In this document: positions 1 through 64,000 of the stretch, one piece after another
How the letters are laid out: every line of letters begins with the position of its first letter
Numbering within the stretch: position 1 is the stretch's first letter
IMG/VR virus record: IMGVR_UViG_2974717242_000001
Location: 18,357-82,356 of that record
Direction: 5' to 3' (one strand)
DNA length: 64,000 nucleotides
Source of the DNA: Bongovirus reindeer
Taxonomy: Duplodnaviria; Heunggongvirae; Uroviricota; Caudoviricetes; Vilmaviridae
The notes under the pieces: model-generated
What the model was told of the DNA's origin: nothing
The model's database searches: none
What the model saw: the letters and a program-made list of their open reading frames with translations, nothing else
Made by a program: the position numbers and the translations under genes

Positions 1-4
1 TGAT

Positions 5-2923
5 TTGGCCGAGATTTGGAACTCGGTTCAGAACAAGGATCCGCTGCTCGCCGGTTTCGCGATCCAGACGGGCGCTCAGGCTTCGCGTCAGGGCGCTGCG
101 GCGATTGCTGAGCGTGCGAAGGCTGCGCGTGGCTCGTTCCAGCTGAACCCTGCTAACCCTGGGCCGTTCGCGGCGTACGCGCCGGATGGCCAGATTGTGG
201 CTAGCCAGACTGGCCAGGGTGTTCTGACGCTGAACCGGATTCCGGATCAGGCGACGCTGGATTCGTGGATGGAGCAGGGCCTGATTGATGGCCCTGGAAC
301 TATCAAGCCTGATGGTCGGTCGTATCAGCTGCAGCTGACTGCCGAGGCGACTGCTGCGCATCTGCAGAAGCTGCCTGCGTTCCGTGATGGTGGTCTGGTT
401 CGTGGTGTTGGTGGTCCTCGTAGCGACTCGAATCTGGTTCGTGTTTCAAACTTTGAGCACATCGCGAACGCGGATGCGGTGCGCTACTACGGCGTTGGGC
501 TGTTTGATGCGCTGAACCGTAAGGCTCTGCCGCGTTTCGCTGGCGGTGGTTGGCCGGGATTCATTCCGCAGCAGCCGTTTACGCCTGCGATTCCTGCGCC
601 CGCTCCCGCGCCGCAGCCTGGCGTTGTCGGTGGCATCCCTGCGCCTTCGTCGGTCGCTGCCGCTGTGCCGCCTCCTCCGGCTCCGATGGCCCCTCCGGCT
701 GTCACTACCCCGGTGGAGACGTTTACTCCGCCTACGACGTTTACAGCGGGCACTACGGGCACTCCTAGCGTGACGCCTACTCCTGCGGTGTCGAGCGTGT
801 CGAACCCTCTGACGCATGGTCTGCGTGCCGGGTTCCTGCCTGGTACCACTCCGGTGCCGACGCGTGTGCCCTACGGGCTGAAGGCTGGCACTGAGATCCC
901 CGCTGGCGGCGAGGGATTCCCAACGTGGGTGTATGCGCTGGGTGAGCGTTTCGGCGTTCAGCCTGGCACTTACGCGGGCCACCAGGAGAAGGATGGCCTG
1001 AACAAGGGCATCGACTGGACGGGCCCTGTGGCCAACATGCAGGCGTTCGCCGAGTATGTGCGGTCCATTCCTGGCCTGGAGCAGGTCATCTGGGAGAACC
1101 CAGAGACCGGTCAGCGTATCGGTGTGGATCCCGGTGATCGTGGTCCGAACCAGTCGATTGACGACTACTACGCCGATGATTGGGCGGATCACCGCAACCA
1201 TGTGCACACGCGCCAGAGCGTGTCGATTCCTCTGCCCGAGGAGCTGGGTCTGCTGGCGAATGGCGGCGACCCGTACGGGATCTCGGCGCTCATGCCTGGT
1301 GGGGCTGAGGAGAACCTGTCGCCTCTGGATGCGATTAAGCGTAAGTGGGAGAGCCTGTTTGATTTCGAGGCCCGCTACGCGAACGCGCTGGACCCTGAGA
1401 ACGTCTTCAACTTCCTGACCGGTCAGGCGAGCGCTGTTGGTAGCTCGCTGCTGGGAATCGGTACCGGTTTCCTGTCGGGCATCACGGGCATCAACTTCGG
1501 TGAGATCATCGGCCCTGGCCAGCAGATCGCCAACGAGTTCATCGGCGGTGCGCAGGATTCGAGCAGCTCGGGCGGCAACGGTGCCGATGTGGCTGGTGTG
1601 GCGCTCGACCAGTGGATGCAGGGCATCCCTGGTGTTGGGCCAGACCTGCAGGCGGCGCTGAGCGGTTTCAACCCTGCGTTGAGTGCGCCGGGGCAGAAGG
1701 GCGGCGAGGCTTACCGGCCTCTGGTGCGTCAGGTTCTGCAGCAGGTTGCCGCCAACTACGGCATCACGGATCTGAAGAAGTGGGAAGACGCCCTCGTCAA
1801 GCAGATCCAGACCGAGTCGGGTGGTGATCCGTACTCGTTCAACCCGAACGACTCGAACGGTCAGGGTGGAACGCAGACCGTCAAGGGTCTGTTGAACTTC
1901 CTGCCTTCGACGTTCAATGCGCACAACATTCTTGGCGGGTCGATTGACGATCCGGCGTCTCAGATCGCGGCGGCTATCGACTACCTGTGCACGAGCCCGA
2001 AGTATGACGGCGGTATCGCTGCGGACGGCGGGCCGGTGCAGATCGGTCGCGGTCAGGGCTTCAAGTCGGGTGGCTTCCCAGGTGGCGGTCTGGCGTGGCT
2101 GTCTCGTGGCGAGTACCGCACGGGCTCCGACGCTACTCGCTTCTACGGGCCCGCTCTGTTTGATGCGCTGAACCGTAAGGCGATTCCGCGCGAGTACTTC
2201 CGTGGCGGGTTCGCTGATGGTGGCTGGCCTTTGCTGCAGCCTCAGCCGGTGCCGGGTCAGACTCCTGGCCCGCTCCCAATGCCTGGTCCTTTGACGCCTC
2301 CTGCGGCGGCGGCACCTGGACCTTCGACCGGAGGCGCACCAGGACCGGGGGCGACTGCTCCCGCTCCCGACCCTGGTGCCCTCCCCGGTGTTGCGGATGC
2401 GGCGGCGGCGTTCGGTGTGGGTCTTCCTCAGCCGGGTGCGACTGCGCCGCAGGCTGGTGATCCGCGTTCGGTGTTGGGTGCCGCTCCGGTGTCGAATGAC
2501 CACAACAATCCTGCTTTGTCGGGCGCGATTTCGGGCGCTGCGAGCACGGTTGGCGGGTTGATCAGCTCGGCTATCGGTGCGGCTGGTGCTGCTGGCAGTG
2601 TCGCGGCTCCTGGAGCTGGCCAGGCCGCTGGTGTGGCCGGTCAGGCTGCGCAGGCGGCTGCCGCTATCGGTGGCCAGGTCATCAACGGCGCTGTGAACAT
2701 TCTGTCCTCGCTGGCGGTGGGGACGGCGACTAATGGTTCGACGGCTAGCGCTTCGGGTGTGCCGCTGCTGCCTACGCGTCAGCCTCAGCAGACGGGTGTT
2801 CCTCAGGTGGTGCAGCGGGTGGATAACCGCCAGTACCACATCACGAATCTGGATGAGTTTAAGCGTGTTCAGGCGGTGTCGGATGCTCAGGCTGCGATGC
2901 CGTACATCGGGAAGTACGAATGA
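5..2923 (+). CDS. tape measure protein (5'-truncated by window start)
   Basis: 972-aa ORF open from window start. Gly/Pro/Ala-rich low-complexity stretches, duplicated ALFDALNRKA(L/I)PR motif, SLT-like segment QTESGGDPYSFNPNDSNGQGGTQTVKGLLNFLPSTF. Sits immediately upstream of minor tail genes. Confidence 0.85.
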   Translation: MAEIWNSVQNKDPLLAGFAIQTGAQASRQGAAAIAERAKAARGSFQLNPANPGPFAAYAPDGQIVASQTGQGVLTLNRIPDQATLDSWMEQGLIDGPGTIKPDGRSYQLQLTAEATAAHLQKLPAFRDGGLVRGVGGPRSDSNLVRVSNFEHIANADAVRYYGVGLFDALNRKALPRFAGGGWPGFIPQQPFTPAIPAPAPAPQPGVVGGIPAPSSVAAAVPPPPAPMAPPAVTTPVETFTPPTTFTAGTTGTPSVTPTPAVSSVSNPLTHGLRAGFLPGTTPVPTRVPYGLKAGTEIPAGGEGFPTWVYALGERFGVQPGTYAGHQEKDGLNKGIDWTGPVANMQAFAEYVRSIPGLEQVIWENPETGQRIGVDPGDRGPNQSIDDYYADDWADHRNHVHTRQSVSIPLPEELGLLANGGDPYGISALMPGGAEENLSPLDAIKRKWESLFDFEARYANALDPENVFNFLTGQASAVGSSLLGIGTGFLSGITGINFGEIIGPGQQIANEFIGGAQDSSSSGGNGADVAGVALDQWMQGIPGVGPDLQAALSGFNPALSAPGQKGGEAYRPLVRQVLQQVAANYGITDLKKWEDALVKQIQTESGGDPYSFNPNDSNGQGGTQTVKGLLNFLPSTFNAHNILGGSIDDPASQIAAAIDYLCTSPKYDGGIAADGGPVQIGRGQGFKSGGFPGGGLAWLSRGEYRTGSDATRFYGPALFDALNRKAIPREYFRGGFADGGWPLLQPQPVPGQTPGPLPMPGPLTPPAAAAPGPSTGGAPGPGATAPAPDPGALPGVADAAAAFGVGLPQPGATAPQAGDPRSVLGAAPVSNDHNNPALSGAISGAASTVGGLISSAIGAAGAAGSVAAPGAGQAAGVAGQAAQAAAAIGGQVINGAVNILSSLAVGTATNGSTASASGVPLLPTRQPQQTGVPQVVQRVDNRQYHITNLDEFKRVQAVSDAQAAMPYIGKYE

Positions 2924-3834
2924 TGGACAATCAGGACTACACGGCCAAGATTGAGATCTTTGGCGTTCATGGTGAGTACTTCTGCATCTCGGGCCCCGGT
3001 AAGGGGGAGCAGGGCGTCGAGTTGATGCCCAAGCTCAAGGGAATGATCGACGCGCCTGTGAAGTCGCTTTGGCTTCCAGGTGCGTACGGTCAGACGTTTG
3101 TCGACTTCCGTTGGGAGCGGCGAGATGTCGTGTTCACTGTGAACATTTTCGCTGACGACGGCCACCCTGAGACGTGGCGCACTATCGATTCTCGGTGGCG
3201 GTTCGCGTTCGACTATGTGAAGGAAGCGACTATTCGCTTTACTACGTCGGATGGCTACCGGGACTTGAAGGTTCGTCTTCTGGAGGAGCCTCAGGCGTAC
3301 GACTCTGGCGAGTGGGAGGGCAAGGATCCCGCCCTGTATGCGTGCAGCACCACGGTGATGACGCTGGCGGCTGAGTTGCCGTTCTTCGTTGGGCCTTCCG
3401 ACTTCTATGAGTGGTCGGGGGAGACGATGACGGGCCGTAACTCGTTCAAGTTGAACGTTGATTGCGATGTGCCGGTGTGGCCGAAGTGGACTCTCACTGA
3501 TCAGGCTCGCTGGCGTCTGCCGGATTTCTCTTGGGGGAACCAGGAGTACGGGCGTGGCATCACTGATGCTGGCCGCACGGTGGAGCTGCCGTACCTGCCG
3601 AAGGGCGCTGGTTGTGTGGCGGATTCGGATCCGCGTGTGCAGACCCTGCTGGCAGCGAATCGCATTCACCTACAGGGACTTTGGAAGGGTAAGGATCTTC
3701 TGTACCCAATTGCGGGTGGCACCTACAGCCGTATCCCCGTCCAGGTGAAGGACGCGGCGAACGGGTTCGCGATGCGTCTGGAGGTGCCCAAGTGGTACAC
3801 CCGGCCGTGGAGTCGGCCAGTAGGAGCAATCTGA
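2920..3834 (+). CDS. minor tail protein (distal-tail-like)
   Basis: ATGA overlap with tape measure stop, 304 aa. Position directly after tape measure gene. Confidence 0.7.
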   Translation: MMDNQDYTAKIEIFGVHGEYFCISGPGKGEQGVELMPKLKGMIDAPVKSLWLPGAYGQTFVDFRWERRDVVFTVNIFADDGHPETWRTIDSRWRFAFDYVKEATIRFTTSDGYRDLKVRLLEEPQAYDSGEWEGKDPALYACSTTVMTLAAELPFFVGPSDFYEWSGETMTGRNSFKLNVDCDVPVWPKWTLTDQARWRLPDFSWGNQEYGRGITDAGRTVELPYLPKGAGCVADSDPRVQTLLAANRIHLQGLWKGKDLLYPIAGGTYSRIPVQVKDAANGFAMRLEVPKWYTRPWSRPVGAI

Positions 3835-3835
3835 C

Positions 3836-5572
3836 ATGACCGCACCTGTTTTGGACCGGCTCACCGAGCTGGACGGTATCGATAAGGCTGTCACCAGTTG
3901 GCGTGAAGAGCTGTCGTGGATGCGTGCCGCGAAGCCGATGATCACGTTCTACCGCAACCCTTCTGACGGCGTCGGGTTGGAGTATTACGGTCGGGTTGCC
4001 TACCAGGACACGATCCGTGCGTCGTTCCCGTTCAAGAAGAACGTGTCGGCGCAGGGTGTGCTGGAGCTGCGGTTTGATCACTACATCTCGGAGTGGATGC
4101 GTGCCATTCCGGATGATCCGCATGAGAAGAAGAACGTCATCATCCGTGTGGACTTCTTCGGCGGGAAGTTGCGCTGGACTGGTCTGCTGCATCACGTTGC
4201 GAAGAAGCAGCGCGACGGCATGTACTACATGGAGCTGACGTTCAACGATGATCTGCAGTTCCTGCAGTTCCTGTTGGGCCCTCCAAATCCTGCGCTACCG
4301 ATCCCGGTGTTCCAGTGGCCTCGAGTGCTGCCAATCCTGGGGCCTGCGAAGTGGGCATGCTCAATCATGGTGCTGCTCAACCTGATTCGCAAGGAGGGCA
4401 ACCTTTGGCAGCTTCCGGACGACCCCTTCGATCTTAGTCAGTGGCTCGCTCTGTCGCCAACGGAGTGGAAGAACTGGCAGGTGCACATCAAGTGCAACCC
4501 GCTGCCGCTCGATGACTCGTCGCTGTGGACGGTTCTCGGCACGCGTATGAATCCGATCGATTCGGTTCTGGCGGATGCGCTGGAGGATGCGCAGCTGACG
4601 ATCCGTTGGCGGCGCGTATTCACTGACGAGGGCGAGTCGGAGACTGGTCTGCTGTTCGTGGACACCCCGGCCAATGGTGCGCTGGTGTTCGAACTCGTTG
4701 ATGACAGTGGCTACTACAACACTCTGTTGGGTGGCACGTTCCTGGGCGGCACCATCGTGGACGGCATGGTGCGCTCGGTGGTGCAGTACATCGGCGGGTT
4801 CATTGAGGACACTGGCCAGCTCATCGTGGACGACGAGTCCTACGCGCCTGATGAATACTTCGGGCGAGGTTGGCTAGCGACACTAGCCCAAATGCCGTGG
4901 TTGGTGATCCGGGACAGCAGTTGGTCACCAATCGACACGGCAGAGATGACGTGGAGTCCCGCCACGGCAGTCAGTGTGGTTGTGGGTGGAGACAATCCGG
5001 CCGCAGATGCCATCGCCCGTCTGATCATCGAGACGACGGGCAATATCTTGGGCTACTTCCTGCTGGGTGGGTTCTCGTCGGCGGGAACGATTGCCGCTGA
5101 CGTGATCATGCCGTTCCTGCAGGGCACCATCGCGGCGTGGCTGGAGTGGAAGAATACTGCTCGTGCCCGCAACTTGGGTTGGGTTCACCTGTGGGAGCTG
5201 TACCAGCAGGGCGCTGAGAACAACAGCTGGAGCCTGTCGGCGCTGGCGGCTCTGCGTGGTGGCTTCCTGGCTTCGCGTTCGGAGACCAGCCACACTCTGT
5301 CGCTGCACGGCAACTCGTGGATCATCCCTGGGGCCCACTTCCACATTGGTTCCCGAATCGGTTCCACCTCACGCGGTTACGACAATCTGATTTTCGTTGC
5401 GCAGTGTGAGGAGATCATTCCGGCGTGGGATAACAGCAATAGTCAGCCGCTAAGTGTTCAAGTGAAAATCGGTCAGAACAAGGCGGCGATGAGCGTTGGA
5501 GAACGTTTGGCGCGCTTGACAAAGAAGGTGCGTGACATTCTGCAGAACATTGGCGTGCATCTCGTCAGCTAA
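3836..5572 (+). CDS. minor tail protein
   Basis: 578-aa ORF, 1-nt gap after previous stop. Typical large tail-tip gene position. Confidence 0.7.
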   Translation: MTAPVLDRLTELDGIDKAVTSWREELSWMRAAKPMITFYRNPSDGVGLEYYGRVAYQDTIRASFPFKKNVSAQGVLELRFDHYISEWMRAIPDDPHEKKNVIIRVDFFGGKLRWTGLLHHVAKKQRDGMYYMELTFNDDLQFLQFLLGPPNPALPIPVFQWPRVLPILGPAKWACSIMVLLNLIRKEGNLWQLPDDPFDLSQWLALSPTEWKNWQVHIKCNPLPLDDSSLWTVLGTRMNPIDSVLADALEDAQLTIRWRRVFTDEGESETGLLFVDTPANGALVFELVDDSGYYNTLLGGTFLGGTIVDGMVRSVVQYIGGFIEDTGQLIVDDESYAPDEYFGRGWLATLAQMPWLVIRDSSWSPIDTAEMTWSPATAVSVVVGGDNPAADAIARLIIETTGNILGYFLLGGFSSAGTIAADVIMPFLQGTIAAWLEWKNTARARNLGWVHLWELYQQGAENNSWSLSALAALRGGFLASRSETSHTLSLHGNSWIIPGAHFHIGSRIGSTSRGYDNLIFVAQCEEIIPAWDNSNSQPLSVQVKIGQNKAAMSVGERLARLTKKVRDILQNIGVHLVS

Positions 5573-5625
5573 TTAGCTTGCCTATGTTCCATGAGATAAT
5601 GGGATGTAGTGGTTAAGGAGCAGAT

Positions 5626-6084
5626 ATGCCGCTGAATGTTCATCCGCCTGACCCGAATCATCCGAAGGGTATGGCGTGGGTGCTCGGTGTGGGGATGGTG
5701 GATCCCCGCCCGAGTGCGCCGACCGACCGCCAGCCGATGGCGATCACGCAGTCGTGGGAACCAACCAGTGAGATCTGGTGGGCACTCGGATTGCGTTGGC
5801 ACCCAGAGCTTGCCACGAAGTGGGCTCGCGGTGGTGGCCAGTTCGAGGTCGCTGAACTTCTCGATGAGAAGCCGGAAGAAGACGAGATCACTCTGGAACA
5901 GGGCGCGGAAGAGGTTCTGGAGTTCATCGGCCAGGAGCATCCCGAGTATGCGGAGATGCTGAAGAAGATCCACAGCGCCGGTTCGGACGCGGAGCGCATC
6001 AAGCTCGTCAAGCAGTTCGACACCGAAATCAAGCGCCTGATGACGCTAATGAAGTATGTGAGCACTAAGCCAGTAGAGGAGTAG
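5626..6084 (+). CDS. hypothetical protein (tail module)
   Basis: 152-aa ORF with RBS AAGGAG upstream of ATG, acidic C-terminus. Confidence 0.6.
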   Translation: MPLNVHPPDPNHPKGMAWVLGVGMVDPRPSAPTDRQPMAITQSWEPTSEIWWALGLRWHPELATKWARGGGQFEVAELLDEKPEEDEITLEQGAEEVLEFIGQEHPEYAEMLKKIHSAGSDAERIKLVKQFDTEIKRLMTLMKYVSTKPVEE

Positions 6085-6089
6085 AACCT

Positions 6090-8330
6090 ATGGGAGGAAT
6101 CCCAACCGGGTCGGATCCTTCTGGCTACAACATTGAGGGCTGGGACGGTCCCGTTGTTGGTGCTGGGCTTGCCAATCTGCAGGGTCGCACTGAGGATGCG
6201 ATCAAGTCGATGCTGCAGCAGCGCGTGTCGAATAACAACACGCTGAAGGAATTCTCGGACAAGGTTTTCGAGGGCCTCGAAGCCAGCCTGGGTATCGTGG
6301 TGGCCCCGATCAAGGCGTTGGTGGAGCGGATGTTTCCGTTCATCGACTTTGACGGCGTGGTCACCATGGCTGAGCTGTTGGCTTTGATTCAGCGTGTCCC
6401 TCTGCTGGGCGATTTTGTTGAGCTGATTCTCGGCGTTGAGGATGGCGACGAGAGTGACCTTGGCACTTTCTTTTTGAACCTGCGCCAGTTCTTTTCGAGC
6501 ATCGACTTCCTCGATCCTGGGTTCGATCCGCAGACCGCTGCGGCGGCGTTCGTGAAGGACGTTGTCCAGCCATTCATCATCACGATTTCGCGGATCACTG
6601 CGGCGCTGCTCGGCCCTCTGCCGATTGGCATGCTGACTGACCAGAAGGTCACTCTCTTGCTTGAGGGTGGGTTTGACGATCCGGTGACCATCGTTGAGGG
6701 GTCGGGCTATGTCCATGACGCCACCGATGGTGTCTCGACTCCTCTGGGCTGTGCTGCGGTCGAGTGTGATGGCCAGTGGCATCTGCTTGTCACCGAGCCA
6801 ATTCGGGTGGCCCCTGGCTGGGTTTTGAAGGCTGGCGCGAAGGTCAAGTACGACAACGTCGTTGCCGCTGAAGGGTCGAACGCGATCCGGATCGAGCTGG
6901 TTCCGTACAACGAGTCTGAGCCTGGCGAGCTGGTGTGGATGGCCAGCGACGAGTCGCCCAGTGGCACGGTGGACTGGGGTGACCTAAACGCGTGGGGCGA
7001 GTACACGGTTCCCGCGACCGGTGTCACCCATGTGGGCCTGCAGCTGGTGACGGCCGACGCTGCCACTGGCGGCGGGGTGAAGTGGGACGACGTTTACCTG
7101 CAGTCGACGGAGAGGATCCCGCAGAACTTCACGCAGAATCTGGTTGAGGATCTGACCACCCTGTGGAACGGTCTGGGCAGCTTGATTGATCAGCTGCTGA
7201 CCCGGCTGGGTATTGAGCCGGTTGGCGATTTGCTGGACAAGATTTTCGACCTGTCTGACGAGATCGAGTGGATTCAGCAGAAGGCGCAGGAGGGTGCCGA
7301 AGACGCGGCGCAGGCTCTTGCTGATCTTCAGGATCTGTTGCAGAAGCTGTTGACGAATCCGGCGGCAGTGCTGGGCACTATCACCCAGTCGATGGTTGAC
7401 GGTCTGCCTGGCGCGTTGTCGTCGCTGTCGGGTGGTATCACGTCGGCGATCTCTGACATTTCGCATGCCATCTTCTCGGGTTGGCGTGGGTCTTCGAGCG
7501 GCGGCGGTGGCACGGTGGCTGACATTCAGCAGACCATCGAGATCATCCAGAAGGCCGTGTACGGCGGTTACACCGTGGAGACCATTGTCAGTGATCAGAC
7601 TTGGACTCGCCCGTTTGATCCGGCTGAGTGCCTGGAGTTTTGGGCTGTCCCTGTTGGTGGCGGTGGCCGTGGAGACACGGGTGATGTGGCGCGGCTGAAC
7701 ACCGACGAGGTGCGCACTGTGCTCGGCGGGCTGGGCGGCATTGACGGCGGCTACAACGCGGTGCAGCTGGATCCCGCTTCGATTCCTGAGACTGTGGAGT
7801 GCACGATTGGGCCCGCAGCTACGACTGCGGCGACTACTGGCGGGGTTACCTCGTTCGGGTCTCTCGCGCAGTCGGTGCCGGGTATCGGCGCGATCAGCAA
7901 TGGTGTCGGCTTCATCGCTGCTTCGTCCAAGCCTGGGCGCGGTGGTGATGGTGGCAGTGCGTTCATGTCGCGGGCGAATAGCACCACCACCTCGTCCACG
8001 CCAGGTAAGGCGGGTGAGGGTTCTGCGTTGGCTGCTGGTGGAACTGCTGGGGCGGCGAACGGTGGAACTGGTGGGGCTGGAGATTCCGCCCCGATGACTG
8101 GCGAGCGCAAGGCTGGTGGCGGCGGTGGTGGCGGCGGCGGTGGCCGGTCGGCCAACCAGGCGGGCACGGTCACTGGCGGCACTGGCGGCAACGGTGGATT
8201 CCCTGGCGGCGCATCTGGTGGCGGTGGGGCTGCGGCCAACATCGGCACCGTTGGCTTCAATGTGGCTGCTGGTCAGCCTGGAACGCCAGCGAACGGCTGC
8301 CTCTTCCTGATTTACAAGCTGGAGAGCTGA
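6090..8330 (+). CDS. minor tail protein with glycine-rich (collagen-like) C-terminus
   Basis: 746 aa, RBS GAGGAG. C-terminal 150 aa are almost pure Gly with GGxGG repeats. Confidence 0.7.
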   Translation: MGGIPTGSDPSGYNIEGWDGPVVGAGLANLQGRTEDAIKSMLQQRVSNNNTLKEFSDKVFEGLEASLGIVVAPIKALVERMFPFIDFDGVVTMAELLALIQRVPLLGDFVELILGVEDGDESDLGTFFLNLRQFFSSIDFLDPGFDPQTAAAAFVKDVVQPFIITISRITAALLGPLPIGMLTDQKVTLLLEGGFDDPVTIVEGSGYVHDATDGVSTPLGCAAVECDGQWHLLVTEPIRVAPGWVLKAGAKVKYDNVVAAEGSNAIRIELVPYNESEPGELVWMASDESPSGTVDWGDLNAWGEYTVPATGVTHVGLQLVTADAATGGGVKWDDVYLQSTERIPQNFTQNLVEDLTTLWNGLGSLIDQLLTRLGIEPVGDLLDKIFDLSDEIEWIQQKAQEGAEDAAQALADLQDLLQKLLTNPAAVLGTITQSMVDGLPGALSSLSGGITSAISDISHAIFSGWRGSSSGGGGTVADIQQTIEIIQKAVYGGYTVETIVSDQTWTRPFDPAECLEFWAVPVGGGGRGDTGDVARLNTDEVRTVLGGLGGIDGGYNAVQLDPASIPETVECTIGPAATTAATTGGVTSFGSLAQSVPGIGAISNGVGFIAASSKPGRGGDGGSAFMSRANSTTTSSTPGKAGEGSALAAGGTAGAANGGTGGAGDSAPMTGERKAGGGGGGGGGGRSANQAGTVTGGTGGNGGFPGGASGGGGAAANIGTVGFNVAAGQPGTPANGCLFLIYKLES

Positions 8331-8331
8331 T

Positions 8332-8589
8332 ATGGCGTACGCAGAACTTCTCGATACGGACATGGGCACGTGGTGCCCGGTGACGAAGCATTACCGGATC
8401 ACTGACGGTTCGGGGGTTTCCTACCTCGCGGTGACTCGCGTCAGTTTCGTGACGGCATCGGGTCGGGTTGAGGCTTTCGCCTGCAGCGAGAACGGCATGG
8501 CTCTGTCGCTGTCTCCGGTGTGGACCGTTGAGGACATGACGCATGAGGATGCTTTGGCGGCCAAGGGTATTGAACTTCGCGAAGGGTAA
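8332..8589 (+). CDS. hypothetical protein
   Basis: 85-aa ORF starting 1 nt after previous stop. Confidence 0.5.
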   Translation: MAYAELLDTDMGTWCPVTKHYRITDGSGVSYLAVTRVSFVTASGRVEAFACSENGMALSLSPVWTVEDMTHEDALAAKGIELREG

Positions 8590-8595
8590 CGGCTA

Positions 8596-9645
8596 ATGCC
8601 ATGGGCACCTACGCCGACCTTCTCTCAGCGAGTGCCTCAGCCTGGGTGGTTTCCGGAGGTTCCGGCCGCAGATCCGGTTGCGCACGCCCCGGCGTGGTTC
8701 CCGTTCTGGCGACTCCTCGTCGGCGACGAGGGTGTCGGTAGCGATTCGGCAACTCTGCGGGCTGCCATCCTCGCTGCGGGCGATGGTGTCGGCACTGACG
8801 TTGCGTCGATGACTTTCCCTGGCCTTGTCGGCGTTGACCACGGTGTCGGCTCTGACCTTGCCGATCTGGGCTTGGTGGGCGTCGATCAGGGTGTCGGCGC
8901 GGATCTGGCCGGGGTGGGCCTCTACGCGGTGGATCTGGGCGCTGGATCGGATGGCGCTCTGGTCAAGCTGTTCTTCGTTGTGGGGGATCAGGCGTGTGGC
9001 GCGGACGTTGCGGCGCTTCTGATCCCGATGGGAACTCACGCCGCTCAGGGTGTCGGTTCGGACAGTGCGACAGCCGGGTTCGCTACTCATGCACCGTTGG
9101 CGGCGTCGTTCACCAACGCTGGGGCGTACACGTTCACGATCCCGGTGTGGTGCCGCTACATCGACGTGATCTTGCTGGGCGGCGGCGGTGGTGGTCGCGG
9201 CATGATCAACCTCGGCGCGTGGGGCGAGGGCGGTTGGGGTGGCAACTGGGCCATCTACACGCTGGAGCGCGGGGTGCATATTCCTTGGACGGCTCGCACG
9301 ATCACTGGTGTAGTTGGCGCGGGTGGCGCTGGTAGTGCCTCTGGGTTTGCCCCGGCTCGTGGAAAGACTGGTGAGTCGACAACCGCAGCGACGGACGGAT
9401 GGTCGGGTGTGGCGACTGGCGGGGTCGGTGGGCAGAACGCTGTCGAACCTAACGGCCGCGCGGTGAGCCCGCTTACGCAGACGGTTACGGGGCAGACGTA
9501 CACGGGTGGCGGCGTGGTCGTGCCTAGCACGACGGGCCCCGCTGCTGGTGCGGTGCCCGGTGGTGGCGGGTCGGCGGCGATCACAACATTCCAGTCGGGC
9601 GCTACTGGGGGCCGTGGTCGGGCGTGGTTCTACTGCTACCAGTGA
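8596..9645 (+). CDS. minor tail protein with internal G(V/A)GxD tandem repeats and Gly-rich domain
   Basis: 349 aa. About 54-bp periodic repeat GGTGTCGGCNCNGAC over 8722-9070. GGGGGGRG and WGEGGWGG motifs. Confidence 0.65.
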   Translation: MPWAPTPTFSQRVPQPGWFPEVPAADPVAHAPAWFPFWRLLVGDEGVGSDSATLRAAILAAGDGVGTDVASMTFPGLVGVDHGVGSDLADLGLVGVDQGVGADLAGVGLYAVDLGAGSDGALVKLFFVVGDQACGADVAALLIPMGTHAAQGVGSDSATAGFATHAPLAASFTNAGAYTFTIPVWCRYIDVILLGGGGGGRGMINLGAWGEGGWGGNWAIYTLERGVHIPWTARTITGVVGAGGAGSASGFAPARGKTGESTTAATDGWSGVATGGVGGQNAVEPNGRAVSPLTQTVTGQTYTGGGVVVPSTTGPAAGAVPGGGGSAAITTFQSGATGGRGRAWFYCYQ

Positions 9646-9674
9646 CCGACTTCCATTGCGGAGCTGCAACAATC

Positions 9675-10193
9675 ATGAAGGGCATCGAATTGAGCAACCC
9701 CGTCAACGCTGAGGACTACGAGTTCGCCTTCTACTTCAGCGTCAAGGGTATGAAGGTGTCGGGCCCTGGCGATCCGGACACGTGGTACCCGAATATCCAG
9801 TACGGGCTGCGTGGGGTTGGCGACCAGCCGCCGCCACTGATCCTGCAGGCATATCTGATGAATGTCGGGTTGGGCTCCGATCCAGAGAGTGTGCGTTTCG
9901 CGATCCTCTACACGGAGCCGGTGACCTGGACTGAGGTGACGCCGGAAGATGCTGCGGCGCTGCCAGGTTCGGTTGAGAATTATTCGTTCGCGATCATGGG
10001 CGATTCCATGGACGAGAACGGGGAACCGTTCCGTCTCGGCCTGGTCGGCGATGGCGCATACGGGCTTGAGTCGTCGCTGATCACCCTCCCGATCTACCTG
10101 GACATGCAGGACGAAGAAGGTTCGCAGTGGAACAATATCTCGTTCTGCTATGCGCCCCGAATTGATTGGGCGGTTTGGGAGATCGGCACGTAA
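9675..10193 (+). CDS. hypothetical protein (tail module)
   Basis: ATG at 9675 after GGAG. Track ORF 9624 extends upstream with an alternative start. Confidence 0.55.
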   Translation: MKGIELSNPVNAEDYEFAFYFSVKGMKVSGPGDPDTWYPNIQYGLRGVGDQPPPLILQAYLMNVGLGSDPESVRFAILYTEPVTWTEVTPEDAAALPGSVENYSFAIMGDSMDENGEPFRLGLVGDGAYGLESSLITLPIYLDMQDEEGSQWNNISFCYAPRIDWAVWEIGT

Positions 10194-10232
10194 TCGACCG
10201 TGCTGCAACGGTAATCAACTACAGGAGACTTG

Positions 10233-10595
10233 ATGTCTGAATATCAGGCGGCGCATCGACGGGCGTGCGCGTCGGCTATCACCGCACTCGGCAATCGTAT
10301 TGCACTCTACTCGGGTAGTACTCGCGTGGGCACTGTGTATGCGGACACGACGTGGGGTGAGGCGGCTGACATCAATGAGGGCGGTGTCGACAAGGCGCAG
10401 GTGACTGGTTCGCAGGTCACTATCACAATCCCGGCTGGCACGGTGTCGAACGGCACCACGATTGACCGCTACGGGATCCTCAACGGCTCAACGCTTTTGC
10501 GTACTGAGATTCTGCCGGTGTCGCTGGTGGTGAATGACGGCGGCCAGGAGGCGCAGGTTCAGGTGACGCCTCGCTTCAAGTACCGGGGCGAGTGA
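10233..10595 (+). CDS. hypothetical protein
   Basis: RBS AGGAGA 4 nt before ATG 10233, 120 aa. Confidence 0.55.
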   Translation: MSEYQAAHRRACASAITALGNRIALYSGSTRVGTVYADTTWGEAADINEGGVDKAQVTGSQVTITIPAGTVSNGTTIDRYGILNGSTLLRTEILPVSLVVNDGGQEAQVQVTPRFKYRGE

Positions 10596-10604
10596 GGTCG
10601 CGTT

Positions 10605-10925
10605 GTGGTTGATGTAGCGATGGTGGCCACCGTGGTCGGCGCTTTGGCGACTGGCGGTGTGCTCACTGCGGTGTGGAATTCGGTGTTCCCTCCGCGTCGT
10701 GACCGGACTTCTGAGGCTGAGGCGATCCAGCAGTTGGGTGCTGATATTCGCCGGGAGATCCGTGAGGAGAACGAGGCGTTGCGCCTGCGCATGGATGTGG
10801 TCGTGAACGCGGTGATCAGCCTGACCGATCTGCTGGACGACTTGTTCCCGAAGATCACTGGACTGTCCGAGGAAGAGCGAATTGCTCTGCGGCACAAGAT
10901 TAATCTCGCCAAGCGGGCGACGTGA
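10605..10925 (+). CDS. membrane protein (N-terminal TM helix)
   Basis: GTG start. Hydrophobic N-terminus VAMVATVVGALATGGVLTAVW followed by a charged coiled segment. Confidence 0.5.
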   Translation: MVDVAMVATVVGALATGGVLTAVWNSVFPPRRDRTSEAEAIQQLGADIRREIREENEALRLRMDVVVNAVISLTDLLDDLFPKITGLSEEERIALRHKINLAKRAT

Positions 10926-10947
10926 CGTACAATTGAGAGAGGACTAG

Positions 10948-11946
10948 ATGGCTAGTTTTACGCCTATCGTCCCCGTTCGTAGCAACCGGCCTCTTGAGCT
11001 GCAGCGCGGCAACCCACTGCGCTATCGCTACACCCTCCCTGGCAACAAGACGTTCCCTGTGGGCACGTCGGCTGTTCTGACGGTGTCGAACACCTATGGG
11101 CAGGTTGTGGGCGGCTTCATTGGGACTGTCGCGGGCAAGACGATTGAGTTCGTTGAGGGCACCGACATTTCCGACATGTTGGCCCGCACGGACACGTGGA
11201 CTTTGTCTGTGACGTATCCCGGCGAGACGATGCCGACGATGCTGGAGCAGGGCCAGATCATCCGCATTGAGGCTCCGTTCCCCGATGCTCCTGCGCAGTC
11301 TCCGGAGTTCGAGGGTGTGGCGTACGAGTACCACTTCGGCACTCCTGGCTTCGTGAAGGATCCGGCGTGGCGGATCATGAATGGTCATCCGCGCGTGTAC
11401 GACAACTCGTTCCGGAATCTGCCGAACGCGGTGTCGAGTGGTTCGCTGTTTGGTGGTGACCTGACTGCGTTCGATGACGTGTGCATGGTGTGGTTCGCGC
11501 CGCTGCGGACTGACATTGTTCGGTTGACGTACAACACGATTCGTCCGATTGACAATTCGAACGGCGAAGTGTGGGCGATGATCTGCTCGAACTACGACGC
11601 CACGAACTGGGCTGGCTTCCACCACAAGCAGGTGTTCGGTGTGGGCTCGTGGGACGCCGACCAGATCTCTGTCGTGACCGGCTCGGGCCCAACCACTTTC
11701 GTGACTCGCGCCACGCAGTCGTATGACACTGTGAACAACCAGGCGTACACCGCCGAGTACAACCCCATCAGCAACACCTATTCGCTGTACGTGGGTACTT
11801 CCCACGATCCGTTGATCTCGTGGACGGACGAGACGAACGTGGTGAACCACGGCGAGGGTGAGCGCTATGTCGGCTTCGGCTTCAAGTCGGCCCTTCTGTA
11901 TGCGGGTGTGCAGGTTTCGGACTGGTACATCGCCAATACCCCGTAA
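10948..11946 (+). CDS. minor tail protein
   Basis: 332 aa, RBS GAGAGAGGA, last gene before lysis cassette. Confidence 0.6.
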   Translation: MASFTPIVPVRSNRPLELQRGNPLRYRYTLPGNKTFPVGTSAVLTVSNTYGQVVGGFIGTVAGKTIEFVEGTDISDMLARTDTWTLSVTYPGETMPTMLEQGQIIRIEAPFPDAPAQSPEFEGVAYEYHFGTPGFVKDPAWRIMNGHPRVYDNSFRNLPNAVSSGSLFGGDLTAFDDVCMVWFAPLRTDIVRLTYNTIRPIDNSNGEVWAMICSNYDATNWAGFHHKQVFGVGSWDADQISVVTGSGPTTFVTRATQSYDTVNNQAYTAEYNPISNTYSLYVGTSHDPLISWTDETNVVNHGEGERYVGFGFKSALLYAGVQVSDWYIANTP

Positions 11947-11954
11947 GGATTCCC

Positions 11955-13322
11955 ATGCCTCTAATGACCCCTGAGCAGATCGCCGCCACCATCATCAAGG
12001 TTGGCAACGACATGGGTGTCTCGCCGAAGGGCCAGAAGATGGCCATCGCGTGCGTCAAGGTCGAGTCTGGTTTTCTGATGTGGGCGAACGCGAAGAGCGC
12101 TCTGTCGCTTCAGTTTCCGCATGACAAGGTTGGTAATGACGGCTATTCGGAGGGCTACTACCAGCAGCAGCCCCCTTGGTGGGGTGGGTCTGACTATGAG
12201 GGCACTCGCAAGCGTATGGACTTGGTGGAGTCGACCCGCATGTTCTTCGACTCGCTGGTGAAGCAGCGGATCGGGAATCAGGACTACAACACTGACGCGA
12301 CCACTCCCGGTTTGTGGGTGTACATGGTGCAGCAGTGTGACCCGAAGTACAAGGGCCGCTACGACGAGGCGTATCCGGAAGCTGTTGCCCTGCATGCGAA
12401 GGTGTCGTCGGGTGGAACTGTTTCTGCCCCGTCTGCGCCGTACCCTGAGCACAACATCATCGACGGTGAGAACGCTTCGAATCGTCGCGGCCACCGGCCA
12501 CGCTTGATTGTCCTCCACACAGAGGAGGGCAACATGCTGGGGCAGGCGCTCGATGACTGGATGGACAACAACGAGGTGTCCTACCACTACGCCGTCGACC
12601 CTGACGGCACTGGCTGGGATTTGGTGGACACGGATCTGTCGAGTTGGTCTGTGCTGGATGCGAACCCTGACTGCATCAACCTGGTGTTCGCTGGTTCGTT
12701 TGCGTCGCAGTCTCGTGACGTGTGGCTGACGAAGTTTGGCCCCGCCATCAAGATGGCGGCGTTCCTCGTCGCCCAGGACTGCCACAAGTACGGCATCCCA
12801 CCTGTTGTGCGCGTGGGCAATGCGGCTTCCGGCTATCCGAGCTTGAAGACCGAGGACGGCGTCACCGACCACTACGGCATCACTAAGGGGTTGGGTATCG
12901 GCACCCACACGGATGTGGGGCCGAACTTCCCGTGGGACGTATTCAACACCTACCTGCAGAAGTTTTATGCGGGTGCTACCGAAGAGGACGACATGTTCAC
13001 TGATTCTGACCGTGCGCTGCTGCAGCGTGTTCATTTCGAGCTGACGAACCGTTGGGAGTCGCGCTCCATTTACCGGGAGCCTAGTGAGGGCCCTGTCGAC
13101 ACTCTGGTGGGCATGCTGCTCAATGACGACGGCATGGAGCATGCGGAGCTGGTGGAGCGTCTGGCTGTGCTGGGTGATGCGGATTCGATTCGCCGTGTTC
13201 GCCGGACGGCTGCCGGTAAGGGCGCGGTGACCGACGAGGCGACCATTGAACGTGCCGGGAAGGTGATGGCACAGATCCCAGAGGACGTACTCAAGGAGTA
13301 CATGGAGGAGGTCGGAGAATGA
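11955..13322 (+). CDS. lysA: lysin A (endolysin, amidase_2/PGRP domain)
   Basis: 455 aa. Central motif HYAVDPDGTGWDLVDTDLSSWSVLDANPDCINLVFAG typical of N-acetylmuramoyl-L-alanine amidase. Position upstream of lysin B. Confidence 0.8.
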   Translation: MPLMTPEQIAATIIKVGNDMGVSPKGQKMAIACVKVESGFLMWANAKSALSLQFPHDKVGNDGYSEGYYQQQPPWWGGSDYEGTRKRMDLVESTRMFFDSLVKQRIGNQDYNTDATTPGLWVYMVQQCDPKYKGRYDEAYPEAVALHAKVSSGGTVSAPSAPYPEHNIIDGENASNRRGHRPRLIVLHTEEGNMLGQALDDWMDNNEVSYHYAVDPDGTGWDLVDTDLSSWSVLDANPDCINLVFAGSFASQSRDVWLTKFGPAIKMAAFLVAQDCHKYGIPPVVRVGNAASGYPSLKTEDGVTDHYGITKGLGIGTHTDVGPNFPWDVFNTYLQKFYAGATEEDDMFTDSDRALLQRVHFELTNRWESRSIYREPSEGPVDTLVGMLLNDDGMEHAELVERLAVLGDADSIRRVRRTAAGKGAVTDEATIERAGKVMAQIPEDVLKEYMEEVGE

Positions 13323-13510
13323 GCAAGCTTGTGGATTTGATTGTGGCGGCGCTGTTTCCACTGCTGTGGAAGGAGCTGGAGCCGCTGGTTCGGGATGTGC
13401 TGTCCCAGAAGTTGGACGCGTTGATCCCTGACCAGATCGACAAGCAGCTGCCGAAGTTGATTGAGGAGACGCTGAAGAGCGGCTTCAACCTACTGGGGTT
13501 GCTGAAGTGA
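13319..13510 (+). CDS. small lysis-cassette protein
   Basis: ATGA overlap with lysA stop, 63 aa, one hydrophobic segment. Confidence 0.45.
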   Translation: MSKLVDLIVAALFPLLWKELEPLVRDVLSQKLDALIPDQIDKQLPKLIEETLKSGFNLLGLLK

Positions 13511-13833
13511 AGGTAGCTGAGGTCAAGAAGGCCATCACCGCTGGGGCTACTGCTCTGGCGGGTATGGAGGGCCTGGCTGCGATGTTGGAGGGTGCGTCGT
13601 CGCATCCGTGGGTTCATGCTGCAGCTGTTGGGTTTTCGCTCGTTGTGAGTGGCGCTACGTGGCTGCTGCGGAACAAGGCGACGGTGGATCAGGTGCTCGA
13701 CGCGTTCGAGTCGGATCCGGAGGTCGCGCAGGCTGTGATCGAGCGGGCGACTGATGACCCGTACGCGGCCGAGAAGGCAGTTGAGAAGCATCCGACGCTG
13801 GCGGAGGTTTTGATCGCCAGCTACAAGGACTGA
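13507..13833 (+). CDS. holin-like membrane protein
   Basis: GTGA overlap, 108 aa, hydrophobic helices (AAAVGFSLVVSGATWLL). Located between lysin A and lysin B. Confidence 0.5.
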   Translation: MKVAEVKKAITAGATALAGMEGLAAMLEGASSHPWVHAAAVGFSLVVSGATWLLRNKATVDQVLDAFESDPEVAQAVIERATDDPYAAEKAVEKHPTLAEVLIASYKD

Positions 13834-13904
13834 CAACTACGAATTAGGAACGGGCTCGCCCACTTTCGGGCGGGTCCGTTTCTTCTGCCTTGAGGAGGCA
13901 ATGG

Positions 13905-14876
13905 ATGTGGATTGGTTGGCAGGAGGGCATGTCCGGCCTGCCTGTGTTGGCGGCGAAGGGTGAGCTGCGGGCGAAGTTCTCCTATGGCAAGGGCTTGGAT
14001 CTGACCGAGGAGTTCGGGCCTGATCTGACCGAGGCGTTGAAGACGTTCCAGCGCAACAAGGGTGGCCTGCGCACGGACGGTGTGTTGGATTACGCGACCC
14101 AGAAGGCGTTGGGCGTTCTGGAGGCGTTGAAGCCGTGGGTGTTCACGGTGGCCGGTACGGGCGCTGGCTGGGATGCGGGTTATCCGGCTGATGTTGCCCG
14201 CCAGGTGTTGGATCTGTACCGCTGGCAGGGTGTGAGCTATCCGGCGCAGGCGTTCCCGATGGGCAGGTCTGTCGATGCGGGTGTTGCTGAGTTGCAGAGG
14301 CTTCTGCGTGAGCGGCTTGACCGTTATCCGGCCGCGCGGTTTGTGCTGATCGGCTATTCGCAGGGCGCGATTGTGACCTCGATGGTGTGGGAGAAGTTCA
14401 TCAAGGGTTCCGACCTTGAGGGACGCATTATCGGTTCGATCACGTTCGGCAACCCGTGCCGCGAACTTAATGTGGCGAATGGCAATGTGGCAGAGGGTGT
14501 TTCGGTGCCTGAGGGTCGCGGCATTTCCGACTTCCGTCTGCGTTCAACGCCTTCGTGGTGGTATGATTTTGCACACGGGGCTAACTCCCGGTTCGGCCGT
14601 GACATCTACACGGACACACCAGATGATGACACTGGCGAGATGATGACCGCCATTTATCGTCTGGTTCAAGATCTGAAGAACATCTTTGTCGGCACCGATT
14701 CGCTCGTTGAGCAGGTGGGGGAGATGTTCCGGCGTCCTATCCCTGAGGTGGGCGCAGCGATGTGGGCGATTTTCCTGGGTGGGCAGTTTGTTGCTACTCG
14801 CCCGTATCCGACTATGCCGCACATCACTTATGACATCAATCCAGCTGTGGCGATCCTGCGTCGGATCGCTGCGTGA
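13905..14876 (+). CDS. lysB: lysin B (mycolylarabinogalactan esterase, cutinase-like)
   Basis: GAGGAGG RBS 6 nt before ATG 13905. PG-binding-like N-terminus and GYSQGA serine esterase motif. Confidence 0.8.
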   Translation: MWIGWQEGMSGLPVLAAKGELRAKFSYGKGLDLTEEFGPDLTEALKTFQRNKGGLRTDGVLDYATQKALGVLEALKPWVFTVAGTGAGWDAGYPADVARQVLDLYRWQGVSYPAQAFPMGRSVDAGVAELQRLLRERLDRYPAARFVLIGYSQGAIVTSMVWEKFIKGSDLEGRIIGSITFGNPCRELNVANGNVAEGVSVPEGRGISDFRLRSTPSWWYDFAHGANSRFGRDIYTDTPDDDTGEMMTAIYRLVQDLKNIFVGTDSLVEQVGEMFRRPIPEVGAAMWAIFLGGQFVATRPYPTMPHITYDINPAVAILRRIAA

Positions 14877-15151
14877 GTGAACGGAGCGTTTTGAACATCA
14901 CCGTCTATACAACCGGGCCCGCTTGCCACAAGTGCAATCTGACGAAGCGGGCCTTGGATAAGGCTGGGGTGGCGTACACGGAGGTTCGTCTCGACCAGGA
15001 TCCGGAGCAGGCTGATCTGCTTCGCGCTCAGGGGTATGGGATGGCTCCTGTGGTGAGTGTGCAGCATGACGATGGGGCGCGTGAGAAGTGGGGCGACTTC
15101 CGCATCGACTATCTCAATGCTCTCACTAAGCGGTACGCTACTGCCGCCTGA
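14873..15151 (+). CDS. nrdH: NrdH-like glutaredoxin
   Basis: GTG start overlapping lysB stop, 92 aa. CHKC redox motif near N-terminus (VYTTGPACHKC). Confidence 0.7.
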   Translation: MSERSVLNITVYTTGPACHKCNLTKRALDKAGVAYTEVRLDQDPEQADLLRAQGYGMAPVVSVQHDDGAREKWGDFRIDYLNALTKRYATAA

Positions 15152-15164
15152 TTGCCCTCAGGAA

Positions 15165-15206
15165 CGACGAAACCCCCACACCCGTATGGATGTGGGGGTT
15201 TCGTCG
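15165..15206. terminator. bidirectional intrinsic terminator
   Basis: Perfect 16-bp inverted repeat CGACGAAACCCCCACA / TGTGGGGGTTTCGTCG with 10-nt loop between convergent blocks. Confidence 0.65.
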
Positions 15207-15362
15207 CTTCAGGGGCTCTGATGGCCCGTCTCGTGGGTGTTGATGATCGCGTCGATGGCCCCGATGCGTTCCGACTCTGCGGCGTGTACACGGGCGAACT
15301 CGGGGTTACTGCTCTCACATTCGAGCAGTGTGTTGAACACGTCGTTCATGGCCATCTTCTCG

Positions 15363-15716
15363 TCAGAACGGTGCTTGGCTGGGCATGTGCAGCAGCACCA
15401 AGTCGCTATTCCGATGCCGCTGCTTAACGTCGCGCAGCGTCTTGTGCACGCTGCCCGAGAAGTCCTCGTAGATCGTCGCCCAGCAAGGGCCATCGAATCC
15501 CGGCGAACCTGGGTAGCGGTCGCTATTCTGGATCGAATCCAGCTTGTAGACGATGAACGGATATACGCCATCCGACCGGAAAACCGTACCGACCGGGTAC
15601 TCCTCATCGGCCGCGTCACGAGCCTTGATCTCCGCCTTGATCTGGTCGACGGCAGCGGTGGCGGCGTCGAGGCGCTGCTCAGCCAGTTCCAGTTCCTGCT
15701 CCAGTGTTTGGGCCAT
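15363..15716 (-). CDS. hypothetical protein
   Basis: 117 aa, RBS GAAGGGA, coiled-coil N-terminus. Last gene of leftward block before terminator. Confidence 0.6.
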   Translation of the reverse strand: MAQTLEQELELAEQRLDAATAAVDQIKAEIKARDAADEEYPVGTVFRSDGVYPFIVYKLDSIQNSDRYPGSPGFDGPCWATIYEDFSGSVHKTLRDVKQRHRNSDLVLLHMPSQAPF

Positions 15717-15728
15717 GTGGTTTCCCTT

Positions 15729-16073
15729 CTAGTCGCGTAGAAAAATCTCAGCGAAGTTCGATGACTTCGGGTGAATGGAGATCGCTGCGCCTCCCTGGAT
15801 TTGGAGGACACCCTGGCGGAACGCCACCCCGATCTCGTCGAAGGTGTGCTTCGACGGCTCACCGGTGGTGGAGAAGTACACCGTCTGGTAGCCGAGGTCG
15901 GCCGGGATGTAGATCCTGTTGTCCCAGTCGCCGTACCAGATCGGGCTCGGCTCAACGGTTTGAAGATGCTCAGCGAGCCTGTCTTCGGCGCGGTCGGCGC
16001 GGCGACGCTCCTCGGCCAGAAGCTGCTGGGCCCATTTCGGCAGGTTTCCCTCGCGGGGATCTTTTCGGCTCAT
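15729..16073 (-). CDS. hypothetical protein
   Basis: Start at MSRKD with RBS GGGAGGA. Track ORF extends to 16091 with an alternative start. Confidence 0.6.
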   Translation of the reverse strand: MSRKDPREGNLPKWAQQLLAEERRRADRAEDRLAEHLQTVEPSPIWYGDWDNRIYIPADLGYQTVYFSTTGEPSKHTFDEIGVAFRQGVLQIQGGAAISIHPKSSNFAEIFLRD

Positions 16074-16219
16074 AGCGTTTCGTCCTCCCAAAACTCGCGA
16101 AGCAAGGCCTCAGCATGGGCCCGCCCCGCTGCACTCCAAGCGATGTAGGTGATGCCGGTGACCTCATCGATGTACCGCACGGTGTACCGGCCGCGCACCC
16201 ACCCTTCGTAGAAGGTCAC
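16070..16219 (-). CDS. small hypothetical protein (49 aa, below track length cutoff)
   Basis: GTGA overlap with upstream gene stop and ATGA overlap with downstream gene start. Translation VTFYEGWVRGRYTVRYIDEVTGITYIAWSAAGRAHAEALLREFWEDETL. Confidence 0.4.
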   Translation of the reverse strand: MTFYEGWVRGRYTVRYIDEVTGITYIAWSAAGRAHAEALLREFWEDETL

Positions 16220-16863
16220 AGCGCTGCTTCCAGGTCGCGCAGCAGATTGATCCGCGCCACCAGCTCGTCGGCGGTGAACTCGCGGTACAGGCCGTCCAGT
16301 GACGGCGGCTCGTCATCTTTCGTGAACGTGTACGTCGGCTCACTGAGCGGCACCACATCCTCATGCTGGGCGAGAACGATGCAGGTTTCGCGCGCACCGA
16401 CCGAGATGGTGTGCAGCTCTTCTGCGTCCATCCAGTACGTCGCCCCCGGCCATGCCAGCGTCTCCGTGCGGTGCTGCACCAGCAACGTTGAATCGCCGAC
16501 AGGCTGGAAGCCACGGCCACCGTTGAGTGGCGTTCTCCACTCAAAGATGTTGTACCAGTCGGCATTGCCCACCCCGAGATCTCCGAACCTATTGGGGTCG
16601 GCGTAGCGGTACCACTTGTTGCTGATGACGCCCGACATCAGCTGCGTCTCGAAGTTGTAGCGGTGATCGTGAGGGTTGATCACCTCACCGAGACGCTGCG
16701 ACTCCATGCCATCGGCGAAGAAGTACGCCTTCAGTGTCAGCTCGTCACTGCGATGCAGACACACATAGTCCAGGCCCTTGGCGTGGAAGTCCTTGAACGA
16801 GTGGGGAAGCAGGGCATCGATGTCCAGCTTGTCCCACTGCACATCGGCGAGCAGGCTGGTCAT
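16216..16863 (-). CDS. hypothetical protein
   Basis: 215 aa, ATGA overlap with upstream lipoprotein gene. Confidence 0.65.
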   Translation of the reverse strand: MTSLLADVQWDKLDIDALLPHSFKDFHAKGLDYVCLHRSDELTLKAYFFADGMESQRLGEVINPHDHRYNFETQLMSGVISNKWYRYADPNRFGDLGVGNADWYNIFEWRTPLNGGRGFQPVGDSTLLVQHRTETLAWPGATYWMDAEELHTISVGARETCIVLAQHEDVVPLSEPTYTFTKDDEPPSLDGLYREFTADELVARINLLRDLEAAL

Positions 16864-17078
16864 CCGAGCGGCACCCCAAATCCGACACCGCCTGTCGCCG
16901 GGTTCAGGTAGAGACCGCCACCCATGTCGATCCCGAGGCCGGGGCCCTTTGGTCCGAGGACCACACCCACCCCGCCTGGGGGTGGCGGCGTGTACGTGGG
17001 GTCAGACTCGACTGGGTCGCACGCCGTGAGCACCACAACGCCCAGCAGAGCTACACCAGCAGCAAGCAACTTGGTCAT
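16860..17078 (-). CDS. putative secreted lipoprotein
   Basis: Signal peptide MTKLLAAGVALLGVVVLTAC with lipobox LTAC, Gly/Pro-rich mature part, 72 aa. Confidence 0.6.
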   Translation of the reverse strand: MTKLLAAGVALLGVVVLTACDPVESDPTYTPPPPGGVGVVLGPKGPGLGIDMGGGLYLNPATGGVGFGVPLG

Positions 17079-17389
17079 TCAGGAACCTTCGTCAGTCGAA
17101 TGTAGCTCTTGATGGTGTTGAACCGGCCGAGGCAGAGGGCACAGCCGATCCCGCCCGTTTCATTCACCTTGGACAGCCAGACGGCGTAGAGCTTCAGCGC
17201 ATTCTCCCAGTGGTTCTTGCACAGCCACCCCTGCACGCAGGTGTGGAACTCCTGGTAGCCCGCGATTGGGCCGCCGCAAGGCATGTCTTCCTTGCGATGA
17301 CTGCAGCAGTCCAGTTCATCGAACGCACCGTTGATCATCGACTCGATGTCCGAGTCGACCTCCACGTCATTCAGCGTTGCCGTCGCCAT
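17075..17389 (-). CDS. cysteine-rich hypothetical protein
   Basis: 104 aa with 9 Cys (DCCSH, CGG, CVQGWLC, CALC). RBS AAGGAAG. Confidence 0.6.
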   Translation of the reverse strand: MATATLNDVEVDSDIESMINGAFDELDCCSHRKEDMPCGGPIAGYQEFHTCVQGWLCKNHWENALKLYAVWLSKVNETGGIGCALCLGRFNTIKSYIRLTKVPE

Positions 17390-17663
17390 CGTCTTCCTTA
17401 CCCGCGTAGTGATGCTGGAACGACTCGTCGGACATCACGAACCAGCCGTCAACCGGATCGTCAACGATCCAGTCGCCCTCCTGGGCCCGAAGGACGGTCG
17501 TGGAACCTGGCCGCGAGATCTTGATGTACTGAAACTTGCGAGTCCCGTTGGAGTACACCGCGTGCGCAAACGGAACAGCGTCCGCCACCCGCTTGAAGGG
17601 GCGGGCCACCTGAATGGCCCGCACCTCCGTGGGGTTGTGAATGAACTTGGCGAGGCTGCTCAC
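17367..17663 (-). CDS. hypothetical protein
   Basis: GTG start forming GTGA overlap with upstream stop. Track lists longer version to 17708. Confidence 0.5.
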   Translation of the reverse strand: MSSLAKFIHNPTEVRAIQVARPFKRVADAVPFAHAVYSNGTRKFQYIKISRPGSTTVLRAQEGDWIVDDPVDGWFVMSDESFQHHYAGKEDDGDGNAE

Positions 17664-17986
17664 AGCTCGCGGTATTGCGCCCGGTAGACATCGGCGGGCA
17701 TCGACCACGACTCATCCAGGTCGGGGTCGAGAACCACGTAGTCGCCGGGGCGCAGAATGTGGGTGTCCCGGCCAGGCTCATCGACGGCCATGTACGCCAG
17801 CGAGCCATCCTCGTTGAACTTCGCAACGACGTTCATCGGGACGCCGCGTCGCTCAGCCTCCTGGGCGACGATGTAGGAGACGCCCGCGAAGTTGCGGCCG
17901 GTCACCTTAACACCCAGCGAGTACTTCAGGTCGTAGGGCTGCACCCGTTTGATTCCAGTGCCCTTGATCGCGTTGTTGGTGCTCAT
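17660..17986 (-). CDS. hypothetical protein
   Basis: 108 aa, ATGA overlap with upstream gene. Confidence 0.6.
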   Translation of the reverse strand: MSTNNAIKGTGIKRVQPYDLKYSLGVKVTGRNFAGVSYIVAQEAERRGVPMNVVAKFNEDGSLAYMAVDEPGRDTHILRPGDYVVLDPDLDESWSMPADVYRAQYREL

Positions 17987-18780
17987 AGCATTCCCTTCGT
18001 TTTCCAGTGGTTGTAGTGCATGCCGATCAGCCAGTTGTCCAGCTGCTCGTAGTCGGGATGATCAGGGAGGCAGGAGGCCTCCATCGACTTGCGCAACAAG
18101 TCGGTGCGCCACTCGAGGACGCTGAGCGCCTCCTGCAGGTTGTACTGGCCGTCACGAACCGCCAGTAGGTAGTCGCGGTGATAGTCGAGCATCGGAAGGT
18201 GAATTTCACCCTCCGTCATGAGCTGCTCGCCCTGAATGGCCAGCCGCGTCGCGTGGTACATCATCTTCGTGTCGTAGCCGCACTTCTCCACCAGCTCGGG
18301 ACGGTTCGTGTGCTTGCGGCCACGAAGCCCCTGCGCCCGCTCACGCTGAGCGACAAGGTATCCAATGAACCGGCCCCCGGCCTGCTTCGACAGGAACAAG
18401 TCACGATTGCCGACCAGCTCGGCACCCGAGTCGTTCATGAAGTAGATGTGATGCCGAGGGGCGAACAGCGGTATCAGCACAGTCGGATTGCCTTGCGCGG
18501 CAAGGCGGGCCCACTTCTGCAGGCTGTAGATCACCTGATCAGTGTCGCCGGGGCCCGACCGCACACCCTCAGGGATGCGGGTGCCATCAGCATGCCAACG
18601 GTCCTGATACTGCTCGAACTGCCTGGTGCCGATCACGCACTCCGGAGGGGCGATGCACATGCCCATCTCGTCGTTGTCGTCGGCACCCACAGTCACGCCA
18701 TGCAGACGAGAACCGACCTCAGTCTTGTAGATCAGGTTCTCCTGGGCGATCTTCCGATGCCAGGGGCTGTTGTGGCTCAC
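17983..18780 (-). CDS. Pol-beta superfamily nucleotidyltransferase
   Basis: GS-x9-DDND motif (TEVGSRLHGVTVGADDNDEMG) near N-terminus, 265 aa. Strong RBS AAGGAG before GTG start. Confidence 0.55.
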   Translation of the reverse strand: MSHNSPWHRKIAQENLIYKTEVGSRLHGVTVGADDNDEMGMCIAPPECVIGTRQFEQYQDRWHADGTRIPEGVRSGPGDTDQVIYSLQKWARLAAQGNPTVLIPLFAPRHHIYFMNDSGAELVGNRDLFLSKQAGGRFIGYLVAQRERAQGLRGRKHTNRPELVEKCGYDTKMMYHATRLAIQGEQLMTEGEIHLPMLDYHRDYLLAVRDGQYNLQEALSVLEWRTDLLRKSMEASCLPDHPDYEQLDNWLIGMHYNHWKTKGML

Positions 18781-18858
18781 GGTGCTCCTTGAATGCCGCC
18801 GCCATCGCCACAGAGACGATGAGAAGCGTTATTGTGAGGACGACGAATACTGCTTCGG

Positions 18859-19026
18859 TCACTTCAGTGCCGCGTAGAGAGTTGCGTACACCTGTGCCGC
18901 AAGAACATTCGCGGTCACGCGGGCAATGGCACTCTCGTTGCCGCCCGACTTCGCGAGCTTCTTCTCAGCCTCCTCCAGGAGGAGGAGACTCTTCTCGAGA
19001 AGCTCTTCGGGCTCTGGGGCGGTCAT
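18859..19026 (-). CDS. small hypothetical protein
   Basis: 55 aa from ATG forming ATGA overlap with upstream stop. Track ORF is longer with an upstream alternative start. Confidence 0.45.
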   Translation of the reverse strand: MTAPEPEELLEKSLLLLEEAEKKLAKSGGNESAIARVTANVLAAQVYATLYAALK

Positions 19027-19538
19027 GCGAACTCCGGACTCGGGATGGCGGTGTAGGGGCCGTAGTTGGTGAGCAGGCCTTCGTGGTCGCCGACCAACTC
19101 GAAGTTCGAGGAGCCGATGTGGGTGGTCACCCACCATTGACCGCCATCGAACTTGTAGACATCGCCCTCACGGTCGACCCAGTAGAGGTCGGAGCAGTCG
19201 TCGGTCAGCTTGTCCACCTGATACGGGGAGTCGGCGGCGGCGAGTTCCTCGGCTTCCTCCAGGGAATCCTGGAGATCGTCCCAGTTCTTGGCCTTCTCGA
19301 CCAGACTGGTGAGCACCTGGACCCACTTGGCGGCGTTCTGCCGGTCGATAGCTTCCGCTTCCTCAGCCGTGGTGTACTCATCAACCTCGGTGGGCTGGAA
19401 GGTGGCGAACAGGTTCACGTCCGGCAAGGAGACGTGGATGCAGTAGGGCTTGTCATCTTCTGCGAACGCGCGATACACGCTGACGACGGTGTCGCCGTCG
19501 ATCACGCCTTCGAAGCGTTCCTTGAGGTCCGTGCTCAT
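19023..19538 (-). CDS. hypothetical protein (first gene of leftward block)
   Basis: Start taken at MSTDLKERF. Track ORF extends to 19616 with a TTG start. Confidence 0.5.
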   Translation of the reverse strand: MSTDLKERFEGVIDGDTVVSVYRAFAEDDKPYCIHVSLPDVNLFATFQPTEVDEYTTAEEAEAIDRQNAAKWVQVLTSLVEKAKNWDDLQDSLEEAEELAAADSPYQVDKLTDDCSDLYWVDREGDVYKFDGGQWWVTTHIGSSNFELVGDHEGLLTNYGPYTAIPSPEFA

Positions 19539-19621
19539 GGAAATGAGCTTCGCATCCGCGTGGAAGTGATTACAGGAGAATGTTTTCCGCGATCCAGTAA
19601 CTGTAGTTGGTACCAAATACG

Positions 19622-19636
19622 TTAGGTAGTACCTAA
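19622..19636. promoter_or_regulatory. 15-bp palindrome TTAGGTAGTACCTAA (operator-like) at divergent promoter region
   Basis: Perfect 7-bp half sites. Adjacent second palindrome TTGGTACCAA at 19607-19616. Confidence 0.3.
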
Positions 19637-20103
19637 TTTCAGAATGGGTATCTCTTTAGAGAAGGAAGTATCTAATAAAATCCCACCACGTCCCCCGGCT
19701 GGGGGACGCTGCTCACGTACCGTAGGGGGTAGTCGCAACACATCCGTGTTGCTCCGGTCGCGCTCACTGCGTTCGCACTGTCCTTTTATGACCTTAGCGG
19801 GGCTCTGACCTGCGATTACAGGAAGCCGCGCACGCGACCTGCGGTTTTGCACGACTCGGCAAGCTGCAACCAGGAAAACTCTCAGAAAATTCTCAGAATC
19901 AAGCTGGGAGTTTGTGGGATTACAGGGAGCCGCTACACTAGACTCTGCGTGGGCTCGCGAGAGGTTGGTATTCCCTTCCCCCTCAGCGAGCGCGGCACCG
20001 AAGCTCACGACTGGCCAGGTGCCCCTCCCCTGGGGGTCGTGTCCCAGGGGAGCCCAAGTCGATCTCCTGTAATCACCCTGAGCCCATTGCCACACTATGT
20101 GGC

Positions 20104-20454
20104 GTGAAAAACGACTTCGGCCAGGACATCACCATCGGGTCCATCGTGGGCCTCGGAATCCGCTCCGGAGACGGCAGCGAGCAGCGCGTCGGCATCGTGC
20201 TGGAACTCTTCCAAGCCGACACGTGGCACGGCAAGCCTGAGTGGAAAGCCAAGTGCGCCTGGTGGATCCCACGCGGAAAGTACGACCGCGCCACCATGTC
20301 CTATGTCGGCAAGGTCATGATCTCCAACCAGAAGTTCCGATTCTTCCTCCTCGATGAGGCCAGCCTCGACCCCAACATCCTCCAACAGCTGGACGACGCC
20401 TACACCAAGTACATGCTCGACACGAAGCAGGCCAGTGAGTTCATCCCCAGCTGA
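20104..20454 (+). CDS. hypothetical protein (first rightward early gene)
   Basis: 116 aa, GTG start with no clear RBS (possibly leaderless). Three stoperator-like sites lie within 300 bp upstream. Confidence 0.5.
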   Translation: MKNDFGQDITIGSIVGLGIRSGDGSEQRVGIVLELFQADTWHGKPEWKAKCAWWIPRGKYDRATMSYVGKVMISNQKFRFFLLDEASLDPNILQQLDDAYTKYMLDTKQASEFIPS

Positions 20455-20476
20455 AGTACTCACAGACCGCAACCGA

Positions 20477-20698
20477 ATGCTGGAGTTGCTGTGGGAGATG
20501 GACAACGAGCTGAGAAGCTGGCATGCCAGTGGCACGTGGAAAAGTGGGCAAACCGGCGACCAACTCGCTGCCATCTACAAAAAGATGGACCAACGCCACA
20601 TACTTGCACAGGAGTTGCGGGAGATTGGGTGTGCCCCATGGGATTTCCATCCCCGCCGCGATAACAGCTGGCTAGTCGGCCCCAGAAGTAGGGCCTGA
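20477..20698 (+). CDS. hypothetical protein
   Basis: 73 aa from internal ATG of track ORF 20354-20698. The upstream part overlaps the previous gene. Confidence 0.4.
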   Translation: MLELLWEMDNELRSWHASGTWKSGQTGDQLAAIYKKMDQRHILAQELREIGCAPWDFHPRRDNSWLVGPRSRA

Positions 20699-20714
20699 CC
20701 AGCGATTACAGAAC

Positions 20715-20734
20715 CGTTGTACCTTGGTACAACG
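20715..20734. promoter_or_regulatory. 20-bp perfect palindrome CGTTGTACC-TT-GGTACAACG abutting start codon
   Basis: 9-bp inverted repeat immediately 5' of ATG 20735 and 3' of a stoperator-like site. Confidence 0.4.
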
Positions 20735-21061
20735 ATGGGTACAAACAAGCTGAAGCGTTTCGCGCGCAAGCACAACGCGGTCCTCACCGACGATCCGGAC
20801 GGACTGCTCTCAGCCCTGCAGATCACCAAACGCCTTGTCACCGAGGCGAACAAGGACGGCGCACCACTCTCCGTGGCATCTGCCCTTGATCAGGCGCTCA
20901 TCATGGCAGCGCCCAAGGATACCGTCCGGACCTGGTGGTCTGCCCTCCGCGTCATCATCCGCCACAACGAGCCGGGGAAGTCGAACCTGGCCGTACTCGC
21001 GGACGCAATTTCCGACCAGGGCAAGGTCAATGCCCGCATCAAGAAAAGGATTGCCGCATGA
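20735..21061 (+). CDS. hypothetical protein
   Basis: 108 aa, basic N-terminus KLKRFARKHN. Confidence 0.5.
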   Translation: MGTNKLKRFARKHNAVLTDDPDGLLSALQITKRLVTEANKDGAPLSVASALDQALIMAAPKDTVRTWWSALRVIIRHNEPGKSNLAVLADAISDQGKVNARIKKRIAA

Positions 21062-21231
21062 CCGGAGTCACCACACTACTCGTCATCCTGTTCTTCATCC
21101 TGAAGCTCGTCGGCGTCAACCCCATCGATGACTGGTCCTGGTGGATGGTGTTCTCGCCGTGGCTCGTTGAGCTGGGCATCGCCGTCGTCGCTGGCGTCAT
21201 CCTCGGCATCGTCCGCATCTTCTCGGACTGA
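21058..21231 (+). CDS. small membrane protein (2 TM)
   Basis: ATGA overlap. 57 aa: MTGVTTLLVILFFILKLVGV...IAVVAGVILGIVRIF. Confidence 0.5.
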   Translation: MTGVTTLLVILFFILKLVGVNPIDDWSWWMVFSPWLVELGIAVVAGVILGIVRIFSD

Positions 21232-21313
21232 GCATCCCCACCTACCCGATTTCTCCAGCCTGGGCGGCAGTCATCGCCGTCTGCGCCTACCTCTACATGC
21301 GATTGGTTGACTG

Positions 21314-22054
21314 ATGAGCACTGACACGAATGTCCTCTTCGCTTCCGCTGAGACTCCGTACGTCTCACGGATCCCCAATGGGATTGGGCCCGAACTGGCT
21401 GCCGCTCTCGTCGCCGCCCAGGCCGAGTTCGGGGCCGTCGCAAAGGGCACCGCAAACCCTTTTTTCAAGAGCAAGTACGCCGACCTCCCGGCCGTCAAGG
21501 CTGAAGCACAGCCGGTCCTGGCCAAGCACGGCCTGGCCGTCACCCAGCACCCCGGCTACACGGTGATCGACGGCAAGATCCACGACACCCTCACCACGAA
21601 GGTCGTGCACACCAGTGGGCAGGCCGACGAGTCGACCATGATCCTGCGCCCCGTCAAGTCCGACCCGCAGGCCCAGGGATCCGCCATCACCTACGCCAAG
21701 CGGTACGCGTTCATGGCTGTGCTGGGCCTGGTGGCCGACGAAGACGACGACGGCAACGCAGCATCCGGCCGCAGCAAGGCACCGGCGCGCAACAAGCCTG
21801 CCGCCAAGGGCAACCCGAACGGCGAAGGCCTCGGCAACCCTGAGGTGGCGAAGGTCATCAACCGCGTGAAGGCGGCGATCAAGTCAGCGGGCAAGGCCCC
21901 GAAGGATGCACAGAACTTCTTCGCCGAGCAGTACCCGAACGGCGGGTCGCTGATCGCGTCGACTGATGTGGCGGCGCTGACGGCGGTCGCTGAGCACTTC
22001 GAGGCCCTCGCCAATGCTGCAGGTGCCCTCGGCGGCACCGAGGTCAGCGAGTGA
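21314..22054 (+). CDS. single-strand annealing protein (ERF-like recombinase)
   Basis: 246 aa. ITYAKRYAF motif, acidic and Gly-rich C-terminal tail. Followed by a PD-(D/E)XK exonuclease gene. Confidence 0.55.
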   Translation: MSTDTNVLFASAETPYVSRIPNGIGPELAAALVAAQAEFGAVAKGTANPFFKSKYADLPAVKAEAQPVLAKHGLAVTQHPGYTVIDGKIHDTLTTKVVHTSGQADESTMILRPVKSDPQAQGSAITYAKRYAFMAVLGLVADEDDDGNAASGRSKAPARNKPAAKGNPNGEGLGNPEVAKVINRVKAAIKSAGKAPKDAQNFFAEQYPNGGSLIASTDVAALTAVAEHFEALANAAGALGGTEVSE

Positions 22055-22209
22055 GGTTCCTCGCGGGCCTGTTGTTCATCATCGCTGGCGGGCTGTCAGT
22101 GATGGCGGTGCGCACCATCAGCACGGACGACCCACCTCCCGAGGTGGTTCCGTACATCATCGGTGGCCTGCTGGCCGGTGCAGGGTTCGTCTTGGCGTTG
22201 GCCGACTGA
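22051..22209 (+). CDS. small membrane protein (52 aa, below track cutoff)
   Basis: GTGA overlap with SSAP stop. VRFLAGLLFIIAGGLSV...IIGGLLAGAGFVLALAD. Confidence 0.4.
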   Translation: MRFLAGLLFIIAGGLSVMAVRTISTDDPPPEVVPYIIGGLLAGAGFVLALAD

Positions 22210-22329
22210 TGTCCGTGGATCTCGCAGGCCTCATCGTCTGCCTCATCTTCCTCATTCTGATGTTCTACTGACCTTAGAAGGTGTCCCATTACCGACTGGA
22301 GCATTCCGCGCGACAAGTATGGACGGCCC

Positions 22330-23190
22330 ATGCTGTTCCCCCCAGAGGGTGGGAATCGGGTCGCCTACTCGCGGTGCTCCACGCTGGCCAAGGACATCGA
22401 CAAGGCCAGTGATGGGCTGTTCGCTTATTACCAAGCGAACGCAATGCTCGGTCTCGCGGCAAACCCATCGCTCATGTCCCGCGTCAAGGCGATCCTCGCC
22501 AAGGGCGGCAACTGGGATCGCAATAAGGGTGAGCTGAAAGAGATCGCGAAGAACGCCGAAATCATCGGAGGGTCGCAGAACAAGGCTGACCGTGGAACGA
22601 GCATTCATGACTTCGCCGAGGCGGTGGAGCTGGACACCCTCGATTGGAGCCTGGTCCCTGAGGACCTAAAGGGTGCAGTGGATGGATACCACAAGTATGT
22701 GGCATCGAGTCCTCATATCAAGTTCGTTGGCCGGGAGCTGTTTCTTGCTGTCAACGTCCCCATGAAGACGCCTACCGGCAACGCCTTCGTTCTCCGCGCT
22801 GCCGGTTCCGCAGATCGGATTGTCGAGATCGACGGCAAGCGGTACATGGCCGACATCAAGACCGGCCGTGACGATCAGTACCGGATGGGCGTGTCTGGCC
22901 AGCTAGCTCTCTACACCGAGGGGCAGCTGTACCAGGATTCGGTGGTTCGCCAGAACATCGACTGGGCTGAGTGGTATCCGAACGCTGACGGCAAGGCCGA
23001 ATTCGCCTCGCACGAATGCGATTATGAGGAGGCCGTCATGCTGCATTGCCCTCAGCAGCCCGATGACTGGGGGAGGTGGCAGTGGAAGGTTCTGCTGGTT
23101 CCGCTGGAGCGTGGTCGCCAGATCATCCGGTGTGGCCAGTGGGCCCGCAAGCTGCGTTACGTTCCCGCGTTCCGGGAGGTGCGACTGTGA
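22330..23190 (+). CDS. PD-(D/E)XK exonuclease (RecB/Cas4-like)
   Basis: 286 aa. GTSIHDFAE ... IVEIDGKRYMADIKTGR matches D-x(n)-E/D-x-K nuclease core. Partner of upstream SSAP. Confidence 0.65.
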   Translation: MLFPPEGGNRVAYSRCSTLAKDIDKASDGLFAYYQANAMLGLAANPSLMSRVKAILAKGGNWDRNKGELKEIAKNAEIIGGSQNKADRGTSIHDFAEAVELDTLDWSLVPEDLKGAVDGYHKYVASSPHIKFVGRELFLAVNVPMKTPTGNAFVLRAAGSADRIVEIDGKRYMADIKTGRDDQYRMGVSGQLALYTEGQLYQDSVVRQNIDWAEWYPNADGKAEFASHECDYEEAVMLHCPQQPDDWGRWQWKVLLVPLERGRQIIRCGQWARKLRYVPAFREVRL

Positions 23191-23501
23191 CAGCGATTGA
23201 GCAGCAGCTGACAGCCATCCTGGTGGCCGACGAAGGCGACGCCGTCTACTGCCTGCGGACGGAGCCCGATGTGGAGATCGGCGGCTTCAAGCATGTCGAT
23301 GTCGAAGAGGGCGAGGACCGGCGCTGGGTGCGTGGCGACATGGTCATCGTGCAGCACGTCGAGTCGGGTCGGTACTTCGCGTTCGACTACGACCACGGCC
23401 TGACTGAGTATCAGGATGACGAGGTGTTCCCCGATTCGGTGCGGGAGGTCGAGAAGACCACCAAGACGGTCGAGGTGACGATCTGGAAGCGGGTTAAGTG
23501 A
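23187..23501 (+). CDS. hypothetical protein
   Basis: GTGA overlap start. Track ORF starts further upstream at 23076. Confidence 0.5.
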   Translation: MTAIEQQLTAILVADEGDAVYCLRTEPDVEIGGFKHVDVEEGEDRRWVRGDMVIVQHVESGRYFAFDYDHGLTEYQDDEVFPDSVREVEKTTKTVEVTIWKRVK

Positions 23502-24091
23502 GCGGTGAGCACACCGGGTGCACCGATTCGGACGACACCACCTATGTGGTGTGTGAGGACGAGGACGGCACCGATGTCATCCGGTATTTCTTCCGTGGCT
23601 ACATTGATGACTCGACGGTTTCCCCACTGATCGAGACGTTCTACTACTGGGATGGGCATTACCCCGGTTCCCGGTGGGAGATCGACATCAATTCACCTGG
23701 TGGGGAGATCTTCCCGTCTATCGCGGTGTTCGGCGCTCTGCGTAGGTACAGCCAGCGAATGGGTGGGGCCCACCACATCACCACCCGCGCGTCTGGCTTG
23801 GCCGCTTCTGGTGGCGAGTTGATGCTGCAGGCTGGCGATCATCGTGTCGCTGGCCTGATGGACGCGATCATGATCCATGAACCGTTGTGCTCGTACGAGG
23901 ATCGCGCGGTCACGCAGATTCGTGACGATCTGGCTCGTGCTGAAGAGTGGACTCGCCGACTAGCGAAGGTTCACGCGGAACGGTCCAGCATCGATGAGGA
24001 AACGTTCCTCGCGAAGCTCAGGCTGGGGGACTGGTGGATGTATGCGGATGAGGCGCTGGAGCTGGGCTTCATTGATGAGGTGCTGCCGTGA
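23498..24091 (+). CDS. ClpP-like serine peptidase (S14 family)
   Basis: GTGA overlap. INSPGGEI and GLAASGGELM motifs correspond to ClpP SPGG and catalytic Ser region. 197 aa. Confidence 0.65.
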   Translation: MSGEHTGCTDSDDTTYVVCEDEDGTDVIRYFFRGYIDDSTVSPLIETFYYWDGHYPGSRWEIDINSPGGEIFPSIAVFGALRRYSQRMGGAHHITTRASGLAASGGELMLQAGDHRVAGLMDAIMIHEPLCSYEDRAVTQIRDDLARAEEWTRRLAKVHAERSSIDEETFLAKLRLGDWWMYADEALELGFIDEVLP

Positions 24092-24303
24092 GCTGCCGCT
24101 GCATCAATCGCACACCGCCGACGCAGACTCAGTATGGCGTCAAGCTCATCGAGTCGGGCCGGATTGAATGGCCGTACAACGGCGAGCTGGGCACCAAGGA
24201 GTGGGCGTTTGAACTTGCGACCCGCTACAACTATGTCCACAACAAGCGCGTTGCGGTACCTGTGGAACGCGAGGTTGGGGTCATTATTCAGGAGTCTTGG
24301 TGA
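24088..24303 (+). CDS. hypothetical protein
   Basis: GTGA overlap, 71 aa. Confidence 0.5.
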   Translation: MSCRCINRTPPTQTQYGVKLIESGRIEWPYNGELGTKEWAFELATRYNYVHNKRVAVPVEREVGVIIQESW

Positions 24304-24689
24304 GCGGCTGGGATGACGACCAGGATTGGGTGCCAACAGATCTCACGCCGATGGCGTTGGATCGCCTGCTGGACCGCAATTCCTATCTGATGGACAAGTG
24401 GGACCGCATGATGTCCTGGCATATGGCCCAGCGGAAGTGGCGGCACGACGAGTTCGTCAAAGCTGAAGCGAAGGCCGTCATGAAGTACGCGGGACCGGCC
24501 ACGAAGGCGAAGTTCGCTGCGGCCGAGGATCCCGATGTGATCATGGCGCGGACCCACCTGTCAATCGCTGAGGCGCAGCTCGGGATTTGTGAGCGGCGGT
24601 TGCACGCGTTGGAGCGTGAAGCATTCAACTTGGGGATGCGAAACAAGGTGCTGGACAAGGTGTTCAACAACGGAGGCGGGAGCTACTAG
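24300..24689 (+). CDS. hypothetical protein
   Basis: GTGA overlap (GTG at 24300), 129 aa, coiled-coil C-terminus. Confidence 0.5.
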   Translation: MSGWDDDQDWVPTDLTPMALDRLLDRNSYLMDKWDRMMSWHMAQRKWRHDEFVKAEAKAVMKYAGPATKAKFAAAEDPDVIMARTHLSIAEAQLGICERRLHALEREAFNLGMRNKVLDKVFNNGGGSY

Positions 24690-25030
24690 TGGACGAAGAT
24701 AAGCTTGTGAACGAGATCGGCCTCAAGTATCCGCTGCCGTTCATCCTCGCGGAGCAGCCCCGCATGATGCTGAACTTCTTGGCCCAGCACAGCAACATTC
24801 CTGACGCGTATCGGGACATGATCGCGGCGTGGCTGCTGGAGTACAACGTCGCGCTGACCCAATTCATGCTGGAGCACTACGGCGAGGAGGGCGCGGAGGA
24901 GGCCAACCTGTACGCCGTCGCGATGGCCGCTGTGTTCCTGGATGCTGTGGCTGCCGAGCGTAAGGCTGCGGACCAGGCGATGTTCGACGGTCTTGAGCGG
25001 GATGTCTTCGGCGATGGCGTACCCGAGTAG
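24689..25030 (+). CDS. hypothetical protein
   Basis: GTG start overlapping TAG stop by 1 nt, 113 aa. Confidence 0.5.
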   Translation: MDEDKLVNEIGLKYPLPFILAEQPRMMLNFLAQHSNIPDAYRDMIAAWLLEYNVALTQFMLEHYGEEGAEEANLYAVAMAAVFLDAVAAERKAADQAMFDGLERDVFGDGVPE

Positions 25031-25349
25031 TTCGCCGTCGATCCCCGCGCAGATCGGGGAGTTGGTGTACGCGGCCCTGGGCTACACCCTGAACCACATC
25101 GACATGCATGGCTCGATGCCGATGGATATGCGGCGGAACATGCGGAAGGTGTTGCAGGCCTATGACCGTGACCGTACTGCGGCGTTGAATCGTCGCGGTG
25201 TGCCGACCGTGGTGGTGCAGAAGTACAAGGCGGCGGCGTCGGAGAAGTTGGCCGAGTGGCTGGATAAGCAGTCCGATCAGGTCGAGGTCGATGAGTCTGA
25301 TTTTGAGCAGTGGGCGAAGGAGCTGACCAGTGGCGACAGCGATTCTTAA
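25014..25349 (+). CDS. hypothetical protein
   Basis: 111 aa from ATG 25014. Track ORF starts earlier at 24942. Confidence 0.4.
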   Translation: MAYPSSSPSIPAQIGELVYAALGYTLNHIDMHGSMPMDMRRNMRKVLQAYDRDRTAALNRRGVPTVVVQKYKAAASEKLAEWLDKQSDQVEVDESDFEQWAKELTSGDSDS

Positions 25350-25803
25350 AATCCGTGGGCCCTACGGGCCGGATGGCACGCAGGGCGAAGATGGCGTCGA
25401 GCGGTACAACGACGAAGTCGCCACCCCGTACGGACTGCTGGGGGATCTTCGGGTTCATGACGAGGACGGCAAGCGGTACATCACGAAGGCCGACGATGTC
25501 GTTCTGATCCGGCGCGGCTTCCCTGACGAGTGGACACCGGGTTCGCTGCAGGGCGCGGCAATGTCGACCAACGTGTTGGGTTTCACCATGTTCCGGCTGG
25601 AGGTCGAGAACGGGTTCGTCACCTACCACGTGCTGGACGATGACCTCCGATGGGAGGACGACTTCGACGGTGTCGAAAGTTCGCTGGCGAACTACCAGCT
25701 GGGGATCCGCGCCGAGCACCAGTGGACCCCGGTGTTCGACCCTCCCGGAAAGTACAAGCATGAGGTCATCACCCGTGACTTGAAGTTGGTGGATCCCAAG
25801 TGA
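25330..25803 (+). CDS. hypothetical protein
   Basis: GTG start, 157 aa. Confidence 0.5.
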   Translation: MATAILKIRGPYGPDGTQGEDGVERYNDEVATPYGLLGDLRVHDEDGKRYITKADDVVLIRRGFPDEWTPGSLQGAAMSTNVLGFTMFRLEVENGFVTYHVLDDDLRWEDDFDGVESSLANYQLGIRAEHQWTPVFDPPGKYKHEVITRDLKLVDPK

Positions 25804-26021
25804 TCATCTACGTCGCGCATGCGAAGAGCGACTCGGGTGACGACTACTACTTCGTGGGCAAGTCTGAGGCCGAGGTCAACACGCAGATCCTGGATGTGGC
25901 CCGCTTGGGGTGGGGCGACGACCATCCGGATTTCGCGCCGGATCCGGACTACGGCATTCACACGTACGACGACTGGCTGATGGACGCCTTCCAGGTCCAC
26001 ATGGAGAAGTTCGAGCTGTGA
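25800..26021 (+). CDS. hypothetical protein
   Basis: GTGA overlap, 73 aa, acidic. Confidence 0.5.
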   Translation: MIIYVAHAKSDSGDDYYFVGKSEAEVNTQILDVARLGWGDDHPDFAPDPDYGIHTYDDWLMDAFQVHMEKFEL

Positions 26022-26230
26022 CACTGAAGTGGTTGCAGCCGTGGATGTATCGCGGTAAGCATCGCGGGAAGTTCCCGTACCACTGCCCCGATGAGGTGTG
26101 TATCCGGATCAAGTTCTGGCTCCACGGTTCGCATGTGGCGATGGGGCGCGGGGTGAGTCATCGGCCCGCCAGCCGTCGCAGCTTCGAGCCGCTCGATCCG
26201 GACGCACCGTACTGCCTTTACCGTGAATGA
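26018..26230 (+). CDS. hypothetical protein
   Basis: GTGA overlap start inside track ORF 25910-26230, 70 aa. Confidence 0.4.
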   Translation: MTLKWLQPWMYRGKHRGKFPYHCPDEVCIRIKFWLHGSHVAMGRGVSHRPASRRSFEPLDPDAPYCLYRE

Positions 26231-26633
26231 AAAACGCTGCAGGGCAATTGTTCTCGAACGATGCGGAGGGTTGTGTGAGAGGTGTGGACGCGGTGGACCC
26301 GTCACCATGCACCACCGGAAGAAACGAGGACAAGGTGGGCCCTGGGAACCCTGGAACATCGTCGCGCTGTGCGGACATGGAACAACTGGCTGCCATGGCT
26401 GGGTGGAAGCTAACCCCCTGGCAGCTCACGCTACTGGCTGGCATGTTCGACCGTGGGAAGACCCACGTGACATCCGCCCCGTCCCAATATGGGAGACGGG
26501 GCTTCGAGGCGGATCTGGTGATCCTGGACGAGGCTCTGACCAGCAAGAACGCTTCCTGTATTCACCCTCCGAGGCGTCTTATTCTGAGTACGTCGAAGTG
26601 AGCGATCACTGGTTTGACATTGACCCCGAATGA
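26223..26633 (+). CDS. HNH endonuclease
   Basis: CERCG ... MHHRKKRGQGGPWEPWNIVALCGHGTTGCHGW is a Cys-His HNH box. 136 aa. Confidence 0.6.
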   Translation: MNEKRCRAIVLERCGGLCERCGRGGPVTMHHRKKRGQGGPWEPWNIVALCGHGTTGCHGWVEANPLAAHATGWHVRPWEDPRDIRPVPIWETGLRGGSGDPGRGSDQQERFLYSPSEASYSEYVEVSDHWFDIDPE

Positions 26634-26643
26634 AACGAGAGAC

Positions 26644-27090
26644 ATGGCCCTGACACTTCCCGTCGTCACCATCGAAGGCACTCTGACGGCCGACCCGACC
26701 CTGAACTTCACGCAGGGCGGCACTGCGGTGTCGAACATCAGCATCGCGTGCAACACGCGCCGGAAGAACCCGCAGACCGACCAGTGGGAGGACGGCGACA
26801 CCACGTATGTGCGTGGAACCATCTGGAAGCAGCTGGCGGAGAACGTCGCCGAGTCGCTGCAGAAGGGTGACCGTGTCATCGCGCATGGCGCTCTGAAGCA
26901 GAAGGACTACGAGAAGGACGGCGTGAAGCGCACCTCCTACGAGCTGGACATCGAGGGCATCGGCCCGTCGCTTCGGTTCGCGACCGCGTCGGTGTCCAAG
27001 AACTCGGGTGGCGGTGGGGGATCCCGCCAACAGCAGCCCGCGAGTGATCCTTGGGGCGGCGGTTCTGAGGACTGGGGCGGCGGCTTCTGA
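26644..27090 (+). CDS. ssb: single-stranded DNA-binding protein
   Basis: OB-fold-like N-terminus, Gly-rich linker and acidic/aromatic tip SEDWGGGF. Placed directly before the replication genes. Confidence 0.65.
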   Translation: MALTLPVVTIEGTLTADPTLNFTQGGTAVSNISIACNTRRKNPQTDQWEDGDTTYVRGTIWKQLAENVAESLQKGDRVIAHGALKQKDYEKDGVKRTSYELDIEGIGPSLRFATASVSKNSGGGGGSRQQQPASDPWGGGSEDWGGGF

Positions 27091-27170
27091 TCTGACCGGT
27101 GTGAAGGGCCGGTGCCACTTTATGTTTGGCACCGGCCCTTCGTGTCTCACGATCACGACGAGGAGGAGCC

Positions 27171-27728
27171 TTGGCACGACCAACCCCTGCGCAGTTGCGC
27201 AAGAAACACCAGTCCACGTTCGAGCAGTTCTGGTCTGCATACCCGCGCCACACGCACATCAACGAAGCCCAGAAGGTGTGGGCCGAACTGATGGAAGACG
27301 GCTACGACCCGAACCAGATCATCGGCGCGGCAAGGCGTTACTCAGCCAATGTGGCCGGTACTGACATGAAGTATGTGCCAGGGCCCCACAATTGGCTGAG
27401 GGCAGGCCAGTACGACGACGCCGACCTCTTCCAGGATGAGCGTCAGGCGCAGATCTCGTGGCTCAAGCAGATGTGGAAGACCGCCAACGTCAAGGCCGTC
27501 GAGGACCGCTTCCATGTCACGATGCCGAAACAGTACCCGCCCGATGACATCACCGAGCCTGACGCGGTCGCGTTCTGGTACCGCACACAGGCTCAGGCCT
27601 GGATCTTTGAGATGTACAAGGAGAAGTACGAGAAGTGCCAGACGGCAACCAGCCAGCCTACGACGAGCGAGCCGAGCAGAGCGTTCTCGGCGCAATCCTC
27701 CACAACCCAGATGTCTTTGGAGATCTGA
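27171..27728 (+). CDS. hypothetical protein (possible replication initiation / helicase-loader)
   Basis: TTG start after RBS GAGGAGGA. Precedes dnaB and overlaps it by about 94 nt. Function unassigned. Confidence 0.4.
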   Translation: MARPTPAQLRKKHQSTFEQFWSAYPRHTHINEAQKVWAELMEDGYDPNQIIGAARRYSANVAGTDMKYVPGPHNWLRAGQYDDADLFQDERQAQISWLKQMWKTANVKAVEDRFHVTMPKQYPPDDITEPDAVAFWYRTQAQAWIFEMYKEKYEKCQTATSQPTTSEPSRAFSAQSSTTQMSLEI

Positions 27729-28921
27729 AGAAGCTTAAGGCTGAGCACTTCTTCCTTCCGGCCCATGAGGTCATTTTCGCGACGTTGAGCCAAATGTACG
27801 CGGATTCCCAGAAGATCGACTCGATCACGGTTTTCGCGAAGCTATCGGAGAACCAGGATCTGCGTCGGGTCGGCGGGGCCCCGTATTTGGCTGATCTGTT
27901 GCAGGCGTTCAAGTCTGCGCAGAACGTCGCTGCGTACGCCGACATTGTCATCGACAAGTGGCGGATCCGGCAGATCAACTCGTTGGGGCAGCGGTTCCAG
28001 TCAATCGCCACCAGCACCAACGAGGTTGATGCGGCTCTTGATGCTGCCCGACGCTTCCTCGATGAGGTGGACGAGCAGCAAGACCTGGATGCCATCAATT
28101 TCCGTGACCTGTACCAGGTGTGGACTGAGGCGCAGGAGGATGACCGTCCAGCCATTGAGACCCCGTTTGTGGGCCTGAATGACCGTCTGGCGGGCGGATT
28201 TCACCGCCAGCGCCTCTATGTCATCGGTGCCCGTCCCGGCTGCGGTAAGACGATCCTGGGGGCCCAATGCGCCCTCTACGCGGCGCAGCTGCACCACCGG
28301 GCGCTGATCTTCTCCCTGGAGTTGTCCAAGGAGGATCTGATGGGTCGGATCCTGGCGTGTGGTGCCCGCGCGAACTATGGGGAGATCACCGCCAAGCGGA
28401 TGTCGGCTGAGACGTTGGCGAAGGTGAGCCGGTGGGCGAGCGCCGCAGCGAATCTGACCCTTGAGGTGGATGACCGTCCGGATCACACCATCGAGTCGAT
28501 TGCGCAGGCGTGCCGGATCAAGAAGCAGCGCGAGGGCTTGGATTTCGTGTTCATCGACTATCTGCAGTTGGTGGAGCAGTCGAAGGGCCAGAACCGTGTT
28601 GAGGCGGTCGATCATATGGCGTCTCGTGCCCGCCAGATCGCCCGAAAGTTGGACTGTGTGGTGGTCGTGGCCGCGCAGCTTAACCGCAAGATCGAGGACA
28701 ACGGTGGCAAGCCGCGCCTGCCCACCAAGTCTGATTTCCGTGAGTCCGGCGGCATCGAGCAGACCGCTGATGCCGCGCTCGTCCTCTCGCGACCAGTGGA
28801 TGAGAACGGTGAGGAGGCCGACAAGATGCCCATGATGAACTTGACACTTGTCAAAAATAGGACCGGCGTCGAGGGCACGATGCAGTTGAGGGAGCGCTTC
28901 GATATGGCGTGCTTCCAGTGA
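27635..28921 (+). CDS. dnaB: DnaB-like replicative helicase
   Basis: N-terminal AEQSVLGAIL, Walker A GARPGCGKT, and FIDYLQL and AAQLNR motifs typical of DnaB family. 428 aa. Confidence 0.8.
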   Translation: MPDGNQPAYDERAEQSVLGAILHNPDVFGDLKKLKAEHFFLPAHEVIFATLSQMYADSQKIDSITVFAKLSENQDLRRVGGAPYLADLLQAFKSAQNVAAYADIVIDKWRIRQINSLGQRFQSIATSTNEVDAALDAARRFLDEVDEQQDLDAINFRDLYQVWTEAQEDDRPAIETPFVGLNDRLAGGFHRQRLYVIGARPGCGKTILGAQCALYAAQLHHRALIFSLELSKEDLMGRILACGARANYGEITAKRMSAETLAKVSRWASAAANLTLEVDDRPDHTIESIAQACRIKKQREGLDFVFIDYLQLVEQSKGQNRVEAVDHMASRARQIARKLDCVVVVAAQLNRKIEDNGGKPRLPTKSDFRESGGIEQTADAALVLSRPVDENGEEADKMPMMNLTLVKNRTGVEGTMQLRERFDMACFQ

Positions 28922-29262
28922 GCAAGCTGTGGCACCGGAAGGACGAGTGGACCGACCACGCCCCGTGCGCGGGGAACATCGACTTCATCATCAGCCCCGA
29001 GAAGTTGGGGCCCGAGCGCACAGAGAACGTGAAGGCCACCTGTGCAGGTTGCCCAGTGCGTCCTGAGTGCATTGAGATGAACACGAAGCCGGTTGCCGAC
29101 TTTTGGCGGAAGGCGCTGCGGCCGTCGAACGGCATCTGGGTCGCCGGGGAGTGGCTCCCTGAGCGGCAGAAGGTGTCGAAGGAGGTCTTGGAGGAGAAGC
29201 GTGAGCAGCTACTCGCCCGTCTCCCCGAGGAGCGCCGGAACAGGCCTGATCACATGCTATGA
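28918..29262 (+). CDS. WhiB-like transcription regulator
   Basis: GTGA overlap. Four Cys spaced as in Wbl proteins (C-x25-CAGC-x5-C), 114 aa. Confidence 0.55.
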   Translation: MSKLWHRKDEWTDHAPCAGNIDFIISPEKLGPERTENVKATCAGCPVRPECIEMNTKPVADFWRKALRPSNGIWVAGEWLPERQKVSKEVLEEKREQLLARLPEERRNRPDHML

Positions 29263-29446
29263 GTGACACACCTCTCCCAAAGTTGGGAATCGCGCCAGTT
29301 TTGTGGTAAGGGCGTTCTGTTTGCCATTTTCGGAAGTCGACGTGTCAGTGCTTTCCGTTAAAGTCTTGCTCGGTTGGCGACGGCCTGTCGTACCCAGTGT
29401 GAACGCCGTGTAAACCGTCTCCCTGAGGGGAGCTGACCTATGGAAG

Positions 29447-29875
29447 TTGCTAGAAGTGGGCCGTAGCCGTAAGTCTGCAAAGGCGGCAGGTGCATCGTTT
29501 GAGCGCCTGATCGCGGACGGACTCCGAGAAGCACTGGGCGACAACAATATTCAGCGCGCACCACGCTGGGGAAGTGTCGACAAGGGTGACATCGTGAACG
29601 TCCGCATCGACGGCCACGATCTAGTTATACAGACTAAGGACGTTGCTCGTCTCGACCTTCCAAAGGGCGTGGGAGACGCTAAGCTACAAGCCGTGAATGC
29701 AGGGGCTCTCGCGGGCCTGTTCATTCACAAACGCAAAGGGACCACCGACCCAATGAAGCAATGGGTTAGCTGTACTGTTGCGGAGCTAGTTGCACTGATC
29801 ACCAAGGTTCCGGTACACGCCGGGGCTGTGGAAGGGAATGAAGGGAGGGCGGATGACCGCCACTCTGGAGAATGA
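29447..29875 (+). CDS. Holliday junction resolvase, archaeal Hjc-type PD-(D/E)XK
   Basis: N-terminus KSAKAAGASFERLIADGL ... RAPRWGSVDKGDIVNV parallels Hjc KGSAVERxxV ... RAPASG ... D. RBS GGGGAG. Confidence 0.5.
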   Translation: MLEVGRSRKSAKAAGASFERLIADGLREALGDNNIQRAPRWGSVDKGDIVNVRIDGHDLVIQTKDVARLDLPKGVGDAKLQAVNAGALAGLFIHKRKGTTDPMKQWVSCTVAELVALITKVPVHAGAVEGNEGRADDRHSGE

Positions 29876-30479
29876 CACCGACTTCGACTGGCGCACCCGT
29901 TCGGTGTGCTTGACCGAGGACTTCGACATGACGTTCGTGGACGTTGATGACCTGATCGACCAGGGCGTCGAACGCGAAGACGCCATCGACATCATCAAGC
30001 AGCACGAGGTTGCCGCGAAGTCTGTCTGCGAGCGCTGCCCGGTCGTCAAGCAGTGCCTGAGCCAGGCCATGGAAGATGACGAGCAGTTCGGCGTGTGGGG
30101 CGGCAAGAACCCGGCCGAACGCCACCAGGAGCGTCACATCTGGCTGCAGATCCGTGGAATCCCCTCCCTGCCCACCGACTTGGGGCTGGTGACCGATCCG
30201 GATGCGCTCAGCTCGAACGCCGCCGCGAACGCCAAGCTGACCCGGCGCAACGAGCGGGCCCGCATCGCACGCGACCTTCTGCTGCTGCAGCCAGCGGACT
30301 GGACCAACACCACCCGGTCCAACGGCACCCACACCCGTGAGCAGTACCTCACGGTGATGGACATGATCCTGGCGAATCCGTCGCAGCCAGCGGAGGTCAT
30401 CGCCAACCGGATCGGCCGTCGCGGCGAGTACATCAACTCGATGCTCCGTGAGGTCTGCAAGGCGTTCGAAATCAACTAG
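29853..30479 (+). CDS. WhiB-family protein with C-terminal extension
   Basis: Strong RBS GAAGGGAGGG. Cys pattern C-x31-CERCPVVKQC plus hallmark GVWGG turn. 208 aa. Confidence 0.65.
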   Translation: MTATLENDTDFDWRTRSVCLTEDFDMTFVDVDDLIDQGVEREDAIDIIKQHEVAAKSVCERCPVVKQCLSQAMEDDEQFGVWGGKNPAERHQERHIWLQIRGIPSLPTDLGLVTDPDALSSNAAANAKLTRRNERARIARDLLLLQPADWTNTTRSNGTHTREQYLTVMDMILANPSQPAEVIANRIGRRGEYINSMLREVCKAFEIN

Positions 30480-30491
30480 TCCGACCGCCTG

Positions 30492-30537
30492 GGGCGGGAA
30501 GTGGGTCTTCGGATCCGCTTCCCGCCCTTCGTGTTTC
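30492..30537 (+). terminator. intrinsic terminator
   Basis: 10-bp perfect stem GGGCGGGAAG / CTTCCCGCCC followed by a T-rich tract. Confidence 0.5.
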
Positions 30538-30565
30538 AACGCCAACGATGTGTGTCTGTTTGTGT

Positions 30566-30574
30566 TGATACAAT
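30566..30574 (+). promoter_or_regulatory. candidate extended -10 promoter TGATACAAT
   Basis: TGnTACAAT match between terminator and next gene block. A stoperator-like site lies 125 bp downstream. Confidence 0.3.
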
Positions 30575-30739
30575 GAGGGTGCCACGAGTTGAGCCTCGCT
30601 CCTCTGGTACCCCCGTGGATGATTTCTGTGACGCCGTCCGACGCGCCTGCCCACGGGGGTTCTGCTTTTTCTGAGCCTGTCTGACCTGGGAAAAGCTTCC
30701 TGTAATCACCCTTTTTCGCGCCGTACCGTAATAGGCGAT

Positions 30740-30988
30740 ATGAGCGAACAATGTTGGGGTGGCACTCTTTCGACGGATGGCCATGTCCAGGTTCTCCAGC
30801 AGGAACTGGCCCAGGTCCGCTACGAGCGTGATCTGGTGGCACGTCAGCTTGGGGCCGTTCAGCGCCTGATCAACCGCTGGATGCAGGACGCTGGGCCAGG
30901 CACGCGCATGGAGCAAGTCTATGGGCCCCAGACGATTTCGGTGGCGTTCATGCATCGGGCGATCAACGAGGTTATCGCTGATGCGTGA
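30740..30988 (+). CDS. hypothetical protein
   Basis: 82 aa. Confidence 0.5.
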   Translation: MSEQCWGGTLSTDGHVQVLQQELAQVRYERDLVARQLGAVQRLINRWMQDAGPGTRMEQVYGPQTISVAFMHRAINEVIADA

Positions 30989-31451
30989 ACCTGATGTCGC
31001 TCTGTACACGGACGATGGCCGGGTCTACCTCAATCGCTGGCATGTCATCCCGCGCAACAGGCTCTTCAACATCTACCTGCACCAGTTTCTGGCCAGCGAT
31101 GACGACCGGGCCCTGCACGATCACCCGTGGTGGTTCGCGAGCTTGATCCTCAAGGGCGGCTACTGGGAGCACTTCGATGGCCACTTGCGGTGGCGTCGAC
31201 CGGGGTCGTTCGCGATCCGCAAGCCCAAGACTGGGCACCGCGTCGAACTGGGTACCGAACTGGCCCACATCGAGACGATCTTCGACTCCCGCACTCTGAA
31301 GCCGGTGCGGCGGAGGTACAAGACCGTTGAAAAGCCCGCTTGGACACTGATTTTCACCGGCCCCCGATTCCGCTCGTGGGGGTTCCATTGCCCACAAGGC
31401 TGGGTTCACTGGAAACGGTTCACAGCACGCAACGGATGTGGAGAACGATGA
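30981..31451 (+). CDS. hypothetical protein
   Basis: ATG 30981 overlapping previous stop. Track ORF starts at 30921. Confidence 0.5.
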   Translation: MREPDVALYTDDGRVYLNRWHVIPRNRLFNIYLHQFLASDDDRALHDHPWWFASLILKGGYWEHFDGHLRWRRPGSFAIRKPKTGHRVELGTELAHIETIFDSRTLKPVRRRYKTVEKPAWTLIFTGPRFRSWGFHCPQGWVHWKRFTARNGCGER

Positions 31452-31711
31452 GCGACCTGATCAACGCCGTAGACGCGGACGACGCCAGCTTCCCAGTGGG
31501 CACCGTTCTGGTGGAGAAGCACCATTCCTTGCCCGCCACGATGCTGCGAACTCATGTGTCGCGCACCGCCGATGGTCGGATTGAGCCCGACCGGGGGAAC
31601 GTATGGATGGCGATCCATAGCGACGCCTCCTTCCTGTTTTACAGCTCCCTCGAAGAATTCGTCCAGGTCCAGGGTGGGCCTGGATTGTTCCAGGAGGTTT
31701 TCCGCCCGTGA
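31448..31711 (+). CDS. hypothetical protein
   Basis: ATGA overlap, 87 aa. Confidence 0.5.
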   Translation: MSDLINAVDADDASFPVGTVLVEKHHSLPATMLRTHVSRTADGRIEPDRGNVWMAIHSDASFLFYSSLEEFVQVQGGPGLFQEVFRP

Positions 31712-31992
31712 CCGAAGACCACGAGATCCACATCCACGCCAGCGTTGGCAATGAGGTCAAGGACCGGCTGAACCGAAACCTCAAGGCCCACACAGGGGAA
31801 GACCTTGGGAACGCCCCTGAGGTCACCGTGGAGACCGCCGAAGAGGCTGCCCGCAAGGACAAGTTCCGTCGGGTCCCGAACCGCCAGATGCGCCGCGACA
31901 TGATGCGCCTGGTCGGCGAAGTGAAGTCGTCCCGTTCCCGCATCCGCCGCCGCGTCTACCGCGTCCGCAAGTACTACGAGGGGAAGTCGTGA
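31708..31992 (+). CDS. hypothetical basic protein
   Basis: GTGA overlap, 94 aa, Arg-rich C-terminus. Confidence 0.5.
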   Translation: MTEDHEIHIHASVGNEVKDRLNRNLKAHTGEDLGNAPEVTVETAEEAARKDKFRRVPNRQMRRDMMRLVGEVKSSRSRIRRRVYRVRKYYEGKS

Positions 31993-32567
31993 GCGCCAAC
32001 GAGGTCATGACCGTCAGCTCCACGGGAGCCCAGAAGGCCGAGAACGACGAGCGTTACGACCTGATCGCCGCAGAACCACTCCGCAAGCTGGCCAAGCATT
32101 TTGGTGTCGGCGCGAAGAAGTACGCGGACAGGAACTGGGAGGCCGGTTACGAGTGGCACAAGTCGTTTGCCGCCCTCAACCGTCACCTGTGGCAGTTCTG
32201 GAACGGTGAGGACATCGACCCTGAGACGGGCTCCCCGCACATCGTGGCGGTCATGTGGCACGCGATGGTGCTGACCGAGTTCATGGAAACTCACCCCGAG
32301 TTTGATGACCGGCCGAACACCGTTCGGGCCCAGCAGGTGTCGGATGAGGATGCCGACGATCCCATGGAGACCGATTCTCTGGAGCCGTCGTGGACTCGTA
32401 AGTACACGTGGGACCACGACGGTCTCACCTACGAATGGGGGACGTTTGACGGTCAGACGGGATGGTTCTTCCAGCAGCCGCCGGGCTACACGTGGCTCTG
32501 GTCTGGAGTGAACTCGCACCCGACCACAATCAAGGGGACGTACAGGCGAGTGGGAGCTTCCGTGTGA
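31989..32567 (+). CDS. hypothetical protein
   Basis: GTGA overlap, 192 aa. Conserved-looking KYADRNWEAGYEWHKSFAALNRHLWQFW segment. Confidence 0.5.
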   Translation: MSANEVMTVSSTGAQKAENDERYDLIAAEPLRKLAKHFGVGAKKYADRNWEAGYEWHKSFAALNRHLWQFWNGEDIDPETGSPHIVAVMWHAMVLTEFMETHPEFDDRPNTVRAQQVSDEDADDPMETDSLEPSWTRKYTWDHDGLTYEWGTFDGQTGWFFQQPPGYTWLWSGVNSHPTTIKGTYRRVGASV

Positions 32568-32675
32568 CCGAGTACTACGTGCGCACAGAAGGCCGAGTCG
32601 CCGTCCCCGGCCTGGAAACCTAGCTTCCTGTAATCACTCACAGGGGCCACATACGTTGAGAGACATGGAGAAACG

Positions 32676-33476
32676 ATGAGCGCCAAGATTCTGGTACTCG
32701 ACATCGAGCGACAGAGTGCGCTTGTCGACGGCGTGTGGGAAGGCAAGCAGAAAAGCACCTGGGTCGACCCGTCGCGGATCATCGAACCTGCCCGCACCAT
32801 CTGCTTCGCCTACCGATGGCTGCACGAAGACAAGACCAAGTTCGTCGCCGAATGGGACGGCGGGCTCCAGCAGGACAACCACGCCCACACCCCAGGTGGC
32901 GGGCACCAGCTGATGATCCAGAAGGCCCGCGACCTGTTCGATGAGGCCGACTACATCGTCGGGTTCAACTCGAAGAACTTCGACGTGAAGTACCTGCAGG
33001 CCGACATGTGGCTGTACAACCTGCTGCAGCCATCACCGCACGTCGACATCGACCTGATGCAGCAGGCCAGCAGGAACTTCAAGCTCTACGCCAAGTCGAT
33101 GAAGTACCTCGCCAAGGTGAAGGCGATGGAAGGCAAGGAGCAGACCGAACTGGGGCTGTGGCGCAAGCTGCGGTTCGCCGACGGTGATGTTCTGCGTCGG
33201 GCCCAGCGGTCGATGAAGAAGTACAACATCCGCGATGTGGACCAGACGCTGGAGTTGTTCCACGACATGCGGGGCTGGCTGTCGGGCATGAACTTGGCCC
33301 TCTACGAGGACGACATCGGCCCGTTCTGCCCGAACTGTGCAAGCACCAACCTGCAGTACCGGGGTTGGGCTGGCAACCGGACCTACAAGTACCGCCGCTT
33401 CCAGTGCACCGACTGCGGCAAGTGGGGCCGGGACGCCAAGTCGTTCGAATCTGTCCAATCACTCGGTATCGCTTAG
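32676..33476 (+). CDS. DnaQ-like 3'-5' exonuclease (DEDD family) with C-terminal zinc ribbon
   Basis: Exo I VLDIE, Exo II GFNSKNFDVKYL, Exo III HDMRGW. CPNC ... CTDC Zn-ribbon at C-terminus. Confidence 0.6.
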   Translation: MSAKILVLDIERQSALVDGVWEGKQKSTWVDPSRIIEPARTICFAYRWLHEDKTKFVAEWDGGLQQDNHAHTPGGGHQLMIQKARDLFDEADYIVGFNSKNFDVKYLQADMWLYNLLQPSPHVDIDLMQQASRNFKLYAKSMKYLAKVKAMEGKEQTELGLWRKLRFADGDVLRRAQRSMKKYNIRDVDQTLELFHDMRGWLSGMNLALYEDDIGPFCPNCASTNLQYRGWAGNRTYKYRRFQCTDCGKWGRDAKSFESVQSLGIA

Positions 33477-33484
33477 GAGAAGCC

Positions 33485-33748
33485 ATGGCCACCATCAATA
33501 GCGCCGCCTTCGACAACGTCGGCATCACCATCGCCGAGAACGATGTTCCCGGCACCCTGGACTGGACGTTCCACGAGGTTCCCGCCCACCTGAACCGCGA
33601 GTTCTTCGACTTCATAGCCAGCGACGACGGACACCAGCTCCTCACCAACGCCGCCGCCGCGTACCTGTTCACCCAGGGCAGGATCACCGAGGCCCAGGCC
33701 CGCGAGATCATCCAGTCCGTGCCGCCGCGCGAGGTCCAGGTTCGGTGA
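33485..33748 (+). CDS. hypothetical protein
   Basis: RBS AGGAGAAG before ATG 33485. Track ORF extends upstream to 33365. Confidence 0.5.
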   Translation: MATINSAAFDNVGITIAENDVPGTLDWTFHEVPAHLNREFFDFIASDDGHQLLTNAAAAYLFTQGRITEAQAREIIQSVPPREVQVR

Positions 33749-33960
33749 GCCTCCGCGTCGAGGACATCCCGCTGATCAAGCAGCTCGAGGATGTGCTGGT
33801 GGCCGAACTGGACCGCCAGCACCTCGACGGCGAGTTCGAGCCGGATTCCACAGGGGCGCAGTACTTCGACGCTGTCGACGGTGAGATCACCGGCAAGCCC
33901 GACTGGTTCAAGGCCGTCAAGGCTGTCGTTGAGGCGCTGTGGGAGGAAGAGGGCCGGTGA
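33745..33960 (+). CDS. hypothetical acidic protein
   Basis: GTGA overlap, 71 aa. Confidence 0.5.
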   Translation: MSLRVEDIPLIKQLEDVLVAELDRQHLDGEFEPDSTGAQYFDAVDGEITGKPDWFKAVKAVVEALWEEEGR

Positions 33961-34034
33961 TCGTCGCCGCCATCGCCGCCACCGTCGTCCTCATCGCGTT
34001 CTTCATCATCGCAATCATCATTCAGGAGTTGTAG
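33957..34034 (+). CDS. tiny membrane peptide (25 aa)
   Basis: GTGA overlap. VIVAAIAATVVLIAFFIIAIIIQEL. Below track cutoff. Confidence 0.3.
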   Translation: MIVAAIAATVVLIAFFIIAIIIQEL

Positions 34035-34573
34035 TGAGCACCCACTGGAAGCCAGTCCGCAACACCGAGGGGTTATACCTGGCCAGCGACGACGGCCAGA
34101 TCCTCCGCAAGGAGTACCTCCTTGAGAAGGTACAGAGCAACGGTCGCCTGTACCGGCGTGTCATACCTGAGCAGATCGTCAAGCCGTACGTCACCCACCG
34201 GGCCCCGTCCAATAATCAGCATCCCGTGATTCGGGTCCGCAGAAGCATCAAGGACCGCAACGGATCTGAGAGGCGAGTGGCTGCCATGGTTGCCGCCGCA
34301 CACCTGGGCCTCCCGTACGATCCCGACGACATTGCCGACCGCAACCAGTGGCGGCTGGCGTTCCGCGACGGCGACCCGTTGAACGTTCACGTCGACAACC
34401 TCGAATGGGTGTCCAATCAGGGCGTCAACACCATGGCAACGCACGACGACTACTACCGCAACCTGCAGGCGTTCCGGGCGTTGGCCGAAACCGAAACCGC
34501 CGAGTCCTTCCTGGCCCGCTACTACTCGCCAGACGAAATCGACTGGTCCACAGCAGAGAGGATCGCCGCGTGA
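34034..34573 (+). CDS. HNH endonuclease
   Basis: GTG overlapping TAG stop. HPVIRVRR ... AAAHLG ... DGDPLNVHVDNLEWVSN is an HNH_3-type core. Confidence 0.5.
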   Translation: MSTHWKPVRNTEGLYLASDDGQILRKEYLLEKVQSNGRLYRRVIPEQIVKPYVTHRAPSNNQHPVIRVRRSIKDRNGSERRVAAMVAAAHLGLPYDPDDIADRNQWRLAFRDGDPLNVHVDNLEWVSNQGVNTMATHDDYYRNLQAFRALAETETAESFLARYYSPDEIDWSTAERIAA

Positions 34574-35079
34574 CCAACCTTGGTGTTGATCCCACCGCGT
34601 TCGAAATCGCCACCGACCCACTGCGTTTCCGTTTCCACGGCTGGACCGCCCACGGCAACATCGAGTTCGACGTGCCGTTCATCTCCGAGGTCGCCGACAA
34701 CCTGTGGCAGGGCGGCTGCGAAAGCAGCCTGGTGCTGCCCACGTTCATCAAGCATGTGGTGTCGCTGTACCCGTGGGAGAAGTACATCGTTGAGCACGAG
34801 CTGCTCTCCGAGAAGTCGATCAAGATGTACGACTCGGTCAACCAGAGCGTTCACCAGGTGGACGAGATCGCCGAGTGGGTCAACGAGTGCCGGAAGACGG
34901 GCCCCGTCCTGGTGCACTGCCAGGCCGGGTTGAACCGTTCGGCACTGATCGCAGCTCGGGCCATCTGGAAGTCGGACGACTTCCTCACTGGCCGGGAGAT
35001 CATCGACCACCTGCGTTCCACCCGCTCTGAGGCGGTGCTGTGCAACCCGGCGTTCGAGGCTGAGGTGCTGTCCTGGTGA
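34570..35079 (+). CDS. dual-specificity protein phosphatase
   Basis: GTGA overlap. Active-site signature VHCQAGLNRS (CX5R). Confidence 0.65.
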   Translation: MTNLGVDPTAFEIATDPLRFRFHGWTAHGNIEFDVPFISEVADNLWQGGCESSLVLPTFIKHVVSLYPWEKYIVEHELLSEKSIKMYDSVNQSVHQVDEIAEWVNECRKTGPVLVHCQAGLNRSALIAARAIWKSDDFLTGREIIDHLRSTRSEAVLCNPAFEAEVLSW

Positions 35080-35312
35080 GCGATGTTGATGTGATGGCTG
35101 CGATCATCGAGCAACACGCGAGGGCCCAGGATTCGGTTGCCCCCAGAATCTTCTACCGGGTCACTGCAGCGAGCGCCCACAAGGCCGCAGAAGCCCTCCT
35201 GGCTGCCGGATTCCGCATGGAGGCAGGAACGGTCGACCGAGAGCAGAACGAGCGTCTGAAGGCCGTTGAGAGCCGCCTGGACCGTATCGAGGGGTACATG
35301 GTGATCCGATGA
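35076..35312 (+). CDS. hypothetical protein
   Basis: GTGA overlap, 78 aa. Confidence 0.5.
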   Translation: MSDVDVMAAIIEQHARAQDSVAPRIFYRVTAASAHKAAEALLAAGFRMEAGTVDREQNERLKAVESRLDRIEGYMVIR

Positions 35313-35554
35313 GCCTCATCATGCCGATCATGATCAACAACACCACCATCGGCGCGTTGACCATCAGCCGCACCGAGAAGCTCCGCAACAACAAGAAGAA
35401 CGACGTTCACCACTACGAGTGGGAACTGTACATGAAGGGCGGCGAAACCCTTCGCGGTACGCGGGAGTCGGAAAGCTACGCGGGCACCGTGGAGCACGCG
35501 TACTCCGATGGTGCTGTGCAGCTGCTCAAGAAGGTGCTGGAGCAGATCCCGTGA
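35309..35554 (+). CDS. hypothetical protein
   Basis: ATGA overlap, 81 aa. Confidence 0.5.
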   Translation: MSLIMPIMINNTTIGALTISRTEKLRNNKKNDVHHYEWELYMKGGETLRGTRESESYAGTVEHAYSDGAVQLLKKVLEQIP

Positions 35555-35895
35555 GCGTGTCCAGGCAGATGACAGCCTCTGTCGAGGCCGCCCGATTCCG
35601 CGATACGTGGCGACAACTCGCCCGCGAGCGCGAAACTAGAGCCAGATTGCCATCTACTTGGCATGCCGAGTTCGCGGTCATGTTGAAAGCTGGCATGAGC
35701 ACAGATCAGTTGATTAGGCTTGCAGCGCTGTCCATGCAGAAGCCTGATATTGATAACCGCTGGGCGTACTTCCGTGGCATAGTACGGAAGGTAAACCCCC
35801 ATGCGGTACCCCGTAAAAGGCGGCGTAATCGTAAGTGGGGTAACCGTGTTCGTACTGTCTCGGGCGGTTTGCCTGGCCTGGGTAAGCGACGTTGA
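35551..35895 (+). CDS. hypothetical basic protein
   Basis: GTGA overlap start within track ORF 35419-35895, 114 aa. Confidence 0.45.
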   Translation: MSVSRQMTASVEAARFRDTWRQLARERETRARLPSTWHAEFAVMLKAGMSTDQLIRLAALSMQKPDIDNRWAYFRGIVRKVNPHAVPRKRRRNRKWGNRVRTVSGGLPGLGKRR

Positions 35896-36050
35896 GAAGG
35901 TCATGGCCCAAATCCCGTGACCGACATCCAGATCCGCTACGAGATCCCCGACGACGCCCCCGACTGGGTGTTCGAATGCATCGCCGATGGCGACTGGAAC
36001 GGCATCCTCGAATACACGGACGGGCGTCGCCCGACCAACATCGAGGTGAT

Positions 36051-36212
36051 ATGACCCAGCCGTCGACACAGGCGCAGCGTGACGCCTACCTCGCCGGAAT
36101 ATGCAAGTGGTGCATGGAGAAACGGCACCGCGCAGGCAGTCCCGAATGTGATGACTGCTGGAAGTTGAGAGGAACCGGCGCGACAATGAGCCCCGCACGA
36201 GAGGTGTTCTGA
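36051..36212 (+). CDS. small Cys-rich protein (zinc-ribbon-like)
   Basis: ATG 36051 in ATGA overlap with a 45-aa upstream ORF (35917-36054). CKWC ... CDDC. Confidence 0.35.
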   Translation: MTQPSTQAQRDAYLAGICKWCMEKRHRAGSPECDDCWKLRGTGATMSPAREVF

Positions 36213-36415
36213 TGGCCACCAAGAAGCAGCGAGCACGGCAGAAGTACCGCGACCGCTACGGCCGCGACCCGCAGAGCGATGCCCAGCTGACCACGTTCAT
36301 GGCGACGCTGCCGACATCGGCCTACATCGGCTGTTCGGACTTCAGCAGCTACAGCGACAGCAGCAGCTTCGACTCGGGCAGCTCCTTCAGCGACGGCGGA
36401 AGCTGCAGTTTTTGA
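36212..36415 (+). CDS. hypothetical Ser-rich protein
   Basis: TGATG overlap, 67 aa. Confidence 0.45.
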   Translation: MATKKQRARQKYRDRYGRDPQSDAQLTTFMATLPTSAYIGCSDFSSYSDSSSFDSGSSFSDGGSCSF

Positions 36416-36816
36416 GCCGCATCCTCCTGATGAACGACGACGACCGCCAGGTGCCTCACACGGCATGCTGGTGGCGTCTTCGTTTGTACCGCAACGCAGA
36501 CGGCTTCTACTACACGCAGCAGCTGCACGTGGGCGAGGACTGGACGCCCGACTCGCACATCCCATGGTCCGGCCACATCGACTACTACGACGGCCGCAAC
36601 GACTGGACATGGCCGTACAAGGCCCACATCTACGTGGACGAGCAGATTCCGGAAATCGGACGTGGCAGAACGGTTATCCCCAACCGGAAGTACTTCCTCG
36701 ACATCCTCGATGTCGTACCGCCCCATCTGCCATCATCGTACGATCCTCGCCAGCAGTGGTTCCGCCTGACTCGGTCGAGCACCTACAACCCGCGCGGTGA
36801 GTTTTACGTGGGATAA
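36412..36816 (+). CDS. hypothetical protein
   Basis: TTGA overlap start, 134 aa. Alternative ATG at 36430. Confidence 0.45.
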   Translation: MSRILLMNDDDRQVPHTACWWRLRLYRNADGFYYTQQLHVGEDWTPDSHIPWSGHIDYYDGRNDWTWPYKAHIYVDEQIPEIGRGRTVIPNRKYFLDILDVVPPHLPSSYDPRQQWFRLTRSSTYNPRGEFYVG

Positions 36817-36834
36817 TAGGTTGAGGAAACCAAT

Positions 36835-37161
36835 TTGCCCACGAACAGTAAGAACGGCCCACGCTCTCGCGGACGAACGGGCGGCAAGTTTGAACGAGCG
36901 AAGTGGCGCGTACTGAACGCGAACCAGATCTGCGCCCATCCAGACTGTCGAAAATTCATAGATCTAAATCTCCGTTGGCCAGATCCAATGAGCCCCACCG
37001 TGAACCACATCATCCCCGTCAAAGACTTGGCCTGGGATGACCCTCTGACGTACTCGGTGGAAAACCTGGAGCCCATGCACCTGGTGTGCAATCAGCGTCT
37101 TGGCGCGGGACCCCGCAAGGAAAAGCCCAAGCATCCCCAGTCACGGAACTGGCGCGAATAA
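36835..37161 (+). CDS. HNH endonuclease
   Basis: CAHPDC ... NHIIP ... HLVCN Cys/His pattern, 108 aa. Confidence 0.55.
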   Translation: MPTNSKNGPRSRGRTGGKFERAKWRVLNANQICAHPDCRKFIDLNLRWPDPMSPTVNHIIPVKDLAWDDPLTYSVENLEPMHLVCNQRLGAGPRKEKPKHPQSRNWRE

Positions 37162-37171
37162 AGGAGCAGCA

Positions 37172-37417
37172 ATGGAGCCGTCTGTCGGCCGCATCGTTCA
37201 CTATCACTCGTATGGCACACCGGGAGGCGAGTATCTACCGGAGCCCCGCGCCGCGATCATCACGGCAGTCTACGAGGATGAACCCGAACTGTACGACCCG
37301 TCGAAAGTCTATGTGGGGCTGGCGGTTCTGAATCCGACCGGCATCTTCTTCAACCAGTTGGTCCCATTCTCGGAAGAGCCGAAGCCCGGTCACTGGAACT
37401 GGCCACCGCGCCTCTGA
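37172..37417 (+). CDS. hypothetical protein
   Basis: RBS AAGGAG before ATG 37172. Track ORF begins at 37100. Confidence 0.5.
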   Translation: MEPSVGRIVHYHSYGTPGGEYLPEPRAAIITAVYEDEPELYDPSKVYVGLAVLNPTGIFFNQLVPFSEEPKPGHWNWPPRL

Positions 37418-37499
37418 GCAAACCCATGCTACACTGTAGGTAGGCGTTAGCGCACACGAATGGTGTTGCGCAGCAAACATCATTCAGTTAGGACTTCAC

Positions 37500-37709
37500 A
37501 TGGCTTCTCCCCAGAACCCGTTCGTGCCACTCGACCCATCGGACTACAACCTGTCCGGTTCGCAGGCAGCTGAGGACGCGCTCGCCGCGATCATGAAGCC
37601 GCTCGTCGGCGCAGGACCGCATGACGACCTGACGGTGGAAGAGCTGAACCAGCGATTCGACGGCACCGGCTCGCCACGTCCGCACACGTTCCCCACTCCG
37701 CAGAACTGA
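37500..37709 (+). CDS. hypothetical protein
   Basis: 69 aa. Confidence 0.45.
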   Translation: MASPQNPFVPLDPSDYNLSGSQAAEDALAAIMKPLVGAGPHDDLTVEELNQRFDGTGSPRPHTFPTPQN

Positions 37710-37733
37710 TGTTCTGAGGTGTAGGCCCCAGGG

Positions 37734-37776
37734 AAGGCCCTCGGTCAGCGTGTGTGCTGGTCGGGGGCCTTTTTTG
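37734..37776 (+). terminator. intrinsic terminator
   Basis: Stem AAGGCCCTCG / CGGGGGCCTT followed by TTTTT. Immediately followed by a stoperator-like site. Confidence 0.55.
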
Positions 37777-37929
37777 ATTCTCCTGTAATCACTCTCGATG
37801 AAGCTTTAATCTATTTCATGTCCGGTTCAAGAAGGACCGGATGCGGTACACCGGAGGGGCTGGTTCCCAAATTCCAAGCCCGGTTCCTCCACTGGGACTC
37901 GACAGAGTTGAGGCTGAAGAGTCCCACGT

Positions 37930-38004
37930 ATGGGCGTAGCTGACAGGAAAGCAGCGGTCTCCAAAGCCGTGATGATGCAGGTTCGAATCCTGCCGCCCGT
38001 GCCA
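37930..38004 (+). tRNA. tRNA-Trp(CCA)
   Basis: Acceptor ATGGGCG/CGCCCGT, T-arm GCAGGTTCGAATCCTGC, anticodon loop CTCCAAA, encoded CCA end. D-stem weak. Confidence 0.55.
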
Positions 38005-38081
38005 CGTTCGATGTTCGGTGGTGACCGAACGCCGAACATGTTGGTTGAGAATTAAATAGTGGTAGTACAAGTAAGTTTCGA

Positions 38082-38451
38082 GGGGCTGTACTGGTTTTCG
38101 ATTACGAACCGAGTCCATGGAAGCGTGCCGGGAAGATACGCCCGTAACAGTTCAACCTTAATAAGCGCCGCATTTGTTGACGCTGATTACGCCGTAGCTG
38201 CGTGATCCGGTGGGGTAGAACGGTTTACCCGTTCCGTCTACCAATCCACCGTCGTCAATACGGGGACCGCAGGTACACCCAAGCATCTGCCAAACTGCTA
38301 GGGCCGTCCGGTCACGAGGACGTTAATCCCGTGTTCTTGCCCGTGGCAGATTGTGTCGCTATGCGAGGGGTGAAAATACAGAGGCACTACGCACGTAGAA
38401 GAATGAGTACAGAGAACGTAAGACGCGGGTTCGATTCCCGCCAGCTCCACC
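38082..38451 (+). ncRNA. ssrA: tmRNA (ssrA)
   Basis: 5' GGGGCTGTACTGGTTTTCGATTAC matches the tmRNA 5' consensus GGGGCUGAUUCUGGAUUCGAC. 3' end GACGCGGGTTCGATTCCCGCCAGCTCCACC is near-identical to the E. coli ssrA 3' end. G3-U70 in acceptor. Internal tag frame 38167-38205 encodes AAFVDADYAVAA-stop. Confidence 0.8.
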
Positions 38452-38692
38452 TGGGCCTGGGTTCTGGGTTCGAATCCCAGTGTGATTGAAGTGGATTCGC
38501 GGTCTGCAGCCGCGACTACGCTCCGGTGGGTAGCTCCCAGCCGCGTTCGCATGGTGTAATTGGCAAGCGCAGGGCCTGTTAAACCGGTTTCCCATCTCCG
38601 ACCAAAGGATGGGTGGTGGAAGACGAACTGGGTCTTAGGCAACCCCGTTCAGTCCTCGGCGTCCCAGCCCGCCGTCACCCGACTGGGCTAAG

Positions 38693-38767
38693 TGGGGTAT
38701 AGCCACAATGGCAGTGGCACTGGCCTGTTAAGCCGGATGAGTGTTGGTTCGAGTCCAGCTACCCTAG
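38693..38767 (+). tRNA. tRNA-Asn(GTT)
   Basis: Acceptor TGGGGTA/TACCCTA, D-stem GCCA/TGGC, anticodon stem CTGGC/GCCGG with loop CTGTTAA, T-arm GTTGGTTCGAGTCCAGC. No encoded CCA. Confidence 0.5.
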
Positions 38768-39678
38768 CGAGTGGAAGGTCGTCGGTTCGATTCCGACAGC
38801 GGAACAAACGGGCCGCTTAGCTCAGTGGCAGAGCATCCACGTTAACAACATTTGGGGCATGGCCCATAAGCTGAGGTGACTCAGTGAAAGGTGATGGTGA
38901 CATCTCGCCGCCCGCAAGGGTTCCCCATGCAATCCAAACCTTAAGCAGTTCCCGTTGGGGGCTGCCAGGTTGCGAGTTCATCGTGTGACCAACGCCAAGT
39001 GGTGAGGTCGGGTTCGGTACGTGCCGAAGGGCCAGCGAGTAACGGATGAGCAGCCTGTGGAATGGAAGGAACTTAAGTCAGAGCCTTGGCGGGTGACGGC
39101 GGGTTCCATGACCGATCTCGCGTGGACGACGGTTCACAATGCGGTTGAGGGAGAGAGTGAGTAGCCCGCCAGGCCAAAGCTCGAGAGGCGTGAAGCATTC
39201 TGTGCCCCAAAAGGGTTCGGAACTTCATGGGGAAGCACGTCTCTAGTCACAACTACCATGCTATTGGTTAGCAAACTGTCATTGAACACAGTTGTAGAGG
39301 TTCGACTCCTCGCAAAGCAAAAGCCTTTCCCTGCCGATGAGCAAAAGCGCCTTAATCCCCGACTGGGAGCAGAATCGGGGCAGGACGAGCCCGCAAGGCG
39401 GATCCTGTTTGTAGACAAGTAGTGCAGCCATGGGACGGCCATCCTAACGGCGAATCAAAAGTCGCAGAGTAGCTGTCGGTATGACGAGTGGTTCACGTTA
39501 CGGACCAGGCGTTGCACGTACACAGGGGACTGTGTGGACAAGTCGGGAATCCATAATCCGACGAAAGCGTGTGGTCGAGCGGTTTAGTCTCTAGCCCGCT
39601 CAACAATCGGAATGTGCGTCTAATGGCAAGGCGTGGGGGCACCCAGATGCAGGTTCGAATCCTGACTTTCCGGCATTT

Positions 39679-39755
39679 CCCGTGGCGAATTGGCGATCAC
39701 CGGTGACTGTAAATCACCCGCTTCGGCTGTGTAGGTTCGACTCCTGCCTGCGGGA
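39679..39755 (+). tRNA. tRNA-Tyr(GTA)-like
   Basis: Acceptor CCCGTGG/CTGCGGG (C1 start), perfect anticodon stem GGTGA/TCACC with loop CTGTAAA, 12-nt variable arm, T-arm GTAGGTTCGACTCCTGC. D-arm irregular. Confidence 0.4.
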
Positions 39756-39901
39756 CGACGAGACTGACGGGGCACAGTAGGTTCCAGGCTTGCGGCTGAA
39801 TCGAACACCCCCGCCCGCAAGGCCAGTCTCAATGACAACGCCTCGAAAACGTTGTCATCCGCTAGTGGAGAGGTGAGCGGACTGAATTGCCTTTCCAGCA
39901 T

Positions 39902-39973
39902 TGCCTGCTGGTGTAAATGACAGCACACGAAGCTCTGACCTTCGTAGTTCAGGTTTGAATCCTGGGCGGGCAT
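39902..39973 (+). tRNA. tRNA-Gln(CTG)
   Basis: Acceptor TGCCTGC/GCGGGCA (U1-A72 as in bacterial tRNA-Gln), D-stem GTGT/GCAC, anticodon stem CGAAG/CTTCG with loop CTCTGAC, T-arm TCAGGTTTGAATCCTGG. Confidence 0.55.
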
Positions 39974-40016
39974 CGAGATGGGTTGTCGGTATACCTCCAT
40001 GAAGGGAACCGTCACT

Positions 40017-40090
40017 CAGTCTGAGGTGTAAGTGGTTTGCATGGCCGGTTTGGATCCGGGCGGTTCGAGGTTCGAGTCCTCGCAGACTGA
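40017..40090 (+). tRNA. tRNA-Pro(TGG)
   Basis: Perfect acceptor CAGTCTG/CAGACTG (C1 start), anticodon loop TTTGGAT, perfect T-arm CGAGGTTCGAGTCCTCG. Confidence 0.5.
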
Positions 40091-40244
40091 CGTACCCGTT
40101 GGTGGATCGGATAACCACCCGACCTGATCTCAGGTTCCGTTAAGCAAATGAGATCGTGCCCCGTCGCCGTGGGATATGTCAGAAAAATCACGGGATCCCA
40201 TTGACCCGAGGGATTACGGCCTGATCAGCCGATAGGGTCAACCT

Positions 40245-40327
40245 GGAGGGATCCGCTGAATGGTCGGCAACCGGCGTCGAATACCGGGGCTGGGTGAAAC
40301 CAGGGGGTTCGATTCCTCATCCCTCCG
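40245..40327 (+). tRNA. tRNA-Ser(CGA), type II
   Basis: Acceptor GGAGGGA/TCCCTCC, anticodon loop GTCGAAT, long variable arm hairpin CTGG-GTGAAA-CCAG, T-loop TTCGATT. 83 nt. Confidence 0.55.
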
Positions 40328-40525
40328 CTCTGGAGAGTGGAACCATCTAGGTGGATGGCCGCGATTGCTAATCGCGGGGCAGCGTAACGCTGTGTGGATC
40401 GTGCCCACTCCTCTCCGCAATGAGAATCTAGCTGGCCAGCCATCAGGGTGTCGGTTCAACTCCGACAGGGAAAACCTGTGATTCTCAGGGGGTGCGGTTG
40501 GAGTCATGACCGTCGCATCCCATAT

Positions 40526-40598
40526 CGGGTTGTAGCTCAATTGGAAGAGCGCTGGCTTGAAACCCCAGAGGCTTCTGGTTCGAATCCAGGCATCCCGG
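40526..40598 (+). tRNA. tRNA-Phe(GAA)
   Basis: Canonical D-arm TAGCTCAATTGGAAGAGC, anticodon loop TTGAAAC, T-arm TCTGGTTCGAATCCAGG, acceptor CGGGTTG/CATCCCG. Confidence 0.6.
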
Positions 40599-40612
40599 CG
40601 CTAGGAGGCACT

Positions 40613-40804
40613 ATGTCGAACATGATGCGGATGCTCCGCAGGCCCCAGTGTAATCGGGGGTGTTGCGGTGGCGAACGTGAGCGTGAGGCCCAGCGGCCAG
40701 CCGAGAGGCGGCGAGTGCAGGCCGAGATCGACATGGAGACCTACGACATGACGCCAGACGCGGAATACGCGTGGCTGGAGTACATGTCAGGCATTGCGCG
40801 GTAG
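40613..40804 (+). CDS. small Cys/Arg-rich protein
   Basis: RBS CTAGGAGGC before ATG 40613. 63 aa, MSNMMRMLRRPQCNRGCCGG. Embedded between tRNAs. Track ORF 40448-40804 over-extends it. Confidence 0.5.
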   Translation: MSNMMRMLRRPQCNRGCCGGEREREAQRPAERRRVQAEIDMETYDMTPDAEYAWLEYMSGIAR

Positions 40805-40866
40805 TGAAATCGGGATCACACTGGTCTCATAAGCCAGCATTACGAGTTCGAGTCTCGTCTGCGCAA
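40795..40866 (+). tRNA. tRNA-Met(CAT)
   Basis: Acceptor TGCGCGG/CTGCGCA, D-arm TAGTGAAATCGGGATCAC, anticodon stem CTGGT/GCCAG with loop CTCATAA, T-arm ACGAGTTCGAGTCTCGT. Overlaps last codons of preceding CDS. Confidence 0.6.
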
Positions 40867-40947
40867 CGACGTATCAGGTTCTGCAAGGGGTAGGTAAAAA
40901 GGGTCCACGCCCCAGTGGCCCAAACCTGGTGCATTGAAAGGAAATAC

Positions 40948-41106
40948 ATGGCTGAGAAGCTGAAGTCCGGTGTTGCCGCCGCTCCGATTGTGAAGGCGGT
41001 CAATGATCTGATCGACGCGAGCGATGTCGATGTCGCCGCCCTGGCTGCGACTGTCGCGGATCTGGAGACGCGTGTGGAGGCGCTGGAGGCGGCTGCGGAG
41101 GCGTGA
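40948..41106 (+). CDS. small coiled-coil protein
   Basis: RBS GAAAGGAAA before ATG 40948, 52 aa, Ala-rich. Confidence 0.45.
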   Translation: MAEKLKSGVAAAPIVKAVNDLIDASDVDVAALAATVADLETRVEALEAAAEA

Positions 41107-41141
41107 TCGCCCGTCCTGGCCATGACGCGAAACTGGCCGAT

Positions 41142-41213
41142 CCCGCCGCAGCACGACGGACGTGCATCTCGCTACGAACGAGGGGGCTGCTGGTTCGAAT
41201 CCAGTCGGTGGGT
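41142..41213 (+). tRNA. tRNA-Arg(ACG)
   Basis: Acceptor CCCGCCG/CGGTGGG (C1 start), D-stem GCAC/GTGC, anticodon stem TCTCG/CGAGG with loop CTACGAA, T-arm GCTGGTTCGAATCCAGT. Confidence 0.55.
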
Positions 41214-41218
41214 CTATA

Positions 41219-41290
41219 CCCCTTGTGGCGTAATGGTTAGCGCAGCGGTCTGTGAAGCCGTCCATCACGGTTCGACTCCGTGCAGGGGGA
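41219..41290 (+). tRNA. tRNA-His(GTG)
   Basis: Acceptor CCCCTTG/CAGGGGG, D-arm GCGTAATGGTTAGCGC, anticodon stem GCGGT/GCCGT with loop CTGTGAA, perfect T-arm CACGGTTCGACTCCGTG. Confidence 0.55.
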
Positions 41291-41294
41291 CTTT

Positions 41295-41366
41295 GGCGAG
41301 GTGGCCGAGTTAGTTAGGCAGCAGGCTGCAACCCTGTTCACGCCGGGGCAGATCCGGCTCTCGTCT
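41295..41366 (+). tRNA. tRNA-Cys(GCA)-like
   Basis: Acceptor GGCGAGG/TCTCGTC, anticodon stem GCAGG/CCTGT with loop CTGCAAC. Atypical T-loop GGCAGAT in stem GCCGG/CCGGC. Confidence 0.4.
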
Positions 41367-41380
41367 CGAAGGGGTCACCC

Positions 41381-41638
41381 ATGGGTGTGTTGCTCTCCAG
41401 GGCCGAGCTGGAGCGCCTCAAGGAGGCTGCGGCATGGTTGGATCAGCAGCCGGAAGTTAAGGCGCGAGAGAGGCAGCTAGCGGCCATTCTGGAGCACGAG
41501 ATGCGCCTGGCCGGATGGGATGGTACTGGGGATCTTCGGCCGTGGTTCACGCGGTGCATGGAGATCAACCTCGCTTTGGATCAGACGCAGGGTCGACCGC
41601 CGTCGATTCAGAACTGGCCAGGCTATGAGGCTCGCTAG
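41381..41638 (+). CDS. hypothetical protein
   Basis: RBS GAAGGGG before ATG, 85 aa. 3' end overlaps the following tRNA. Confidence 0.5.
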   Translation: MGVLLSRAELERLKEAAAWLDQQPEVKARERQLAAILEHEMRLAGWDGTGDLRPWFTRCMEINLALDQTQGRPPSIQNWPGYEAR

Positions 41639-41702
41639 GCAAACTGGCAAAGCCGCCTGATTCAGAATCAGGTGCTTCCGAGTTCGACTCTCGGGCGAGC
41701 TA
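41629..41702 (+). tRNA. tRNA with CAG anticodon (Leu by anticodon) but short variable loop
   Basis: Acceptor GGCTCGC/GCGAGCT, anticodon stem CCTGA/TCAGG with loop TTCAGAA, perfect T-arm CCGAGTTCGACTCTCGG, variable loop only 4 nt. Confidence 0.45.
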
Positions 41703-41763
41703 CGTTTCACGCGGAGGTCTACGGGCTGATGCGGTTATTACTGGTCTGACGACCTGGAGATGA

Positions 41764-42726
<963 letters not shown>

Positions 42727-42733
42727 TCCCATC

Positions 42734-42806
42734 GGGACGTTGGTGAAACGGCTATCACCGCACGCTCTTAACGTGCCAGTTCTGGGTTCGAATCCCAGGC
42801 GTCCCA
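42734..42806 (+). tRNA. tRNA-Lys(CTT)
   Basis: Acceptor GGGACGT/GCGTCCC, anticodon stem GCACG/CGTGC with loop CTCTTAA, perfect T-arm CTGGGTTCGAATCCCAG. Confidence 0.55.
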
Positions 42807-42811
42807 CTTAA

Positions 42812-42885
42812 GCCTGTTTAGCTCAGTTGGTAAGAGCGCCTGCCTGATACGCAGGAGGTCGGTGGTTCAATCCCATCAACAGGTA
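42812..42885 (+). tRNA. tRNA-Ile(GAT)
   Basis: Canonical: acceptor GCCTGTT/AACAGGT, D-arm TAGCTCAGTTGGTAAGAGC, anticodon stem CCTGC/GCAGG with loop CTGATAC, T-arm GGTGGTTCAATCCCATC. Confidence 0.7.
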
Positions 42886-42897
42886 CGCAGTAACTCT

Positions 42898-42972
42898 GGG
42901 GTATTCATCTAGTCTGGCTTAGGATGCGACGCTTCCAACGTCGTCACGAGGGTTCGAATCCTTCATACCTCA
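42898..42972 (+). tRNA. tRNA-Gly(TCC)
   Basis: Acceptor GGGGTAT/ATACCTC, D-stem CATC/GATG, perfect anticodon stem CGACG/CGTCG with loop CTTCCAA, T-arm GAGGGTTCGAATCCTTC. Confidence 0.6.
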
Positions 42973-42978
42973 CTTTGC

Positions 42979-43049
42979 GCCGCTTTCGTCCAATGGTAGG
43001 GCACCTGGCTTACATCCAGATGACGGGAGTTCGATTCTCTCAAGCGGTA
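42979..43049 (+). tRNA. tRNA-Val(TAC)
   Basis: Acceptor GCCGCTT/AAGCGGT, D-loop AATGGTA, anticodon loop CTTACAT, T-arm GGGAGTTCGATTCTCTC. Confidence 0.5.
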
Positions 43050-43109
43050 CGTGGCCTGACGAGGCACCGGGGACTGGGTACCCGGCTTAGCGGCGAACAC
43101 CCACCCAAT

Positions 43110-43184
43110 GCCGATATAGCTCAATGGCTAGAGCCCTGCCTTAGTAACGCAGTGATCTCAGTTCGATTCTGAGTTTCGGCTCCA
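43110..43184 (+). tRNA. tRNA with encoded CCA, anticodon loop TTAGTAA (AGT, Thr?) isotype uncertain
   Basis: Canonical D-arm TAGCTCAATGGCTAGAGC, perfect T-arm CTCAGTTCGATTCTGAG, 3' TCCA. Anticodon stem has one C-C mismatch so the loop register is ambiguous. Confidence 0.5.
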
Positions 43185-43228
43185 CGGGCCACTTGCACGA
43201 GCACCCGTCCAAAACGCTTATGCACCAT

Positions 43229-43302
43229 GGGGGCGCATGTTCCAAGGTGGCGACCGACCCTTGCAAGGTTGGTGTGGTCGCGTTCGATTCGCACCGTCTC
43301 CA
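43229..43302 (+). tRNA. tRNA-Ala(TGC)-like with degenerate T-stem
   Basis: Acceptor GGGGGCG/CGTCTCC including G3-U70 Ala identity pair, anticodon stem CGACC/GGTTG with loop CTTGCAA. T-loop TTCGATT but only 3-bp T-stem, poor D-stem. Confidence 0.4.
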
Positions 43303-43356
43303 CGCTCAGTATGCAGATCGTAGGCCAATGGGCTATGAAATGCTTACTCGCACAAT

Positions 43357-43429
43357 CCCGATGTCATCTAGTGGCCTAGGATGCCGCCCTGTCGAGGCGG
43401 TCACGCGAGTTCAAATCTCGTCGTCGGGA
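43357..43429 (+). tRNA. tRNA-Asp(GTC)
   Basis: Acceptor CCCGATG/CGTCGGG (C1 start), D-stem CATC/GATG, perfect anticodon stem CCGCC/GGCGG with loop CTGTCGA, T-arm GCGAGTTCAAATCTCGT. Confidence 0.55.
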
Positions 43430-43479
43430 CTACGACCTTAGTGCAGCTTGGAGGTCTTTAAATATGAGGCTGCACGCCT

Positions 43480-43550
43480 GGTTCTATGGTGTAGTGGCAG
43501 CACGCGACCCTCTCAAGGTCTAGGCGGGAGTTCAATTCTCCCTAGAACTA
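43480..43550 (+). tRNA. tRNA-Glu(CTC)
   Basis: Acceptor GGTTCTA/TAGAACT, D-arm GTGTAGTGGCAGCAC, anticodon loop CTCTCAA, perfect T-arm GGGAGTTCAATTCTCCC. Confidence 0.55.
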
Positions 43551-43554
43551 CATT

Positions 43555-43590
43555 GACCCCCAATCACTTCGGTGGTTGGGGGTCTTTTTT
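43555..43590 (+). terminator. intrinsic terminator closing the tRNA array
   Basis: Stem GACCCCCAA / TTGGGGGTC followed by TTTTTT. Stoperator-like site immediately downstream. Confidence 0.7.
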
Positions 43591-43712
43591 ATGCCCTGAC
43601 CTGCGAATACAGGACGGGCACATACTTCTTGCCGTGAGTCCGATTGTGTTCCTCATCATCGTCGCGTTGGTGGGGCTCTCGCTCGCAATTCTTTGTCACT
43701 AGAAGGGATTTC

Positions 43713-44930
43713 ATGGCACCCACTACGCTAGCTCCGAAGGTGGTCAGCTTCGCCTCGGAGATCGATCAGGCGACGATTGACCAGGCGATGCAGATCGCTG
43801 AGATGCCGTTCATTCACCCACATTTGGCGTTGATGCCGGATGCTCATTCGGGCAAGGGTTCTGCGGTGGGGACTGTCATTCCCACGGTGGGTGCGGTGAT
43901 TCCGGCCGCTGTGGGTGTGGACATCGGCTGCGGCATGATCGCGGTGAGGACGCGGTTCACTCTCTCGGATCTGCAGATCAAGCATCATGTCAACCTGCTC
44001 GCCGAGATTCCGCTGGCGTCGCTGCGCCGCCAGATCGAGGAAGCGATCCCGCTGTCACCGGGCAACTACAACTCGACGTTGTCGAAGTTCGCGTTTACCC
44101 GCAAGAAGCATGAGGAGCTGATCCAGCTTCAGCAGGAGCTGGATGTCGACCTGTCCCACAGTCCGAAGTGGATGGAGCAGCTGGGTTCCCTCGGCGGCGG
44201 CAACCACTTCATCGAGCTGTGCCTGGACGAGGACGACACGGTGTGGCTGTTCCTGCATTCGGGTTCGCGGGGTGTGGGCAACAAGATCGCCCAGGTCCAC
44301 ATTAAGGCGGCGCAGGCATTCTGTGATCTCTACGGTGAGAAGCTGCCGAACCGCGACCTGGCGTACCTGGTGGAGAACACGTACGAGTTCGACCGGTATA
44401 TCAGGGAGCTGGAGTGGGCCCAGCGGTTCGCCTACCTGAACCGTGCGGAGATGATGGACCGCTTCGTCCACGTGTTCGCGTGGTGGCTGGGCGTGGAGGC
44501 TCAGCGTGTCGAGGTGGAGCGCATCAACTGCCACCACAACTACACGGTGCCGACCGTGAATGATGGCGAGCGGGTGTGGTTGACCCGCAAGGGTGCCATC
44601 GATGCGTCGGAGGGCAAGCTGGGGGTGATTCCCGGCTCGATGGGCACCAGGTCGTATGTGGTGCGGGGGAAGGGCTGCAGCGCTGGTTTGCTCTCTGCCC
44701 CTCATGGGGCGGGTCGCCGGTACTCCCGCACGAAGGCCAAGGAACTGTTCACCAAGGATGACTTGGCTGAGCAGATGCAGGGCATCGAGTGGCGCGAGGA
44801 CATCGCCGACAAGCTGGTCGATGAGATTCCGTCCTCGTACAAAGACATCGACCAGGTGATGGCTGATGCGGAGCCGTTGGTTGAGGTGGTGACCACCTTG
44901 CGCCAAGTCCTGAACGTCAAGGGTACGTAG
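43713..44930 (+). CDS. rtcB: RtcB-family RNA ligase
   Basis: RBS GAAGGGA before ATG 43713. ALMPDAHSGKGS, GGGNHFIEL, HSGSRGVG and SAPHGAGR are hallmark RtcB motifs. 405 aa. Confidence 0.8.
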   Translation: MAPTTLAPKVVSFASEIDQATIDQAMQIAEMPFIHPHLALMPDAHSGKGSAVGTVIPTVGAVIPAAVGVDIGCGMIAVRTRFTLSDLQIKHHVNLLAEIPLASLRRQIEEAIPLSPGNYNSTLSKFAFTRKKHEELIQLQQELDVDLSHSPKWMEQLGSLGGGNHFIELCLDEDDTVWLFLHSGSRGVGNKIAQVHIKAAQAFCDLYGEKLPNRDLAYLVENTYEFDRYIRELEWAQRFAYLNRAEMMDRFVHVFAWWLGVEAQRVEVERINCHHNYTVPTVNDGERVWLTRKGAIDASEGKLGVIPGSMGTRSYVVRGKGCSAGLLSAPHGAGRRYSRTKAKELFTKDDLAEQMQGIEWREDIADKLVDEIPSSYKDIDQVMADAEPLVEVVTTLRQVLNVKGT

Positions 44931-44958
44931 CCATTCCAACGACGAGAGGTAGTCGAGC

Positions 44959-45294
44959 ATGACCGTTCTGGCGGAAACACCGATCATCCACGTTCCGACT
45001 GATGTGACACACATGTCGGGACTCGACATCGTCACGCACATTCAGTGCGGCGATGAGTCGACGTGGGAGGAGGAGCTGCACTACGTGTGGGTGACCGACC
45101 GGCCACACACACTCAGCCTGATGGATCGCATCATCGCGGACGGGGAGATCAAGGAGCCGATCTGGATTGATCGGAACTATCCGGACGCGGTACGGGAGAC
45201 CGGCAAGGAGTGGCGTGTGTACAACGGCCACCACCGCACAGCCATCGGGCTGGCACTTCAGATCCCGGTACCTGTTCACTTCTCGCGTTACTGA
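44959..45294 (+). CDS. ParB-like nuclease domain protein
   Basis: RVYNGHHRTAIGLA resembles ParB/sulfiredoxin-fold GHHR motif. 111 aa. Confidence 0.45.
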   Translation: MTVLAETPIIHVPTDVTHMSGLDIVTHIQCGDESTWEEELHYVWVTDRPHTLSLMDRIIADGEIKEPIWIDRNYPDAVRETGKEWRVYNGHHRTAIGLALQIPVPVHFSRY

Positions 45295-45332
45295 ACTTTC
45301 GATTCAACCATCACAACTAAAAGGAGTTGCCT

Positions 45333-46232
45333 ATGAGCTGGCAAATGTGGGCTTTCATTGTCCTGTGGATCATCGGTGTCCTGGTCATGGCGGGCGGGTT
45401 TTTGGCGTCGCGTGCCGTCAAGGACGAAGACGAGAAGACTAGCTGCAAGTTGGTCGGCGGTTTCGGCGCGCTGATCATCGCTCTCGGGGCGATCATTCTG
45501 GCGACCGGCTGCTTCACCATCGTCGGTACGCGACAGATCGGCATCGAGACGGCGTTCAACCGGCCGACCGGTAAGACGTTCGAGAACGGCCTGAACTTCA
45601 AGGCCCCGTGGGCGAGTGTGGTTGAGATGGATGGCGCGATCCAGATCAACAAGTACGAGGGCGACAACGCTGTCCGCGTGCGTTTGGGGAACAACTCGAC
45701 TGCCGGTGCTGACACGTCGATTCGGTGGCGTATCAAGCAGGACGCGGCCGACGAGCTGTTCGTTGACTACAAGACGTTCGACAACGTGCGGGTCAACTTG
45801 ATCGAGCGCAATCTGCAGGTCGCGGAGAACGAGGTGTTCCAGTCGTTCGACCCGCTGGACGCGGAGTGGGCCGAGGGTGTGCCGCTGCAGCAGTTCGCTG
45901 ACAAGGCGGCGGCGAAGCTGAAGGATCTGGTCGGCAAGCAGGTGGAGATCATCGACGTGTCGGTGTCACGCTTGGATTACGACGAGCAGACCGAGGGCAA
46001 GATCAACCAGTTGAACGCGGAGCGGGCCAACACCGCTGTGGCGAAGCAGGCGCAGGCCACGGCCATCGCGCAGGCTGAGGCGAACCGTCAGCTGGCGTCG
46101 TCGGTGTCGAACGATCCGAATGTCATCGTCGCGAACTGCATCTCGAAGGCGTTGGACAAGGGTGTGTCTCCGTTCGGTTGTTGGCCGAATGGCGGCGAGA
46201 TGTTGCTGACCGTCCCGGCACCTGTCAAGTAG
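45333..46232 (+). CDS. SPFH/band-7 domain membrane protein
   Basis: RBS AAAGGAG before ATG 45333. Two N-terminal TM helices then prohibitin-like domain and Ala/Gln-rich coiled coil. Confidence 0.55.
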   Translation: MSWQMWAFIVLWIIGVLVMAGGFLASRAVKDEDEKTSCKLVGGFGALIIALGAIILATGCFTIVGTRQIGIETAFNRPTGKTFENGLNFKAPWASVVEMDGAIQINKYEGDNAVRVRLGNNSTAGADTSIRWRIKQDAADELFVDYKTFDNVRVNLIERNLQVAENEVFQSFDPLDAEWAEGVPLQQFADKAAAKLKDLVGKQVEIIDVSVSRLDYDEQTEGKINQLNAERANTAVAKQAQATAIAQAEANRQLASSVSNDPNVIVANCISKALDKGVSPFGCWPNGGEMLLTVPAPVK

Positions 46233-46302
46233 CACTACGGTTTGCGCCGGTCCCTCGGATCTGTTGGGGGACCGGCGCTGTCATTCGAAAGGGTTATCGC
46301 TG

Positions 46303-46446
46303 ATGATCCTCAAGGTCAAGGTGTTGGGCTTCGAGGTGCTGACGGTCGAGCTGGAGTCGGACGAGGGCCCTGGTGTGCAGCTCACTGCTGTCGATAAGGG
46401 TGTGAAGGGTATGTCGCACTGGTGGTTTCGGAGGATGAATAGGTGA
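46303..46446 (+). CDS. small hypothetical protein
   Basis: RBS GAAAGGG before ATG 46303, 47 aa. Track ORF starts at 46264. Confidence 0.4.
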   Translation: MILKVKVLGFEVLTVELESDEGPGVQLTAVDKGVKGMSHWWFRRMNR

Positions 46447-46847
46447 CCGTGACGAACTGTGTTGAGCCAGAGTCGAAGCCGCGTCGGCTGACGATCATGG
46501 GTGATCGTATGGCGGGTAAGACTCATCACTTGTTGGACATTGCGGTGGATAACGCCGAGCGGGGCAAGCTCGTATTGTTCGACTGCTCAACAGTTCCGTT
46601 GATGGCGTACACGTATGACCGCTGCGTCCGCGAGCACGCCAGGTTCGGCTGGCCCGACAGCAGGGCGATCAAGTGTCTCGACGGTGCACGGGAGATCCTG
46701 TTCGAGTCGGGCGGCAAGATCATCTTCAACGCCGGTACGGCCTATGTGCGCCGCTATTCGGGCCCTGTGGATGTCCACCTGATCGATGACACCGATGTGG
46801 ATGCCCGCGCCGACACAGAGCTGGTCATCAGGTCGGTTCTGCGGTGA
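46443..46847 (+). CDS. P-loop NTPase-like hypothetical protein
   Basis: GTGA overlap. Walker A-like GDRMAGKT. 134 aa. Confidence 0.45.
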   Translation: MTVTNCVEPESKPRRLTIMGDRMAGKTHHLLDIAVDNAERGKLVLFDCSTVPLMAYTYDRCVREHARFGWPDSRAIKCLDGAREILFESGGKIIFNAGTAYVRRYSGPVDVHLIDDTDVDARADTELVIRSVLR

Positions 46848-46990
46848 CGTGTTGGTGTCGGGCATGTCGCCCTGATGTGTGGTGGATGGTCGTCTGTCGC
46901 CGGTGTGGTTCGAAGAACTGCCCAGCTGCAGGCGACCATCGCCTTTCATGCCGTCTACCTGCGATTACAGAACGATGGGAGGCTTCCGCC

Positions 46991-47701
46991 ATGAGCTACT
47001 ACTGGTTCAACAGCAACCCCGTGGAACTGGGGCCATGCGTCGACTTGACCACTGATCAGCGCAAGTTGATTGAGGCGACTCCGAACTTGCGTCGGGCTTC
47101 GTTGAACAATGCGGTGCTGTTTGGTGGGCCGCTGCTGCGGATCCTGTTGGCTCACGCTCCGCTGACCGGCAAGCACAGGCATGTGTTCGTGGACACGAAG
47201 GTGTCGATGTTGATGCCTGGCTGGTGGCCTGCGATCCCTGGTTGGCATACCGATGGTGTTCCGCGCCAGATCAGGGTTCCCGAGGGCTCCGACATGGCTC
47301 CTTACAGCCCGACGGGTAACGGTCAGCCGTCACTGCGGAAGCAGGCCGACATGCACCTTGGGGGTTACCGGCCGATCTATCACACGATCCATGTCGGCAA
47401 CGACTGCCCCACCGAGTTCATTGATGGCCAGCTGCGGATGCCCATCGATCACGATGAGGATGATCAGATGTACGCGGAGATGACCCGCAAGATCAACGAG
47501 TGCTCGACGCTGCGGAAGCTGAAGGCCGTTGAGGGCCAGTGGATGACGTGGGACTGGTTCAATATTCACCAGGCGACGCAGGCCACTGAGCGGGGTTGGC
47601 GGCTGTTGATTCGTGTGACCGAGTCGGATGTGCCGCCCGCGAGTTCGAATTTCATTCGGGTGCAGAACCAGGTGTACACACCGCAGGAGTTCGGTTGGTG
47701 A
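46991..47701 (+). CDS. hypothetical protein (possible Fe/2OG-oxygenase-like, HxD...H)
   Basis: RBS GGGAGG before ATG 46991. WHTDG ... IYHTIH. Stoperator-like site 20 bp upstream. Confidence 0.45.
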   Translation: MSYYWFNSNPVELGPCVDLTTDQRKLIEATPNLRRASLNNAVLFGGPLLRILLAHAPLTGKHRHVFVDTKVSMLMPGWWPAIPGWHTDGVPRQIRVPEGSDMAPYSPTGNGQPSLRKQADMHLGGYRPIYHTIHVGNDCPTEFIDGQLRMPIDHDEDDQMYAEMTRKINECSTLRKLKAVEGQWMTWDWFNIHQATQATERGWRLLIRVTESDVPPASSNFIRVQNQVYTPQEFGW

Positions 47702-47809
47702 CGTTGCGCGACAGGATCGATCAGGAGTGCGGGCTGGGTGGGCTCGTGATCGATGAGAGTGATCTGTATGGCCGTCACAGCATGCGGGTGGCCACCGAGG
47801 AGTTGAACC

Positions 47810-48331
47810 GTGCCGAAGACGATTGAATCCCGCCTTATTGAACGTTCACTGCGTGACCCCGAGTCTGGATGCCTTAGGTGGCAGGGGCAGCGCAATCGCA
47901 AGGGATACGGCCATATCTCCATTGACGGGAGGAGGGTCGGTGTTCACCGGGTCGCATATATGACGTGGGTGGGTCCGATCCCGGACGGGTACGAGATTGA
48001 CCACGTTTTCGCGCGGGGGTGCGTGCACCGAGACTGCATTGAGCCGACCCATCTCGAAGCCGTGACCCGCCAGGAGAACATGGCACGCATTCCCGCCGAT
48101 CACCGCGCCGAGTCCAAGATTACGCACTGCCCCAGCGGGCATCTCTATGACGAGGAAAACATCAGGTGGACAACCCGAAACGGCTATCAAACGCGTGACT
48201 GCCGAACATGCTGGCGTCAGAGGATCAACAGCGAGAAGCTCTGCGGCTGCGGGGCTAGCTACCGAGTGAAGAACGGAACGCGACATCGAGCGACGGTGGC
48301 GCACAAGGCATGGGAGCGGACGTCCAAATGA
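47810..48331 (+). CDS. HNH endonuclease
   Basis: GVHRVAYMTW ... IDHVFARGCVHRDCIEPTHLEAVTRQENM HNH core. 173 aa. Confidence 0.6.
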   Translation: MPKTIESRLIERSLRDPESGCLRWQGQRNRKGYGHISIDGRRVGVHRVAYMTWVGPIPDGYEIDHVFARGCVHRDCIEPTHLEAVTRQENMARIPADHRAESKITHCPSGHLYDEENIRWTTRNGYQTRDCRTCWRQRINSEKLCGCGASYRVKNGTRHRATVAHKAWERTSK

Positions 48332-48684
48332 CCAGGGAAGCCCAACCGATGACCGCACGCGACAAGGTGGCCGAAGCGATCAGCCGACAGGCCGAATGGG
48401 AGGCCGTCAGCATCCCTTATCCGAAGATCGAACGGTTGGCCGACGCCGCTATCGGCGCGCACATGGAGGCACTCTCCGAGACGGGCCACGTTGTGGTGAA
48501 ACTGCCCGAGCCGACAGCGCAATGGGCTGGAGGACCAGAATGGCGCTACGGCGACTCTGTTGTGTGGACCGCACCCGGTGGGAATGTCATGGTGCAGAAC
48601 GTCGAGCCCGGTGACCTCCACCCCGAGCAGGCTCGCATGCTCGGGGCCTGGCTCCTCGCCGCTGCCGCGAAGGCGGAATCATGA
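48328..48684 (+). CDS. hypothetical protein
   Basis: ATGA overlap start inside track ORF 48310-48684. Confidence 0.45.
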   Translation: MTREAQPMTARDKVAEAISRQAEWEAVSIPYPKIERLADAAIGAHMEALSETGHVVVKLPEPTAQWAGGPEWRYGDSVVWTAPGGNVMVQNVEPGDLHPEQARMLGAWLLAAAAKAES

Positions 48685-48842
48685 GACTGACAGAGAAGCT
48701 GTCCGAGGAGGCGCAAGCCATAAGCCGACGAGCCGACACTGCGGCCAACGGCGTAACGCGGGAGATCCTGTACGCCGAATGGAGTGGTCTACAGCGCGCA
48801 ATCTTCCTGCTGAAGCACTACACGTGGGAGCCGGAATCGTGA
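48681..48842 (+). CDS. small hypothetical protein (53 aa)
   Basis: ATGA overlap. MRLTEKLSEEAQAISRRADTAANGVTREILYAEWSGLQRAIFLLKHYTWEPES. Below track cutoff. Confidence 0.4.
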   Translation: MRLTEKLSEEAQAISRRADTAANGVTREILYAEWSGLQRAIFLLKHYTWEPES

Positions 48843-49273
48843 GTATTAACAATCGACGTGCACGCTGCGCTGTCAGGGTGGCCAGCTGGATCCTCCGAAC
48901 CTTTGCCCCCGATTACTCGCGGGTGCTGAACAACATGTGGCAGCCGCGAGATGGAGCGCGCCCTCCGGGAGGTCGAGGAATCATGAGCGCAGAAGCCATC
49001 GTTCCCTGCTTCACATGCGGGACGACCCTGAAAAACGTATCCGAAGAGCTGGATAACCAGCCGTACGAGGGGACCGAGTTCATCACGTGCGGTCATTACG
49101 GTTCAACGTTCTGGGACAGCTTCGACGGAGAAGAACTGGTCATCAACATCTGTGACGATTGCCTACGCCGCAACACTGAACGCATAGCGATCAGGAAGTC
49201 CAGCGAAAGCCCTGGCGAGGCTCTCCAGTGGAATATCGCGATGAGACCCTATAGGGAAGGCGGGGAGTCTTGA
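48839..49273 (+). CDS. zinc-ribbon protein
   Basis: GTGA overlap start. Alternative ATG 48983 with GGAGG RBS. CFTCG ... CGHYG ... CDDC. Confidence 0.45.
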   Translation: MSINNRRARCAVRVASWILRTFAPDYSRVLNNMWQPRDGARPPGGRGIMSAEAIVPCFTCGTTLKNVSEELDNQPYEGTEFITCGHYGSTFWDSFDGEELVINICDDCLRRNTERIAIRKSSESPGEALQWNIAMRPYREGGES

Positions 49274-49767
49274 CCCGACGAGTTCTGATCACCGGCAGCC
49301 GTGATTGGGCTGACCGTCAAGCGGTGTGGATGGCGCTGAATCACGAGTTGGGGCACGAGGATGCACGCCAAGGGGGCCTCCTGGTGATCCACGGCGATTG
49401 CCCCACTGGTGCCGACCGGTTCGCTCACGAGTGGTACCTGATGCAGGGTTCGAAGTGGGTGCAGGAGAAGGCGATGCCTGCTGACTGGGGGCGGGATTGC
49501 ACCAGCCAGTGTCATCATCGGCCACGTTTCAAGAACGGCAAGCGGTATTGCCCAGTCGCTGGGCACTTGCGGAATCAGGCGATGGTCGACTTCGGCGCTG
49601 ACGTGTGTTTGGCGTTCCCGCTGGAGGATTCGCGTGGCACGCACGATTGCATGCGTCGCGCGGAGAAGGCTGGCATCACGGTCCACAATCTTGGTTGGGG
49701 CGGGGAGCGTTGCCTGCCGAACCTGGGCTATCACTCGACACCACACAGGGGGTGCCCTCTCAGATGA
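49270..49767 (+). CDS. SLOG-family (DUF2493/YspA-like) protein
   Basis: N-terminal ITGSRDW motif typical of DUF2493. 165 aa. Confidence 0.5.
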   Translation: MTRRVLITGSRDWADRQAVWMALNHELGHEDARQGGLLVIHGDCPTGADRFAHEWYLMQGSKWVQEKAMPADWGRDCTSQCHHRPRFKNGKRYCPVAGHLRNQAMVDFGADVCLAFPLEDSRGTHDCMRRAEKAGITVHNLGWGGERCLPNLGYHSTPHRGCPLR

Positions 49768-50423
49768 GCAACGTATTCTTCACATCCGATCTGCATATCG
49801 GACACAAGAGGGTCATCGCTTCCCGCCTCAGGTTGGACGGCAAGCCCGCGTTTCCGGACCTTGACAACCTGCCAGAGTGGTTCGGGGAGTATGAGATTGA
49901 GTCCGCGCACAGGATCCTCGCCGACAGGTGGGACACCACGGTCGGTAAAGATGATGTGGTGTGGGTGTTGGGTGACATCTCATCTGGCACGAAGTCGGGG
50001 CAGGAGGCGGCGCTGGAGTGGCTGTCGCGGCGTCCTGGCCGGAAGCGCCTCATCAAGGGCAACCATGACGGAGTGCACCCGATGTACCGGGATAAAGCCA
50101 AGTGGGCCAAGGCGTATGGCGAGGTGTTCGAGGACATGGACATCGCTGCCCGTATCCGTGTCGCGTTGAGCGGTGGCGGGCATGTGGATGCCGTGTTGTC
50201 GCATTTCCCGTACACAGGTGACCACACGGGTATTGATCGCCACACGCAGTGGCGGCTGCCGAATAACGGCACGATCCTGCTGCACGGGCACACGCACAGT
50301 TCTCGTAGGTTGTCGAGTTCTGGTGGGGCCCTGCAGGTTCACGTGGGTGTGGACGCGTGGAACGGCTACCCGGTGTCGATGGATGAGGTCCGTTCGTATG
50401 TCGAAATTTGGGAGGAAACATGA
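49764..50423 (+). CDS. metallophosphoesterase (calcineurin-like)
   Basis: ATGA overlap. DLHIGH, GDISSG, GNHD, GHTH phosphoesterase motifs. Confidence 0.7.
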   Translation: MSNVFFTSDLHIGHKRVIASRLRLDGKPAFPDLDNLPEWFGEYEIESAHRILADRWDTTVGKDDVVWVLGDISSGTKSGQEAALEWLSRRPGRKRLIKGNHDGVHPMYRDKAKWAKAYGEVFEDMDIAARIRVALSGGGHVDAVLSHFPYTGDHTGIDRHTQWRLPNNGTILLHGHTHSSRRLSSSGGALQVHVGVDAWNGYPVSMDEVRSYVEIWEET

Positions 50424-50653
50424 CCGAGTTCTTCACTGTCATTGCCATGGTGGATGGGTGGCCCACATCGGACACTGACGTGTCTACGAACTCTCACCGG
50501 AGTGTTCGGTCATACAAGTCGGAGAAGATCGCTCAGCGGGCCATTCAGACGGCAGCACAGGATCCTCGTGTGACGTATCGGATCTTGCACACGGTGGTGG
50601 ATCCGGACATGACTGCCACATCGCGGTTCACTGACTTTGTGTGGTGCGTGTGA
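50420..50653 (+). CDS. hypothetical protein
   Basis: ATGA overlap, 77 aa. Confidence 0.5.
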   Translation: MTEFFTVIAMVDGWPTSDTDVSTNSHRSVRSYKSEKIAQRAIQTAAQDPRVTYRILHTVVDPDMTATSRFTDFVWCV

Positions 50654-50782
50654 GTCGCCGCGAGTTGGCGTTCTCGGTCACGCTGGATGACTGCCGGGTT
50701 GATACGTTCCGCGCTGTCGAGCGTGACATGTGGCCAGTGAATCTCAAGACCGAGGTTCGAGAGAATGGAAAGTGGGTAGTAG

Positions 50783-51328
50783 ATGGCGGTCACTGAAGCT
50801 CCGTTCGACCAGAACGGCAACATGATCTCGTACCCCGGTGAGATCACCGGCTGGGAGTGGTATCTCGATGATGAGGGCAACCAGCGGTACCGCGCCATCC
50901 GCGCCGAGATGACCCCAATGGAGCCGTTTTACGGTGAGATGCGTGTCGTTGGCATCGAGACCGGCCGCAGCGCGAAGCGTCTCGTCCTGGAGGACATCAA
51001 CACCGGCAAGACGTACCCGTTGTTTGTCGCGGACATCGTGAAGCTGCTGCAGGACGCTGGCACCGTGCTCACGGGGACATGGGGTGCGTCTAAGCGTGGC
51101 CAGAACTACGGCATCAAGCGAGTGGCTCCAGGGCCAGCGCAAGAGCGGCTCGAACAGATGAGGCCACTGCTGGGCAAGCAGGTGAAGGTCACCCTGGACA
51201 ACGAGGATCCGAAGGCCATCGCCACCGGCAAGCTGCTGAGCTTCAGTGACTGTGGTGATGTCGTGGTCGAGGACGATATGGGGTTCGTGCATTACTGCTG
51301 GCCGAACCTGAAGACGGAGGAGATCTGA
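50783..51328 (+). CDS. hypothetical protein
   Basis: 181 aa. A 48-aa GTGA-coupled ORF (50650-50796) may precede it. Confidence 0.55.
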   Translation: MAVTEAPFDQNGNMISYPGEITGWEWYLDDEGNQRYRAIRAEMTPMEPFYGEMRVVGIETGRSAKRLVLEDINTGKTYPLFVADIVKLLQDAGTVLTGTWGASKRGQNYGIKRVAPGPAQERLEQMRPLLGKQVKVTLDNEDPKAIATGKLLSFSDCGDVVVEDDMGFVHYCWPNLKTEEI

Positions 51329-51531
51329 TGAGCCTCGGTCTGACAGAAGGAGAGTGGGCTGCCATCCGGCGCGAAGCCGCTGACAGCCCACCCTTGACCG
51401 AAGCTCAGGTCAACCGGATCTCAATTATCGCTGGGATTATGCCAGTGGATGTCGATGTTGTGGCCCAGCGGCAACTTGGAAGCGGCACGACCAGTGACGC
51501 CGACGTGCCGTACCACAATCTTGTCGCATAG
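51328..51531 (+). CDS. hypothetical protein (convergent with integrase)
   Basis: ATGA overlap, 67 aa. 3' end overlaps integrase 3' end on the opposite strand. Confidence 0.45.
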   Translation: MSLGLTEGEWAAIRREAADSPPLTEAQVNRISIIAGIMPVDVDVVAQRQLGSGTTSDADVPYHNLVA

Positions 51532-52890
51532 CTGCTGGATGATGGCCCGCTTGCGGTCCAGCGGCAGCTCCACCCAGACAGCCTCGATGTTGTCGTGACT
51601 CAGCAGCCCGTCGTACACCCGTGACTTGGTGAGGCGGGCTAGCTGCGTTTCGATCTGCTCAAGCTTGGTGTCGACCTTGTTGGTGGCTTCCTTCACCTGC
51701 GCCGGGGTGAGGGTGCCATCAGCGAGGGCGTCGGTGAAGGAAAGCTTGCGCATCCGCAGCGTCTCAGCCTCAGCGTGGAGCGCTTTGGCTTTTTCCGCGT
51801 CAGCCTGGGTGCCGACCACCCACTTCCGCTCTTCAAGCTTGGCGACAACCATGGCCTCGACATACTTGTCGACCTTGTGACGCATCCGTGTGACGCCATG
51901 GTGGCAGACGCCGAAGTTCCTGCACCGGTAAACCCGCCCGCCTGTGGCGTTGCTGCTGGCAGCCATCTTGAAGCCACAGTTACCGCAGCGCGCAATGCCT
52001 GAGAGCAGCGTTACGCGCACCCGTGGGCCGGTCGGGCCCTTGTTTTTGCGGTCAAGGATCGCTGAGACCGCTTCCCACGTCTCAACGTCCACGATGGGTT
52101 CCCAGTCACCTTTGCCGATGATCTCGCCCCTGAAGCTGTACAGGCCAGCGTATCGGGGGCTTCTGAGGATCTTGGCTACAGCGGTGTCGATGAAGACGTT
52201 TCCTCGCGGTGTCTTGAGCCCTAGCTCGTTCCACTTCTTCGCGATTGAGTACACCGTGCCACCGGCGAGGATGTCGTCGTAGGCTTCGCGGATCGCGGCG
52301 GCTTCTTCCGGCACGACGTGACGCTTCTTGGCCTGCTTGTCGTAGGTGTAGCCGAACGCGGGTGCGCCCAATGGTCGCCCGCTGGTGGCGATCTGTTCGT
52401 ATGCGCGCATCTGTCTGGCTGTCCTGACTTCACCTTCGTTCTCGGCAACTGCTGCCAAGATTTTAGCTGTCATGCGTCCCGCGTCGGTGGTGAGATCGAT
52501 CAGACCTGTTTGGCAGGTCTCGATGGGGATGCGTTTGCCGTTGCGGTTCACCCCCTCAATGAGGTCGATGAGGGGCAGAAGGTCGCGCATTTTGCGGTAC
52601 AGCCGGTCTGAGCGCCACGTGATGATGGCGTCGAGCAGGCCTTCGCGGATGTCGGCGCACATCTCTTCGTACGATTCGCGGCGCACGTTTTCCTTGACAG
52701 CACTGCGGTCGTTGTCGATGTAGAGGACTGGTTCCCAGCCGAGGCGTTCGCACAGGGCGACGCAGTCCTCTCGTTGCCGCTCGATGCCCAGCTCCTTGTC
52801 GGTGGACATGCGGAGGTAGATGGCAGCTCTCAGCCGGGGCGGTGCTTCGTGCCTTGGCGGACTTTCGAGGGTTGCTGTCATGGGTGTCAT
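51421..52890 (-). CDS. int: large serine recombinase (integrase)
   Basis: N-terminal resolvase domain AAIYLRMSTDKE with catalytic Ser, ~490 aa with recombinase and Cys-rich zinc domains. Start chosen at MTPMTATLES with AAGGAG RBS. Confidence 0.85.
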   Translation of the reverse strand: MTPMTATLESPPRHEAPPRLRAAIYLRMSTDKELGIERQREDCVALCERLGWEPVLYIDNDRSAVKENVRRESYEEMCADIREGLLDAIITWRSDRLYRKMRDLLPLIDLIEGVNRNGKRIPIETCQTGLIDLTTDAGRMTAKILAAVAENEGEVRTARQMRAYEQIATSGRPLGAPAFGYTYDKQAKKRHVVPEEAAAIREAYDDILAGGTVYSIAKKWNELGLKTPRGNVFIDTAVAKILRSPRYAGLYSFRGEIIGKGDWEPIVDVETWEAVSAILDRKNKGPTGPRVRVTLLSGIARCGNCGFKMAASSNATGGRVYRCRNFGVCHHGVTRMRHKVDKYVEAMVVAKLEERKWVVGTQADAEKAKALHAEAETLRMRKLSFTDALADGTLTPAQVKEATNKVDTKLEQIETQLARLTKSRVYDGLLSHDNIEAVWVELPLDRKRAIIQQLCDKIVVRHVGVTGRAASKLPLGHNIDIHWHNPSDN

Positions 52891-52961
52891 TCTACGATAT
52901 AACTCCTTGTGATTAAAGGGCACTCAAACTAGTTAGTTAGAAAAACTATGTATCTGGATAT
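52891..52961. other. AT-rich region immediately 5' of integrase: candidate attP
   Basis: Local GC far below the genome average. Canonical position of attP for serine integrases. Core not determinable from sequence alone. Confidence 0.35.
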
Positions 52962-53015
52962 AAAAAAGGGGAGGCCGGATGCAGCCCCTCGTCTGCACCC
53001 GGCCTCCCTCTTCTT
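52962..53015. terminator. bidirectional intrinsic terminator
   Basis: A6 - GGGGAGGCCGG / CCGGCCTCCC - T-rich. 10-bp GC stem. Confidence 0.65.
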
Positions 53016-53265
53016 AGCCCCCGAGGACGACTACACGCCGAGCATCGGACAGGTGGAAGCCACCGCACCGACACTCGTACACGCCCTGCGGGGTGCGGTT
53101 CTTCTTGGCTCGCTTGTTCTTGGCGAGGATGTCCATCGAGACGCGGTGTGCCTCGGCGGCTGTGGCGAATCTGGTCTTCCAGGGGTTGGGGCAGGTGGGC
53201 CTGTGGACCTGGTAGACGTGGGCGGGCATGGTGACGCGTGGGGCTTTCAGCAGCGCGAGTGCCAT
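53014..53265 (-). CDS. hypothetical protein (Cys-containing)
   Basis: 83 aa, TGATG coupling to upstream gene. Confidence 0.5.
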   Translation of the reverse strand: MALALLKAPRVTMPAHVYQVHRPTCPNPWKTRFATAAEAHRVSMDILAKNKRAKKNRTPQGVYECRCGGFHLSDARRVVVLGG

Positions 53266-53465
53266 CAGTGACCGCCTACCGTCTTGAGGTGGCCACCGAT
53301 GGCGATGATCAGATCTAGCTGCTGATCTGGGGTGAGGGCCACGCCGTCGCGGTCGGCCGGGTTCGCACCCTCAGGCGCGATCTCAATGACGACATCACGA
53401 CCTGCGGAGATGAGGTTGAGCCGGTCCCCGTACACGTCTACGCAGGTGTACAGGTCTCCGCTCAT
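53265..53465 (-). CDS. hypothetical protein
   Basis: 66 aa, ATGA overlap. Confidence 0.5.
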   Translation of the reverse strand: MSGDLYTCVDVYGDRLNLISAGRDVVIEIAPEGANPADRDGVALTPDQQLDLIIAIGGHLKTVGGH

Positions 53466-53986
53466 GCAGCCACCTCACCCTTGAGGGCCTTCACCTGCGC
53501 CTTGGGCTTTGCTGGTGCCCGCTTGCGTGCGGGGCGCACAGCTGCCGCAGCTTCCCTTCGTGCCCGCTTGCCGATGGTCAGAGCGAGCAGCGCGATGGTG
53601 GAGAACGCCACGGACAGGTCCACGACGAGTGGCCACAGCCAGGCCACCCACACGCTCATGCCGCCTTGCTGCACTGCCAGCTCGAACAGTGACACGAAGG
53701 ACAGCACCAGGGCCACGACCGCGATTGCTGCGGTGAGGCCGAGGGCCACCCTGAAGAACATGCCGTCGATTTGGGTGCGGACCATGAGACTGAGCCCGTG
53801 TGTGGCGAGAGCCAGTACGACGGGCGGCACGAGGGCCATGCATGCCGCCACCCACGCGTTGTTGTTGTGGCTGTTGAACAGTGCGTGGGCGACGTTGCCG
53901 ACGATAGAGACGACGCTGGATCCGATGAGCCAGCGCCAGTAGAACGTGACTGCTTCTTTCTTGTACGCCGCGAGTGTGGTGGACAA
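53462..53986 (-). CDS. integral membrane protein (4-5 TM)
   Basis: 174 aa, multiple hydrophobic helices, basic C-terminal tail. TTG start after GAAGGGAA. Confidence 0.55.
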   Translation of the reverse strand: MSTTLAAYKKEAVTFYWRWLIGSSVVSIVGNVAHALFNSHNNNAWVAACMALVPPVVLALATHGLSLMVRTQIDGMFFRVALGLTAAIAVVALVLSFVSLFELAVQQGGMSVWVAWLWPLVVDLSVAFSTIALLALTIGKRARREAAAAVRPARKRAPAKPKAQVKALKGEVAA

Positions 53987-54012
53987 TGTGTGTTATTCCC
54001 TTCTGTCGTGTT

Positions 54013-54243
54013 TTAGATGGTCAGGTACTGCGTGATGTGGGGGACGCGCTCAATGGCTGCTGTCGCAGCCATGTAGTTGCCCTCGGCGCACTTCTTGGCC
54101 GCCGTGCGGATGAGCGACACAGCCATCTCGAGTTTGTGGATGTGGTCGATGGCCTCGATGTGCGACGAAACCAACTCTCGCTCAACAACAGTCAGCAGCG
54201 GAGCGTTGTCCTGAATGGTGAGCAGTTCCCGCTTGGTGATCAC
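54013..54243 (-). CDS. hypothetical protein
   Basis: GTG start after AAGAAGGGAA, 76 aa. Confidence 0.5.
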   Translation of the reverse strand: MITKRELLTIQDNAPLLTVVERELVSSHIEAIDHIHKLEMAVSLIRTAAKKCAEGNYMAATAAIERVPHITQYLTI

Positions 54244-54347
54244 AGATTGGTTCCCTTCTTGACCGGACGGAATGCCTCGTAACCGATGTAGGCGAGGTAG
54301 ATGCCCCAGATGGCCAGCGCTAGGAACTGGCCGAGTGTGAGCTGCAT
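54240..54347 (-). CDS. tiny membrane peptide (35 aa)
   Basis: RBS GAGAAGGGAAAAC-ATG. MQLTLGQFLALAIWGIYLAYIGYEAFRPVKKGTNL. GTGA overlap with downstream gene. Confidence 0.4.
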   Translation of the reverse strand: MQLTLGQFLALAIWGIYLAYIGYEAFRPVKKGTNL

Positions 54348-54430
54348 GTTTTCCCTTCTCGTGAATTTGCCGTGAATGTAGGCCTGTCCTGTATTTGCAG
54401 GTCAGCCCATGTTTTGGCCCAGAAAGCCAG

Positions 54431-54460
54431 AAGGCCCCCCGACATGAGCCGGGGGGCCTT
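54431..54460. terminator. intrinsic terminator hairpin
   Basis: AAGGCCCCCCG-acatgag-CGGGGGGCCTT. Perfect 11-bp stem. Confidence 0.6.
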
Positions 54461-54475
54461 CCTACCTACTGGGAA

Positions 54476-55000
54476 CTAGGTGGGGTTCTTCAGGTAATCG
54501 ATCCATTTGATGCAGCTGCGGCGCACCTTCTGCCGCATCTGCTCGGGGGTGCGCTTCAAGCAGTGACTACACATGCGGTAACCGCGTCCCTGTACCTCGC
54601 CGACAGTGAGCGCCGAGAGGTGAACGAGCGGCCGCACTGGTGTGCGCAGCGTGATGGTTCGGCAGAACGCCGTGGTGTGCACAGCGCCCGAGGGGACGCG
54701 GACGTACAGGTTGAACTCGCCGCCGCGCAGCCAGGCCCGTTCAGCATTGCTGAGCATGTCGGCTAGGCGTTGCCCTCGGGGCCTCATCGCGTCGGCACGC
54801 TCACGTTGCCCACGCTGCAGGTAGTTGGTGTACTGTTTGCGGAAATCGCGGATCTCATCGAAAAGCGCAATTAACTCCGATGCTACTTCTATCAACTCCT
54901 CTTCGCTCATGGTGTGTCGGACTTGTGCATGTGGCAACCACCCTCCCTTTTTGGCCGTTGCTAGCTTGAACCTGGGGGGTGATTTTACTTGTGCCGTCAT
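54476..55000 (-). CDS. hypothetical protein in isolated transcription unit
   Basis: 174 aa. RBS GAAGGGAA at start, terminator hairpins on both sides (54431-54460 and 55073-55106), stoperator-like site 54387-54405 just downstream. C-terminal CSHC. Confidence 0.55.
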   Translation of the reverse strand: MTAQVKSPPRFKLATAKKGGWLPHAQVRHTMSEEELIEVASELIALFDEIRDFRKQYTNYLQRGQRERADAMRPRGQRLADMLSNAERAWLRGGEFNLYVRVPSGAVHTTAFCRTITLRTPVRPLVHLSALTVGEVQGRGYRMCSHCLKRTPEQMRQKVRRSCIKWIDYLKNPT

Positions 55001-55072
55001 GATTCCCTTCGAGCCTTCCAGCAGGTCCGTGACTCCTGCCTAGACCGTTGTACGTTGCTAAACACAGCAGAA

Positions 55073-55106
55073 GGGCACCGGATCGGGCTGACCCGGTGCC
55101 CTTCCT
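55073..55106. terminator. intrinsic terminator hairpin
   Basis: AAGGGCACCGG ... CCGGTGCCCTT. Confidence 0.5.
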
Positions 55107-55112
55107 CCCTAT

Positions 55113-55361
55113 TCAGTGCACGTCGACCTGTTGATCGTGGTAGCCCATGCGGTGCAATAGTTCATCGACACTGCCCTGTAGGTTGCTGCGGGCGAATGTG
55201 GCGAAGTCGGCTCGGGCTTCGCTGGCGTTGTCAAGCCCGAAGTCAATGGCCCACGCAGCAAGGTCCATCCCCGTGATGGTGACGGTGAATGTGAGCTGGT
55301 CGTCATCGTTCACGTGGCAGACGTGTTCCTGCCCGCAGTGTGGGCATGTGGTCTTGGCCAT
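55113..55361 (-). CDS. small Cys/His-rich protein
   Basis: RBS GGAGGG. MAKTTCPHCGQEHVCH, 82 aa. Confidence 0.5.
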   Translation of the reverse strand: MAKTTCPHCGQEHVCHVNDDDQLTFTVTITGMDLAAWAIDFGLDNASEARADFATFARSNLQGSVDELLHRMGYHDQQVDVH

Positions 55362-55364
55362 GTG

Positions 55365-55598
55365 TCAGACCCTCCCGGCTCGCATGCTGCTGGCGACGAT
55401 GTCGAGCACGTCGTCCCGGCTGAGCCCCAGGTCGGCATTGAGCTGGTCAACCGTCTCCTCCGCCTCACCCAGGGTGCGGTGCAGGCCGAACACGGGGGTC
55501 CAGCCAGCCTCGTCCTCGACCACCTTGGCGATCTCGTACCCCTGCTGGGCTCGGTTGAAGTACGACTCGTTCGCGTAGTAGCACGTCCTCTTGTCCAT
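55365..55598 (-). CDS. hypothetical protein
   Basis: RBS GAGAAGGGGAAACC-ATG. Track ORF extended to 55643. Confidence 0.5.
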   Translation of the reverse strand: MDKRTCYYANESYFNRAQQGYEIAKVVEDEAGWTPVFGLHRTLGEAEETVDQLNADLGLSRDDVLDIVASSMRAGRV

Positions 55599-55676
55599 GG
55601 TTTCCCCTTCTCTTGTGTAGCTCTGAATTGAGCAGGGGCGCAACGGATCCAGTGACCCGTTGAACCCCCTCCCGAT

Positions 55677-55859
55677 TCAGCGAATTCTACTCACACATTC
55701 CGGTGGGTAGCCCATGCGCTTGAACTCCGCTTGCGCGGCCTCGAGGACGACGGTTTTGATGTCGTCCCGCGCCGACCGTGGACCTGCCAGGTTGTAGCTG
55801 TCCGCGTACTCCCACAGGTCGAGGTCGACGGCCAGGTTGACCACTACCCGGCCATGCAT
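55677..55859 (-). CDS. hypothetical protein
   Basis: 60 aa from ATG 55859. Confidence 0.4.
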   Translation of the reverse strand: MHGRVVVNLAVDLDLWEYADSYNLAGPRSARDDIKTVVLEAAQAEFKRMGYPPECVSRIR

Positions 55860-55864
55860 AGGCC

Positions 55865-56140
55865 TCACCGGCCCCGCTGAATGAGGATGGTGCCCGACTT
55901 CAGCCCGTCGACCAGCTCGGCCACCTTGAACCAGTGCTCAAAGGTGGCTGAGACGCGCACCCACTTGTCGCGGAAGTCGCCCGTGCCCCAGTGGGCGAAC
56001 CCTGGGCCCTGGCCCTCCGTGAAGGTGCGCAGCACACCGACGAACTCGGAGCCACCGCGTTCAATGTGGATGAGGTAACCCTTCTCGACGGCGTCCATCA
56101 GTTCACCCATGACCTTCACGTCTGCGAGCGTTGTGTCCAT
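55865..56140 (-). CDS. hypothetical protein
   Basis: RBS GAGAAGGGAATAGAGAT-ATG. Track ORF extended to 56212. Confidence 0.5.
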   Translation of the reverse strand: MDTTLADVKVMGELMDAVEKGYLIHIERGGSEFVGVLRTFTEGQGPGFAHWGTGDFRDKWVRVSATFEHWFKVAELVDGLKSGTILIQRGR

Positions 56141-56237
56141 ATCTCTATTCCCTTCTCGTGTGTTTGCAGCTGAATACAGCAGGGGCGCAGCAGATCTCGC
56201 GACCTGCTGCACCCCCTCCCCATTCAGTTGTCAGTGC

Positions 56238-56520
56238 TCACGCGCGTCCACGCGCATCCTCCTCGGCCTCATCAGCGGCCCGACCACTCGCGTAGTACGC
56301 CATCCAGTCGGTCAGGTCACGCACAAGATCCGGCACCTTCTGGGCGAGAATCTCGATGGGCTCGCCAACGTTCTGGGGCCTCCCGCGCTCGATGATTCGG
56401 CCATTGTCAGCCACACGCTCAACGGTGAGCGTGCGCTGAATGATCAGCCGGTCGAGTCGACCCCCGACCGTCCTCCTCTGGTTCCACGTTGTATGCGGTG
56501 ATCTTCCGGTCGAACGCCAT
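56238..56520 (-). pseudogene. frameshifted small gene (G5 homopolymer)
   Basis: ATG 56520 with canonical leader RBS. Frame stops after 33 aa. The +1 frame is open for 62 further protein-like aa. Removing one G from run 56461-56465 restores a 95-aa ORF. Confidence 0.4.
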
Positions 56521-56610
56521 GTTCTTCATTCCCTTCTGTCGTGTTGTGGTGCTGAGTACACCAAAGGGGGCACCGACCAATGCCGATGTCCCCGAGTTGC
56601 GCTCAGAACC

Positions 56611-56679
56611 CTAGAACTGTTTGAACAGCAGGATGATGGTCGCCAGCACTACAGCCAGTGACCAGTAAGCAGCCGTCAT
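56611..56679 (-). CDS. tiny hydrophobic peptide (22 aa)
   Basis: RBS GAAGGAGGG, ATGA overlap with upstream gene stop. MTAAYWSLAVVLATIILLFKQF. Confidence 0.3.
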   Translation of the reverse strand: MTAAYWSLAVVLATIILLFKQF

Positions 56680-57029
56680 ACAGCCCTCCTTCGTTCCCAG
56701 CCGCGCCGCGCCCACTGCGTTTGAGACCACTTGTTGCGCATGATGGTCTCGGCCATGCGTTGCAGCTGGCTCGGGTTCGCGTAGTACTCCTGAGAGTTCA
56801 ACGCGTCAGCGAGACCCGCGTGATAGCCACGGTTGTGGTCCACCACGTCGAACCCCATGCCGTCAGCCGTGAATGGGATGCCCTCCCAGTCCGGTGGCCA
56901 CATGATGACCGTCTCCCAGTAGTCGAACGACCCACCGAGGTACGCGGTGGACACTTGGACCACGCCGACCCCGTCAATGACGAAGCCTTGCATGACTTGA
57001 CGGTTCGGCCGAAACATGGTGTCACTCAT
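56676..57029 (-). CDS. hypothetical protein
   Basis: Start at MSDTMF with leader RBS. Track ORF extended to 57137. Confidence 0.5.
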   Translation of the reverse strand: MSDTMFRPNRQVMQGFVIDGVGVVQVSTAYLGGSFDYWETVIMWPPDWEGIPFTADGMGFDVVDHNRGYHAGLADALNSQEYYANPSQLQRMAETIMRNKWSQTQWARRGWERRRAV

Positions 57030-57126
57030 CAGTTTCTCTTCCCTTCTCGTGTTGGTGTCCGTCTGGCCACCAAGGAAAGGCACCACAGGTTGCCCTGTGA
57101 TGCCCTCCCCAAGCTGCCAGCCAGCT

Positions 57127-58200
57127 TTATGCCGCAACCAGCTGCGGCATGTCGAGCACCTCGCTCAGGGCCCGCAGCGTGGCCCCGTCGCTCGCCGCGA
57201 TGTCGTTGCGGATGGCACGGTCGTAGACACGTTCCAGCCGCGACGTTCCGCGCACCGAGCGTCCGTGATGCTCGTAGGTGTTGACCGCCTGCACGACACC
57301 GAAAGCGGTGCCCGCGAACGGTGCCGACATGGGATCCACCGTGTAATAGTGGTCGAGCGCCTCACGGCGATTCTCGGCCTTGGTGATCTTGGCCTTGCTG
57401 CTGTCGGCGGGTGCGGGCGGCTCGATGATGTCGAGCACCTTCAGCCACTGCTTGCGGCTCACCTCGATCTGTGCCAGCTCGCGGGTGAAGTCCTGCATCT
57501 CGTGCGCGGACTTGTCCAGGATCGACAGTGCCTCACGGACACCTGCCACCACCTGGGCCCCCATGCTGTTGACGGTGTGCTTGACCTTGTACTGACGGCC
57601 TGCCGCCTTGGCGTCACGCCGGATGACCTGAAACATGTTGTCGCAGATCAACATCCGATTGAACGCCGAATACGTCGTCGAGATCGAGCCGTCGAGCGAC
57701 GTTTGGGCGAGCAGGAACGGCCAAAACTTGAGGCCGGTCTTCTCGTCGTGCATGGTCTCGTCAAGACCGATCTCGACTGCCGCCTGTGCGCCGTTCTTCA
57801 GCGTCAGTGCGGACAGGATCGAAAGCCGGTCCTGCAGAATGTTGCTCACGTTCCGGATGAGCCACTCCTTGTAGTCGTGGATCCGGTAGGACTTCGTGTG
57901 CCGCCCCAACTCCGTGTAGTCATCGGAGCGCACAATTCCCTGTGCGCCCTCGGTGATGACCACACGGGCCGGTCGCCCATCGGGCAGGACAATCACACCC
58001 GGCTCGCCGAGCTGGTCGACGCCGACCGGGACGAAATTGCCCGTGGGCACACTGATGGCCTCCCAGTTGAACAGGCGGCGCTCCACCTCAGCGACAGGGA
58101 TGGGGCCCTCGTAGGTCGGCAGGGTGCCGTCCGTCTGGCCGATCCACCGGTCGCGCTTGGCGGTGTTGCCGATCAATGCGTGAGCGATCTTGGTTCCCAT
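57127..58200 (-). CDS. hypothetical protein (357 aa, largest gene of leftward block)
   Basis: Leader RBS CACGAAGAAGGGAAGAGAACTA-ATG. No recognisable catalytic motif. Confidence 0.6.
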   Translation of the reverse strand: MGTKIAHALIGNTAKRDRWIGQTDGTLPTYEGPIPVAEVERRLFNWEAISVPTGNFVPVGVDQLGEPGVIVLPDGRPARVVITEGAQGIVRSDDYTELGRHTKSYRIHDYKEWLIRNVSNILQDRLSILSALTLKNGAQAAVEIGLDETMHDEKTGLKFWPFLLAQTSLDGSISTTYSAFNRMLICDNMFQVIRRDAKAAGRQYKVKHTVNSMGAQVVAGVREALSILDKSAHEMQDFTRELAQIEVSRKQWLKVLDIIEPPAPADSSKAKITKAENRREALDHYYTVDPMSAPFAGTAFGVVQAVNTYEHHGRSVRGTSRLERVYDRAIRNDIAASDGATLRALSEVLDMPQLVAA

Positions 58201-58316
58201 TAGTTCTCTTCCCTTCTTCGTGTGTTACCCGTTTGTGTAACGGGCATCTGTACCGTCTGAGTACAGCAGAGCGCACAGGGTGATTACAGGGAACCAACCT
58301 GTGCGCTCCTCCCTAC

Positions 58317-58724
58317 TCAGATGTAGGCCTTACCATCCGGCGCGAGATCCACCAGGGCAGCGGTGTGCACAGGTGCACCCGTGTAGCCCAGCGTGAAAGT
58401 CCCTGCCTGATAAGGGTTATAGCGGGCTTGAGTGCCAGGCAGTACGTGAGTGATGCGCGGGTCATTGATGTCGACCAGCGTGCCCACCACACCCGCGTGC
58501 ACACTCTTGCGCCGCGTGCGGATCACCTTTTGGCGACCACCCTCGCGGACCACGAACTTGGCGTCAATGATCACTGCGCCTGTGGCGTGAGCAACCACCT
58601 TGCCTTTGTTTTCACCGTCCCGTGCCACGATGGACCACTGGTCACGGTGCAGGTTGCGGTATGCGAATACCGTTTGCCCGAACTCGATGCCCCGGCCCTG
58701 GTACGGCTCAATGGTGTAAGACAT
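58317..58724 (-). CDS. hypothetical protein
   Basis: Leader GGAGAAGGGAAAACATC-ATG, 135 aa. Confidence 0.55.
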   Translation of the reverse strand: MSYTIEPYQGRGIEFGQTVFAYRNLHRDQWSIVARDGENKGKVVAHATGAVIIDAKFVVREGGRQKVIRTRRKSVHAGVVGTLVDINDPRITHVLPGTQARYNPYQAGTFTLGYTGAPVHTAALVDLAPDGKAYI

Positions 58725-58822
58725 GATGTTTTCCCTTCTCCGTGTGTTGGTGCTGAGAACACCAGCAGGACAACAGGTCTGGCGAACTGTTGCCCTGAGT
58801 CGCTCTCAGTACGTGTGAACTG

Positions 58823-58950
58823 TCAGAGTTCACCGCCCTTGCGCAGCTTCTGACGGATGGCGCGGCGGTCGGCTCGCTTGAGCTTCTTGCGGTCACCCAA
58901 GCGACGCTCGCCGTGGACCCCGAGCATGCGGCCATGGTTGGAAACGTACA
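58823..58950 (-). CDS. small basic protein (42 aa)
   Basis: Leader AGAGAAGGGATTACAGAT-ATG. MYVSNHGRMLGVHGERRLGDRKKLKRADRRAIRQKLRKGGEL. Below track cutoff. Confidence 0.4.
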
Positions 58951-59045
58951 TATCTGTAATCCCTTCTCTGTGTGTGTATTTCACTGTCTACAGACAGCAG
59001 AGAGCCCACCGACCGTGTGGCCGATGGGCTCTCCTCCGTGTGTAG

Positions 59046-59291
59046 CTAGCTGAGCTTGAAGCTGAGCGTTTGAATCCGCGTGTAACCGCCACGCGACTGC
59101 ATGCGCGGTATCACAACGGTGTTCTCTGTGTACGTGGATTTGGAGTAGTCGCGGTATGTCAGCTCGACCTCGCGACCGGCTATCTGGCAGTCCTGTACCT
59201 CGACCACGCGGCCGTTGTGCACGATCCAGTCGCCTAATCCCAGATCAGACACGGGTGATTCAACCCAGTTGACAATCTTGATCTCAGCCAT
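59046..59291 (-). CDS. hypothetical protein
   Basis: Leader CAGAGAAGGGATAGAACC-ATG, 81 aa. Confidence 0.55.
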   Translation of the reverse strand: MAEIKIVNWVESPVSDLGLGDWIVHNGRVVEVQDCQIAGREVELTYRDYSKSTYTENTVVIPRMQSRGGYTRIQTLSFKLS

Positions 59292-59311
59292 GGTTCTATC
59301 CCTTCTCTGAG

Positions 59312-59464
59312 TCAGCGGAGCTGGCTGATTGCTGCCTTGACATCGCCCAAATCCCAGGCGATTTGTTCATACAGCGGCGTGCCGTCAGTTGCCCTGGCGA
59401 GCTGCCGCTCAAGGTCACTCTCCCACTGGTACAGCTCGCCCAGTGTCATTCCATCGACATGCAT
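59312..59464 (-). CDS. hypothetical protein
   Basis: Leader CACGGAGAAGGGAACAGAGCC-ATG. Track ORF extended to 59512. Confidence 0.45.
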   Translation of the reverse strand: MHVDGMTLGELYQWESDLERQLARATDGTPLYEQIAWDLGDVKAAISQLR

Positions 59465-59540
59465 GGCTCTGTTCCCTTCTCCGTGTGTTGGTCTGAGTTG
59501 ACCAGCGCACACACTGTCACCAGTGTGTGCCCCTACCGAC

Positions 59541-59762
59541 TCAGATCTGAGAAACGATCCTGTAGGTCACTTTCACATGACCATGTGCCATCGTGGCTGT
59601 GAACTCGCGGTCAGATTCGTGCCATTCCACGCGCCATCCACCGTCCGTGTACATCCGGGCAATCCGTGCCAAATTGCGTAGCGCGGCTGAAAGAGTCGAG
59701 ACCCACGGGCCCACCTCGTTACGGTCGGGCGTAGGGCCTTCTCTATCAATCCGGTATGCCAT
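59541..59762 (-). CDS. hypothetical protein
   Basis: Leader CACGGAGAAGGGATAGAGAA-ATG. Track ORF extended to 59840. Confidence 0.5.
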   Translation of the reverse strand: MAYRIDREGPTPDRNEVGPWVSTLSAALRNLARIARMYTDGGWRVEWHESDREFTATMAHGHVKVTYRIVSQI

Positions 59763-59845
59763 TTCTCTATCCCTTCTCCGTGTGTGTTTGCTGCCTAAGC
59801 AGACAAGCGGCAGCACTAGATGCCTAGTGCTGCCTCCCAATCGGC

Positions 59846-60568
59846 TTAGACGACCGCCAAGGGCAAGAAATTCTTGGCCCCAACGCCGTGTACCTCAATC
59901 GAGATCGATGCCTTGCGGCCATTGCCATTGCCGCCGCACTGCATGCACGTGATGCACTGCACCGTGTTGTTTTTGCCCGCCGTGGCAGGGCACTGCACCA
60001 AACCCTTGGGTTTGGGTGCACCCTGCGGACGGACAACAAACCCGCGCCATCCCGCGCGGCGCGCCGCCCGGTAATCCTCGAGCGTGTCGCACGATGCCAT
60101 GCAGAACTCTGCAAGACCCGTGTCGCAAGCACGCCATTGGTGCGTGTAGCCAAGGACACCGTCGGCGATGCTGGCAATGGTTGCCCAGATGTGCGTAGGC
60201 ACCGCTCCAGGGTCGCCGTAGGCACCAAACCGCACCTTGCGACCAATGAACGCGTCAGCGTCGAACGGACGGACATTGCCACGCTTGAATGCGCCCCACA
60301 CCGCATTGGGTGTACGCATGTTGACGTAGCAAGACCGCTTGCGACCATTCGCACGGTCGCCTCGATGAACGCAACCACCGCACACGGCAGCATCGCTACC
60401 GTCCGCAATGGCATCGCTCGGCTTGACATCCGCACGAAGGATCCACGTTTGCACCACGTCGCCGGTCTTGACGTTTGCGGACTTGAATGAAGCCAGCACC
60501 ACAATCGGAGTGACCCCATCGAGAGCCGATACGCCCTGCCAGACAACCATGGTCTGATCTTTCGACAT
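59846..60568 (-). CDS. hypothetical Cys-rich protein (240 aa)
   Basis: Leader CACGGAGAAGGGAAAAGGGAAC-ATG. Multiple CxxC motifs (CGGC, CPATAGKNNTVQCITCMQCGG). Confidence 0.55.
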   Translation of the reverse strand: MSKDQTMVVWQGVSALDGVTPIVVLASFKSANVKTGDVVQTWILRADVKPSDAIADGSDAAVCGGCVHRGDRANGRKRSCYVNMRTPNAVWGAFKRGNVRPFDADAFIGRKVRFGAYGDPGAVPTHIWATIASIADGVLGYTHQWRACDTGLAEFCMASCDTLEDYRAARRAGWRGFVVRPQGAPKPKGLVQCPATAGKNNTVQCITCMQCGGNGNGRKASISIEVHGVGAKNFLPLAVV

Positions 60569-60660
60569 GTTCCCTTTTCCCTTCTCCGTGTGTGTGCCGC
60601 CTGAGAGCAGCAGAAAGCACACCTACCGAGCGGTAGATGTGCTTTCCTCCGTGCTCAGGA

Positions 60661-60885
60661 CTAGGCGCTTGCCAACATGGCGCGTTCTTTCACCTTGCCC
60701 ACCCAACCCGCGTGGCCGATAGCAGCCAGCGTGGGGGAGCTGTAGTGCTCCCATTGTGTTTCTTGACCAGGCCAAAACACGCAAGTCTCGTAGTAGCCAA
60801 ACTGCGCGATATGGACGGTAGAAACATGCACGCGGACACCATTAACTTTGATTTTGTCGCTGGCGACCACCTTGGGGTTACGCAT
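60661..60885 (-). CDS. hypothetical protein
   Basis: Leader CACGGAGAAGGGAAAACATC-ATG. Track ORF extended to 60936. Confidence 0.5.
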   Translation of the reverse strand: MRNPKVVASDKIKVNGVRVHVSTVHIAQFGYYETCVFWPGQETQWEHYSSPTLAAIGHAGWVGKVKERAMLASA

Positions 60886-60964
60886 GATGTTTTCCCTTCT
60901 CCGTGTGTTGTGGTCTGAGTTGACCAGCGCATGCACTGAAAACTCAGCGCATGCCCCTACCTAC

Positions 60965-61246
60965 TCAGCCCATTGCCGCAAGTTCCGCTAGTGACCCTGT
61001 GTCTCGCACCGCAATTCGCTTGCCGGTCTCGAGAAGGATGTTTCCGCAATCCTCAGCGCACGCGTAGCCAGCATTTTCGGCTTCTCGTGTCTGAAGAACC
61101 CAAATGTCCAGATGTGGCAAACGTTCTTTGATAGCGCCAGCTTTCGCCATCGCGCTATGCCAATCGGTTGCCAAGTCCTGGGCACGCTTGAAGTGATTAG
61201 CGCGCCGATTGCGGTAGGCAATCGTCCAATAGGTTGCGTCTCTCAT
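60965..61246 (-). CDS. hypothetical protein
   Basis: Leader CACGGAGAAGGGAACCACC-ATG, 93 aa. Confidence 0.55.
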   Translation of the reverse strand: MRDATYWTIAYRNRRANHFKRAQDLATDWHSAMAKAGAIKERLPHLDIWVLQTREAENAGYACAEDCGNILLETGKRIAVRDTGSLAELAAMG

Positions 61247-61340
61247 GGTGGTTCCCTTCTCCGTGTGTACCGCTGCTAGATACAGCAGAGACTACTTAGC
61301 TCTGCTATATAACCGGCAGAGTAAGTAATCTCCTCCCCAT

Positions 61341-61598
61341 CTAGTCGCCGTTAATGCGCTTGTCCCAGATATTGAATGACTCCATTGCCGCCCGACGTGC
61401 CTCAGATTCTGCGACTTCGGGCCGGTCGCGGAAGTACTTGCGACCATCTGTCATGAGTGCTGGGCCAGCGTCGCCGATCATGTAGACAGCCCACCGATAC
61501 GTATCCGCGTGGACGCCGTGACCTTGCGTGCTGTAGGGCAGGACTGTTGCGTAAACGTTGCCGTTGCGCAGGATCTCGCCCTCTACTGCATTCGTCAT
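61341..61598 (-). CDS. hypothetical protein
   Basis: Leader CACGGAGAAGGGATAGAACC-ATG. Track ORF extended to 61667. Confidence 0.5.
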   Translation of the reverse strand: MTNAVEGEILRNGNVYATVLPYSTQGHGVHADTYRWAVYMIGDAGPALMTDGRKYFRDRPEVAESEARRAAMESFNIWDKRINGD

Positions 61599-61677
61599 GG
61601 TTCTATCCCTTCTCCGTGTGTGGTCTGAATTGACCAGGGCATGCACTGACCATTTGCCAGCGCACACCCCTACCTAT

Positions 61678-61905
61678 TCAGTCCTGCGCATAGACCCGGT
61701 AAAGCGTTCGGATCTCGCCATCCTTGATTGACGCTGTGAGCACATAGCCGGTGATCTCGGTAGACCATCCGCCTGCCTCGTAGGTATCGGCTATCAGCCG
61801 CAGCTGACGCATTGCGCCATGCTCGGAGAGATTCCGGTAGACCGTTCTGCCGTCAATCGCAAACTCGCTACCGTCCTGCTTATGGTGCGTGATCTCAAAT
61901 AGCAT
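61678..61905 (-). CDS. hypothetical protein
   Basis: Leader CACGGAGAAGGGAACACGC-ATG, 75 aa. Confidence 0.55.
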   Translation of the reverse strand: MLFEITHHKQDGSEFAIDGRTVYRNLSEHGAMRQLRLIADTYEAGGWSTEITGYVLTASIKDGEIRTLYRVYAQD

Positions 61906-61990
61906 GCGTGTTCCCTTCTCCGTGTGTGTGTCCTGCTAGGCAGCAGGTAGCCACACATAGACCTCGAGGCCTATGTGTGACTGTCCGTGC

Positions 61991-62212
61991 CTAGTCGACT
62001 GTCTCCAGAACGTCGGCAGTGCCAATCTCAATCGAGCCGCACGCCGCGCAACCCCAGTAGCCGCCGAGATCGACCGTGCCAGCGCTTGCCAGCAATCCAG
62101 CCGACTCGACAAACGCCGAGATACACGCCAGCTCAGATTCATCATCAAAAGCCGAGTAGTCGGCGTTGACGATGGCCGTTGCACACGTGTGGCAGACGTT
62201 GAAAACCTTCAT
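61991..62212 (-). CDS. small Cys-rich protein (first gene of leftward operon)
   Basis: RBS GAAGGGAAG. CHTC ... CAAC pairs. 73 aa. Confidence 0.5.
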   Translation of the reverse strand: MKVFNVCHTCATAIVNADYSAFDDESELACISAFVESAGLLASAGTVDLGGYWGCAACGSIEIGTADVLETVD

Positions 62213-62292
62213 TGATTCTTCCCTTCAGTGCAGGTGGGACCATGCGCCCTCACTCTTCAGACGACCGGTACCAGACCGGTCGCCAGAAGAAT

Positions 62293-62334
62293 GGCCTGAA
62301 GCGACGTTAATCGAGATTAATTCCGCTTCAGGCC
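62293..62334. other. strong hairpin upstream of leftward operon
   Basis: 11-bp perfect stem GGCCTGAAGCG / CGCTTCAGGCC enclosing palindromic loop TTAATCGAGATTAA. Confidence 0.4.
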
Positions 62335-62996
62335 ACCCAAATCACACTTGGAAGATTCAGGAGAAGAAGAGAGTGAACCTCAGTACGCAATGTCTCACCC
62401 GACTCACTCACGCCGTACGAGGTACGTGAGGCTAGCGGCGCATTGCCCTATGCCATGCCTTGGTATTCCGAGAACACTGCAGCCGCCTGCCGCCGTGCCT
62501 CGATACTCCTCCGGTCCTGCTGTATCACGCGACTCGCATTGTCCGCGCGAGTGACCAGGTTCCGATCCAAGGAGGTTCATCAACACTATGGAGTTCTCAA
62601 GCAACGTTTAAGGACACGCCGCAACCGACGTCCGTCCCGCACGCCCGTAGGCCATGCGATTAGCGGGTACTACTCCTTTCTGAAGGCAGTGTTGTAGAAG
62701 GCGCTCCGCCCCTCCCTCGCGGGCTGGGCAGTGCGTCGAACAAGGAGAACATTACGTTTGAACGGCCAGCAACGCAATAGGGGAAGTTAGTTTCCGGACA
62801 CCCAAACTGGGGTCTAAACGTGCCATGAGCTGCGGAAACTCGTCCAAAAAAAAACTTGAAATTGGGCCGGGTCCAGGCTGATTTCCGCTATCCAGCAAAC
62901 ATACCTCTGACCTGCGGTTTTAGGTAAAAGCCCAGGTCAAAGGACATACATAGGTTATCTATATTGGACAAGTGTCCAGCTAACGCCAAAACATGG

Positions 62997-63089
62997 TTTG
63001 ACCTGCAGAAAACTTTTTTCAGCAACATAGTTAACTATGTGGGACACAAGCCCGAAATGGCCCCAAAACTCACCCCGTTTGACCTGCAG
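62997..63089 (+). repeat. direct repeats TTTGACCTGCAG (two copies) plus related CTGACCTGCGG at 62907
   Basis: Identical 12-mers at 62997-63008 and 63078-63089. Share the TGACCTGC half of the genome-wide stoperator-like motif. Confidence 0.5.
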
Positions 63090-63734
63090 ATATGCCACAT
63101 AAGGCCTGGTAGAGAGTTTGACAGGACAAACCCCAGAAATCGGCCGAAAGTTAGCTAGCAAACCTCGAAAATCGACATATTCACGAATCGAGATGTATGC
63201 ATAAGCCCAGGTAAACGCAGAATCGAGGGTCGAAACACGGAGTACAGCTGCCCCGAGAGCGTCGAAAATCGGCCCGTTTTCGAGGGGTCTGTAAACCTCG
63301 TTTGTGCTGGTAGGAGGCCATAGCAAACAGAGGGTTTCGAGGCATGCCGTAGGCCTCGAGTAGGTGACTTAGGTTAGGCAACCCTCAGTAGAGGGACTGT
63401 CTACCAGGACAACGTCACGTGTATGTGGGCCGATTCAACGAGAGCGCCCATTGCTGCCCTCTAGCGTCCACGCAGACGGACGAACTAGGTAAGTCCGGAT
63501 AGAACGCTTGGGTGAGGCCATCCCGATCGCTCACAGCGGCTCTCAGGCCTCGATAGGGAACGGGGCCCGGGTAAATACACCATTCCCTCCCCTCCTGTCA
63601 ACCACTACGTGACAAGCGCTGCATCACAGCACGTGAGGGTTGACAGCAAGCACCAGCATGTGGTACACGCGAGACCAGGTAGCAAACCATAGTTAGCACA
63701 CCTAACCCTGACTCCAGTCAGTACAGCTACCAGG

Positions 63735-63860
63735 AACACACACACCAAACACCAAGCACACACCACATATGCAGGAACACACCCATGTGACCAGCACCAA
63801 CACACCACACACTCCACACCACACCAACCCACACCAACACCAGCAACCACCAAACCGGAG
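63735..63860. repeat. CA/ACC-rich low-complexity microsatellite-like tract
   Basis: About 125 bp composed almost only of C and A (CACACACC, CCAACAC, ACCACAC units) in a 64% GC genome. Confidence 0.6.
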
Positions 63861-64000
63861 TTAGCTACAGCAAACCCGCAAACCAGCTAAAACATGCTCT
63901 GACCAGCGGAAACGTCGAGGCCGGCAAGTGAAATAGCTAACTCCCGAGGATAGCCTGGGGGACACCCCCTGAGCCGGGGACGGCCGGACACCTCGTGCAA

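What the first reader, a model, noticed from the sequence alone, without database searches (positions are those of the whole stretch)
38452..39678. ORF-free 1.2-kb block of orphan T-arms, a tRNA 5' half, D-armless tRNA-like elements and GCAA-tetraloop hairpins
Between the tmRNA and the next intact tRNAs there are perfect T-arm hairpins with no matching 5' acceptor strand (CTGGGTTCGAATCCCAG at 38463; GTCGGTTCGATTCCGAC plus acceptor-like AGCGGAA at 38781). A canonical tRNA 5' half GGGCCGCTTAGCTCAGTGGCAGAGC at 38808 has no cognate 3' half. Two short tRNA-like elements lack D-arms (39260-39320 with an 8-nt anticodon loop; 39608-39673). GCCCGCAAGG(C/G) GNRA hairpins occur at 38913, 39386 and 39800. 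This looks like tRNA gene decay or rearrangement, or an unrecognised structured RNA. I could not fold it into a known family by eye.
Basis: seen in the sequence. Interest (0 to 1): 0.6.

Follow-up and report, generated by a model that had tools for sequence, protein, structure and literature searches.

The report
GOLLD RNA flanked by tRNA mimics
The puzzling block is mostly the already catalogued giant GOLLD RNA of mycobacteriophage Reindeer, and its "orphan" tRNA pieces are decayed tRNAs plus two conserved tRNA look-alikes whose halves sit in swapped order.

Summary
The window is Mycobacterium phage Reindeer (cluster M). The block is neither tRNA-free nor unrecognised.

- **GOLLD RNA.** Positions 39183-39597 match Rfam GOLLD over the full model (206 bits, cut-off 150). 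This exact locus is already in a published GOLLD alignment. Positions 38850-39182 are its 5' domain, with 34 of 57 predicted pairs showing compensatory changes. Two of the three GCAA hairpins belong to GOLLD.
- **Decayed tRNAs.** The element at 39260-39320 is a decayed tRNA in the GOLLD linker, a known feature of GOLLD. The element at 39608-39673 keeps its acceptor, D and T arms but has a truncated anticodon arm.
- **Permuted tRNA-like domains.** The orphan T-arm at 38781 and the tRNA 5' half at 38810 form one circularly permuted tRNA-like domain (38769-38842). A larger version follows the tmRNA (38453-38577). Both covary across relatives. They resemble the tRNA-like core of YrlA Y RNAs but lack the Ro60-binding stem, and the phage has no annotated Ro60 gene.

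Similar capped-acceptor modules occur in other phage tRNA arrays. Their function is unknown. GOLLD is old news. The permuted modules are a modest new variant.

The parts
38082..38452 (+). Phage tmRNA. It forms the left boundary of the finding and is not annotated in the Reindeer record.
   Evidence: Rfam RF00023, 95.8 bits against a cut-off of 47. Homologues are annotated as tmRNA in Bongo, PegLeg, Aziz and Rey.
38453..38577 (+). Block A, an expanded circularly permuted tRNA-like domain.
   Evidence: RNAalifold on Reindeer, Bongo, Nanosmite and Rey predicts this topology. It gives 38 pairs, 13 of them with compensatory changes. Block A is absent from Estes and MrMagoo and replaced in Aziz. Compact versions sit directly after the tmRNA in M. 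abscessus-type prophages: L027 at 56.8 bits, and L022, L031 and L034 at 38.8 bits.
38586..38692 (+). Block B, a conserved structured leader just upstream of tRNA-Asn with three hairpins. Its role is unknown.
   Evidence: It is present in all 7 cluster M loci compared. RNAalifold on 6 sequences gives 26 pairs, 9 with compensatory changes. A possible pseudoknot (CCCAG with CTGGG) was seen by eye only.
38693..38768 (+).
   Evidence: ARAGORN. Rfam tRNA 46.7 bits. Annotated as gene 94 in NC_053516.
38769..38842 (+). Compact circularly permuted tRNA-like domain. Its parts in order are: anticodon-stem 3' strand (38771-38775), V loop AGGUC, T arm (38781-38797), loop-capped acceptor hairpin (38798-38804 with 38811-38817), U8 A9, D arm (38820-38834), and anticodon-stem 5' strand (38836-38840). 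There is no anticodon loop.
   Evidence: Homologues follow tRNA-Asn in Estes, MrMagoo, Aziz and Rey. With the named structure, 97.6% of cells pair and 8 of 21 pairs show changes on both sides. Slid controls pair at 30-49%. Covariance model R1 scores 81.9 bits here. Rfam YrlA gives only sub-threshold hits: 31.9 bits here and 43.6 bits in Rey, limited to the tRNA-like core. The minimum-free-energy fold recovers the closing stem, T arm and acceptor hairpin, z = -2.4.
38850..39182 (+). GOLLD 5' domain. It includes the GCAA-capped hairpin at 38910 and overlaps the annotated CDS gp95 (39021-39164), which is probably spurious.
   Evidence: It aligns to all 32 cluster M-type phage records and to distant GOLLD loci, including AT-rich ones. 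RNAalifold on 12 diverse sequences gives 57 pairs, 34 with compensatory changes. The gp95 reading frame is not conserved.
39183..39603 (+). GOLLD 3' domain. It comprises the first hairpin (about 39183-39245), the variable linker, and the conserved core with the GCAA hairpin at 39389. The last hairpin extends a few nt beyond the Rfam end at 39597.
   Evidence: Rfam RF02032, 206.1 bits against a cut-off of 150, E = 9e-57, model positions 1-416 of 416. The same slot scores 182-216 bits in 8 relatives. NC_053516.1:57539-57953, which equals window 39183-39597, is listed in the published GOLLD alignment.
39258..39325 (+). Degenerate tRNA in the GOLLD linker. It has a 2-bp D stem, a 6-bp anticodon stem with an 8-nt loop, a 4-bp T stem and no acceptor stem.
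   Evidence: The same slot holds ARAGORN-called tRNAs in Estes (Leu), Rey (Ser), L011, L012, L014, L015, L016 and L027. Bongo, MrMagoo and Aziz carry the same degenerate copy with a 7-nt loop. tRNAs or pseudo-tRNAs in the GOLLD linker are reported in PMC12286853, PMC12990946 and PMC6582537.
39608..39673 (+). tRNA-like element abutting the GOLLD 3' end. The acceptor (CGGAAUG/CUUUCCG), D arm and T arm are kept. The anticodon arm is cut down to a 3-bp stem with a 4-nt loop (GGG-GGCA-CCC).
   Evidence: Rfam tRNA 24.4 bits, below the cut-off of 29. ARAGORN does not call it. The cloverleaf fold shows the short arm. Homologues with the same acceptor are annotated tRNA-Arg (Bongo) and tRNA-Ala(cgc) (Estes, Aziz, Rey).
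39679..39756 (+). tRNA-Tyr(GUA), the right boundary of the finding.
   Evidence: ARAGORN. Annotated as gene 96. Rfam gives only 22.2 bits.

Best explanation
The block is a stretch of non-coding RNA genes inside the tRNA/tmRNA array of temperate mycobacteriophage Reindeer. On the + strand the order is:
1. tmRNA
2. an expanded permuted tRNA-like domain (block A)
3. a structured leader (block B)
4. tRNA-Asn
5. a compact permuted tRNA-like domain
6. GOLLD RNA, about 750 nt (5' domain, linker with a decayed tRNA, conserved 3' domain)
7. a tRNA-like element with a truncated anticodon arm
8. tRNA-Tyr

**Shown here**
- The identity of GOLLD.
- The structure and conservation of its 5' domain.
- The permuted topology and covariation of the two tRNA-like domains.
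- The decayed state of the two tRNA remnants.

**Inferred**
- The array is transcribed as one precursor.
- Host RNase P and 3' tRNA-processing enzymes cut at the flanking tRNA and tRNA-like structures. These cuts would define the GOLLD ends, much as the tRNA-like mascRNA defines the MALAT1 3' end.
- GOLLD then self-assembles into a multimeric RNA cage, as solved for GOLLD env-38, with the linker pseudo-tRNA facing the interior.
- The permuted domains fold into tRNA-shaped L structures without an anticodon loop and act as tRNA mimics. By analogy with M. smegmatis YrlA, they may be nicked by RNase P in the acceptor cap and given a CCA end. The phage has its own CCA-adding enzyme.

The biological purpose of the cage and of the mimics is not known.
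For: **Source genome.** 100% identity to NC_053516.

**GOLLD.**
- Rfam 206.1 bits against a cut-off of 150, full-length model.
- The same slot scores 182-216 bits in 8 relatives.
- This locus is listed in the published GOLLD alignment.
- 5' domain: 34 of 57 predicted pairs are compensatory across 12 diverse loci.

**tRNAs bracket GOLLD.**
- In Bongo and PegLeg, tRNA-Asn abuts the first base of the 5' domain.
- A tRNA or tRNA-like element starts 4-10 nt after the last GOLLD hairpin in every relative.
- The linker slot holds tRNAs of many identities in other loci.

**Compact permuted domain.**
- 97.6% paired, 8 of 21 pairs compensatory, slid controls 30-49%.
- Reindeer and Estes differ by four double compensatory changes in the closing and T stems, with none disruptive.

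**Expanded domain.** 13 of 38 pairs compensatory.

**Independent instances.** Further copies follow the tmRNA in M. abscessus-type prophages.

**Literature.**
- Cage structure, and tRNAs in the linker: PMC12286853 and PMC12990946.

**Phage genes.** The phage encodes a CCA-adding enzyme and RtcB.
Against: - No expression or end-mapping data for Reindeer were available. Co-transcription, the processing sites and cage formation are all inferred.
- The promoter and terminator scan was uninformative.
- The permuted domains are optional. Bongo, PegLeg and Nanosmite lack the compact one. Estes and MrMagoo lack the expanded one. GOLLD therefore does not need them.
- Covariation rests on only 4-6 distinct sequences. 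Exchange with other tRNA genes could explain part of it.
- In the wider viral set, only the capped acceptor hairpin is clearly better paired than in tandem-tRNA controls. The closing stem is not.
Confidence: 0.8

Rival explanations
1. The tRNA-like pieces are neutral debris. Tandem tRNA duplication, followed by deletions driven by homing endonucleases, would leave '3' half + spacer + 5' half' remnants that pair only because both halves came from the same tRNA. On this view GOLLD is real but the rest has no function.
For: The array is mosaic and flanked by HNH endonuclease genes. The modules are optional among close relatives. The linker pseudo-tRNA and the truncated 3'-slot tRNA are clearly decayed. 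In IMG/VR modules the outer closing-stem pairs are no better than in tandem-junction controls.
Against: - Between homologous copies (Reindeer, Estes, Aziz, Rey), the closing stem, T stem and acceptor stem change by paired or wobble-preserving substitutions with almost no disruptions. The two strands of the closing stem lie 65 nt apart in permuted order, so conversion from a normal tRNA cannot restore them.
- The acceptor caps are short and are often stable tetraloops (GAAA, UUCG, GCAA). They are 89% paired against 44% in controls.
- No resident tRNA is a close parent.
Confidence: 0.15
2. The compact module is a true Y RNA (YrlA family). It would bind the host Ro60 orthologue (Rsr) and redirect the Rsr/PNPase RNA-decay machine during infection.
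For: YrlA is the best Rfam family for 38761-38861 (31.9 bits, E about 1e-5 in the local scan) and for Rey (43.6 bits). The T-arm, capped acceptor and D-arm order is that of YrlA (PMC4201824). M. smegmatis has Rsr and YrlA. In bacteria YrlA often sits near rtcB, and the phage has rtcB.
Against: - Scores are far below the YrlA cut-off of 69.
- Matches cover only the tRNA-like core (model positions 23-85). The Ro60-binding stem with the GNCGAAN0-1G motif is not matched.
- The 5' flank is taken up by tRNA-Asn 2-3 nt away, so no long terminal stem can form.
- No Ro60/TROVE gene is annotated in the phage.
Confidence: 0.06
3. The permuted modules are real, circularly permuted tRNA genes. The ends would be joined by the phage RtcB ligase to create an anticodon loop, and the acceptor cap removed by RNase P and the CCA-adding enzyme. 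This would be comparable to permuted tRNA genes in the red alga Cyanidioschyzon merolae.
For: The tRNA body geometry is canonical (7/4/5/5 helices, 5-nt V loop, U8, A14, G18G19, T loop) in Estes, Aziz and Rey. Residues flanking the closing stem look like U33 and R37-A38 remnants (by eye). The phage encodes RtcB and a CCA-adding enzyme.
Against: - The flanks do not give a consistent 7-nt loop or anticodon across homologues.
- RNase Z and RNase P leave ends that RtcB cannot join. This rests on established enzymology, not on a test here.
- The Reindeer acceptor has only 5 pairs.
- No RtcB homologue lies near the IMG/VR modules, within the limited flanks available.
- No bacterial or phage precedent was found in the literature searched.
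Confidence: 0.03
4. Part of the block is protein-coding: gp95, 47 aa, at 39021-39164.
For: It is annotated in Reindeer, and similar small CDSs are annotated in several relatives.
Against: Start, frame and C-terminus differ between subclusters. The ORF is absent from distant GOLLD loci. The region has indels that are not multiples of three and covarying helices. High-GC DNA yields ORFs in several frames here.
Confidence: 0.03

Closest known systems
GOLLD RNA (Rfam RF02032; Weinberg et al. 2009; cryo-EM structure of env-38, PDB 9MEE, Kretsch et al. 2025)
   Same: Full-length match to the conserved 3' domain. A structured 5' domain lies upstream. A variable linker holds a tRNA-derived element. 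The locus sits in a phage tRNA array. This exact locus is in the published alignment.
   Different: In Reindeer and the Rey-like phages, a permuted tRNA-like domain sits between the upstream tRNA and the 5' domain. The linker tRNA is decayed. Oligomer formation has not been tested for this member.
YrlA bacterial Y RNAs (Rfam RF02553; Chen et al. 2014, PMC4201824)
   Same: A tRNA-like domain in the same permuted order: T arm, loop-capped acceptor stem, D arm, closed by a stem in place of the anticodon arm. The D-arm and T-loop sequences are very similar.
   Different: There is no Ro60-binding helix or motif and no adjacent Ro60 gene. Scores are 31.9-43.6 bits against a cut-off of 69. The modules are embedded in a tRNA array within a few nt of a tRNA or tmRNA.
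tRNA-like domain of two-piece (circularly permuted) tmRNA genes (RF04321)
   Same: Gene order is T arm, acceptor 3' strand, intervening segment, acceptor 5' strand, D-loop region, then a closing helix. Block A has a long intervening insertion, as permuted tmRNA genes do.
   Different: No tag reading frame or tmRNA pseudoknot set follows. Rfam RF04321 matches only the T arm (30.2 bits, below the cut-off of 47). A normal one-piece tmRNA lies just upstream.
tRNA-like processing handles such as mascRNA at the MALAT1 3' end
   Same: An anticodon-defective tRNA-like structure abuts the end of a long non-coding RNA. At that position RNase P cleavage would define the RNA's end (39608-39673 sits next to the GOLLD 3' end).
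   Different: mascRNA is eukaryotic. RNase P cleavage has not been tested here. The resemblance comes from my own knowledge, apart from a weak chance-level Rfam hit elsewhere in the window.
Circularly permuted tRNA genes of Cyanidioschyzon merolae and other algae
   Same: The 3' half lies upstream of the 5' half, joined across the acceptor ends.
   Different: Those genes keep all anticodon-loop residues and a bulge-helix-bulge motif recognised by a splicing endonuclease that bacteria lack. Neither feature is seen here.

Membership tests
GOLLD RNA (RF02032) | Covariance-model score at or above the curated cut-off, over the full conserved 3' domain. | tested here: met
   206.1 bits against 150, model positions 1-416 of 416, E = 9e-57.
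GOLLD RNA (RF02032) | A structured, less conserved 5' domain directly upstream of the 3' domain. | tested here: met
   38850-39182 aligns to 12 diverse GOLLD loci. Of 57 predicted pairs, 34 have compensatory changes.
GOLLD RNA (RF02032) | Located in a phage or prophage, usually next to tRNA genes, sometimes with a tRNA in the linker. | tested here: met
   Temperate phage tRNA array. The linker slot holds tRNAs in relatives and a decayed copy here.
GOLLD RNA (RF02032) | Self-assembly into a closed homo-oligomeric cage. | not testable with these tools
   Known for env-38 (a 14-mer) and for the S. agalactiae 3' domain (PMC12286853, PMC12990946). This member would need cryo-EM or mass photometry.
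YrlA Y RNA (RF02553) | Covariance-model score at or above the curated cut-off. | tested here: not met
   31.9 bits here, 43.6 bits in Rey and 30.9 bits in Aziz, against 69.
YrlA Y RNA (RF02553) | tRNA-like domain: T arm, capped acceptor stem and D arm enclosed by a stem. | tested here: met
YrlA Y RNA (RF02553) | Terminal helix carrying the Ro60-binding motif GNCGAAN0-1G. | tested here: not met
   That part of the model is gapped or unmatched. tRNA-Asn ends 2-3 nt before the closing stem.
YrlA Y RNA (RF02553) | Encoded next to a Ro60 (TROVE-domain) gene. | tested here: not met
   No such product appears among the 159 annotated features of NC_053516. This is a check of annotation only.
Canonical tRNA (RF00005) | Cloverleaf with acceptor stem, D arm, a 5-bp anticodon stem with a 7-nt loop, and T arm, scoring above the cut-off. 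| tested here: not met
   39608-39673 scores 24.4 bits against 29, is not called by ARAGORN, and has an anticodon arm of 3 bp plus a 4-nt loop. 39258-39325 is not detected at all. By contrast, 38693-38768 (tRNA-Asn) meets the test at 46.7 bits.
Circularly permuted tRNA gene (algal type) | All 76 tRNA positions present, including the anticodon loop, with a defined processing motif at the termini. | tested here: not met
   No consistent anticodon-loop residues flank the closing stem across homologues. Circular intermediates cannot be tested here.

The most novel reading that the evidence does not exclude
Anticodon-less, circularly permuted tRNA-like modules (T arm, tetraloop-capped acceptor stem, D arm) may be a widespread and so far unnamed gene class in phage tRNA arrays.

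A deliberately narrow pattern scan found 19 distinct copies in IMG/VR that neither ARAGORN nor Rfam calls. Further copies follow the tmRNA or precede GOLLD in cluster M-type mycobacteriophages.

They would be functional tRNA mimics. Two possible modes are nicking and CCA addition, as in M. smegmatis YrlA, or acting as decoys or cofactors in the conflict over tRNA cleavage and repair. In Reindeer-like phages, one copy attached to the GOLLD 5' end could decorate every subunit of the RNA cage with a tRNA-shaped handle.
Probability: 0.25. Interest if true: 0.7.

Novelty: new variant of a known kind. Interest (0 to 1): 0.45.

Why it matters
**The bulk of the block is ordinary.** It is a GOLLD RNA already listed in the literature, plus decayed tRNAs of a kind already reported in GOLLD linkers. 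Showing this removes the puzzle and corrects the record. Reindeer's GenBank entry lacks GOLLD, the tmRNA and a tRNA-Phe, and carries at least one probably spurious CDS on top of GOLLD.

**The permuted tRNA-like domains are worth a second look.**
- They explain 'orphan' T-arms that standard tRNA finders ignore.
- They share their architecture with the tRNA-like core of Y RNAs but lack the Ro60-binding part.
- Modules with the same T-arm, capped-acceptor and D-arm order recur in unrelated phage tRNA arrays.

If they are functional, they add a new player to phage manipulation of tRNA biology. They would also give a concrete handle on what GOLLD cages interact with, which is an open question.

Tried and rejected
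No Rfam hit, even at E <= 10, in 37900-40400.
- **gp95 as a real gene.** Rejected on frame and extent conservation.
- **Block A plus block B as a second, permuted tmRNA.** Only the T arm matches RF04321, and I saw no tmRNA-style tag frame by eye.
- **Promoter and terminator scan.** Counts were at or below shuffle expectation, so nothing can be said about transcription units.
- **RtcB or CCA-enzyme linkage of the IMG/VR modules.** tblastn found none in the flanks held, which are only 3-15 kb.
- **Closing stem in IMG/VR modules.** The outer three pairs are no better than in tandem-tRNA junction controls, and the model-fitted alignment inflates both. I therefore claim the closing stem only for the cluster M and M. 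abscessus set.
- **Parent tRNA of the module among Reindeer's own tRNAs.** None is close.
- **Homology of the Reindeer 5' domain to the env-38 5' domain.** The construct sequence was retrieved, but only short motifs looked similar by eye, so I make no claim.
- **Papers not held.** Weinberg 2009 (PMC4140389) and Morgado 2020 (PMC7549688) were unavailable. What I say about them comes from papers that cite them.
- **Literature searches** for permuted tRNA-like elements in phages found nothing relevant.
Full report
**Source and context.** The 1,349 nt around the finding are 100% identical to Mycobacterium phage Reindeer (NC_053516; window position = record position minus 18,356). They are 76-92% identical to other cluster M phages and to M. 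abscessus prophages. The finding lies in the phage's tRNA array. ARAGORN finds 20 tRNAs between 37930 and 43551, and Rfam finds a tmRNA at 38082-38452. The phage also encodes a CCA-adding enzyme (gp49), an RtcB ligase (gp117) and an RF-1-domain protein. This set of genes is known for cluster M.

**Check of the observation.** All the listed motifs exist within 0-13 nt of the stated coordinates.
- The T-loop motif GGTTCRANTCC occurs 17 times in the window against 0.24 expected.
- GCCCGCAAGG occurs 4 times against 0.2 expected.

Three statements do not hold.
- An intact tRNA-Asn(GUU) sits at 38693-38768 (ARAGORN; Rfam 46.7 bits; annotated).
- The '5' half without a 3' half' does have its 3' half, directly upstream.
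- The element at 39608-39673 has a D arm and lacks a proper anticodon arm instead.

**GOLLD RNA.**
- Rfam's GOLLD model matches 39183-39597 end to end at 206.1 bits (cut-off 150, E = 9e-57).
- The same slot scores 182-216 bits in eight relatives.
- The published GOLLD alignment of Kretsch et al. 2025 lists NC_053516.1:57539-57953. That range is exactly window 39183-39597, so this instance is already catalogued.
- Earlier work had noted a structured RNA of about 430 nt in about 81% of Mycobacterium tRNA arrays, including the cluster M type (PMC5966550).

**GOLLD 5' domain.** The Rfam model covers only the conserved 3' domain. The roughly 335 nt upstream (38850-39182) align to all cluster M-type records. 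They also align to distant GOLLD loci found with a conserved motif in genome and viral collections, some of them AT-rich. RNAalifold on 12 diverse sequences predicts 57 pairs, and 34 of them show compensatory changes. This is the GOLLD 5' domain. The GCAA hairpins at 38910 and 39389 are parts of the 5' and 3' domains. The third, at 39813, lies outside GOLLD and was not studied.

**The annotated CDS gp95.** gp95 (39021-39164) falls inside these helices. Its start, frame and C-terminus differ between subclusters, and it is absent from distant loci. I consider it a spurious call.

**tRNA remnants tied to GOLLD.**
- *Linker slot.* After the first hairpin of the 3' domain comes the variable linker. 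In Estes, Rey and several mycobacterial or prophage loci it holds an ARAGORN-called tRNA of varying identity (Leu, Ser, His, Gln, Met). In the two cases listed by Rfam (Estes and Rey), the match covers model positions 3-68 only, so the acceptor stem is shortened.
- *Reindeer's linker.* Reindeer, Bongo, MrMagoo and Aziz carry a degenerate copy instead. It has a 2-bp D stem, a 6-bp anticodon stem, a 4-bp T stem and no acceptor stem. Reindeer alone has an extra base that makes an 8-nt loop. Embedded tRNAs or pseudo-tRNAs in this linker are already reported.
- *3' slot.* A tRNA-type structure with the acceptor CGGAAUG/CUUUCCG follows 4-10 nt after the last GOLLD hairpin in all cluster M phages compared except PegLeg (a different tRNA-Gln) and Nanosmite. 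It is annotated tRNA-Arg or tRNA-Ala in the relatives. In Reindeer the anticodon arm is cut down to GGG-GGCA-CCC, so it cannot decode.

**Permuted tRNA-like domains.** Read in order, the sequence after tRNA-Asn contains:
1. an anticodon-stem 3' strand
2. a 5-nt variable loop, AGGUC
3. a T arm
4. an acceptor stem closed by a loop
5. U8 and A9
6. a D arm
7. an anticodon-stem 5' strand

This is a complete tRNA body that is circularly permuted and has no anticodon loop (38769-38842).

Evidence for the compact domain:
- Homologues sit at the same place in Estes, MrMagoo, Aziz and Rey. Bongo and PegLeg lack it, and there tRNA-Asn abuts the GOLLD 5' domain. Nanosmite has unrelated sequence.
- On the four distinct sequences, 97.6% of cells pair and 8 of 21 pairs change on both sides. 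Slid controls pair at only 30-49%.
- Reindeer and Estes differ by four double compensatory changes in the closing and T stems, and none is disruptive.
- Rfam's closest family is YrlA, the bacterial Y RNA with a tRNA-like domain of the same order. Scores are 31.9-43.6 bits against a cut-off of 69. The match covers only the tRNA-like core, and the Ro60-binding stem is missing.
- tRNA-Asn ends 2-3 nt upstream, so no long terminal stem can form. No Ro60 gene is annotated in the phage.

The T-arm right after the tmRNA (38464) belongs to a second, larger domain of the same topology (38453-38577). Its acceptor-like stem branches into two hairpins. RNAalifold on Reindeer, Bongo, Nanosmite and Rey recovers this fold with 13 of 38 pairs compensatory.

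A covariance model of the compact domain found compact copies directly after the tmRNA in M. abscessus-type prophages, at 56.8 and 38.8 bits. By eye, all four helices pair in them, apart from one D-stem mismatch in the 38.8-bit copy.

Between block A and tRNA-Asn lies a leader of about 105 nt. It is conserved in all seven cluster M loci compared and has three covarying hairpins. I cannot assign it a role.

**Wider occurrence.**
- A narrow pattern (V loop plus T loop, a gap, then a D arm) hit 75 viral contigs.
- After scoring with the model and removing hits that overlap ARAGORN tRNAs, 19 distinct modules remained. All sit inside phage or giant-virus tRNA arrays.
- Their acceptor hairpins are 89% paired against 44% at tandem-tRNA junctions. 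They are often capped by GAAA, UUCG or GCAA.
- A gathering-threshold Rfam scan of 13 such loci returned only tRNAs.
- The closing stem in this wider set is not clearly better than in controls. Some copies may therefore be open or decayed.
- I found no paper describing such modules in phage arrays.

**How it most likely works.**
- *Shown.* The identities and folds described above.
- *Inferred from established tRNA processing.* The array is made as a precursor. RNase P and the 3' processing enzymes cut at the flanking tRNA-type structures, and this defines the GOLLD ends. The truncated tRNA-like at 39608 keeps the parts RNase P recognises (acceptor and T-arm stack, D/T elbow) while having lost decoding ability. 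That fits a retained processing role.
- *Inferred from solved structures of other members.* GOLLD assembles into a closed multimer with the linker inside.
- *Inferred by analogy with M. smegmatis YrlA.* That RNA is cut by RNase P and receives CCA in vivo. The permuted domains of Rey, Estes and Aziz have 7-bp acceptor stems and may be nicked and CCA-tailed in the same way. The result would be a two-piece tRNA mimic attached to the GOLLD 5' end.

The purpose of the mimics and of GOLLD itself remains unknown.

**Verdict.** Most of the block is a known RNA at a known place, plus decayed tRNAs of a known kind. The new element is the pair of permuted, anticodon-less tRNA-like domains. They are a variant of the YrlA and permuted-tmRNA type of tRNA mimic in a new context. 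The evidence for selection on them is decent but limited.

Noticed in passing
window 40526-40599 (record 58882-58955); CDS gp101 at window 40448-40804: ARAGORN and Rfam (58.2 bits) call a tRNA-Phe(GAA) that the Reindeer GenBank record does not annotate. The record instead has a hypothetical CDS (gp101) running across it and into tRNA-Met. The tmRNA (38082-38452) and GOLLD are also missing from the record.
   Followed up: partly
window 40245-40326 and 40449-40465: Two more T-loop motifs fall outside any called tRNA (at 40306 and 40453). The first lies in a cloverleaf-like fold that gives a sub-threshold tRNA-Sec hit (29.8 bits). The same kind of hit recurs in Bongo, PegLeg, Estes and Rey. The second is a perfect T arm upstream of tRNA-Phe. 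The array may hold further tRNA-like elements.
   Followed up: partly
L009 about 2400-2500, and the same place in L016, L022, L027, L031, L032, L034: In M. abscessus-type prophages, the GOLLD 5' domain is preceded by a conserved tRNA-like sequence (GGAGAGC...CCGGTTGCTAACCGG...GGTTTCGAATACC...CTCTCC) with a long variable region. ARAGORN does not call it.
   Followed up: no
L079 42-188; L084 3526-4275; L077 5022-5155 and L103 2162-2290: Some viral contigs carry permuted modules in tandem (two adjacent in L079, three in the giant-virus MAG L084). Others have an acceptor arm expanded to about 60 nt (L077, L103), which recalls block A of Reindeer.
   Followed up: partly
window 41629-41703: ARAGORN calls a tRNA-Leu(CAG) here. 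Rfam does not report it at the gathering threshold, and the record does not annotate it. It lies between CDS gp107 and the ribonucleotide reductase gene.
   Followed up: no
L003 (PegLeg) 1637-1708: The PegLeg record annotates a second 'tRNA-Asn(gtt)' directly after the first. This stretch is the start of the GOLLD 5' domain and is not called by ARAGORN or Rfam, so it is probably an annotation error.
   Followed up: partly
window 38586-38692: A leader of about 105 nt upstream of tRNA-Asn, conserved in all cluster M phages compared, with three covarying hairpins and a possible pseudoknot. It matches no Rfam family above chance.
   Followed up: partly
window 38693-38842 compared with L002 (Bongo) 1565-1636: Reindeer is classed in the Bongo genus, yet its tRNA-Asn and the module after it are of the Rey/Estes type, not the Bongo type. 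This points to mosaic exchange within the array.
   Followed up: no

What the first reader, a model, noticed from the sequence alone, without database searches (positions are those of the whole stretch)
43713..44930. RtcB RNA ligase immediately downstream of the tRNA/tmRNA array
RtcB joins 2',3'-cyclic phosphate and 5'-OH RNA ends, the products of anticodon nucleases and other tRNA-cleaving toxins. Placing rtcB right after the terminator that closes the tRNA array suggests a tRNA repair or replacement module. It would counter host tRNA-targeting defences.
Basis: inference. Interest (0 to 1): 0.55.

Follow-up and report, generated by a model that had tools for sequence, protein, structure and literature searches.

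The report
Known phage RtcB RNA ligase gene
The gene is a genuine, intact RtcB RNA-sealing enzyme sitting just after the tRNA block of Mycobacterium phage Reindeer, but it is already annotated as such and its proposed role in mending host-cut tRNAs was published years ago, so the finding is correct but ordinary.

Summary
The window is Mycobacterium phage Reindeer (cluster M; window = record position minus 18356). ORF 43713-44930 (+) is exactly its gp117, deposited as "RtcB-like RNA ligase". It matches Pfam RtcB end to end (E = 2e-108) and keeps every metal-binding residue and the GMP-accepting histidine.

The stated context also holds. The last tRNA ends 161 nt upstream, a strong terminator follows it, and Rfam finds a tmRNA in the array.

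It was proposed for cluster K1 mycobacteriophages in 2011 and for jumbo phages in 2021, and remains untested for any mycobacteriophage.

What I add:
- The rtcB/tRNA-array adjacency holds in all 14 cluster-M-like loci and arose separately in three unrelated actinobacterial elements. However, 121 of 167 related rtcB loci have no tRNA in the up-to-10-kb flanks held.
- rtcB is probably its own transcription unit: conserved terminator, then a promoter-like motif repeated four times, then a 22-codon ORF.
- The phage also encodes an RlaP RNA-repair nucleotidyltransferase (gp49).

Seen in passing: an unannotated tmRNA, GOLLD RNA and tRNA-Phe, and a permuted tRNA-like (YrlA-like) module.

Verdict: already known, low interest.

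The parts
43713..44930 (+). rtcB (Reindeer gp117), 405-aa RtcB-family 3'-phosphate/5'-OH RNA ligase
   Evidence: Pfam PF01139 E = 2e-108 over the full profile. Catalytic residues D43, H45, D70, C73, N164, H165, H182, H275 and H331 align with P. horikoshii D65, H67, D95, C98, N202, H203, H234, H329 and H404. GenBank product 'RtcB-like RNA ligase'. Shine-Dalgarno AAGGGA lies 5 nt before the ATG.
43555..43590 (+). Intrinsic terminator closing the tRNA array (13-bp stem, TTCG loop, T6)
   Evidence: Present at the same position in all 12 cluster-M-like loci examined, with different stem sequences (-16.8 to -25.5 kcal/mol).
43595..43614 (+). Promoter/operator-like 20-nt motif CCTGACCTGCGAATACAGGA, followed 6 nt later by a -10-like hexamer CATACT (43621-43626)
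   Evidence: The motif CCTGACCWGYGAWTACAGRR occurs 4 times in the window (19804+, 20694+, 43595+, 54387-54406 minus strand); 0.07 expected. It is conserved in PegLeg, Rey, MrMagoo-like, Aziz-like and a Mycobacterium sp. AZCC_0083 prophage. Three copies have a hexamer with A at position 2 and T at position 6 (TACCTT, CATACT, TACATT) starting 6 nt after the motif, upstream of a gene in the right orientation. Function as a promoter is inferred, not shown.
43634..43702 (+). Unannotated 22-codon hydrophobic ORF (VSPIVFLIIVALVGLSLAILCH) between the promoter-like motif and rtcB; possibly a leaderless first cistron
   Evidence: The GTG lies 7 nt after the -10-like hexamer and the stop lies 10 nt before the rtcB ATG. 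The PegLeg/Bongo counterpart has the same length and frame (VSVIALLISLLLFGLALLILCH) despite 22 of 69 nucleotide differences. In Rey and MrMagoo the same position starts a lipoprotein gene. Only two variants are available, so coding status is suggestive only.
37930..43551 (+). tRNA array: 20 tRNAs (one per amino acid), tmRNA 38082-38452, GOLLD RNA 3' domain 39183-39597, interspersed small ORFs and the RNR small subunit gene
   Evidence: ARAGORN; Rfam; annotation.
17983..18780 (-). gp49, RlaP-family (RNA-ligase-associated Pol-beta) nucleotidyltransferase: a second predicted RNA-repair enzyme, unlinked to rtcB
   Evidence: Pfam PF10127 E = 4.7e-28, 99 bits against a cut-off of 23. RlaP adds 1-2 nucleotides to 3'-OH ends of damaged tRNA halves in vitro (PMC12776372). 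In jumbo phages its distribution mirrors that of RNA ligases (PMC7824862).
44959..45294 (+). gp118 (annotated ParB-like nuclease domain protein), immediately downstream of rtcB; probably not a functional partner
   Evidence: No Pfam or NCBIfam hit; PHROG 7527 of unknown function. Absent from this position in PegLeg and Rey.

Best explanation
**What it is.** gp117 is a catalytically competent RtcB RNA ligase.

**Mechanism (by homology to characterised RtcBs).** With Mn2+ and GTP, His331 becomes guanylylated. A 2',3'-cyclic phosphate end is opened to a 3'-phosphate and activated as RNA(3')pp(5')G. The 5'-OH end then attacks to restore a normal phosphodiester bond.

**Role proposed for the phage.** The enzyme most likely reseals tRNAs, host-encoded or phage-encoded, and possibly rRNA. 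These would be nicked in their loops by metal-independent host ribonucleases such as MazF-type toxins, PrrC/RloC-like anticodon nucleases, colicin-type tRNases or HEPN RNases. It would be one arm of a translation-maintenance toolkit:
- replacement: a complete 20-isotype tRNA set;
- ribosome rescue: the tmRNA;
- repair: RtcB, plus the RlaP nucleotidyltransferase gp49.

**Expression.** rtcB appears to be expressed from its own promoter-like element, downstream of the array's terminator and behind a 22-codon ORF, not as part of the tRNA precursor.

**Shown versus inferred.** Shown: identity, intact active site, genomic arrangement and its conservation. Inferred: ligase activity, substrates, timing of expression and the counter-defence role.
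For: - Full-length RtcB profile match and all metal and GMP ligands conserved.
- Adjacency to the array in 14 of 14 cluster-M-like loci, always after tRNA-Glu.
- Independent adjacency in L158 (35 tRNAs, the last 76 nt upstream of rtcB), L053 (10 tRNAs starting 212 nt downstream, in a chromosomal-looking context) and L117 (3 tRNAs, 173 nt downstream). The nearest RtcB relatives of these three are not array-linked.
- An RlaP gene in the same genome, with literature linking RlaP and RNA ligases in phages.
- Literature on related systems. rtcB neighbours some cyanobacterial tRNA arrays (though not Anabaena's own array), and in Anabaena it is co-regulated with the array (PMC8421152). E. coli RtcB reverses MazF cleavage of 16S rRNA (cited in PMC5408214). 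The same hypothesis was made for cluster K1 phages (PMC3203893).
Against: - No experiment exists on any mycobacteriophage RtcB.
- A strong conserved terminator separates rtcB from the tRNAs.
- 121 of 167 related rtcB loci have no tRNA in the up-to-10-kb flanks held. These include cluster K1 phages, Gordonia and Rhodococcus phages, and M. abscessus prophages.
- Conservation within cluster M is shared ancestry and counts as one event.
- No specific host nuclease is identified. The abundant mycobacterial VapC toxins are PIN nucleases whose products RtcB is not expected to seal.
- RlaP produces 3'-OH ends that RtcB cannot use directly (PMC12776372).
Confidence: 0.6

Rival explanations
1. The ligase mainly repairs ribosomal RNA or other non-tRNA transcripts. 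Examples are 16S or 23S rRNA cut by MazF-type or colicin-E3-type toxins. The position next to the tRNA array would then be incidental or reflect a general 'translation apparatus' neighbourhood.
For: E. coli RtcB religates MazF-cut 16S rRNA (cited in PMC5408214). RtcB2-PrfH repairs damaged ribosomes (PMC9304027, listed). The phage also carries a tmRNA, which rescues stalled ribosomes. Most rtcB homologues are not tRNA-linked.
Against: The protein scores below the cut-off of the PrfH-associated RtcB family TIGR03073 (144 against 271.8 bits), and no prfH is annotated. Array adjacency arose independently at least four times.
Confidence: 0.2
2. rtcB is an accessory gene that benefits the lysogen rather than lytic growth. 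Expressed from the prophage, it would help the host survive RNA-damaging stress, toxins or superinfection.
For: Cluster M phages are temperate; an integrase (gp133) lies 6.5 kb downstream. rtcB has its own promoter-like element and an upstream terminator. Related rtcB genes sit in M. abscessus prophages and in chromosomal contexts.
Against: The same 20-nt motif precedes the rightward early-gene block (19804, 20694), which suggests lytic co-regulation. No expression data are available.
Confidence: 0.1
3. RtcB matures or circularises a phage-encoded structured RNA from the array: the GOLLD RNA, the permuted tRNA-like module or the tmRNA. It would not be repairing damage.
For: The array holds a GOLLD RNA (206 bits) and a permuted tRNA-like module supported by covariation. 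In some eukaryotes, permuted tRNA genes mature through a ligase-dependent circular intermediate (my knowledge). In Salmonella, YrlA and Rsr are encoded in the rtcBA operon (PMC4201824).
Against: RNase P and RNase Z processing leaves 5'-P and 3'-OH ends, which are not RtcB substrates (established enzymology). No self-cleaving ribozyme family was found in the window at the gathering threshold, nor in 37000-46500 at E <= 0.5. The 'anticodon loop' flank of the module is not conserved. GOLLD and the module are absent from L158, L053 and L008 (GOLLD) although rtcB is array-linked there. K1 phages have rtcB without such RNAs nearby.
Confidence: 0.05
4. The enzyme acts on DNA ends, sealing or capping 3'-phosphate DNA breaks, and has no RNA role in the phage.
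For: E. coli RtcB can join DNA 3'-PO4 ends to 5'-OH ends in vitro (my knowledge of Shuman-laboratory work, not checked here). Recombination and repair genes are present in the genome.
Against: There is no neighbourhood link to DNA-repair genes. Linkage to tRNA arrays recurs, and an RlaP RNA-repair gene co-occurs.
Confidence: 0.03

Closest known systems
RtcB genes of cluster K1 mycobacteriophages (e.g. Anaya gp88, CrimD gp85)
   Same: Same protein family, about 62% identical, same host. [quoted passage not shown]
   Different: In K1 phages rtcB lies in the right arm with no tRNA within 6 kb. In cluster M it directly follows a 20-tRNA/tmRNA/GOLLD array.
E. coli RtcB of the RtcR-controlled rtcBA RNA-repair operon
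   Same: Same fold family and length class (405 aa). All active-site residues are conserved, so the same GTP/Mn2+ three-step chemistry is expected.
   Different: Scores below the NCBIfam equivalog cut-off (167 against 407 bits). No rtcA or rtcR is annotated in the phage. A promoter-like motif specific to the phage replaces sigma-54/RtcR control.
Phage T4 Pnkp + Rnl1 tRNA repair against the PrrC anticodon nuclease
   Same: Same proposed logic: a phage-encoded enzyme reseals tRNA cut by a host suicide nuclease.
   Different: Unrelated enzymes and chemistry. T4 heals the ends with kinase-phosphatase and then seals 3'-OH/5'-P ends with an ATP-dependent ligase. RtcB seals 3'-P/5'-OH ends directly with GTP. 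No Pnkp or Rnl homologue is annotated here.
Cyanobacterial long tRNA arrays (L-arrays) and rtcB (Anabaena)
   Same: rtcB was found in the genomic neighbourhood of L-arrays in some cyanobacteria, and in Anabaena it is co-regulated with the array under translational stress. The authors propose repair of tRNAs cut by toxin RNases (PMC8421152).
   Different: Chromosomal or plasmid bacterial arrays with a different regulatory repeat, and in Anabaena itself rtcB does not lie next to the array. Here the array is a phage locus with a terminator between it and rtcB.
RNA-repair gene sets of jumbo phages (RtcB or Rnl ligases + RlaP + tRNAs)
   Same: The same combination of tRNAs, RtcB and RlaP, interpreted as counter-defence (PMC7824862).
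   Different: Reindeer is an 82-kb temperate siphovirus, not a jumbo phage. RlaP and rtcB lie 25 kb apart on opposite strands.

Membership tests
RtcB RNA ligase family (Pfam PF01139) | Full-length match to the family profile above the curated cut-off | tested here: met
   363.8 bits against a cut-off of 27, E = 2e-108, profile positions 1-426 of 426. PHROG 1075 E = 3e-156.
RtcB RNA ligase family (Pfam PF01139) | Two-metal site ligands (P. horikoshii Asp95, Cys98, His203, His234, His329, plus Asp65, His67 and Asn202) | tested here: met
   D70, C73, H165, H182, H275, D43, H45 and N164 align to them in the phmmer alignment with 1uc2/4dwr. Positions were checked.
RtcB RNA ligase family (Pfam PF01139) | Histidine that forms the covalent His-GMP intermediate (P. 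horikoshii His404, in the HGAGR motif) | tested here: met
   His331 in PHGAGR aligns to CHGAGR of 1uc2.
RtcB RNA ligase family (Pfam PF01139) | GTP- and Mn2+-dependent joining of 3'-P or 2',3'-cP ends to 5'-OH ends | not testable with these tools
   Needs purified protein.
E. coli-type RtcB equivalog (NCBIfam NF007153) within an rtcBA/rtcR operon | Score above the equivalog cut-off; neighbouring rtcA and rtcR | tested here: not met
   167.1 bits against a cut-off of 407. No RtcA or RtcR is annotated in the part of the record that lies within the window.
PrfH-associated RtcB2 (TIGR03073 release_rtcB) | Score above the cut-off; adjacent prfH | tested here: not met
   144.3 bits against a cut-off of 271.8. 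The neighbours are gp118 and a band-7 protein.
Intein-containing RtcB relatives (NCBIfam NF052663) | RtcB extein interrupted by an intein; score above 1050 bits | tested here: not met
   This is the best NCBIfam hit (380 bits), but only over the extein parts; no intein is present.
tRNA repair/replacement 'module' (operon sense) | rtcB co-transcribed with the tRNA array | tested here: inconclusive
   The sequence argues against co-transcription: a conserved strong terminator and a repeated promoter-like motif lie between them. No transcript data are available, and read-through cannot be excluded.
tRNA repair/replacement 'module' (neighbourhood sense) | Recurrent, independent linkage of rtcB to tRNA arrays | tested here: met
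   The cluster M lineage (14 loci) plus L053, L117 and L158, whose nearest RtcB relatives are not array-linked. The linkage is a minority pattern: 17 of 167 loci.
RlaP nucleotidyltransferase (Pfam PF10127), for gp49 | Profile match above the cut-off | tested here: met
   99 bits against a cut-off of 23, E = 4.7e-28, profile positions 17-248 of 249.
YrlA (Y RNA-like, Rfam RF02553), for the module at 38771-38840 | Score above the gathering threshold; Ro-binding helix with a GNCGAA(N)G motif; an adjacent Ro60/Rsr gene | tested here: not met
   31.9 bits against a gathering score of 69. No conserved motif in the 5' flank and no Ro-like gene annotated. Only the tRNA-like domain (T arm, capped acceptor stem, D arm) is shared. 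That domain is supported by covariation.

The most novel reading that the evidence does not exclude
The array-plus-rtcB neighbourhood would be a coordinated, horizontally mobile 'translation rescue island'. RtcB would work with array-encoded non-tRNA RNAs: the permuted tRNA-like (YrlA-like) module at 38771-38840 and the GOLLD RNA. One version has the open-anticodon-loop tRNA mimic acting as a decoy or sensor for anticodon nucleases. Another has RtcB resealing or circularising it. In either case the association would be mechanistic, not a matter of shared selective pressure.
Probability: 0.07. Interest if true: 0.6.

Novelty: already known. Interest (0 to 1): 0.2.

Why it matters
If the repair role were shown, it would be the first experimental case of a phage using RtcB-type sealing against a tRNA-cutting defence. 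T4 uses Pnkp/Rnl1 instead. It would also help explain why some temperate actinophages carry full tRNA sets.

The gene, its family assignment and the hypothesis are all already in the public record, so this finding adds little by itself. The useful residue for annotators and experimenters is:
- the evidence that rtcB-array linkage arose several times;
- the probable separate transcription unit;
- the RlaP partner gene;
- the RNA genes missing from the Reindeer record.

Tried and rejected
- ARAGORN finds no tmRNA in the whole window or the sub-region. Rfam does, and relatives have it annotated, so the tmRNA is accepted.
- The simple sigma-70 scan found no promoter between the terminator and rtcB. 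Mycobacterial promoters have weak -35 elements, so I relied on the repeated motif instead.
- The cluster M paper (Pope et al. 2014, PMC3958112) and the Mycobacterium GOLLD paper (Morgado et al. 2020, PMC7549688) are not held. I cannot say what they state about rtcB or GOLLD in cluster M.
- Searches for experimental work on phage RtcB as an anti-defence protein found none.
- gp118, immediately downstream, was considered as a partner of RtcB. I rejected this because there are no family hits and it is absent from that position in PegLeg and Rey.
- The DSP/PTP phosphatase was considered as an end-healing partner. In Rey it abuts rtcB, and Reindeer gp84 is its orthologue at 51% identity. In Reindeer it lies about 8.6 kb upstream of rtcB, about 2.9 kb before the array, so this stays a weak lead.
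- Neighbours of rtcB in L158 and L053 gave no RNA-repair Pfam families.
- Self-cleaving ribozymes as a source of RtcB substrates: none found by Rfam.
- Structure prediction and the large protein-database searches were not run. The sequence evidence for family membership was already decisive.
Full report
**Source of the window**

A megablast of 43400-45300 gives a 100% match over its whole length to Mycobacterium phage Reindeer. The records are MT658803.1 and NC_053516.1, 82,356 bp, genus Bongovirus, cluster M, host M. smegmatis mc2 155. Record position equals window position plus 18356, so the window is the right-hand 64 kb of the genome.

**The observation**

The ORF list shows a + strand frame open from 43644, with an in-frame ATG at 43713 and a stop ending at 44930. 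The ATG is preceded by AAGGGA. It is the start used in GenBank for gp117, product 'RtcB-like RNA ligase' ('tRNA splicing ligase' in RefSeq).

The 405-aa product matches several libraries:
- Pfam RtcB over the whole profile, 363.8 bits, E = 2e-108;
- PHROG 1075, E = 3e-156;
- solved RtcB structures from P. horikoshii, T. thermophilus and human, E = 1e-26 to 1e-19.

From the printed alignment to P. horikoshii RtcB and a motif check, every residue I know to be catalytic in that enzyme has its counterpart:

| Reindeer gp117 | P. horikoshii RtcB |
|---|---|
| D43, H45 | D65, H67 |
| D70, C73 | D95, C98 |
| N164, H165 | N202, H203 |
| H182 | H234 |
| H275 | H329 |
| H331 | H404 (the GMP-accepting histidine) |

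The protein is therefore an intact RtcB. It does not reach the curated cut-offs of the E. coli-type equivalog or of the PrfH-associated RtcB2 family. Its best NCBIfam match is to the extein parts of an intein-containing actinobacterial RtcB family. It belongs to an actinobacterial and actinophage clade of the superfamily.

ARAGORN finds 20 tRNA genes on the + strand between 37930 and 43551, exactly one for each of the 20 amino acids. The last one, tRNA-Glu, ends 161 nt before rtcB. Rfam adds a full-length tmRNA at 38082-38452 (95.8 bits) and a GOLLD RNA at 39183-39597 (206 bits).

A 13-bp hairpin with a TTCG loop and a T6 tail sits at 43555-43590, four bases after tRNA-Glu. A terminator occupies the same position in all 12 cluster-M-like loci I examined, and the stems differ in sequence. 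It is a real, conserved terminator.

**Is the neighbourhood meaningful?**

I collected 167 loci encoding relatives of gp117:
- 80 from one genome per bacterial species;
- 80 from IMG/VR viral contigs;
- 7 from annotated phage records.

I then ran ARAGORN on all of them. The result by class:

| Class of locus | Number |
|---|---|
| Cluster-M-like phages or prophages (RtcB at least 72% identical), rtcB after a long array ending in tRNA-Glu | 14 |
| Other loci with three or more tRNAs within 1 kb | 3 |
| One or two tRNAs within 1 kb (prophage integration at a tRNA gene is my unverified guess for these) | 12 |
| tRNAs only further away | 17 |
| No tRNA in the up-to-10-kb flanks held | 121 |

The 14 cluster-M-like loci share ancestry and count as one event. 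Details of the three other array-linked loci:
- L158 is a viral contig with 35 tRNAs, the last 76 nt upstream of rtcB.
- L053 is an Actinomycetota genome in which rtcB is followed after 212 nt by ten tRNAs, among ordinary metabolic genes.
- L117 has three tRNAs starting 173 nt downstream of rtcB.

The closest RtcB relatives of these three (66-76% identity) are not array-linked. The linkage therefore arose at least four times. Whenever an array is present within the flanks, it abuts rtcB.

The group with no nearby tRNA includes cluster K1 phages, Gordonia and Rhodococcus phages, and M. abscessus prophages. The association is real but is a minority pattern.

**Transcription**

Directly after the terminator lies the 20-nt sequence CCTGACCTGCGAATACAGGA (43595-43614). 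The degenerate form CCTGACCWGYGAWTACAGRR occurs four times in the window, against 0.07 expected. The other copies are at the start of the rightward early block (19804, 20694) and, on the minus strand, upstream of gp138 (54387-54406).

The motif is conserved after the terminator in PegLeg, Rey, MrMagoo-like and Aziz-like phages and in a Mycobacterium sp. AZCC_0083 prophage. Three of the four copies are followed, exactly 6 nt later, by a hexamer with A at position 2 and T at position 6 (TACCTT, CATACT, TACATT), and then by a gene start.

Here the hexamer is followed after 7 nt by a GTG that opens a 22-codon hydrophobic ORF at 43634-43702. That ORF ends 10 nt before the rtcB ATG. PegLeg and Bongo have a same-length, same-frame counterpart despite 22 of 69 base differences.

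I read this as a promoter, possibly with an operator, driving a leaderless transcript micro-ORF-rtcB-gp118-gp119. No further terminator-like site was found on the + strand between rtcB and 46500. This reading is inference, since there are no transcript data. It means rtcB is a neighbour of the array, not a member of its transcription unit.

**Other repair-related genes**

gp49 (17983-18780, minus strand, annotated only as 'nucleotidyl transferase') is a clear member of Pfam RlaP, the RNA-ligase-associated Pol-beta nucleotidyltransferases (E = 4.7e-28). A recent preprint shows that RlaP enzymes add one or two nucleotides to the 3'-OH of damaged tRNA halves (PMC12776372). A comparative study notes that RlaP distribution mirrors that of RNA ligases in jumbo phages (PMC7824862).

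Homologues of gp49 occur in 464 phage records, including phages I recognise as the tRNA-rich mycobacteriophage clusters C1 and L.

A dual-specificity phosphatase lies immediately after rtcB in Rey. Its Reindeer orthologue is gp84, 51% identical, about 8.6 kb upstream of rtcB. I treat this as a weak lead only. No RtcA, RtcR, Pnkp, Rnl or Ro gene is annotated.

**What is already known**

The 2011 cluster K paper states that, because only subcluster K1 genomes encode both tRNAs and RtcB, these RtcB proteins may protect against a host tRNA-cleavage defence (PMC3203893).

The jumbo-phage survey describes phage tRNAs 'supplemented' by RtcB and ATP-grasp ligases that religate cleaved tRNAs. It notes that RtcB substrates come from metal-independent RNases.

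In cyanobacteria, rtcB was identified in the genomic neighbourhood of long tRNA arrays in some species, though not next to Anabaena's own array. In Anabaena it is co-regulated with the array, with the same repair idea proposed (PMC8421152).

tBLASTn finds RtcB in 697 phage records. I found no experimental test of any phage RtcB. The cluster M paper itself could not be read.

The finding is thus a correct re-discovery of an annotated gene and a published hypothesis.

**Mechanism and rivals**

The best-supported account is an active GTP/Mn2+-dependent 3'-phosphate/5'-OH ligase. It would reseal tRNAs, and perhaps rRNA, nicked by metal-independent host ribonucleases. It would complement the full tRNA set (replacement), the tmRNA (ribosome rescue) and RlaP (end restoration).

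One caveat concerns the proposed tests. VapC is a metal-dependent PIN nuclease, and its expected 5'-P/3'-OH products would not be RtcB substrates (my knowledge, not verified here). MazF-type toxins do leave 2',3'-cP and 5'-OH ends (PMC5408214) and are better candidates.

The rivals are:
- rRNA rather than tRNA repair;
- a lysogen-benefit role;
- maturation of array-encoded structured RNAs;
- DNA end sealing.

The third is disfavoured for three reasons. RNase P and RNase Z products have the wrong ends. No ribozyme family was detected. Array-linked rtcB also occurs without GOLLD.

**Seen in passing**

- The Reindeer record lacks the tmRNA, which is annotated in Rey and PegLeg.
- It also lacks tRNA-Phe at 40526-40599, which lies inside the annotated CDS gp101, and tRNA-Leu(cag) at 41629-41703. 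It lists tRNA-Pro twice.
- The GOLLD RNA is conserved in PegLeg, Rey, L092 and L094 and is annotated in none of the records I fetched. GOLLD in Mycobacterium tRNA arrays has been reported before (PMC6582537; Morgado 2020, cited).
- Between tRNA-Asn and the GOLLD hit, 38771-38840 reads as a circularly permuted tRNA. In order it has the anticodon-stem 3' strand, variable loop, T arm, an acceptor stem capped by a loop, D arm and the anticodon-stem 5' strand.
  - It gives a sub-threshold YrlA hit: 31.9 bits against 69, E = 8e-4 in 9.5 kb.
  - It folds as a four-way junction in all four sequences folded (Reindeer, the MrMagoo-like L089, Rey and L094).
  - In five sequences, 97.8% of cells are paired and 7 of 18 pairs show changes on both sides, against 33-49% and none when the partners are slid.
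  - It lacks a recognisable Ro-binding motif, and the phage has no Ro gene. I would call it a tRNA-like module of YrlA type, possibly the 5' end of the full-length GOLLD transcript.
  - The host's own YrlA has a 7-bp acceptor-like stem that RNase P cuts (PMC4201824).
  - This is the most interesting thing near the finding, but its connection to RtcB is speculative.

**Verdict**

Observation confirmed. Interpretation plausible, partly supported and not new. Novelty: already known. Interest: low.

Noticed in passing
window 38771-38840 (+); homologues at L089:4849-4982, L091:4786-4878, L002:3941-4068, L094:4453-4533: A circularly permuted tRNA-like module lies just after tRNA-Asn and upstream of the GOLLD hit. 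In order: anticodon-stem 3' strand, variable loop, T arm, loop-capped acceptor stem, D arm, anticodon-stem 5' strand. It gives a sub-threshold Rfam YrlA hit (31.9 bits against 69) and folds as a four-way junction. Covariation supports it: 97.8% of cells paired and 7 of 18 pairs compensatory in 5 sequences, against 33-49% and none in slid controls. There is no Ro-binding motif and no Ro gene in the phage. PegLeg and Bongo lack the module.
   Followed up: partly
window 39183-39597 (+); L003:2586-2999, L002:4358-4781, L092:4178-4606, L094:6158-6597: A GOLLD RNA 3' domain (Rfam RF02032, 162-216 bits) is conserved inside cluster M tRNA arrays and annotated in none of the records I fetched. Conserved sequence (GGGGCATGGCCCATAAGC...CCCGCAAGGG...CCATGCAATCC) extends about 350-400 nt upstream. 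This suggests a transcript of roughly 750-830 nt that would overlap the annotated small CDS gp95 (39021-39164). In Rey the hit contains the annotated tRNA-Ser.
   Followed up: partly
window 38082-38452 (+): A tmRNA (Rfam 95.8 bits) is missing from the Reindeer GenBank record and missed by ARAGORN. The tag read by homology is AAFVDADYAVAA. It is annotated at the same position in Rey and PegLeg.
   Followed up: yes
window 40526-40599 and 41629-41703 (+): tRNA-Phe(gaa) (58 bits) lies inside the annotated CDS gp101 (40448-40804), which is therefore doubtful. tRNA-Leu(cag) (55 bits, only 75 nt, no long variable arm) is also not annotated. The record lists tRNA-Pro twice. With these corrections the phage carries exactly one tRNA for each of the 20 amino acids.
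   Followed up: partly
window 19804-19823 (+), 20694-20713 (+), 43595-43614 (+), 54387-54406 (-): The 20-nt motif CCTGACCWGYGAWTACAGRR occurs 4 times (0.07 expected). Three copies are followed 6 nt later by a -10-like hexamer and then a gene start, and the motif is conserved across cluster M subclusters. It is probably a phage promoter or operator class linking rtcB, the early rightward genes and a leftward block near the integrase.
   Followed up: partly
window 43634-43702 (+): An unannotated 22-codon hydrophobic ORF (VSPIVFLIIVALVGLSLAILCH) sits between the promoter-like motif and rtcB. Its GTG lies 7 nt after the -10-like hexamer, so it may be leaderless. PegLeg and Bongo conserve it in length and frame despite 22 of 69 nucleotide changes. 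In Rey and MrMagoo the same position starts a lipoprotein gene.
   Followed up: partly
window 17983-18780 (-): gp49, annotated only as 'nucleotidyl transferase', is an RlaP-family (PF10127) RNA-repair nucleotidyltransferase. Homologues occur in 464 phage records, mostly mycobacteriophages, including phages I recognise as the tRNA-rich clusters C1, L and M.
   Followed up: partly
window 34570-35079 (+); L002:10210-10716: The dual-specificity (PTP-type) phosphatase gp84 is the orthologue (51% identity) of the Rey gene that directly abuts the 3' end of rtcB. It might be an RNA end-modifying partner that has moved within the genome.
   Followed up: no
L053:9983-12367 and L158:1769-11158: Two further rtcB/tRNA-array pairs exist. 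One is in an uncultured Actinomycetota chromosome, flanked by citrate-synthase-like and MFS transporter genes. The other is on a viral contig carrying 35 tRNAs. Both are unrelated to cluster M.
   Followed up: partly
window 40245-40326 (+) and 39608-39673 (+): Weak tRNA-like Rfam hits lie in array gaps: tRNA-Sec model 29.8 bits (E = 0.011) and tRNA model 24.4 bits (E = 0.16). They may be decayed tRNA genes.
   Followed up: no
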